In this document: one piece after another, positions 1-32,000 of the stretch | Position numbering within the stretch: position 1 is the stretch's first letter | Layout: each line of letters opens with the position of its first letter | Assembly: GCF_000014265.1 (NCBI RefSeq) | Contig: NC_008312.1 | Location: forward strand, 6,060,001-6,092,000 | DNA from: Trichodesmium erythraeum IMS101 | GTDB lineage: Bacteria; Cyanobacteriota; Cyanobacteriia; Cyanobacteriales; Microcoleaceae | Reading direction: 5' to 3' | DNA: 32,000 bases | Made by a program: the position numbers and the translations under genes | The notes under the pieces: model-generated | The model's input: the letters and a program-made list of their open reading frames with translations, nothing else | What the model was told of the DNA's origin: nothing | The model's database searches: none

Positions 1-3000
1 AATTTCGAGTTCCTCTAACTCCTGGGGATGGCTAATCAAATAATCATTTAACCACTGGCAACCACGTTTAGTTAAATCTTCTATTCGCCAACCTGTCCAC
101 AACTTCACTGTTTTGTCAGCACTTGCAGTTGCAATAGTCTTTCCATCGGGACTAAATGCTACAGCTTCGACCGAACTCTCATGGCCGGTGAGAGTCTGCA
201 ATAATTTCCCCTGACGGTTCCACAACTTCACTGTATTGTCACGACTGGCAGAAGCAATAGTCTCTCCATCGGGACTAAATGCTATACCATAGACCGAATT
301 CTTATGGCCGGTGAGAGTCTGCAATAATTTCCCCTGACGGTTCCACAACTTCACTGTATTGTCACGACTAGCAGTTGCTATAGTCTCTCCATCGGGACTA
401 AATGCTATACCATAGACCGAATTCTCATAGCCGGTGAGAGTCTGCAATAATTTCCCCTCACGGTTCCACAACTTCACTGTTGTCCCACTGGCAGAAGCGA
501 TAGTCTTTCCATCGGGACTAAATGCTATACCCCGGACCTCCTTCTCATGGCTGGTGAGAGTCTGCAATAAATTCCCCTCACGGTTCCACAACTTCACTGT
601 TTTGTCACGACTTGCAGAAGCAATAGTCTCTCCATCGGGACTAAATGCTATACCCAAGACCCAATTCTTATGGCCGGTGAGAGTCTGCAATAATTTCCCC
701 TGACGGTTCCACAACTTCACTGTTTTGTCATGACTGGCAGTTGCAATAGTCTCTCCATCGGGACTAAATGCTATACCATTGACCCCATTCTCATGGCCGG
801 TGAGAGTCTGCAATAATTTCCCCTGACCGTTCCACAACTTCACTGTTTTGTCACCACCAGCAGTTGCAATAGTCTCTCCATCGGGACTAAATGCTATACC
901 ATAGACCGAATTCTCATGGCCGCTGAGAGTCTGCAATAATTTCCCCTGACGGTTCCACAACTTCACTGTTTTGTCACCACCAGCAGTTGCAATAGTCTCT
1001 CCATCGGGACTAAATGCTATACCAAAGACCCCATTCTCATGGCCGGTGAGAGTCTGCAATAATTTCCCCTGACGGTTCCACAACTTCACTGTTTTGTCAC
1101 CACCAGCAGTTGCAATAGTCTCTCCATCGGGACTAAATGTTATACCCCAGACCGAATCCTTATGGCCGGTGAGAGTCTGCAATAATTTCCCCTGACGGTT
1201 CCACAACTTCACTGTATTGTCACCACTTGCAGAAGCAATAGTCTCTCCATCGGGACTAAATGCTATACCATAGACCCCCTTCTCATGGCCGGTGAGAGTC
1301 TGCAATAAATTCCCCTGACGGTTCCACAACTTCACTGTATTGTCACCACCAGCAGTTGCAATAGTCTCTCCATCGGGACTAAATGCTATACCATAGACCC
1401 AATTCTCATGGCCGGTGAGAGTCTGCAATAAATTCCCCTGACGGTTCCACAACTTCACTGTATTGTCACCACCAGCAGTTGCAATAGTCTCTCCATCGGG
1501 ACTAAATGCTATATCCCAGACCCCCTTCTCATGGCCGGTGAGAGTCTGCAATAATTTCCCCTCACGGTTCCACAACTTCACTGTTTTGTCATGACTGGCA
1601 GTTGCAATAGTCTCTCCATCGGGACTAAATGCTATATCCCAGACCCCCTTCTCATGGCCGGTGAGAGTCTGCAATAATTTCCCCTCACGGTTCCACAACT
1701 TCACTGTATTGTCAGCACTTGCAGAAGCAATAGTCTCTCCATCGGGACTAAATGCTATACCATAGACCTCATTCTCATGGCCCTGAATACGATTAATTTC
1801 TCTAAATTCATCATCTTTGTTGCGTTTGTAAACTGCGAAGCGGAGGGCATTTGTAATCTCACTAGCTTCATCAGTTGCTGGAAATTCACTATCAATTTGT
1901 TTTTGCCTTGCTTTCATAGCAGTCATCAACCCATCCCATCGCTGACCTGAAAGAGATAACTCTCTAGACTTATTTGCCTCAGTAATAGCATTTTTCTTTT
2001 TTTCTTGTCTAGATAGTTTCAGTTCCTCTATTATTTTATCTCCTTTCCTTTGCCGAATGAACCAAACCAAATAATCATGTACTAACTGATAACGAGCTGC
2101 TGGTTTTTTTGGCAGCAAAAATACTAACCCCGAACCCACAAAAATATTTAATGCTAACTCTAACTTCTCCGGATTTAATTGGCTTTCTTTCACCAACTCA
2201 GCCTTAGTTTTCAGAGGTCGAGTATTATTTTCATCCGTCAATAACCACAACACCACCCAAGCCAATTTTTCATTTTCTTCCCCACAGTCTTTCACTACTG
2301 ATTTTAAAGAGCTCTCTACCAATTCTACTTGAGGATTATCTCCTAATTCTTGATATTTTGCCAAAGTCGTAATTTGATCTTCCTGGAGTTGTGCCCCTAC
2401 TACTTGTAACTCAATAGGACGAATTTCTCCAGACTGCTTTCCTAAGTCTTCCAGTAACTTTTCTGTTAGATTTTTCTCTATTTTAAATAGAGAATTTTCT
2501 GTTAATCTTTCAATAACTAATTTGGCGTTATCCGGTGAAAAATTACCCAGAAAATAAAGTATATTTTTACTTAAAATATCATTATTAATTGCATCTAAAT
2601 TACCCAAACGATTAAGCTCTAATAAATAATGAATATAATCTTCTCTCAATGAAAAAACTATTTTCAAAAAAGGTATTTCCAAACATTTTTGGAGAAACTC
2701 AGCAAATAGTCGTTTATCTTTTGGTTCCATATTGGTCTTGGCAAAGAAAAATTCCTCAAATTGATCAAAAATGATTACCGTCAGTAGATTTAATTTATCA
2801 TTACCATTATTTTTCAACTGATCAAAAATTGCTTCAGGGGAATTTAGACTCTCTGAATTAACTTTTAAATTGGGAATTATTTGTAATTTTTCCGCTAAAA
2901 TTGTTCCTAATTCGGAAATCCAATTAACATAAACTCGTTGTAAAACTACTACTACATCACGAGTATTAATTGGTTTTGCCTCTAAAATCGGAACTAATCC

Positions 3001-4635
3001 AGCTTGTAAAATTGAACTCTTGCCTACCCCTGATTCCCCATAAATAACTATTAATTTATGGTCATTACGACTAATTCTTTCCAGCAATTTTTCCACATCA
3101 AGTTCTCGTCCAGATGCTGCTATTTCTTGTGTAAGTTTTTGTTGATTAATTCTCTGTTTTGACTGAGGTAAAGCCAAATTGATATTTTCTTTTATATCTC
3201 TCAAATAATTAGGACCAATAAAAGCTATCAATCCAAATTGTTGTTTTATTTTTTGTATTTCTTGCTTTAATTCAAAAGCCTTTAAATATTCTTTTTGTTG
3301 ATAATATATTTCTCGTAATTCTGTGATAATTTTGATGCAAAATTCATGATTATACTTAGGGTTTATCGTAGATTTAGCCAGTTCCAAAGTGGCTATAGCT
3401 GATTTGATTTTACCATTACCTTTTTCAGATTTTGCCAAAGAAAATAAATATCTACCTTGATGATAATAGCGTTCCCAATCTAAGGTTTTTTTATCCTCAT
3501 TTGAAGTAGGAGAAGATGCATAATCTAGAGTTTGGTTAAAAATTTTTATAGCAGTTTCAGAAAATTTTTTAGCTTTTTTATAATTGCTATTTGCCAATTC
3601 AAACTCAGCTAGAAAATTGTAAGCACGAGCTTCTCGAAATGGATAAGAATAGGCTTTATGTAATTCTATTGCCCTATTCCCCACAGTATTCAACTCATCC
3701 CAACGTTTCAAAGTCTGCAAAATTGTTCCCCAAGCGTTGATAAACTTAGCAACTAAATCTCGACGGTTAACTGTTTCAAAGCCTTCTATTACCTGTTGAA
3801 AATAAGAGCAAGCTTTCTCATAAGCCATATTTTTTTCTGCTTTATGTTCAAACCCGTAAGTCTGCCACCATAAACCCAGATAATAATAAGTGTGAGCTAC
3901 TCGCAACGGGTTATTAAGTTGTTGCCAAAGTTCCAGACTCCGTTCATAATGGTCTAGTGCTATTTTAGTAGAATTATCTGCCATCCTACCTAAAACAAAT
4001 TCCAGACTTGCCTCCAATTCTGACTCTAGGCTGATTCCTCTATTTGTCAATTCTTGCTGTGCGTCTAACAATTTTTGATAAGTAGACTCTACCAAACCCA
4101 GGTCAGCATCATCTAAAAATATTCCTTCCCCACTTTCTAATATTTTCTGATAAACACTCTCACTCGTCTGCTGAATAAAATCTCTTAATTCTGGAGTAGT
4201 AGTTTCAAATACAGTCAGACTTGTCCAACTTTCAAAATCAGGAATTAAGCGAATAAACTTCCGGGAAATCTCTTGATCTATCCACAAAAGTATTGGGAAT
4301 TGATAATTATTTTTAAACTCTTCACGCACTAACCCCATTGATACCAGTATTTGATCAATATTCCGGTTCGACTCCAAACCCCAAACCATTAACCCATCTG
4401 GTTGTTGCTCTCCTAAATGTTGGCCAATAGTAGTATAAAGTTTTTCAACTGACGCATCCACCTCCAATATTGCTAAATCTCCAGAAAAAGAAGTCTGGAG
4501 CTTTTCCATTAGCCGTCGACGCTGAGTTTGATAATTACAACTGGCTAAAAATAGTCGAAAGTCTCCTTGAGACATTTCCAGAGCAAATATTAGCTCAGAT
4601 AATAATTCGACTTCATTTTGATCAGGATCAATCAT
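1..4635 (-). CDS. STAND/NLR-like NTPase with WD40 array, large gene of cassette 1 (partial; the C-terminal tail lies beyond the left window edge)
   Basis: Absent from the ORF track because there is no stop codon inside the window. Hand translation of the reverse strand from the ATG at 4635-4633 gives [65 protein letters not shown]. The frame is unchanged at checkpoints 3060 ([20 protein letters not shown], Walker A), ~2800 ([14 protein letters not shown], Walker B), 1800 ([20 protein letters not shown]) and 120 ([28 protein letters not shown]). It is colinear with the 1599-aa product of 20614..25413. Confidence 0.85.
   Translation of the reverse strand, partial: [1545 protein letters not shown]
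97..1782 (-). repeat. Coding tandem array of 14 WD40 units of 123 bp (41 codons); one unit is 120 bp
   Basis: The string ccacaacttcactgt (antisense of TVKLW) recurs 14 times at about 97, 220, 343, 463, 583, 706, 829, 952, 1075, 1198, 1321, 1444, 1567 and 1690. All 14 units were translated by hand and fit the consensus [41 protein letters not shown]. Confidence 0.92.
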
Positions 4636-5948
4636 TTTTTCAATTCCACTGCATCTTTCAATATAGGATTAATATCAAACCAAGATCCTTCATCATCTCG
4701 GTATTCATAGACAAACATACTCCGAATCAACTTTTGATATCCATCATCACCTGTAACTTTTTTAGTTTGTGCTACTTGGCGCAACAACTCCCACTCTTGA
4801 TCATCTACTGCCAGAGTACGTTCATTGCGAAAATTTTGAATTACCTTGTTCAGGTTTTCACTGGATATCGGCAACCCTTTTTGCTTTTTAATAGCCTCAT
4901 TGAGTATCCGCAATATATTTCTCACATGACCCCCACTCATTTTACATAGATGATCTAAAGTTTCGGTACTGTCAAAAATTTCAGTTATTTTCTCTAGACG
5001 TTGTTGTTCTCCCAAATGGGGAAATGCTCTTGCTAAAACTAACTGCCTGAGTTTTGCCATTCCTTCTCCAAATTCCTTACCATCCCGCAACTGCATAGAA
5101 ACCATTGGCAAGACTTGGGGGTCGGTTTTGAAGCGTTGAGTTAATCTATTATAGTCATTGGAAAATCGCAGTGCTAGAGGTAGAGTATAAATTACATGAC
5201 AATGGAGACTTGCTAGTTGTTCGCCGCGATCAACAAATAGATATTCTGGTTGAGATCGCCCCCAAGGTTTTGGGGCACTATCAACTTTATCAAGGTTGTC
5301 AACTATAACTACTAATCCCTTTTTGTCGCGCTGCTTCAGCTTTTCGTGAGCTGGTTCGAGTAACTCTTGGTTTATTGTTTCAATAATTCCATTGCTACGA
5401 GGCCCGAGATAGTCTCTGAGTTTGCTGCGGAGTTGGGGACTAGCTTTGGCCTGAGCAGTTATTTTGGCAATTCCAAAAGAAAGCTCAACTCCAGGAGATA
5501 TTTCTATTTCTGTCTGCAATAGTCTCATAGCTCCCTCAATTTGACGTTTGAATCTTGTGGGTTCACCTAAATTGAGCTTCTCCCGGGTCTTCAAACTTTC
5601 GATGACTTGTCGAGCTATAGTTAGAAGAATATCACTGACGTCTATATCTCCCATTTCTAGGTCTTTGTCTGACTCAAAATAGACGACGTGAAAGCCTTCT
5701 GCTTCTAATAGTTGTTTGAGTAGCCAGAGTTCGGTAGATTTACCACAACCAATATGTCCGGTGAATAGTTGACAGGTAGGTTCGTCGGGAAACCACATAG
5801 CAATATTGTCTTTGAGGTCTTCTATTATTTTTCCCCCCCGTACTGAGGAGAAGTCAATATAGTATTTTTCCTCTATTTCCTGGTTATCTTTGAATAGGGC
5901 TTTACCAGGGTTTGTTGCCTGAAAGAAAGCTTTGACATTTACGCTCAT
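4632..5948 (-). CDS. Stand-alone P-loop NTPase (minimal STAND/ORC-Cdc6-like ATPase), small gene of cassette 1
   Basis: 438-aa ORF in the track. It has Walker A FTGHIGCGKSTEL and Walker B GLVVIVDNLDKVD. It is roughly three-quarters identical to the 19121..20560 product over the stretches I compared. Its TGA overlaps the ATG of the downstream large gene (ATGA at 4632-4635). The exact family was not determined. Confidence 0.8.
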   Translation of the reverse strand: MSVNVKAFFQATNPGKALFKDNQEIEEKYYIDFSSVRGGKIIEDLKDNIAMWFPDEPTCQLFTGHIGCGKSTELWLLKQLLEAEGFHVVYFESDKDLEMGDIDVSDILLTIARQVIESLKTREKLNLGEPTRFKRQIEGAMRLLQTEIEISPGVELSFGIAKITAQAKASPQLRSKLRDYLGPRSNGIIETINQELLEPAHEKLKQRDKKGLVVIVDNLDKVDSAPKPWGRSQPEYLFVDRGEQLASLHCHVIYTLPLALRFSNDYNRLTQRFKTDPQVLPMVSMQLRDGKEFGEGMAKLRQLVLARAFPHLGEQQRLEKITEIFDSTETLDHLCKMSGGHVRNILRILNEAIKKQKGLPISSENLNKVIQNFRNERTLAVDDQEWELLRQVAQTKKVTGDDGYQKLIRSMFVYEYRDDEGSWFDINPILKDAVELKK

Positions 5949-6113
5949 AATATTTATTGATTTATATGTACTTCATTGATTTTATAATATACATCTCCAG
6001 ATTTAGTTAAGACAATATTAAATAATAAAAGGCCAAATTTTTGACTCTGAAATAGTAATTTTTTTCTGGATTTTGTAATTTATTTGGTGGATTTTATGTG
6101 GAGAAAAAAACTG

Positions 6114-7544
6114 TTAAATTTTACTTAAAATTAATTTCATTCTAGGGTTATCTTTGAGCTGAGATTTATTATTTTTTAAAAATTGCCAATATCTGTCTGT
6201 CCATAGTTTTATCCACCCATTATCTTTATAATCTGACATTTTTTTGATATAAGCACCCCCAGAAATATATGGTTTAGTGGCAAAAAAACCACCATCTGCA
6301 AATAAACCCATTCCGTAAACATTGGGAACCATTACCCACTCGTATGCATCTACAAATTGAGATAAAAACCACTCATAACATTCTTTAGGATTATAGGAGT
6401 TTAAAGTCATCCAATTTGATAATATCATTAACCTCTCAATATGATGTGCCCAACTAAGTTTAGACACTTTTTCTATGGCTAATGTTAGGGGGATATTTTC
6501 TGGTAAATCTTTTAAGTCATAAAAGTAGTCTGGTAATTTTTCTTGAGCTTTAAAGAAATTGAGTTCCCTAAAGTTTTCATCGTATTTAAACTCATATAAA
6601 AGTTTCATCCATTCCCTCCAGCCAATAATTTGCCGAATAAAACCTTCTATGGAATTATAAAAGTCTTCTAAATTATTGTTTTTTTCAACATAATTTAAAA
6701 CTTCTTGCAAGACATAACTGGGTGTTAATAATCCATTATTTAACATCGGACTTAAGACAGAATGAAAAACAAAATTATCTCGATTAGTAAGAGCATCTTC
6801 ATAGTTTCCAAACAGTCTGAAACGGGTTTCTAAGAATTCTTGTAGTTTTTGTTTAGCTTGTTTGTGATTGATGGGTAACCAACTTTTTTGCAAATCTAAA
6901 TATCCGGGATTATTCGTATATAATTCGGAAATTGTTTGGGCGACATTTTGGTAATTATTTGACTTAAATTCCCAAATTGAAGATGGTAAACTTACATTTT
7001 TTGGTAGCTTTTTTCTATTTTCTGAGTCGAAAGACCATTTGCCAAATTTAGGTTTGTTCTGGTCAACAAAGATATTTAGTCTTTTTCTCTGCCAAATATA
7101 AAAGCTATTCATTAAATATTTCTGTTTGGAATGCTCTAGGTATTTTTGAAAGTCTAGGTTTGTAGTTAAAAAAGAGGGTGATTGTAATTCTTGGGATTCT
7201 AATTTTAAATTGTGGATAATTTCCCCGATCAATTTTCTAACTGGTTTATCTGAAATTGAGGTAAATTGAAGTTTTGTATAACTAAATTCTTTAACTAACT
7301 TTTTGATAGCATCTTCAAAATTCAGGTGTTGATTTAATTCAAAATAATAGACTTTTTTACCTTTTGAAATAAGTAAATCTCGATATTCTCTCAGACAGGT
7401 TAATATATAGGTAAGTTTAAACTTATGATAGTTGAGGCGGTTGCACAGCTCCTTTGACTCTACTAATACAAAATCTGTATCAGTCTCGAAAGCTGGATGA
7501 GACTCAAAAAGCTGGTTAGCAAGAATTAAAGTTAAAGTTTTCAT
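6114..7544 (-). CDS. Cryptochrome/photolyase-superfamily protein of the DPRP / FeS-BCP (prokaryotic 6-4 photolyase-like) type
   Basis: 476-aa ORF. The N-terminus MKTLTLILANQLF and the C-terminal block WAHHIERLMILSNW..FVDAYEWVMVPNVYGMGLFADGGFFATKPYISGGAYIKKMSDY match my recollection of the deoxyribodipyrimidine photolyase-related family. Confidence 0.8.
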   Translation of the reverse strand: MKTLTLILANQLFESHPAFETDTDFVLVESKELCNRLNYHKFKLTYILTCLREYRDLLISKGKKVYYFELNQHLNFEDAIKKLVKEFSYTKLQFTSISDKPVRKLIGEIIHNLKLESQELQSPSFLTTNLDFQKYLEHSKQKYLMNSFYIWQRKRLNIFVDQNKPKFGKWSFDSENRKKLPKNVSLPSSIWEFKSNNYQNVAQTISELYTNNPGYLDLQKSWLPINHKQAKQKLQEFLETRFRLFGNYEDALTNRDNFVFHSVLSPMLNNGLLTPSYVLQEVLNYVEKNNNLEDFYNSIEGFIRQIIGWREWMKLLYEFKYDENFRELNFFKAQEKLPDYFYDLKDLPENIPLTLAIEKVSKLSWAHHIERLMILSNWMTLNSYNPKECYEWFLSQFVDAYEWVMVPNVYGMGLFADGGFFATKPYISGGAYIKKMSDYKDNGWIKLWTDRYWQFLKNNKSQLKDNPRMKLILSKI

Positions 7545-8687
7545 CTAAGTACAGAACAAAAAGCTTGGCTTATAGAACAGGAAAAGGTTTCATAGAACTT
7601 AAACCATAATCTCCATGAAACCTAAATCTTTGAAAAATTAGTCTACTACAAACAACTTTAAAAAACCACTTTTCTTGCCATAGATCCACAATTAAATTTC
7701 TCCATTTATTTATCATAGCTGTATTTAGAGAAATATCAACTTGGCACAAATAGCAACTGCATTTTCATCTAATGCTCAAGTAAGTTCTAATTACAAACAC
7801 CTACAAAGGTTTTTCCCCATTTTGACATAGATAACAGAGAATTCCTCCAGGCTATGACTGCTATCATAGACTGCTCGCAAAAATGGGTTTTGAGTAATTA
7901 CCGAACTCAGTGGTAGCTTGGTAAACATACATACAATATTCTCATGTTAGGAATTATTTATCAAGGCTTGGCAATTCCCATAGTTGGGCAGATGTTACCC
8001 AACTATGGGAATTCCCAAACATCAGAACGTCTAAATATGATGGAGAAATTTGCCTTTTTATTAGGTCACCAAAGAGTCGGATATCTAAAAGTAGATAGAG
8101 AATTTTTGGGCAAACAATAGTTTAAATATCTTTCTGGTAATGGGGGGTTTCCCATCAGTATTCGTCACACAGACTTAATTGGTGAGAGACCCCAATATTT
8201 GCCTTTTTCGTAATTTTTAGCAATTTAACCATTGGTTAAATTAGAAGTTTCTCCAAACCTCCTCGTATTTGGGGAATGTGGATGTATATATCAGCCTTAA
8301 TACTAGAATTACAAGAACTATTGATAGTGGTAGCGTTGGCAGAGGGTAACGGTGGCAACTATATCGCTCAGGGGCTAGTGAGATTTAATATTATGGTCGT
8401 CGCTGGCAGATGGAAACCTTGTTTGGTTGCGTTCAAAGTAGAGGTTTTGACCTTGAGTCTATTCATATAACTAAGCCTGAACATCTAACTAAATGATATT
8501 TTTATTGACTTTGAAACTGTGTTGGGCACACCAGGCAGGTGTTGGCTTAGGTGAGTATCGTCCTGTGCTCGTCAAAAAACATGGGGGTAAAATTCAAATT
8601 TTTTTTCCTATGATCTAGATTTTTGGTGTAATATTTTCTTGGATATACTTAGCAAAATAGCTAATTTTCATTTAGAGTAAATCTTAG
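7545..8687 (+). mobile_element. Decayed IS4-family-like insertion sequence with a frameshifted, stop-interrupted DDE transposase
   Basis: Transposase-like fragments occur in several + frames. They include NINLAQIATAFSSNAQVSSNYKHLQRFF (~7732-7815) and WVLSNYRTQW*LGKHTYNILMLGIIYQGLAIPIVGQMLPNYGNSQTSERLNMMEKFAFLLGHQRVGYLKVDREFLGKQ* (~7884-8120). YGRRWQMETLFGCVQSRGFDLES (8392-8460) carries a Y-2-R-3-E-6-K signature with the K replaced by Q, and LKLCWAHQAGVGLGEYRPVLVKKHGGKIQIF lies at ~8510-8605. The left terminal 16-mer ctaagtacagaacaaa (7545-7560) recurs at 25457-25472. The right end (tttagagtaaatcttag, 8671-8687) is only a weak inverted match. Confidence 0.72.
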
Positions 8688-9238
8688 TTTTAATTTGATA
8701 TGTATAGTTTTGGAAGATTAAATAAACACTCTATGTTGTTGGAAATTAAGCAAAAAAAAATGCTAAAGCCCAAATTAAGTCAAAGTTTATAGTGCTTTTA
8801 ATTCCTCACATACTGAAAAGCTGATATAGTTAAATTTTAAGCCTTTTCAATTTTCACAATTCCCACAACTCTACTGTATGTGGAAAGTATATTCAATAGA
8901 AGTGCCATAAACCAGGGTTTATTAAGAAGGACTTAGAGTTTATTTAACAGATGTGTTAGCCTTGCCTCCTAAGGGGGAAGTCAAAAGTAATCTCACTGAT
9001 CAAGCTTTCGAGCTCTAAATGCTCTGAAAATAAGATTTGTCAATATCCACACTCTTTTTAGGATAGTGGTATATTGACTATGATTATCTGATCAAAATAC
9101 TATAAGCTGTTTAATATTTCAACTATATATCTTAAATTTTTGACAAAAAGTAAGACCAGAACTGAGAAAGAAAAGCAGATAAAGATAAAATTATTTGTCT
9201 TAACTGATCGAAAATAACCATTGAAAAATATTCAACTT

Positions 9239-9946
9239 TTAGAAAAATAAGTGACTATCTGGTTGAATATTAATTTCCATGGGTACTGCTTGGGGTTCTG
9301 CATTGAGAGCAAACATAATTGCATCAGCAGCAGTTTCTGAACTCAGCATTTTTGAGCGATCGACTTTCAGACTAACATTATCCCAAAAAGGCGTATTTAC
9401 TCCTCCGAAATAGAAAAGAGTTACTTTAATACCATAACGCCGTAATTCATCTGCCATACATTTGCTTAATCCTACCAAACCAAATTTAGAAGCACAATAA
9501 ACGCTTCCCATTGCCATTGAATGTTTGCCAAGAATTCCAATAACGTTACAAATATGGCCTGATTTTTGTCCTTTCATAATATTGGCAGCAGCTTGACAAG
9601 TATAAAAACTGCCTTTCAAATTCAGGTCAAGCATAATGTCAAGGTCAGCAGGTTCAATTTTGTTCCATTGCTTGAGAATACCTGCTCCTGCTGCATTGAC
9701 CAAGATATCTATTTTACCAAAATGCTGGGAAGCCTTTTCCATTAAAGCTTCTACTTCCTGTGGGTTGGTGATGTTTGTTGGTATAGTAATAGTTTCGGTG
9801 GTAGATAGTTGGGTTGCTAAAGTATCTAATTTGTTCTTATCTTGAGCGACCAAAACTAAATTGGCGCCAGAATTGGCCAGTTTTTGTGCCACTGCTGAAC
9901 CTATACCTCCAGTGGCACCGACTATGACCACAACTTTGTTCTTCAT
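9239..9946 (-). CDS. Short-chain dehydrogenase/reductase (SDR)
   Basis: 235-aa ORF. It has the cofactor motif VVVIVGATGGIGSAVA (TGxxxGxG), NAAG, and the catalytic YCASK (YxxxK). Confidence 0.9.
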   Translation of the reverse strand: MKNKVVVIVGATGGIGSAVAQKLANSGANLVLVAQDKNKLDTLATQLSTTETITIPTNITNPQEVEALMEKASQHFGKIDILVNAAGAGILKQWNKIEPADLDIMLDLNLKGSFYTCQAAANIMKGQKSGHICNVIGILGKHSMAMGSVYCASKFGLVGLSKCMADELRRYGIKVTLFYFGGVNTPFWDNVSLKVDRSKMLSSETAADAIMFALNAEPQAVPMEINIQPDSHLFF

Positions 9947-10521
9947 TGACTTTTTCTTTACTTTTATTTACATTCTTCTTTATCATATAGCACTTCTTCA
10001 GAAGGAATAGAGGGTCCGATAGAAGTAAAATATGGTGTTGGTCATTGGTAAGATGATTTTCTACTAGGGGTGATGCCCATCATTTACTCTGGTAAGATAC
10101 TTAAAGGTATTAGAAACAGGTTACTCTTAAAGCTTCATTTCTTGATTTACCAATGCCTAAAATATTGCCCCTGTAAGTGGTATTGCATAAATGTAGGATA
10201 ATTTTCAGGGCTTTGTACCATGGATATATTATCAATTCCCTATATTTTGAGGTGGCCACTTGTATTAAGATATTGATTCAGCAATGGCCGGTCATTTGCA
10301 GCACAAACTCAGTAGATTTACGGATTTCAAATATGTAAGATACAAATATTAATGTTTAATCATAACCATAGTAATACGGGAATTTTGGCAGCTCAAAAAT
10401 GCGCCTAACACTAAATGAAATTTTCTATAATCTGAAATCCGCTGTATTTTTACAAAAAATCAATTAGATGTCAACTTTTAGATTCATTTGTGGAGAGGAA
10501 AAACTTTTTAACTTTTGATTT

Positions 10522-11931
10522 TTAACTTAAGCTGACAAACCAACGACCTTCTTGAGATTGATACAACTGCAGAGCACTACATAACTCCAAAAACTTAGGA
10601 AACTTTTTACTTGGTTGAAACTGCTTAATAGCTGTTGTAATTGGTTGACCATATAACCGATAAAACTCACTGCCCAGATTAGAAATAGGAATATAACTTC
10701 CTGGAGATTCAGCAGTTAAGTTGCTCAAAATTTTAACTAATACTTTTTCGATATCTTCCTGAGAAGTAATCTGAGAAATATTTGTGACTGTAGTGTTGTT
10801 TTCTACCTTATTTAGAGGAGGATGATTTTTTTTTTTTTCGGGTTTAAATTGGTTAAAAATACTTACATAAGTTTGAGATTTTTCTGATGGCTTATGAAGT
10901 GCAAAATAAACTGGATAGTTGATAAATATATGATTTGAATTTTGACTAGGAAAGTAGGTTTGAACTACATCTTTAAGATTTAACTTATAAGTTTCCTTAT
11001 ACAAAGCAGAAATTCTGGAGAATTTAATCCATTGCTGTCCAATTTTTACTGCTTCTGTTCTAATTAATTCCTGCAATTGAATAATAAATTTATTAATACT
11101 AGGAATTTCTGGTTCCGACAAAGCATATATTTTTGATTCTCCAGTTTTACTATTTAAAACTGTAATTTGATTTTTATATTTTCGCACCTGATACACAGTT
11201 AACCCATGAGATTGTAAAGTAGTACCAAGATGAGTTAATCCTCGGTCAGAAGAACAAACTAAAATCTCCTTAGCTTTGGGATAATTGAGAAAAATAGAAG
11301 CACCTACCGTTGCCATTTTTAAGTCAGCACTATCTTTTCCACGAGGAACATGAATTAGTTGATAACCACGTTGATGAAATTCTTCATCTTTTTTACCCAT
11401 ACTGTGCCAGTTGGCAAAAGCAACTTTAATTTGAATTGGATAATTGCAGATATCTACAAGAATTTTTTCTGCTTCCAAATCAAGTGGTAAATTTTCTACA
11501 TCTAATAGTAAAATAGCAATTCCTGACTCTACTAATTTAGTGCCATTTGTAGAGAAATTAGATGCTTTATAATTGGTAATTTTATCTGATGAAACTAGGG
11601 TTATTTCTGAATAAATATGTTTGTCTATTTCAGAAATTAAAACATCATATTGAGCAGAGTTAATAAATTCTGGAGTGAAGATGATTTGGAGATAATTTTT
11701 TACTTTTAGCTTTAAAACATCTTTACTTTTAACATGAGAAAGCCCTTTTCTAAATTTATTAGTTAAAGTAGACTGATACTTGGGATCCTGCCAAGGAATA
11801 CTCCTATACTTTGAGGTTATCAACTCTGGATGTTGCTTTTGAATAGAAACAATAGTTTGGTAAATATAGCGGCTGATAGCGCTAATAGCAGTAGAATTAT
11901 TAGTCACTAGTAAACCAGAATTATGTGACAT
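10522..11931 (-). CDS. NYN-domain (LabA-like PIN-fold) protein with C-terminal OST-HTH/LOTUS domain(s)
   Basis: 469-aa ORF. NYN-type motifs are ILLLDVENL, HVPRGKDSADLKM and ILVCSSDRGLTHL. The C-terminus IEKVLVKILSNLTAESPGSYIPISNLGSEFYRLYGQPITTAIKQFQPSKKFPKFLELC looks like OST-HTH/LOTUS. A second LOTUS-like stretch occurs around IKFSRISALYKETYKLNLKDVVQTYFP. I did not recognise the N-terminal ~140 aa. Confidence 0.7.
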   Translation of the reverse strand: MSHNSGLLVTNNSTAISAISRYIYQTIVSIQKQHPELITSKYRSIPWQDPKYQSTLTNKFRKGLSHVKSKDVLKLKVKNYLQIIFTPEFINSAQYDVLISEIDKHIYSEITLVSSDKITNYKASNFSTNGTKLVESGIAILLLDVENLPLDLEAEKILVDICNYPIQIKVAFANWHSMGKKDEEFHQRGYQLIHVPRGKDSADLKMATVGASIFLNYPKAKEILVCSSDRGLTHLGTTLQSHGLTVYQVRKYKNQITVLNSKTGESKIYALSEPEIPSINKFIIQLQELIRTEAVKIGQQWIKFSRISALYKETYKLNLKDVVQTYFPSQNSNHIFINYPVYFALHKPSEKSQTYVSIFNQFKPEKKKNHPPLNKVENNTTVTNISQITSQEDIEKVLVKILSNLTAESPGSYIPISNLGSEFYRLYGQPITTAIKQFQPSKKFPKFLELCSALQLYQSQEGRWFVSLS

Positions 11932-12049
11932 GGCCTATTGCCTAATTTATATAGGCTTGAATAAAACGTCTTGAGAAATATATATTTTAATAATACAAGA
12001 TCAAGATGACATTAGGCTATTTTTTGATATTTTATTGAGGGCTGATAAT

Positions 12050-13291
12050 CTAGATATTTGGTAAAAGTTTCATATTTTGACCCGCTAACCATCCAGTTGT
12101 CCATGCACTTTGAAAATTAAAACCACCTGTAATTCCATCAATATCTAAAATTTCTCCTGCAAAATGCAACCCCTGACAACAACGACTTTCCATCGTTTTA
12201 AAATTAATTTCTTTTAAATTTACCCCACCACAAGAAACAAACTCTTCCTTAAAAGCTCCTTTTCCTCGAATTTCATATTTACCTTGAGTCAATTCCAAAA
12301 TTAACTTATTAATACCTTTATTTGATAACTCTGCCCAAGGTTTTTGAGAGTCAATATCCGCAGCAATAACTAAACGTTCCCATAAACGACGTGGTAAAGA
12401 AAACGGACAACTATTAATGATTGCTTTTTTCTTCAAACTTTTACATTCTAATAACTTAGTTCGTATCTCCTCTGGATGAACCTCCGATAACCAATTAATT
12501 AATAAATCAGATTGATAATTATTTTCATAAAGAAATCTGGCACCCCAAGCAGATAACCTTAAGGTTACTGGTCCACTTAAACCCCAATGAGTCACCAACA
12601 CAGGGCCAGTTTGTTTGAACTTAGTCTTTGGAAGTTGCAAACAGACATTTTCAACCGAAATACCTGCTAAATCTTTGAGACGCGGGTCAGAGAGCTTGAA
12701 GGTAAATAAAGAAGGAACAGGGGAAACAATTTTTAGGCCTAACCCTTTTGCCAAATTATGGCCAATAGGACTACTGCCAGTTGCTAAGAGTAAGCGATCG
12801 CACTCCAGAAATTCCCCCGATCTTAACTCGACTACAAATAAATTATCTCTCCCTTGTGTCGTTTTGCATTTGACTGAAACTACTGCTGCACCTGTACGAA
12901 TATTTACACCCTTAGACAAAGCAGTCTTAGTTAAACATTCAACTATTGTGGCAGAGTCATCAGTTGTTGGAAACATCCGTCCATCTGCTTCAGTTTTTAA
13001 CTGTACGCCCCTAGCAGCAAACCATTCTACAGTATCGCGAGCTTGAAATCTAGTGAATGCTCCCCGAAGTGCTTTGCTACCTCTGGGGTAGTTTTGGATA
13101 AATATTGCTGGATCGAAACAGGCGTGGGTAACATTACAACGTCCACCTCCAGAGATGCGAACTTTTGCCAGAGGTTGTCGCCCTGCTTCTAAAATAGTCA
13201 CATAGTTGTGGGGGGTTGCTGCTGCCAACGCTCCAAAAAAACCGGCTGCACCTCCACCAACAACTACAATTTTAAGGGATGGGAAAGACAT
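12050..13291 (-). CDS. FAD-dependent oxidoreductase of the HI0933/YhiN/BaiN family
   Basis: 413-aa ORF with the dinucleotide-binding motif KIVVVGGGAAGFFGALAAA, followed by RISGGGRCNVTH, which is typical of HI0933-like flavoproteins. Confidence 0.88.
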   Translation of the reverse strand: MSFPSLKIVVVGGGAAGFFGALAAATPHNYVTILEAGRQPLAKVRISGGGRCNVTHACFDPAIFIQNYPRGSKALRGAFTRFQARDTVEWFAARGVQLKTEADGRMFPTTDDSATIVECLTKTALSKGVNIRTGAAVVSVKCKTTQGRDNLFVVELRSGEFLECDRLLLATGSSPIGHNLAKGLGLKIVSPVPSLFTFKLSDPRLKDLAGISVENVCLQLPKTKFKQTGPVLVTHWGLSGPVTLRLSAWGARFLYENNYQSDLLINWLSEVHPEEIRTKLLECKSLKKKAIINSCPFSLPRRLWERLVIAADIDSQKPWAELSNKGINKLILELTQGKYEIRGKGAFKEEFVSCGGVNLKEINFKTMESRCCQGLHFAGEILDIDGITGGFNFQSAWTTGWLAGQNMKLLPNI

Positions 13292-13308
13292 TTTATCTGT
13301 ATTAGTTA

Positions 13309-13470
13309 CTATTCCACTGGTTCAAATTCTTCTTTGTCTACTCCACAAACTGGACAAAGCCAATCATCGGAAATATTTTCAAAGGGAGTGCCTGGACTTA
13401 TACCACTATCTGGGTCTCCTTCTTCCGGGTCATATATATATCCACAGACATTACAAATATACTTTTTCAT
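13309..13470 (-). CDS. Rubredoxin (53 aa, soluble type)
   Basis: Not in the ORF track (below its length cut-off). The reverse-strand translation is [53 protein letters not shown]. It contains the two canonical CxxCG / CPxCG iron-binding knuckles. The stop lies 17 nt upstream of the flavoprotein ATG at 13291. Confidence 0.9.
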
Positions 13471-14214
13471 CTTAACTTATTTCTCTCTGAGTAGTTCATC
13501 TGGATTTTACAAGTTTTTGGTCTGAAGATTATACTATCAAGTTATAAAGTTTTGTTAAGTTTTTCCTAGTTAGCTAGGGCAAGCTTATTAACTCTTAAAG
13601 AATTGTAATTATTAGAAAATATACAGGATCCGTGAGGTTTACAACCTGTTAAGCTCTAATAGAGATAGTCAATTTTGGGTCAGTTTTGACCAATTCATTT
13701 TCAAGATATTACAAATAGTTTCCAACTTTAAATGCCAAATAATTTCCTGAAATTACTGAGGGAGTCAAAGTTTTAAGCTTATAAAATCTTAATGCATAAT
13801 TTTTGGCTTTTGAATGCATAATTTCTGTGAAACGGTATTAGCATTTTGGGCAGATAAGGGCATAACAACCAATGAACAATTCTTACTCCTAAAAAATTAC
13901 CATTTCTTTAGACTCCTCATTATTCCCTACTTCCTAAAAAGACTTTTTGAGCAAACTATAGCTATAAATATACAAAGCTTACCATTGCCCATTATGTAAA
14001 AATTTACGGAGCAAGATGTACTAGTACTACAATAGTTTTACCCTTCACCCCCCATACATTATTTTATAATTTGATGCTGTATATATTTAATTTCAATTAG
14101 GGAAAATTACTAATTGTTGGCTGAACTTAGCTTCAGCTCTAATTTAATTCTAAGTTAAGTACATTTTTAAGAGGAGGTAATAAATGGAAAACTAATTCAC
14201 TCCTAATGGCATAA

Positions 14215-14569
14215 GACTTACTCGCCAGTGATAATGCTGAGGTGATCGCTCTGTTTTCTGAAGAACCGGTTAATTTTCGCGATGGGTTCTTAGCTATTGT
14301 TGGCGATAAAGGGTTATAGGGTATTCATACTCAGAGATAATTCTGGAAAACTGGGGCGATGATAGCCTGAGTAGTGGAGGTGGCAGGGATACTTTTATGG
14401 TAATAAAGACAATGACACAGTAGAAAATAGTAAAAGTGATAACTTAGTTTGTGGCGATCGTGAAGATGATGTTATCAAGGGAGGAAATGGTGGTGATAGT
14501 TTATTTGGAAGCAGAAAGAATGATCGCCTATTTGGAAACTGGAGTAATGATACTTTTTCAGCGGCCTGA
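14215..14569 (+). pseudogene. Fragment of a hemolysin-type (RTX) calcium-binding repeat protein, broken by a frameshift and stops
   Basis: One frame gives LASDNAEVIALFSEEPVNFRDGFLAIVGDKGL*. After that comes ENWGDDSLSSGGGRDTF. After a 1-nt shift the sequence reads GNKDNDTVENSKSDNLVCGDREDDVIKGGNGGDSLFGSRKNDRLFGNWSNDTFSAA*. These are GGxGxDxL-type nonapeptide repeats with no intact ORF. Confidence 0.5.
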
Positions 14570-14676
14570 AGGTTTGCAGCCCTCAGAATATTTTTTCAAA
14601 TTTATTTTGTTATCTACTCTTTATTCTCTAAATTTTATATGATATAATTTAAAGTTAAGAGTTTAGATATATATCA

Positions 14677-15351
14677 ATGGCATTAGCACCTTTACTTCCA
14701 ATTTTACATCCAATATTAAAGTCAGCTTTTCCTAATTGTTTATGGCAGGGAAATACAAAAAACTCAGAAATTGCTCTTAGCTTTGATGATGGGCCTCACC
14801 CAGAATATACACCTCAATTATTAGAAGTTCTAGATAAGTATCAAATTAAAGCCAGTTTTTTTTTATTAGGTGTATTTGTAGACCGTTATCCAGAAATAAC
14901 TAAAATAATATATGAAAAAGGTCATTGGATTGGTTTACATGGCTATGAACATATATCATTTCCTAAACTCACTGCTCTTCAACTTAAATCTAGTTTAGAA
15001 AAAACACAATTTGCTATTTATAAAGCTTGTGGATTAGCAACAAAATTAATTTCTGATGTTCGTCCTCCATATGGCGTAGTTATACCTCAAAATCTCAAAT
15101 TATTAGAGGAGTGGAAATATAGAACTGTTATGTGGACTGTAGTACCTGTAGATTGGGTTAGGCCAGGAATTTCGGTAGTTGTTAATCGAGTAGTTAAGCA
15201 AACTTTTAATGGTTCAATTATTGTCTTACATGATGGAAATAATGGTGGTCAGGATGTCACTAAAACTGCTGCAGAAATTATTCCTATTTTACTAGAAAAA
15301 AATTATCAATTTATTACTATAGATAAAATGTGGTCATTAAATTCAAAATAA
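14677..15351 (+). CDS. Polysaccharide deacetylase (NodB homology domain, CE4)
   Basis: 224-aa ORF with the CE4 motifs ALSFDDGPHPEYT (DD) and GLHGYEH (HxxxH), plus IVLHDG near the C-terminus. Confidence 0.88.
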   Translation: MALAPLLPILHPILKSAFPNCLWQGNTKNSEIALSFDDGPHPEYTPQLLEVLDKYQIKASFFLLGVFVDRYPEITKIIYEKGHWIGLHGYEHISFPKLTALQLKSSLEKTQFAIYKACGLATKLISDVRPPYGVVIPQNLKLLEEWKYRTVMWTVVPVDWVRPGISVVVNRVVKQTFNGSIIVLHDGNNGGQDVTKTAAEIIPILLEKNYQFITIDKMWSLNSK

Positions 15352-16047
15352 AATATTTAAAACTGGAATAAGTAAAAATAAATAGATCAATATTATTATT
15401 TTAACTCTATCTAAATTTTTTAATACTGTTTATAAACTAAATATTAAAGTAGAATAGGGAGTGTAAAAATTTGAGGTTTTCACCACTCTTTACTTTGGTT
15501 ACTAAAGCTAAATTTAAAATTGGTGGTATTAGATATTAGTTTGTTTAAATGGTAGTCCTATTGATGTAATGATATTTACAATTAAACTCCTTTTATTGCT
15601 AGGAGTTTAACTACAAAAAATCATTACTTTGATTTTGCATTAGTACCGTTTCAATTAATATTGTTGCTTTTTCTAGTTAATTATTTTCAGAAGAAAGGAA
15701 CTAAATTAATTTTATTTAGTCAAAGCTTAATAAAGGGGCTAAAATAAGAAATTATTAATTTGTGGTCAAAGGTTTCATAAAATTATAGTCTTTGGTCTTG
15801 TGAAGTTATACTATCACAAGTATTGCTAAATCTCCTTGATCATAGATAGGGATGTTCATGCAAAATCTCTATAGAGTATGGTTTTTAGGGATAAGATTTC
15901 TTGGCTCAAAAACAAAAGAATCTAAAATAACATTGCTTGTAGTTATTTATTGCTTAATAACTACAGTCTTGAGGAAGGTCTTGCAATATAAATGGGAATT
16001 AGTATAACACAAGGGTCTTTTCAAAATTTCAAAGTGGTGGAGAAATA

Positions 16048-18795
16048 TTGATGATGAAAATTTATAAGTGGCATCCTATACTTGCTTTATTTCTATGGTT
16101 AAGTATTATAATTAGTCCGGAATTATTGGACCGCAAAAAAATCACACCAGCACTTGCGGAAACAACTTTACAAGATATTAAAAATCATTTTGCTCAAGGT
16201 TGTATTGATAGTTTATTAGACAAAAAAATAATATTGGGTGACTACAAAAATAAAACTTTTCGTGCTAATACACCTGTAACTAGAGCTGAATTTGCTGCAA
16301 TGATTACTCAAGCTTTTCCAGATACAAAAATTGTGCGAAATCCGATAAATTTTGTAGATATTCCCCAAGACTATTGGGGTTATGATGCGATTAAAAAATC
16401 TTATGAAATGGGTTTTTTATCGGCATATATTGGCAAAACTTTTAACCCGACTTTCAAGATTAAACGCTGGCAAGTTTTGACAGCTTTAAGTAGGGGATTA
16501 AATTATCAAGCAAGTTCATCTTCAACACAGAAGTTAAATAAAATTTTTGATGATGCAGCAGAAATTCCTGAAGAGGTAAAAAAGTCTATTGCAGCAGCAA
16601 CAGAAAAAGGTATTGTTGTTAATTATCCAAATGTTAGGCTGCTTAATCCTAATGAAAATGCTACCCGCTCAGATGTAGCTACTTTTCTGTGTCAAGCTAT
16701 TGTCAATAATCAAAAAAATAGTAATGAAGTAATTGTTCAAGTTCCTTCAGAATATATTGCAAGTTTTGATAAAAATACTCAATTAAAAACTAGAGATACT
16801 TTACCTAAAAATACTATAGAAACAATAAAAAATAGAGAAAATTCTAATTTAAAAACAACTGGGGAAACTTCTTTAGAAAATACAAATATTCCTGGAATAG
16901 TAGAAAGGTTTGATGATGGCAATTTACAAGCTGAAATTATTTACAGACAAGCTAATAATACAGATTTAGTGAGTGATTTATATCTGAAAATTATCAGAGG
17001 TGGAAAAACTATTTTAAATCAACCAATACCAGTCGAATCTTTAGCCAGTGCATCTGATAGTACAATGGCATTATTAGCAGGTAGATTTGTGAAAGTACAA
17101 TTATTAGATCTCGATGGGGACAAAGAATCGGAGGTATTAGTAGATTTATTCACAATAAATAATAGTAATGCTCCATTTATAGGTGGTACTTATTCTTTTA
17201 TTTATCGTTATGAACCGAAAGAAAATCAATATACTATGCTGCGCCATTACTGGGGAAATATTAATTATCGGGTTACAGATTTAGATAATGATAATATTCC
17301 AGAATTTAAAAGTTTTGATAGTAGATTTGCTAATGTGTTTTCTAATTTAAATGATTCATTTTTTCCCGTCCGCATTTTCCAGTACTATCAAGGAGAAATA
17401 TTGGATGTAACTAAGAAATATCCAGTCCAAATAAACAGCGATGCTTCAGAAATGTGGCTAGAATTTTACAGGCGTTTAAATAAAAAACAAAATATAAAAG
17501 GAGTATTGGCTGCTTACCTGGCAAATAAATATATGTTAGGTGAAAAAGAAGAGGGCTGGAAATCAATAGAAAGTGCATATCAAGGTAGCGATCGCTCAAC
17601 TTATTTTGCCAATTTGCGTAATTTTTTGACTGAGAAAGGTTATGACACTAATCAACAAATTCAACCCCAAACTATGCTGGAAAATTTTAATCCGGAAAGT
17701 CAAGATAATGTTTCTTCTTTTACCAATAAAACTTCACCCAAAGTAACAACAAACAATACAGAAAATACGGAAATAAAAATAAAACGACCACCTCAAAGTT
17801 CATACTCAAGAACAATACCAGCAATTCCTAAAACTTTATCACCGACTGAAAATTCTGTAAATTCAGAAACCTTAAGACAGGCAGATATTACTAATAATAT
17901 TGTGCTTGCACCTAAATTAGTTACTTCTATATCTAATAAGCAACCAGATTCTATTTTATCTTTAACAATTAGTTTTAATGGCAAAATATTAGCTAGTAGC
18001 AGCGGTAAAAACATTCAGTTATGGAACTTAGAAACTGCTAAACTACTAGATACTTTATCAAGTCATACCACTAATGTGCGCTCGGTAGCAATTAGTCCAG
18101 ATGGTAAAACTTTAGCAAGTGGAAGTGAGGATGGTACAGTAAAATTGTGGGATATTTCTACAGGAAAAGTGTTGACCAGCTTTGACCATTCTGGTTTGAT
18201 AACTGCTGTGGGTTTTACTGCTGATGGCAGAGCAGTGATAGGATGCAGCTCTGATAGCGGGATGAAATTGTGGGATATTGAGACAGGGGAACTACTACAC
18301 AGGATGAATGGTACTCAACCTATTGCTTTTGGTGTTGATGGTCTGCAAATGGCGGCCAGTGGCGGACCGAGATATATTCGTCTTTGGAATGTCGCCGAGG
18401 GGCAACTGTTGAAAAATCTGCCTATACCTAGTAGAAATAATAATCAAGGGATACAGGCGATCGCTTTTAGTCAGGATGGACAAACTCTTGCTCATGCAAT
18501 GCGGGGAGAAAGTCAGGTTTTAGTCTGGAATGTGGAAACCTGGGAAGTGCGTCACACTCTCAAAGAACATTCTCAGGCAATTCAGGCGATCGCTATTAGT
18601 CCGGATGGTAAAATTCTTGCGAGTAGCGGCGAGGATGGTAAAATTTATCTGTGGGATATGGCTAGTGGAAAATTATTGAGGAGTATTAAAGGTTACGGTG
18701 CAATTGTTTTTAGTCCTGATAGTCAGCAGCTTGTCAGTGTTACAGAGGATAATATGATTCAGCTTTGGCAAATTTATGGGTCGGCGAGGGAGTAA
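16048..18795 (+). CDS. Exported SLH-domain protein with a C-terminal 7-blade WD40 propeller
   Basis: 915-aa ORF. The N-terminus is signal-peptide-like (ILALFLWLSIIIS...PALA/ET). Three SLH-like segments follow (..TFRANTPVTRAEFAAMITQAF; FVDIPQDYWGYDAIKKSYEMGFLSAY; ..NENATRSDVATFLCQAI). Next come a region of unknown function and an N/T/S/P-rich linker. Seven diverged WD40 repeats close the protein (e.g. SHTTNVRSVAISPDGKTLASGSEDGTVKLWD). Confidence 0.85.
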   Translation: MMMKIYKWHPILALFLWLSIIISPELLDRKKITPALAETTLQDIKNHFAQGCIDSLLDKKIILGDYKNKTFRANTPVTRAEFAAMITQAFPDTKIVRNPINFVDIPQDYWGYDAIKKSYEMGFLSAYIGKTFNPTFKIKRWQVLTALSRGLNYQASSSSTQKLNKIFDDAAEIPEEVKKSIAAATEKGIVVNYPNVRLLNPNENATRSDVATFLCQAIVNNQKNSNEVIVQVPSEYIASFDKNTQLKTRDTLPKNTIETIKNRENSNLKTTGETSLENTNIPGIVERFDDGNLQAEIIYRQANNTDLVSDLYLKIIRGGKTILNQPIPVESLASASDSTMALLAGRFVKVQLLDLDGDKESEVLVDLFTINNSNAPFIGGTYSFIYRYEPKENQYTMLRHYWGNINYRVTDLDNDNIPEFKSFDSRFANVFSNLNDSFFPVRIFQYYQGEILDVTKKYPVQINSDASEMWLEFYRRLNKKQNIKGVLAAYLANKYMLGEKEEGWKSIESAYQGSDRSTYFANLRNFLTEKGYDTNQQIQPQTMLENFNPESQDNVSSFTNKTSPKVTTNNTENTEIKIKRPPQSSYSRTIPAIPKTLSPTENSVNSETLRQADITNNIVLAPKLVTSISNKQPDSILSLTISFNGKILASSSGKNIQLWNLETAKLLDTLSSHTTNVRSVAISPDGKTLASGSEDGTVKLWDISTGKVLTSFDHSGLITAVGFTADGRAVIGCSSDSGMKLWDIETGELLHRMNGTQPIAFGVDGLQMAASGGPRYIRLWNVAEGQLLKNLPIPSRNNNQGIQAIAFSQDGQTLAHAMRGESQVLVWNVETWEVRHTLKEHSQAIQAIAISPDGKILASSGEDGKIYLWDMASGKLLRSIKGYGAIVFSPDSQQLVSVTEDNMIQLWQIYGSARE

Positions 18796-19120
18796 TGAGT
18801 TGTTTGAGCTTTCAGTTATGAAGTACACTTATGGGGGCAAGTAGACACAGGGTGGCAATTAGAGCTATGGGGGTGAGATCCACCCAATACATAATTTTCA
18901 CAATTTCCCCTGTAGTTCAAAAGACACAAAAAACTTACCGCGCTTTTCTGATAATATATTATAGTAAGGAAACGATATCAAATTTTTTCTGAAAAACTTT
19001 AAACTAGCTTTAACAATAAACCTCTATAAAAAAAAGGATAAGAGCTTGCTAGATGGGTTAGTTCTGCCTAAGTCCTGATAAAATAGATTAGTGTGTTTAT
19101 ATAAAATTAAATAAAATATT

Positions 19121-20560
19121 ATGACCAAAAATATTATAAATACTATGACCATAGATGCTGATACCTTTTTTCAGGCAATAAACCCTAGGGTTCCTCTGTT
19201 TATAGATAATGCGGAAATTGACAAAAAATACTATATTGACTTTTCTCCGGTGCGTGGGCAACAGGTGATTAAGGATTTGAAGTCTACTATTACTCGTTGG
19301 TCTAAAGGTAAACCTACCTGTCAATTATTTACTGGACATATTGGTTGTGGTAAGTCTACAGAACTCTGGCGACTGAAGCAACAGTTGGAAACAGCAGGTT
19401 ATCATGTTGTTTATTTTGAGTCTGAAAAAAACCTGGAAATGGTAGATGTGGATGTTAGTGATATTCTTTTGACTATTGCCCAAAAGGTGAGTGAAAGTTT
19501 GGAGAAGTTAGAAAGATTAAATTTGGAAGAGCCAAAAAGGCTAAAAGGTCTACTTCAGAGTATTGTTAAATTATTACAGACAGAAATTGAATTTTCGGCA
19601 GAAACTACTGTTCCTGGTGTGGGTAAGTTGTCAGCTAGCAGTGATGGTTCATTTTCGGCAGATTTAGGAATAGTTGAAGTGAAGGCTGATGAGGAAGGGT
19701 TAGAGTTTGTGGCTTCAGGTATTGGTAAAATTTCTGCACAGGCAAAGGGTAGCCCGGAACTCCGCACTAAACTGAGGGAATATCTGGGACCTCGCACCCC
19801 TGGAATTATTGAGATGATCAACAAAGAGTTGCTTGAACCTGCTGATCAGAAGTTGAAAGAGTATGGTAAAAAGGGGTTGGTTGTGATCGCTGATAGTCTT
19901 GATAAGGTTGATAGTTCCCCAAAACCTTGGGGTAGAAATCAGCAGGAATATTTGTTTGTAGACCGAGGAGAGCAACTAACAAGCCTTCAGTGTCATCTGA
20001 TTTATACTTTACCTATAGCACTGCGTTTTTCTAATGACTACGGTACTTTAACTCAAAGGTTTGATGCTCCTAAGATATTGCCGATGGTAGCTACACAGTT
20101 ACAGGATGGCAGTGAATGTATTGCTGGAATGGAGTTAATGCGACAGTTGGTTTTGGCTAGGGCTTTTCCAGAGTTAACACCACAGGAAAGGTTGGCAAGG
20201 GTGACGGAAGTGTTTGATAGTCAGGAAACTTTAGACTATTTATGTTGGGTTAGTGGGGGTCATGTCAGGAATATGTTCCGAATGGTACTTGATGCTCTCA
20301 AGGAGGAGGATGACTTACCTATTTCTCGTGGGAGTGTTGACAATGTAGTGAGAAATTATCGCAATGAACAACTTTTGGCTATAGATGATCACGAGTGGGA
20401 GTTATTACGGCAGGTAGTTCAAACAAAAAAAGTAACGGGTGATGACGGATACCAAATTTTAATCCGGAGCATGTTTGTTTATGAGTATCAATATGACCAG
20501 AGTTCTTGGTTTAATATTAATCCTCTTTTGAAAGATGCACCAGAATTGAAGATAAGTTAA
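19121..20560 (+). CDS. Stand-alone P-loop NTPase, small gene of cassette 2 (paralog of 4632..5948)
   Basis: 479-aa ORF with Walker A FTGHIGCGKSTEL and Walker B GLVVIADSLDKVD. The true start may instead be the ATG at 19145, because MTIDADTFFQAINP aligns with MSVNVKAFFQATNP of copy 1. It carries a ~35-aa insertion relative to copy 1. Confidence 0.82.
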   Translation: MTKNIINTMTIDADTFFQAINPRVPLFIDNAEIDKKYYIDFSPVRGQQVIKDLKSTITRWSKGKPTCQLFTGHIGCGKSTELWRLKQQLETAGYHVVYFESEKNLEMVDVDVSDILLTIAQKVSESLEKLERLNLEEPKRLKGLLQSIVKLLQTEIEFSAETTVPGVGKLSASSDGSFSADLGIVEVKADEEGLEFVASGIGKISAQAKGSPELRTKLREYLGPRTPGIIEMINKELLEPADQKLKEYGKKGLVVIADSLDKVDSSPKPWGRNQQEYLFVDRGEQLTSLQCHLIYTLPIALRFSNDYGTLTQRFDAPKILPMVATQLQDGSECIAGMELMRQLVLARAFPELTPQERLARVTEVFDSQETLDYLCWVSGGHVRNMFRMVLDALKEEDDLPISRGSVDNVVRNYRNEQLLAIDDHEWELLRQVVQTKKVTGDDGYQILIRSMFVYEYQYDQSSWFNINPLLKDAPELKIS

Positions 20561-20613
20561 TAGATAGGGAGGTTGCATCAGGTATTATTAAGATAGTAGG
20601 AAGTTAAAAAATT

Positions 20614-23600
20614 ATGTCTAATAGTGGTAATATAGAAAAGTTGCTTCGAGGCTTGAAGATGTCTAAAGGAAGATTCTCGCCTTTTTTGGCTCGTTATAGT
20701 TATGTGAGTCAGCGCGATCGCTTAATTGAAAATTTCCGAGCATCTTTTCCTGGTGTATTGAAAGTATTGGCCTTGGATGAGTCTGTGACCCAAATTTATA
20801 CAACTGTCAGAAAATATTTAGAAGGCAAAGAGCTGGATGTTTTGATGGTCTGTGGTTGGGAGTCGTTGAGGAATATTAATGAATTATTAGTGGCAATGGG
20901 ATATGTGCGGGAAGAGTTTAGAAAACATTGCCCTCTACCAATAGTTTTTTGGGTAGATGGGAACGTTTCCCGGAAATTTATTCGGTTAATTCCAGATTTT
21001 TACAATTGGGTGAGTCTGACTGTATTTGAATCTGCTAATGATGAATTAATTGATTTTATTCAGCAAACGAGTGAGAATGTTTATCAGAAGGTTTTGGAAA
21101 GTGGGGTAGGAATATTTTTAGATTATACTGACCTGGGTTTGCCAGAGTCTAGTTATCAAGATTTGTTAGAGGCTCGGCAAGAGTTGGCCAATAGAGGAAT
21201 TACTTTAGAAGCAGAACTAGAGGCGAGTCTGGAATTTGTTTTAGGTAGGTTGACAGATGATTTTGAGGAAACAGCCCGAGATCATTATCAACGGAGTCTT
21301 GAACTTTGGCAACAACTTAAGAACCCGTTGCGAGTTGCTCATACTTATTATTATTTGGGTTTGTGGTGGCAGAGTTATGGGGTGACACATCGAACAGAAA
21401 AAAAGATAGCTGACAAGAATGCTGGGGATTATTTTCAACAGTCAGTAGAAGGTTTTGAGGCAATTAAGCGTCTAGACTTAGTTGCTAAATTTATCAATGG
21501 TTGGGGAGAAGTTTTGCAGGTTTTGGAGAGTTGGGAGCAGTTGGAAACTGTTGCGAATAGAGCAATAGAAGTTTTAGATACCTCCCAGCCTTCTTTTAGA
21601 CTAGCCCGTGCTTATGATTTTCTTGCCGAATGTGAACTAGCTAAAGGTAACTATAAACAAGCCAAACAACTTGCTGAAACTGCTATAGAAATTTTCAACA
21701 ATACTCAAAGCGCTGCATCTGTTCTTACCTCAGAAAAAGATCAAAAAACTTTAGATCGGGAAAAGTATTATCATCGGGGTAGATATTTATTTTCTTTGGC
21801 AAAAGCTGAAAAAGGTAGTGGTAAAATTAAATCAGCTATAGATACTTTGGAAAAAGCTAAAAAGAGGACGAAGCCTGAATATAACCCGGATTTTTACATC
21901 AATATTATTGAGAAATTACGAGAAATATATTACCAAGAAAAAGAATATCTTAAAGCTTTTAAATTAAAGCAAGAACGACAAAGAATAGAACAACTATTTG
22001 GGTTTATAGCTTTTGTTGGGGCGAAGACTTTGGGCTCTATAAAATCTAATATTCATCTCGCTTTACCTTATTTAAAACCAAACAATAATCAACAAAAAAT
22101 AACTCAGGAAATAGCAGCATCTGGACGAGAATTTGATGTCAAAATATTACTGGAAAGGTTGAGTCAACCTCAACATAAGCTTATAGTTCTTTATGGAGAA
22201 TCAGGAGTTGGTAAAAGTTCGACTTTGCAGGCTGGATTAATTCCTGTTTTAGAGAAAAAATCAATTGATACTCGTGATGTCGTGGTGGTTTTACAGCGAG
22301 TTTATGTTAATTGGATTTGCCAACTAGGAAAAGGTTTAGCTAAACAACTGGAAACAACTAAAAATTTAGCTGTTAATTCAGAGAAACTAACCTCAATTGA
22401 AGGAATTTTTGCTCAGTTAAAAAAGAATGAACAATTAAATCTAATGACGGTTATTATTTTTGATCAATTTGAGGAATTTTTCTTTGTTAATAGGGAACTT
22501 CAGGATAGACGAGAATTTGCTCAGTTTCTCCAAAATTGTTTAGAAATACCTTTTGTGACAATTATTTTATCATTGAGAAAAGATTATATTCATTATTTGT
22601 TAGATTTTAGTCGTTGGGCTAATTTAGAAGTAATTAATGAGAATATTTTAGACAAAAATATCCTCTATTACTTAGGGAATTTAAGACCTTCACAGGCAAA
22701 AATAGTCATTGAAAAATTAACAGCAAATTCTCAGTTTAAAATAGACTCAGCACTGACAGAAAAATTGGTAGAAAACTTAGCACAGGAGTTGGGAGAAGTT
22801 CGTCCTATTGAGTTACAAGTAGTGGGGGCACAACTCCAGGAAGATCAGATTACGACTTTGGCAAAATATCAAGAATTAGGAAATATTCCTCAAGTAGAAT
22901 TGGTAGAGAGATCTTTAAAGTCAGTGGTGAAAGACTGTGGAGAAGAAAATGAAAAATTTGCCTGGGTGGTGTTGTGGTTATTAACGGATGAAAATAATAC
23001 TCGACCTCTGAAAACTCAAGCTGAGTTGGTGAAAGAAAGTGACTTTAATCCGGAGAAGTTAGAGTTAGTATTAAATATTTTTGTAGGTTCGGGATTAGTA
23101 TTTTTATTGCCAGAAAAACCAGCAGCTCGTTATCAGTTAGTACATGATTATTTAGTTTGGTTTATTCGACAAAGAAAAGGAAATAAAATACAAGAGGAGC
23201 TCAAACAGGAACGGGAAAAACGGCAGCAGTTGCAGACGTGGTTAGTTAGGGGTTCTGTTGCTGTTTCCTTGGTGATGGCGATATTGGTAGGGGCGATATA
23301 TATGTCTGTAAGGGAGGAACATAAGGAAAAAATTATTTCTCAAGCTAATGAGTCTAGAGCGTTATCTATTTCTGGTCAGCGATGGGATGGGTTGATGACT
23401 GCGATGAATGTTAGGCAAAAACAAATTGATGCTAAAATTAAACCAATAGGTAAAGCTAGCAAGATTACAAATGCCCTCCGAGTCGCAGTTTACAGCTACG
23501 ATAAAGATGATGAGTTTCGAGAAATTAATCGTACTCAGGCCCATGAGAATTGGGTAAATGGTATAGCATTTAGTCCCGATGAAGAAACTATTGCTTCTGG

Positions 23601-25413
23601 AAGTTATGACAACACAATGAAGTTGTGGAACCATCAGGGAAATTTATTGCAGACTCTAAAAGGTCATGAGAATTGGGTAAATGGTATGGCTTTTAGTCCC
23701 GATGGAGGAACTGTAAAGTTGTGGAACCACCAGGGGAAATTATTGCAGACTCTAAAAGGTCATGAGAATTCGGTCTATGGTATAGCATTTAGTTTTGATG
23801 GAGAAACTATTGCAACTGCTGGTGCTGACAAAACAGTGAAGTTGTGGAACCCTCAGGGAAAATTATTGCAGACTATCACCGGCCATGATAACTGGGTCTA
23901 TGGTATAGCATTTAGTCCTGATGGAGAGACTATTGCTTCTGCTAGCTGGAAAACAGTGAAGTTGTGGAACCGTCAGGGGAAATTATTGCAGACTCTCACC
24001 GGCCATGAGAATTGGGTCTATGGTGTAGCATTTAGTCCTGATGGAAAGACTATTGCAACTGCTGGTGGTGACAAAACAGTGAAGTTGTGGAACCGTCAGG
24101 GGAAATTATTGCAGACTATCATCGGTCATGAGAATTGGGTCTATGGTGTAGCATTTAGTCCTGATGGAAAGACTATTGCAACTGCCAGTGGTGACAAAAC
24201 AGTGAAGTTGTGGAACCGTCAGGGGAAATTATTGCAGACTCTAAAGGATCATGATAATTGGGTATATGGTGTAGCATTTAGTCTTGATGGAAAGACTGTT
24301 GCAACTGCCAGTGGTGACAAAACAGTGAAGTTGTGGAACCGTCAGGGGAAATTATTGCAGACTCTAAAAGGTCATGATAACTGGGTCTATGGTGTAGCAT
24401 TTAGTCCCGATAAAGAGACTATTGCAACTGCCAGTGGTGACAAAACAGTGAAGTTGTGGAACCGTCAGGGGAAATTATTGCAGACTCTCACCGGCCATGA
24501 GAATTCGGTTTATGGTGTAGCGTTTAGTCCTGATGGAAAGACTATTGCAACTGCCAGTGGTGATCAAACAGTGAAGCTGTGGACAAATTGGCGGATAGAA
24601 GATTTAACTAAGCATGGTTGCGAGCGGTTAAATAATCATTTAGTTGCCCATCCCCAGAAGTTAGAGGAACTCAGAATTTGCCAAACTGACGAACGCAAGA
24701 AATTAGCTGCTAGTAGTTGGGTAATAGAGGGAGAAAAGTTGGCAAGGGAAGGGAAGGTTAAGGAGGCAGTTGCCACGTTTAAGAAAGCAGCAAAATGGAA
24801 TTCTGATATCAACATCAACTCAAATTTTCTAGTTTGGGCAAAATTATTAGCTGAGGCAGAAACACTGATGGAGGAAGGAACGGAATTAGCAAAAGAAGAA
24901 AAAATAGAGGCTGCAGTGGAAAAATACCAACGAGCAAAAGAACTTGATCAAGTGGCATTTACCCCTACTTGGCAAAATGTTGACCCAGAAGCTAAAGCTA
25001 AATATCAGGCAGTGGATGCTTTGTTGAATAAAGGGGATGAACTTCTGAGGAAGAGAAAGGTTAAAGAAGCGATCGCCTCCTACGAAAAAGCAGAAAGGAT
25101 CGACTCCACCCAAATTTCTGCTTTTAACTGGAATAAACTTTGTCGGGATGGTAGTCTTGATCAAAAAGCTGCTGATGTTATGTTTGCCTGTGAAAAAGCA
25201 GTTGCCATGAGCCCGCAAGATGGCAAAATTATTGATAGTCGCGGACTTGCTAGGGCATTAACAGGGAATATTGAGGGAGCGATCGCTGATTTTCAAGTCT
25301 ATGTAGAATGGACGAGAAATGAGGAGAAAAAAGCACAACGACAACAATGGATAAAAGCACTTCAGGCAGGGGAAAACCCATTTACTGATAAGCTGTTGGA
25401 AGAGTTAAGGTAG
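20614..25413 (+). CDS. STAND/NLR-like NTPase with TM helix, WD40 array and TPR-like tail; large gene of cassette 2
   Basis: 1599-aa ORF. The N-terminal module has no P-loop ([28 protein letters not shown]). It is followed by TPR-like helices ([17 protein letters not shown]). The NTPase has Walker A [22 protein letters not shown] and Walker B [14 protein letters not shown] hydrophobic helix [24 protein letters not shown] lies at 23239-23310. Nine WD40 units and C-terminal TPR-like repeats follow. An AGGAAG Shine-Dalgarno-like site sits ~10 nt upstream of the ATG. Confidence 0.9.
   Translation: [1599 protein letters not shown]
23539..24582 (+). repeat. Coding tandem array of 9 WD40 units (123-bp period); two units carry in-frame deletions
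   Basis: Unit starts are at 23539, 23662, 23758, 23881, 24001, 24124, 24247, 24370 and 24493. The spacings are 123, 96, 123, 120, 123, 123, 123 and 123 nt. The consensus is [41 protein letters not shown]. Confidence 0.92.
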
Positions 25414-25456
25414 TATGATTTTAAAATAAGTTTAGCTCTATATTCAAATGAAAACC

Positions 25457-25662
25457 CTAAGTACAGAACAAAGTTTTTAAAACCCTATAAAAATCAGCTA
25501 TTTTGCTAGGTATATTGAATAAAATATTATACAACAAATTTAGACTATAGGGAAAAAAACTTTGAGCTTTACCCGCAAAAAGTTTTGAGAACCCTAACCT
25601 AAACTAGATCAGGGTCAAAAATGAAAATAACCTGACTCAGTACAAGTTTTGTATGTAAAAAT
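25457..25662 (-). mobile_element. Internally deleted, MITE-like remnant of the same IS family as 7545..8687, in inverted orientation
   Basis: It starts with the same 16-mer, ctaagtacagaacaaa (25457-25472). Bases 25491-25585 align with the reverse complement of ~8575-8667 at roughly 80-85% identity by eye (e.g. aaatcagctattttgctaggtatat vs aaattagctattttgctaagtatat; ctttacccgcaaaaag vs ttttacccccatgttt). The far boundary is uncertain. Confidence 0.5.
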
Positions 25663-25668
25663 TGCCAC

Positions 25669-26754
25669 CTACTGCCTACTCTGTTTTAATAATAAACTTC
25701 CTCCTGAAGGAAATTCTTCATTTTTTTGATCAAAGCGCCAATGTTGTTGATAATTATTAAAAAAGTTTTGCCCTAAAATTCCATCAACTTCTAATAACTC
25801 TAATACCGGGGAAGATAAAATTACTGTTTCTAATTTTCTCAACTCATAATTTCCCATTTTCACCTGAGCTAAGGAAGCTAATTCTGCCATTTCAATGCCA
25901 CAAAAACCCTGGACTCGAACTGCCTGTCTTTCGGCAGCAGTAATTTTTAACTGACTAGCTAATTTCTGAGAAATAAAAATACTTTCTGCTCCCGTATCTA
26001 ACATAAAAATAAACGGACCGTTGCCATTAATTTCTACCTCGGCTAACATGACTCCTAATTTAGATTTAAGTGGGATAGCATCTTTAATATTTTTAGCGGG
26101 TATGATCGTGGGAGATAGTAACCGTAACTCTTGGGTTTTAGGGTTTATTTCTACATCAAAATTACTTAAAATATCCATCCCCAAAACTCCTGATAATTCT
26201 CCTGGCATTATAGTAGTAGTAAACTCTAAACCAGCTAATTTTTCGACTTTAACATCATCAATTTTTAACACAGGTAAACGATGCAAATTAGCTTTCATTT
26301 CGGGGCACTCATCTCCAGCTACTGCATAAGTTAAAAGTTCTTTTGGTATAGGTTCTCCTTTTAATCCTAATTCTTTGACTATTTTTGTAGAAATCATTGT
26401 AGTAGAAGCTCCTGTATCTAATAAAAAATCACCGGATTTTTTCCCTAAAGTAGCTGTTAAAGTAAATGCTGTTCCACTGTCTAAAAATTTGAGAGGAATA
26501 GTGGTAATTCCAGTTACTTTCGGCCGTGGTAAGTTGAGACCTTCTAGTTGTACAATAGCTCCAGTTGATATTTGTGGAGTTGTGGCAATATAATTTCTTT
26601 CAGGACTTCTAACACTTGTAGTTTTTTGGGGAGCGATCGCTATATTTTGTTTCCCAATAACAGGTCTGAATAAAGCAAAAGTTGGGGAAATAATTATAGA
26701 GGTAATAGCTGCTATAATAATAGTTTTGACGGTCTTTTTTGTACTGTTTCTCAT
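25669..26754 (-). CDS. Retropepsin-like aspartic protease with two tandem DTGA domains and an N-terminal signal/anchor
   Basis: 361-aa ORF. The N-terminal stretch KTIIIAAITSIIISPTFALF is hydrophobic. There are two catalytic-type motifs, FLLDTGASTTMIS (D113) and FMLDTGAESIFIS (D253). The GILGMD/GILGQNF-type flap-end motifs (GVLGMDILSNF, GILGQNFFNNY) are also duplicated. Confidence 0.8.
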   Translation of the reverse strand: MRNSTKKTVKTIIIAAITSIIISPTFALFRPVIGKQNIAIAPQKTTSVRSPERNYIATTPQISTGAIVQLEGLNLPRPKVTGITTIPLKFLDSGTAFTLTATLGKKSGDFLLDTGASTTMISTKIVKELGLKGEPIPKELLTYAVAGDECPEMKANLHRLPVLKIDDVKVEKLAGLEFTTTIMPGELSGVLGMDILSNFDVEINPKTQELRLLSPTIIPAKNIKDAIPLKSKLGVMLAEVEINGNGPFIFMLDTGAESIFISQKLASQLKITAAERQAVRVQGFCGIEMAELASLAQVKMGNYELRKLETVILSSPVLELLEVDGILGQNFFNNYQQHWRFDQKNEEFPSGGSLLLKQSRQ

Positions 26755-27347
26755 AAAGCTTACTAATATATTCCAGAAAAAAAAAATTAAGTCATTAATA
26801 AAATACTATAACAATATTACTTAAAATATGAAGCGGTGTAGGTATCTGAAAAAGTATATTTATAAACCTTAGTTACAAATATTTTAAAAATCATTTCATA
26901 TAGTTTCCAACCTGAAGAAAATGAAACAGTTTTAGACGTGAAGGGGGGAGTTTAGTTTAGTGAAATAGTAACACCCAAAAACACCTTATTTAATCTTATT
27001 ATCCCAGTCAACATTCTATCATCATATCCAATTATTTTAGATGTCTTTTCTGTCTAGCAAGCAACAGACGGAAAAAATGGAACCAAACCAAAAGCTATAT
27101 GAAATTGTACTGTTACCATTTCTGTTCCTGTAGATAAAGTAGAAGAAAAAGCCCGAGTTCTTCTTACAGATATCAATATAATAGAGCATTTCATGTAAAC
27201 CCCGAATAATATGCTTTATTTCTAGGGAAACTAAAACACATTTTTTTGATTCTCCTCTAACCTGTCTGCCTCCTGCCCTCTACCTTCTACGTTACCTTCA
27301 TAAATATTAGTTAGTGTCTAAACCCGACATCCTATATAATGCCTCTT

Positions 27348-30300
27348 CTAAAGTAAGTTGAGGCTGAGACGGTAGTCCGTGCGACTGGCACCTTGGGGAT
27401 ATACCCGAACATAGTAAGTACCTGGGTCTAATGTAGTCACAATACTTTCTCGTTCGATACCGCTATTTTTAGACTGGTTGATCACTTCTTCCTCGCTACC
27501 ATATAAACCAATATTAGCATCTTGTAATAAATTGTCAAGGAATAGTACAAAAGCACTTTCTTTATCTGTTTGGAAGGTATAAAAGTCGTTGGTATTGCGA
27601 TATATTCCCCTGCTAAAACCGACTTCGTCAGTTCTCACCACTTCCCCTGTGAATTGCCCTAAGTTGATGGCAGTCTGGAAACTTTCCCCTGGCTGTTCCC
27701 CACCTCGATCATTATCTTTAATAGTACCAATGGCGCCCTTGTCTCCCAACCTAGCATTTTTAGGTTTCCTGAGATTAACTGTAAAGTTTTCGCTGCTTTC
27801 CTCCGAGAGATCCCCAAGAATAGGAACTGTTACTGTTTTTTTCTTCTGGTTCGGTTGAAAAATAAGTTTGCCTTGAGTTTTTTGGTAGTCCGAACCTTCT
27901 TTCGCAGTTCCGTCAGCAGTAGCATAACTTACCTCAACTCTTTTTTGAGTTTTAGCATTGAGGGTGACATCAAATGTTAGTTGTTTTTTGCCATCATCAC
28001 CCTCAGTTATTTCCCGATCTTTGATGAATAGTTTAGGCAAGTCGTTATTGCGGATGGTGCCAATGCCTCGTCTGTCCTTAAGTTGGGCATTTCGGGGTTT
28101 GCTGAGGTTGAGTTGGAAAGTTTCGTCATTTTCTATTTTATTATCCCCAAAAATAGGAACAGTAATGGTTTTACGGGTTTGACCAGGTCTGAAGGTGAGG
28201 GTACCTTTGGTGGGTTTGTAGTCTTGGTTTGCTTTCGCAGTTTGATTGCGAGTACCATAGTCTACCTGAACTGTTTCTATTGGTTTGGCATCCAGAGTGA
28301 CAGTGAATTTGGCGTTTTTGCGTCCTCGGTTGCCTTCGACTATTTTGGTGTCGCTAATGGATATTTGGGGCGGGTTTTTTTTGTCGTCGTTGGTAATAGT
28401 CCCAAGACCGACTTTATCCTTGAGTCTGGCATTTTTGGGTTTGCTGAGGTTGAGGTTGAAAGTTTCGTTAGGTTCTACTTTGTTATCTCCCAGGATGGGA
28501 ACGGTAATATTTTTTTGAGTTTCCCCAGGCTTGAAAGTGAGGGTGCCCTTAGTGGGTTTGTAGTCTTCGTTCCCTTTGGCGGTTTTATTCGCGGTGGCGT
28601 AGTTGACTTTTACTGTTTGGTCGCTTTCATTGTCGAGGGTAACAGTAAATTTGGCATTTTTGCGTCCCTTGTCGCCTTCAGTTATTTTGGTGTCAGAGAT
28701 AGCAATGTTGGGAAATATTGCCATTTTGGTGGTATTTAGTAAAATGGATATGGTATCAGAAGCGCCATTAGTTGTCGCAATATCTAGCTTACCATCAGCA
28801 TTAAAATCTTCTACTACAACATCTTCAGGTGCATCCCCCACCTGAAAATTAATTGCACTACCAAAGCTTCCTTTTCCTTGTCCTGGTAATATTGAGATAT
28901 TATTTGACTCCCTATTAACTGTAACAATATCCAACTTGCGATCGCCATTCAAATCTCCAATAGCGATATCCTCAGGACTATTTCCCACAGGGAAACTATT
29001 TGGAAACCCAAAACGTCCGTCTCCGAGACCGAACAGGACAGAAACCTTGTCTGAGTCTTCCATGTTTATCACAATGTCCTGCTTCTTGTCTCCGTTCACG
29101 TCTTTCGCGACAATACCGCTCGGCGTATCTCCTCCCGCGATAAAGCTAGTGAGGAAGTCAAAGCCACCATCTCTATTTCCCAACAGCACCGAAACGTTAT
29201 TAGAATTACCATTTGCTGTCACAATATCCAGCTTACCATCACCGTTAAAATCTTTGACGACTAAATTTGCAGGAAGATCTGCTCCTACCTGATAGCTAAT
29301 GCTTTCAGCAAAACTACCATTGCCGCTTCCTAACAATACTGAAACATTATCGGAACCACTATTCCCGGTTACAATATCTAGCTTACGGTCTTGGTTGACA
29401 TCAGCTACCGCTAGTTGAGATGGGCCATCACCTACAGGAAATTCGCTAGGACTACTAAACCGACCTTTCCCATCTCCTAACAAAACTGCTACAGTATCGT
29501 CATCTTGGTTTGTTGTTGCGATATCTGGGTTGCGGTCTCTGTTAAAATCTCCCACTGCCGCATAAACAGGCTTACCTCCCACTTCATGTGTAGTTGCAGT
29601 TAATGCCCCTCCCTTGCCATCACCAAACAACACTGATACTGTTGTAGACCCAACGTTTGCCGCCACAATATCCTTAAAACCATCCTTATCAAAATCTGCT
29701 ACCGCCATCCCAAAAGGTTGATCACCCGTTGGGAAGTTGCTGATCTTGAAGCTCAACTCTGAACTTGCCTCCACCTCAACCAACCCATTTAAAATTTTTA
29801 CCATATCATCCTCGCCGCGCAAACCCTCAACTTCCTCCACACTCAACACATCACCGCGAACCAACGCCGCAAACCACTCTCCCTCATCTCCAGGAGTATC
29901 TATTGTATTCAACTTTGAGTCAATGTAATGTCCTAACTCCTCTGCCAGTACATCCGTCAGATGTGGAAACTGCCTCGTTTCACTTCCAATAACAGAATTC
30001 TCGTTAATCAAACTATCCGTCAAATACACCATACCAGTCAGAGAGTCAAAACCCCCCGCCGCACCGTTCATCAGCTCTACTGGCACAATATTTATCTGTG
30101 GCAAGTTCTCACCCTTTGCCAAAGTATCAACAATAGTTTTTCCCAGATCAACTTTCCCCGACTCCCCAAAGACATTTAACATATCCGCCTCAAAAGTCTC
30201 AGAAGCAGCAAAGTTCGTTAAATTTTCCTGAAATTGAGCTAACCCCTCTTCAATTATCTCCACCGCTGGCAATACTTCCACAGATACTTGCCCCAGAAAA

Positions 30301-30377
30301 GTTATAGGAGGAATATTGTTGATGTGTTTGAGCTCCAAGTCGGACATTATATCAAGGAATTCACTATCGTCTGTCAT
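27348..30377 (-). CDS. Large FG-GAP/VCBS propeller + 3 Calx-beta + C-terminal PPC (pre-peptidase C-terminal) domain protein
   Basis: 1009-aa ORF. Seven Ca-binding-type FG-GAP motifs are present: DFDKDGFKDIV, DFNRDRNPDIA, DVNQDRKLDIV, DFNGDGKLDIV, DVNGDKKQDIV, DLNGDRKLDIV and DFNADGKLDIA. Three Calx-beta units follow (ISDTKITEGDKGRKNAKFTVTLD...YKPTKGTLTFKPGETQKNITVPILGDNKVEPNETF and two more). The C-terminus (DFYTFQ...GTYYVRVYP) is PPC-like. No signal peptide is evident. Confidence 0.82.
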   Translation of the reverse strand: MTDDSEFLDIMSDLELKHINNIPPITFLGQVSVEVLPAVEIIEEGLAQFQENLTNFAASETFEADMLNVFGESGKVDLGKTIVDTLAKGENLPQINIVPVELMNGAAGGFDSLTGMVYLTDSLINENSVIGSETRQFPHLTDVLAEELGHYIDSKLNTIDTPGDEGEWFAALVRGDVLSVEEVEGLRGEDDMVKILNGLVEVEASSELSFKISNFPTGDQPFGMAVADFDKDGFKDIVAANVGSTTVSVLFGDGKGGALTATTHEVGGKPVYAAVGDFNRDRNPDIATTNQDDDTVAVLLGDGKGRFSSPSEFPVGDGPSQLAVADVNQDRKLDIVTGNSGSDNVSVLLGSGNGSFAESISYQVGADLPANLVVKDFNGDGKLDIVTANGNSNNVSVLLGNRDGGFDFLTSFIAGGDTPSGIVAKDVNGDKKQDIVINMEDSDKVSVLFGLGDGRFGFPNSFPVGNSPEDIAIGDLNGDRKLDIVTVNRESNNISILPGQGKGSFGSAINFQVGDAPEDVVVEDFNADGKLDIATTNGASDTISILLNTTKMAIFPNIAISDTKITEGDKGRKNAKFTVTLDNESDQTVKVNYATANKTAKGNEDYKPTKGTLTFKPGETQKNITVPILGDNKVEPNETFNLNLSKPKNARLKDKVGLGTITNDDKKNPPQISISDTKIVEGNRGRKNAKFTVTLDAKPIETVQVDYGTRNQTAKANQDYKPTKGTLTFRPGQTRKTITVPIFGDNKIENDETFQLNLSKPRNAQLKDRRGIGTIRNNDLPKLFIKDREITEGDDGKKQLTFDVTLNAKTQKRVEVSYATADGTAKEGSDYQKTQGKLIFQPNQKKKTVTVPILGDLSEESSENFTVNLRKPKNARLGDKGAIGTIKDNDRGGEQPGESFQTAINLGQFTGEVVRTDEVGFSRGIYRNTNDFYTFQTDKESAFVLFLDNLLQDANIGLYGSEEEVINQSKNSGIERESIVTTLDPGTYYVRVYPQGASRTDYRLSLNLL

Positions 30378-30462
30378 GGTTTTTTTCTAAGAAATTTATA
30401 CTTATGAAATTATAGCGCTTTGATGATCTTACGTCAACGGTTTCACTGTAAAATTCAATGTC

Positions 30463-30835
30463 AAACTGTCAAATATTATAGGTGCATGGGAAGAGCCTCA
30501 AGAGTAACCCAAACAAAATAAAATCTGTGTTCAGTTTCACCTGTTTCTACCCAACCTACAGTTATTACTGATAACTCAAATTCCGGTTAAACTGTCAAAT
30601 ATTATAGGTACAGAGGAAGAACCTCAAGAGTAACCCAACCAAAATAAATTCTGTGTTAGGTTTCACCTGTTTCTACCCAACCTACAGTTATTACTGATAA
30701 CTCAAATTCCGGTTAAACTGTCAAATATTATAGGTACAGAGGAAGAACCTCAAGAGTAACCCAACCAAAATAAAGTCTGTGTTCGGTTTCACTTAGTTCT
30801 ACCCAACCTACACTTATTACTGATAACTCAAATTT
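30463..30835. repeat. Non-coding tandem repeat, 3 x 126 bp, filling most of the divergent intergenic region and ending at the GT39 start codon
   Basis: Copies start at 30463, 30589 and 30715 and are >90% identical by eye. Each contains a 17-bp palindrome AGTTAT-N5-ATAACT (30560-30576 and 30686-30702; the third, at 30812-30828, has one mismatch). Stop codons occur in all frames. Confidence 0.9.
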
Positions 30836-32000
30836 ATGACTGCCCAAGAAAAAAAACAACCCAATATTAATCATATTCTCACCCTAGCTATCCTGTGGTC
30901 ATTAGGGGCCGTGAGCGATCGCCTCTGGTTTACCTTCGATAAATCAGTTCCAGCTTGGGATCAGGCCGACTATCTCACAAGTTCCCTAACCTACTGGCGT
31001 GCTTTGCAAAACCTACAATTATTCTCTGGAGAATGGTGGAAAAACCTTTGGCAGCTTTCCCCAAAAGTACCCCCCTTAACTTATATTCTTGCAGTTCCCT
31101 TTCAAAATATTTTTGGTAGAGGAGCTGACCAAGCCACCTTAGTACATCTATTATTTAGTGCTATTTTACTAACCTCAGTTTACAGTTTAGGCAGCAAACT
31201 ATTTAATCAAAAAGTAGGTTTTTGGGCAGCAGTATTATGTATATTATTTCCAGGGTTATATAGATATCGTTTACAATTTTTACTCGACTATCCCCTAACA
31301 GCAATAGTAACCTTAAGCTTCACTTGTTTAACACTTTGGTATTTTTCAAAACCGAATCATAAACAGGAAATAGACAACAGCGAAAAGACAACAAAAAAAA
31401 CCGAAAAAAAAGCAATTAACTTAGACTTAGAAAAAACCAACCTTACCAAAACCAACATCACAAAAATATCTCCTCAAATAGATCAACTATCTCAATCCAA
31501 AAATCTCAAAAATTGGCTATTAGCAACTGCTTTTGGCTTAACTTTTGGCCTAGCAATTTTAGTTAAGCAAACCACAATATTTTTTCTGTTTTTTCCCTTA
31601 CTTTGGGTAACTATAAATATTCTCAAAAAAAAGCAATGGAACCAACTAATTCAACTCACTTACTCTCTATGCTTATCCATCACAATTTTTTACCCTTGGG
31701 CAAGAACAAATTGGCTATTAATGTTAACCTCCGGTAAACGAGCAACAATAGACTCTGCCATAGCCGAAGGAGACCCCAACCTATTAAGTTTAGATGCTTG
31801 GATTTATTATGGAAAACTACTCCCCAACCATATTTCCTTACCTCTATTAATCATTCCAATTAGTGGATTAATTTTTTACTTAATCCGGCTCAATAAAAAA
31901 CAAAAAAACCTTTCCACTCAGCTCCATTCTTTTCAATGGCTATCCATATTTTTAATCGGCGGATATCTAATTTGCTCCCTCAACATCAACAAAGACTTTC
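30836..32000 (+). CDS. Glycosyltransferase family 39 (ArnT/PMT-like, lipid-carrier-dependent) membrane protein; partial, runs off the right edge
   Basis: Not in the ORF track (no stop in the window). I read 388 codons without a stop from the ATG at 30836, beginning MTAQEKKQPNINHILTLAILWSLGAVSDRLWFTFDKSVPAWDQADYLTSSLTYWRAL. There are multiple hydrophobic segments, and the DxD-like WDQADY motif is typical of cyanobacterial GT39 proteins as I recall them. Confidence 0.75.
   Translation, partial: MTAQEKKQPNINHILTLAILWSLGAVSDRLWFTFDKSVPAWDQADYLTSSLTYWRALQNLQLFSGEWWKNLWQLSPKVPPLTYILAVPFQNIFGRGADQATLVHLLFSAILLTSVYSLGSKLFNQKVGFWAAVLCILFPGLYRYRLQFLLDYPLTAIVTLSFTCLTLWYFSKPNHKQEIDNSEKTTKKTEKKAINLDLEKTNLTKTNITKISPQIDQLSQSKNLKNWLLATAFGLTFGLAILVKQTTIFFLFFPLLWVTINILKKKQWNQLIQLTYSLCLSITIFYPWARTNWLLMLTSGKRATIDSAIAEGDPNLLSLDAWIYYGKLLPNHISLPLLIIPISGLIFYLIRLNKKQKNLSTQLHSFQWLSIFLIGGYLICSLNINKDF

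Follow-up and report, generated by a model that had tools for sequence, protein, structure and literature searches.

The window analysed here is a stretch of 32,000 nucleotides from Trichodesmium erythraeum IMS101 (NC_008312.1, positions 6,060,001 to 6,092,000), and all coordinates below are positions within it. Gene A occupies 1..4635 on the minus strand and encodes at least 1545 amino acids; as the gene extends past the window edge, its C-terminus lies out of sight. The reading frame is open without interruption from 4668 to base 1, and the start codon is the ATG at 4635-4633, which overlaps the stop codon of the upstream open reading frame as ATGA. Paralog B suggests, by analogy, that approximately 255 more residues follow past base 1 and form a helical domain at the C-terminus.

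The order of domains in gene A is an alpha/beta domain, a TPR region, an nSTAND1 NTPase and 14 WD40 units. The N-terminal alpha/beta domain (4111..4635, minus strand; amino acids 1-175) is five-stranded, with strands at amino acids 28-32, 54-58, 81-85, 115-119 and 138-142 of the AF2 model; a profile built from this domain gave no significant Pfam or PDB sequence match, and we regard it as a candidate effector or adaptor. The TPR-like helical solenoid that follows (3238..4089, minus strand; amino acids ~183-466, with TPR_12 at amino acids 300-367) is modelled by AF2 with a pLDDT of 87, and Foldseek matches it to the TPR domains of LGN, KLC and Rap with E = 1e-8. The Foldseek results for a 500-amino-acid N-terminal model were dominated by the TPR part. 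The NTPase (2065..3111, minus strand; amino acids 509-857) matches PF20703 with E = 3.8e-30 and 106 bits, against a cutoff of 27.1, and carries the Walker A motif GESGVGKSS, so that score and P-loop together place it in nSTAND1. No NACHT or HET match was found in gene A, and NB-ARC stayed below threshold, with E = 0.036. The linker between the NTPase and the propeller (1783..2064, minus strand) is devoid of a hydrophobic TM-like segment; its 19-residue Kyte-Doolittle maximum of 0.09 is the lowest among 72 family members, 56 of which reach at least 1.8.

Gene A is translationally coupled, through the ATGA overlap, to a partner P-loop ATPase of 438 amino acids (4632..5948, minus strand). This partner has weak AAA_16 and NPHP3_N matches and no PDB sequence relative; profile searches found no TIR and no caspase domain in it, and likewise none in the partners at related loci. 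At nearly every related locus, the gene immediately upstream of the one for the STAND-WD40 protein encodes a partner homolog of 434-485 amino acids (E = 1e-140 to 1e-215). An exact look-up of the partner protein returned 22 contigs, every one of which breaks at or inside the array. The family is multi-copy with a variable copy number, one locus (L001) holding three cassettes in 15 kb. PADLOC, NCBIfam and Pfam assigned no defence system or effector to the N-terminal 950 amino acids of gene A or to the partners; the defence models of PADLOC-DB v2 gave marginal matches only (E >= 8e-4, ~15-17 bits), and Rfam gave no match in the window. A paralogous cassette lies on the plus strand at 19121..25413, comprising partner ATPase B (19121-20560) and gene B (20614-25413). 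Gene B is Tery_3934; a TM-like segment at 23239-23310 precedes its nine-unit WD40 array, which spans 23539-24615.

The WD40 array and its variable codons

The array of gene A is coding and in frame, and consists of 14 units of 41 codons at 64..1782 on the minus strand. Unit 1 is at 1782-1660; for k = 1 to 10, unit k starts at 1782-123(k-1), and codon p lies 3(p-1) bases further down. TRF reports a tandem array at 96-1782 with a period of 123, 13.7 copies, 91% matches and a score of 2681. Pfam WD40 (PF00400) recognises 14 stretches within it (E = 5.6e-197), and the AF2 model has four strands in each unit. An earlier note on this DNA had described 14 tandem, near-identical WD40 units of 123 bp, each of 41 codons. 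The number and the period agree with both TRF and our in-frame unit table, and near-identity is borne out for units 1-13, whose nucleotide identity is 85-97%. It does not extend to unit 14 (64..186, minus strand), a diverged terminal blade whose overall identity to the other units is 72%, and 86% when only the repeat-like codons 1-30 (186-97) are compared; its codons 31-41 are a non-repeat tail, WTGWRIEDLTKR. The uniform length likewise holds overall, except for unit 11 (433..552, minus strand), which has 40 codons because a 3-nt deletion removes the conserved tetrad residue Asp24. Unit 11 also carries Gly1 -> Ser, and its Asp deletion is present in paralog unit B4 too; unit 12 carries His2 -> Tyr. 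The DHSW tetrad (D24, H2, S/T20, W30) is consequently intact in 12 of the 14 units and broken in units 11 and 12. The median pairwise amino-acid identity within the array is 0.83, above the 0.7 that defines highly repetitive (HR) WD40 proteins.

The 14 combinations of residues that the earlier note gave for positions 4, 5 and 7 are all exactly right, and its pattern [AHGR]-D-[NK] is found in the unit table. It had further stated that most codons are invariant, which is the case for 24 of the 41 codons among units 1-13, with six further codons differing in one unit only. The claim that variation is confined to four codons needs to be softened. Positions 7 (2.36 bits), 5 (1.86), 23 (1.78) and 4 (1.52) do have the four highest per-codon entropies, but they account for only 41% of the pairwise amino-acid differences. 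Polymorphism of 0.75-1.3 bits, in most cases between two alleles, is also seen at positions 25, 33, 35, 8, 20, 22 and 3. At codons 6 and 24, situated between hot-spot codons, not even the third base varies. The differences within this array reduce to 27 minimal non-synonymous and six synonymous events. Thirteen of the 27 non-synonymous events fall at codons 4, 5, 7 and 23 (binomial P = 6e-7), and the entropy and dN/dS analysis that the earlier note had proposed reveals a concentration of change at these four codons. Synonymous differences are absent outside codons 18-23; the six events inside this segment represent two haplotypes which are common to paralog B.

Selection at the hot-spot codons

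Selection was assessed in a pooled set of ten independent high-identity arrays of the family, this array included, with events counted by a simple minimum-spanning-tree method. At codons 4, 5, 7 and 23, the pooled set contains 162 non-synonymous against 11 synonymous events, an omega of ~3.7 that departs from neutrality with P = 3e-7 and is 3.8 when this window is left out. The remaining 37 codons have 142 non-synonymous and 148 synonymous events, and an omega of 0.29. The even spread of synonymous and non-synonymous differences that the earlier note had named as contrary to its reading is not what is seen. The pooled synonymous rate per site is 0.45 in the hot-spot codons and 0.60 in the others, and this similarity argues for selection and not for hypermutation. 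Among individual codons, the pooled omega is highest at position 7 (8.4), followed by positions 5 (5.6), 23 (4.1) and 4 (1.8); at position 25 there is no excess (omega 0.65). In arrays with an internal identity of at least 0.70, positions 5, 7, 23 and 4 are among the most variable in all but one, the weak exception being the second array at locus L002. Paralog B shows no hot-spot diversification. In the array of gene A by itself, the hot spots have 13 non-synonymous events against one synonymous event and an omega above 1 that is non-significant (P = 0.22), as the events in a single array are too few for such an excess to be demonstrated from it alone. The pooled arrays support diversifying selection at the hot-spot codons of the family.

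Exchange of units within and between arrays

All four gametes occur at 52 of the 66 informative pairs of sites within the 123-nt unit, so the units are mosaic. The repeat units of genes A and B have a mean identity of 87%, reaching up to 94%, compared with 78.5% for the rest of the genes, and they have synonymous haplotypes at codons 19-22 in common. In the Trichodesmium assembly L082, the gene A segment at 2095..2355 (minus strand) is replaced by a tract identical to paralog B, in an A-B-A arrangement: the tract has 0/261 mismatches to gene B and 21/261 to gene A, and its flanks are identical to gene A, on a short-read contig for which an assembly artefact is possible. There is no positional orthology between this array and any other 14-blade array, and arrays of exactly 14 units are found in different genera, with internal identities that range from 0.40 to 0.86. 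As judged from sequence, the mosaic units, the haplotypes in common with Tery_3934, the A-B-A conversion tract and the absent positional orthology indicate that the units are homogenised; repeated re-amplification in place of unit exchange within and between the loci is a less probable alternative. Escape of the terminal unit from homogenisation is weakly supported, since over codons 1-30 the identity of unit 14 is 86% to the array it belongs to and 87% to the paralog's terminal unit B9.

An independent assembly carries the first 3356 nt of gene A, units 1-4 among them, without a difference, and units 1-4 are identical to this array in assembly L081. The unit orders of L081 (1-2-3-4-4-4'-6) and L082 (1-5...) were set aside as evidence of real polymorphism. 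They are possible de Bruijn-graph artefacts, since units 3 and 4 have identical 3' halves and since both orders come from short-read contigs that end inside the repeat. Gene B has 9, 8, 7 or ~6 units in other Trichodesmium assemblies, variants that are subject to the same caveat of artefact. Among encoding contigs gene B had no exact match, although a cluster look-up did return one; the orthologs of IMS101 and MAG_R01 differ at a single hot spot. No match came from two metagenome scans that targeted the array's unique 3' and 5' junctions.

Discussion

The results of this analysis allow us to place the variable residues on the predicted fold. In the AF2 model, positions 1-5 fall in the d-a loop and positions 23-25 in the b-c turn, both of which are loops of the top face of WD40 propellers, and the biallelic positions 33 and 35 fall in the bottom c-d loop. 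A rule derived from 36 crystal structures uses the pattern (V/L/I)-R1-R2-(V/L/I) and the tetrad Asp to define the top-face hot spots R1, R1-2 and D-1 (PMC3419727). The motif V6-x7-G8-I9 and Asp D24 of our units make position 7 R1, position 5 R1-2 and position 23 D-1; position 4 is R1-3 in this numbering. Sequence and model thus support the view that the variable positions 5, 7 and 23 are canonical top-face hot spots, and the location proposed in the earlier note is consistent with hot-spot rule, strand register and homology alike. The nearest solved structure is 2YMU (WRAP), to which the array aligns end to end with E = 2e-275 and 73% identity, and Foldseek matched the array model to 2YMU and 7BID. 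2YMU has been published as two 7-bladed propellers (PMC6805158), and the end-to-end alignment suggests that the 14 blades probably form two 7-bladed propellers also in gene A, as the earlier note had supposed.

WRAP is similar to gene A in several further respects. Both come from filamentous cyanobacteria and carry 14 near-identical 41-residue WD40 blades C-terminal of a STAND ATPase, both are coupled to a second ATPase gene, and in both the DNA differences between blades are almost all non-synonymous. In WRAP, six of ten differences are Trp-to-Arg changes at one site, which corresponds to position 7 (R1) here; the array of gene A, with its 27 non-synonymous and six synonymous events, is much more diversified. 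The operon partner of WRAP is reported to have a TIR or caspase domain, whereas the partner of gene A has neither, and ~950 residues precede the array in gene A, whereas a blade is already present at residues 670-710 in WRAP. WRAP has no synonymous substitutions between blades; gene A has none outside codons 18-23 and six synonymous events inside that segment.

The published reading of WRAP is recent independent amplification, in contrast to the selection and homogenisation proposed here. Applied to gene A, this 'amplification-differentiation' would mean that a single blade was recently amplified and has since drifted neutrally or under relaxed constraint, the variable sites being the least constrained surface. 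The absence of synonymous differences outside codons 18-23 recalls Npun_R6612, the WRAP protein (ACC84870.1), which has none between blades (PMC9218822), the omega of this array alone is not significantly above 1, and independent amplification would also account for the absent positional orthology. Drift, however, predicts an omega of ~1 and not the significantly higher pooled value at a normal synonymous rate. Neither the four-gamete violations nor polymorphic haplotypes in common with a paralog are expected after a single clean amplification, and the recurrence of exactly 14 units across genera at such different internal identities is at odds with it. We therefore think amplification followed by drift an unlikely account of the array.

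The concerted change at few codons is matched by the fungal HET-E/HET-D/NWD receptors, in which selected codons 7/9 and 25/27 flank conserved residues (Paoletti, Saupe & Clave 2007; PMC1805685). An offset of 2 makes these codons the homologs of unit positions 5/7 and 23/25. Both the fungal HET-E/NWD genes and the gene A family combine conserved WD40 units, concerted evolution and exchange between paralogous loci with positive selection on codons of the d-a loop and the b-c turn, on the top face. The HET-E-like pattern recognised in the earlier note is accordingly recovered, in homologous top-face codons under pooled selection and in unit exchange. Gene A differs from the fungal receptors in being bacterial, in having nSTAND1 and not NACHT, and in having no HET domain; RIP is excluded. 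The fungal receptors also select the homolog of position 25, whereas the gene A family has no excess at 25 and an excess at position 4.

Among prokaryotes, Hu et al. 2017 described HR WD40 proteins in which most sites are conserved and predicted interaction hot spots are diverse, a class (internal identity of at least 0.7) to which the array, at 0.83, belongs. Dyrka et al. 2020 conjectured that the repeats of bacterial NLRs may undergo rapid diversification. Neither study reports selection tested codon by codon at the hot spots, and the pooled omega supplies such a test. Gene A has a tripartite arrangement in common with Apaf-1 and with Avs and bNACHT, bacterial STAND defence proteins that have been characterised by experiment: a STAND NTPase stands between an N-terminal module and a repeat sensor at the C-terminus. 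Apaf-1 has a double WD40 propeller as well, and is a top structural match. Gene A is unlike Avs and bNACHT in that it matches no PADLOC defence model and has an obligate small-ATPase partner.

Based on these findings, we propose that the array is the diversifying, ligand-sensing end of an NLR-like nSTAND1 NTPase, homogenised and selected according to the logic of HET-D/E/NWD, a reading we hold to be probable though far from certain. Gene A would encode an NLR-like STAND NTPase that resides in the cytoplasm and belongs to the nSTAND1 clade; together with the gene of the small P-loop ATPase it makes up a conserved two-gene operon. The blades would be kept near-identical by gene conversion or unequal crossing-over inside the array, and the paralogous array 20 kb away would exchange units with it. 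Diversifying selection would replace the contact residues R1-2, R1 and D-1 (positions 5, 7 and 23), and more weakly position 4, and the reshuffling of units would bring contact residues together in new ways while leaving the scaffold as it is, as in the fungal HET-D/E/NWD receptors. A ligand bound at the top face of the propellers may then release the NTPase for nucleotide-dependent oligomerisation, which may activate an output through the N-terminal alpha/beta-TPR module, the partner ATPase or both, possibly in defence or non-self recognition. The diversifying recognition surface of the earlier note is in line with the pooled selection and the homogenisation, with this array alone at P = 0.22.

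The same omega above 1 would also result if, after homogenisation, positive selection restored among the paralogous blades a particular non-symmetric surface for a single fixed ligand. In that case the hot spots would differ from blade to blade but be stable within the species, and the propeller would serve as a housekeeping scaffold instead of an arms-race receptor. The identity of units 1-4 in assembly L081 and the single hot-spot difference between the paralog B orthologs of IMS101 and MAG_R01 fit such directional differentiation. We nevertheless judge it rather improbable, as every lineage has diversified these four positions, each with residues of its own, the gene family is multi-copy with variable copy number, and the nSTAND1 NTPase clade has been predicted to act in conflict systems (PMC8195603).

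It is very improbable that the gene is decaying or mis-assembled and that the pattern is functionally meaningless. The broken DHSW tetrads of units 11 and 12 (Asp24 deleted, His2 -> Tyr) could reflect incipient decay, the TM-like linker of most relatives is missing, and decayed WRAP-like propellers are common (PMC9218822). On the other hand, 1545 codons are open and the deletion in unit 11 is in frame, the first 3356 nt are reproduced in an independent assembly, the relatives devoid of a TM-like segment form a sub-lineage with full-length proteins, and the codons outside the hot spots are strongly conserved. Targeted hypermutation of the hot-spot codons, DGR-like or other, is rejected as scarcely credible: other nSTAND1 proteins are DGR targets (PMC10907252), but the window contains no reverse transcriptase, template repeat or orphan unit, only 8 of 33 variants arise from A so that adenine bias is absent, synonymous sites in or beside the hot-spot codons are not elevated, and codons 6 and 24 do not vary.

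The diversifying-sensor reading can be extended to the family, in a form we consider speculative and doubtful. The members that carry a strongly hydrophobic TM-like helix in the linker from the nSTAND1 NTPase to the WD40 array (about two thirds, including Tery_3934) might be single-pass 'receptor-NLRs' with a periplasmic double propeller, gene A a soluble derivative, and the family a positively selected, repeat-shuffling surveillance repertoire. If so, the propeller would sit in the periplasm that is continuous along cyanobacterial filaments, with the NTPase and the partner ATPase in the cytoplasm. The family would serve surveillance against phage, or kin and non-self recognition, in filamentous cyanobacteria, and would parallel fungal HET-E in bacteria, with a variant that senses outside the cytoplasm.

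WRAP, highly repetitive WD40 arrays and the conjecture of diversification are already published, and the Trichodesmium gene joins that class as a further WRAP-like, highly repetitive WD40 sensor of a cyanobacterial STAND NTPase. The pooling of its array with nine related ones provides codon-level support for the diversification of bacterial NLR repeats, until now conjecture only, and illustrates that 'recently amplified' and 'concerted evolution under selection' are separable by synonymous and non-synonymous rates. For Trichodesmium, the array is a good marker locus for long-read strain typing and a candidate phage or non-self sensor in a bloom-forming, cell-death-prone diazotroph.

Results

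Gene A, the minus-strand nSTAND1-WD40 gene, is open from 4668 to base 1 of the window and therefore extends past the left edge, with at least 1545 aa visible. Its ATG at 4635 shares the sequence ATGA with the stop codon of the preceding ORF. This ORF (4632-5948, minus strand), translationally coupled to gene A, encodes the partner, a P-loop ATPase of 438 aa, in which a domain search found neither a TIR nor a caspase domain. Nearly all of 80 related loci have a homolog of the partner directly 5' of their STAND-WD40 gene (E = 1e-140 to 1e-215), so the two-gene operon is conserved; the STAND-WD40 family is widespread among filamentous cyanobacteria, and its commonest architecture has 14 units. 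Within the first 950 residues Pfam identified TPR_12 (aa 300-367) and nSTAND1 (PF20703, aa 509-857, E = 3.8e-30), and the array matched 14 WD40 stretches (E = 5.6e-197). In the AF2 model of residues 1-500, made with 36 homologs (pLDDT 87), a TPR-like solenoid comes after an alpha/beta domain of five strands, modelled with confidence, at aa 1-170 (aa 1-175, window 4111-4635). Neither Pfam nor the PDB gave a significant sequence match to the alpha/beta domain, which is kept across the family and sits at the usual place of a STAND effector or adaptor. None of the known defence systems matches gene A.

Tandem Repeats Finder reported the minus-strand coding array at 96-1782 (period 123, 13.7 copies, 91% matches, score 2681, no indels), which is read as 14 in-frame units of 41 codons on the minus strand, from unit 1 (1782-1660) to unit 14 (186-64). 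The earlier note had described 14 near-identical 123-bp units with variation confined to four codons. The period, the unit number and every one of the 14 residue combinations it listed hold on translation, but deletion of the conserved Asp leaves unit 11 with 40 codons, and unit 14 is divergent, at 72% overall nucleotide identity. Entropy does peak at the four codons (position 7, 2.36 bits; 5, 1.86; 23, 1.78; 4, 1.52), yet these account for 41% of the pairwise amino-acid differences, and a second tier of 0.75-1.3 bits, mostly with two alleles, comprises positions 25, 33, 35, 8, 20/22 and 3. The observation is therefore real, if somewhat overstated. Counted as minimal events, units 1-13 carry 27 non-synonymous and 6 synonymous changes, 13 of the former falling in codons 4, 5, 7 and 23 (binomial P = 6e-7) and all 6 of the latter within codons 18-23 (P = 1e-5).

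A diversity-generating retroelement was rejected as the source of this variation, because the window holds no reverse transcriptase, template or orphan unit, the gene A array variants show no adenine bias (8/33), and the codons between the hot spots are invariant in the array. Local hypermutation of the four codons had to be weighed against selection, and since the gene A array by itself yields too small a number of events (at the four codons, 13 non-synonymous and 1 synonymous; P = 0.22), we turned to family arrays. Related arrays with an internal identity of at least 0.70, from Nostoc, Calothrix, Richelia, Dapis, Okeania and others, were ranked, and positions 5, 7, 23 and 4 came out near the top for variability, with one weak exception, the second array at locus L002, in which only position 5 is within the top four. 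For dN/dS, 10 arrays whose identity reaches 0.79 or more were pooled. The pooled changes are concentrated at codons 4, 5, 7 and 23, with 162 non-synonymous and 11 synonymous events (1.69 against 0.45 per site, omega 3.7; P = 3e-7 against neutrality), compared with 142 and 148 at the other 37 codons (0.17 against 0.60 per site, omega 0.29; Fisher odds ratio 15, P = 1e-25). The result stands when the gene A array is left out (omega 3.8, P = 7e-7), and the pooled values for single codons are 1.8 (position 4), 5.6 (5), 8.4 (7), 4.1 (23) and 0.65 (25). Because the synonymous rates are alike and the non-synonymous rates differ tenfold, the data argue for selection, and against local hypermutation, as the cause of the hot-spot diversity.

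Strands a to d of the AF2 array model fall at unit positions 6-12, 16-22, 26-31 and 36-41, which places positions 1-5 in the d-a loop and 23-25 in the b-c turn, the top-face loops of established WD40 topology, and 32-35 in the bottom c-d loop. A rule drawn from 36 crystal structures and 29 complexes (Wu et al., PMC3419727) locates WD40 top-face hot spots at R1 of (V/L/I)-R1-R2-(V/L/I), at R1-2, and at D-1 ahead of the tetrad Asp. Applied to V6-x7-G8-I9 and D24, it makes position 7 R1, position 5 R1-2 and position 23 D-1. Rule and strand register agree, and support the earlier proposal that the variable sites lie on a predicted recognition surface at the top, ligand-binding face. Among solved structures the closest is 2YMU, the highly repetitive WD40 (WRAP) domain of Npun_R6612, published as two 7-bladed propellers (PMC6805158); it aligned end to end with all 14 blades (E = 2e-275) and was also the best Foldseek match to the array model (73% identity), ahead of the 7-bladed WRAP-T designs (7BID, TM 0.81) and then Apaf-1. 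This supports a predicted fold of two 7-bladed propellers, likewise suggested earlier.

The gene A units are mosaics, as all four gametes occur in 52 of 66 informative site pairs of the 123-nt unit. Gene A and its paralog gene B (Tery_3934) share 78.5% DNA identity in their non-repeat parts and a mean of 87% (maximum 94%) in their units, and two synonymous haplotypes at codons 19-22 are common to both arrays. No positional orthology of the gene A array with other 14-blade arrays was found, unit identity to the nearest orthologs being 0.84 both on and off the diagonal; the unit number of 14 is kept across arrays with internal identities of 0.40 to 0.86. Mosaic units, haplotype sharing and the hot-spot omega bear out the parallel with HET-E drawn in the earlier note, and support an array shaped by homogenisation together with selection. 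A metagenome-derived gene A allele from another Trichodesmium assembly (L082, ENA ERZ23497920) equals gene A save for some 250 nt (2095-2355) with 0/261 mismatches to paralog B and 21/261 to gene A, both flanks being gene A; this A-B-A mosaic is what gene conversion between the cassettes would leave, but it may instead be an assembly chimera. A look-up also reported seven more similar places.

The paralogous cassette B (19121-25413, plus strand), whose large gene is Tery_3934, carries a 9-unit array (23539-24615). Unlike those of gene A, its hot spots are nearly uniform, mostly N-W-x-Y, and its synonymous differences are spread over the whole unit. Unit B2 (23662-23757) lacks 9 residues and thereby strand b, and in unit B4 (23881-24000) a 3-nt deletion, at the same position as in unit 11 of gene A, has removed the tetrad Asp. 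The gene B array may be decaying, or else have a fixed function. Its orthologs in other Trichodesmium assemblies (P0121-P0133) have 1599, 1558, 1517 and about 1476 aa, exact 41-aa steps that correspond to 9, 8, 7 and 6 units and reflect either true unit-number polymorphism or repeat collapse in short-read assemblies. In Trichodesmium sp. MAG_R02 (L001, 209-14965), three partner-ATPase and STAND cassettes stand in tandem within 15 kb, so the cassette is a multi-copy, copy-number-variable family in Trichodesmium. Cassette B adjoins a third WD40 protein (16048-18795; 915 aa, N-terminal SLH domains, about 7 divergent blades), unrelated to the highly repetitive arrays, and on its other flank a tandem-aspartyl-protease-like gene (25669-26754). 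Further along, a non-coding 126-bp unit is repeated three times in tandem (30463-30834, 94% matches, no Rfam match) just upstream of the start of an FG-GAP/Calx-beta protein gene (27348-30377, minus strand).

In 56 of 72 family members from loci L001-L080, the stretch that joins the nSTAND1 NTPase to the WD40 array contains a strongly hydrophobic, TM-like 19-mer. Of 90 homologs from a protein search, 60 have it; in gene B it is SVAVSLVMAILVGAIYMSV (23239-23310, Kyte-Doolittle 2.25). Many of these proteins may thus span the membrane once, with NTPase and propellers on opposite sides. The gene A linker (1783-2064) has no such segment, its Kyte-Doolittle value of 0.09 being the lowest of all, and is about 33 aa shorter, likewise in the nearest relatives (P0002, P0014, P0016, P0017). 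The literature consulted does not describe such a segment in this STAND-WD40 family.

Discussion

WRAP is part of a STAND ATPase from a cyanobacterium; its 14 blades are nearly identical, and the operon encodes a second ATPase. The differences between WRAP blades are all non-synonymous, 6/10 of them at the position corresponding to 7 in gene A (PMC9218822, PMC6805158). The gene A operon is the same kind of object, but its partner lacks a TIR domain, its N-terminal half is longer and its array is far more diversified. Hu et al. (2017) noted that highly repetitive WD40 proteins, of which half are bacterial, have diverse predicted hot spots on a conserved background, and Dyrka et al. (2020) conjectured that bacterial NLR repeats may follow a fungal-like diversification regime. 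The codons under selection in fungal HET-E, 7/9 and 25/27 (PMC1805685), are homologous to positions 5/7 and 23/25 of the gene A unit, with an offset of 2. By analogy, gene A would work like a fungal NWD receptor, though outside that family, because NACHT and HET domains are absent. Gene A thus belongs to a kind already described in the WRAP literature, to which our analysis adds a codon-level test across the bacterial family and evidence of exchange between paralogs.
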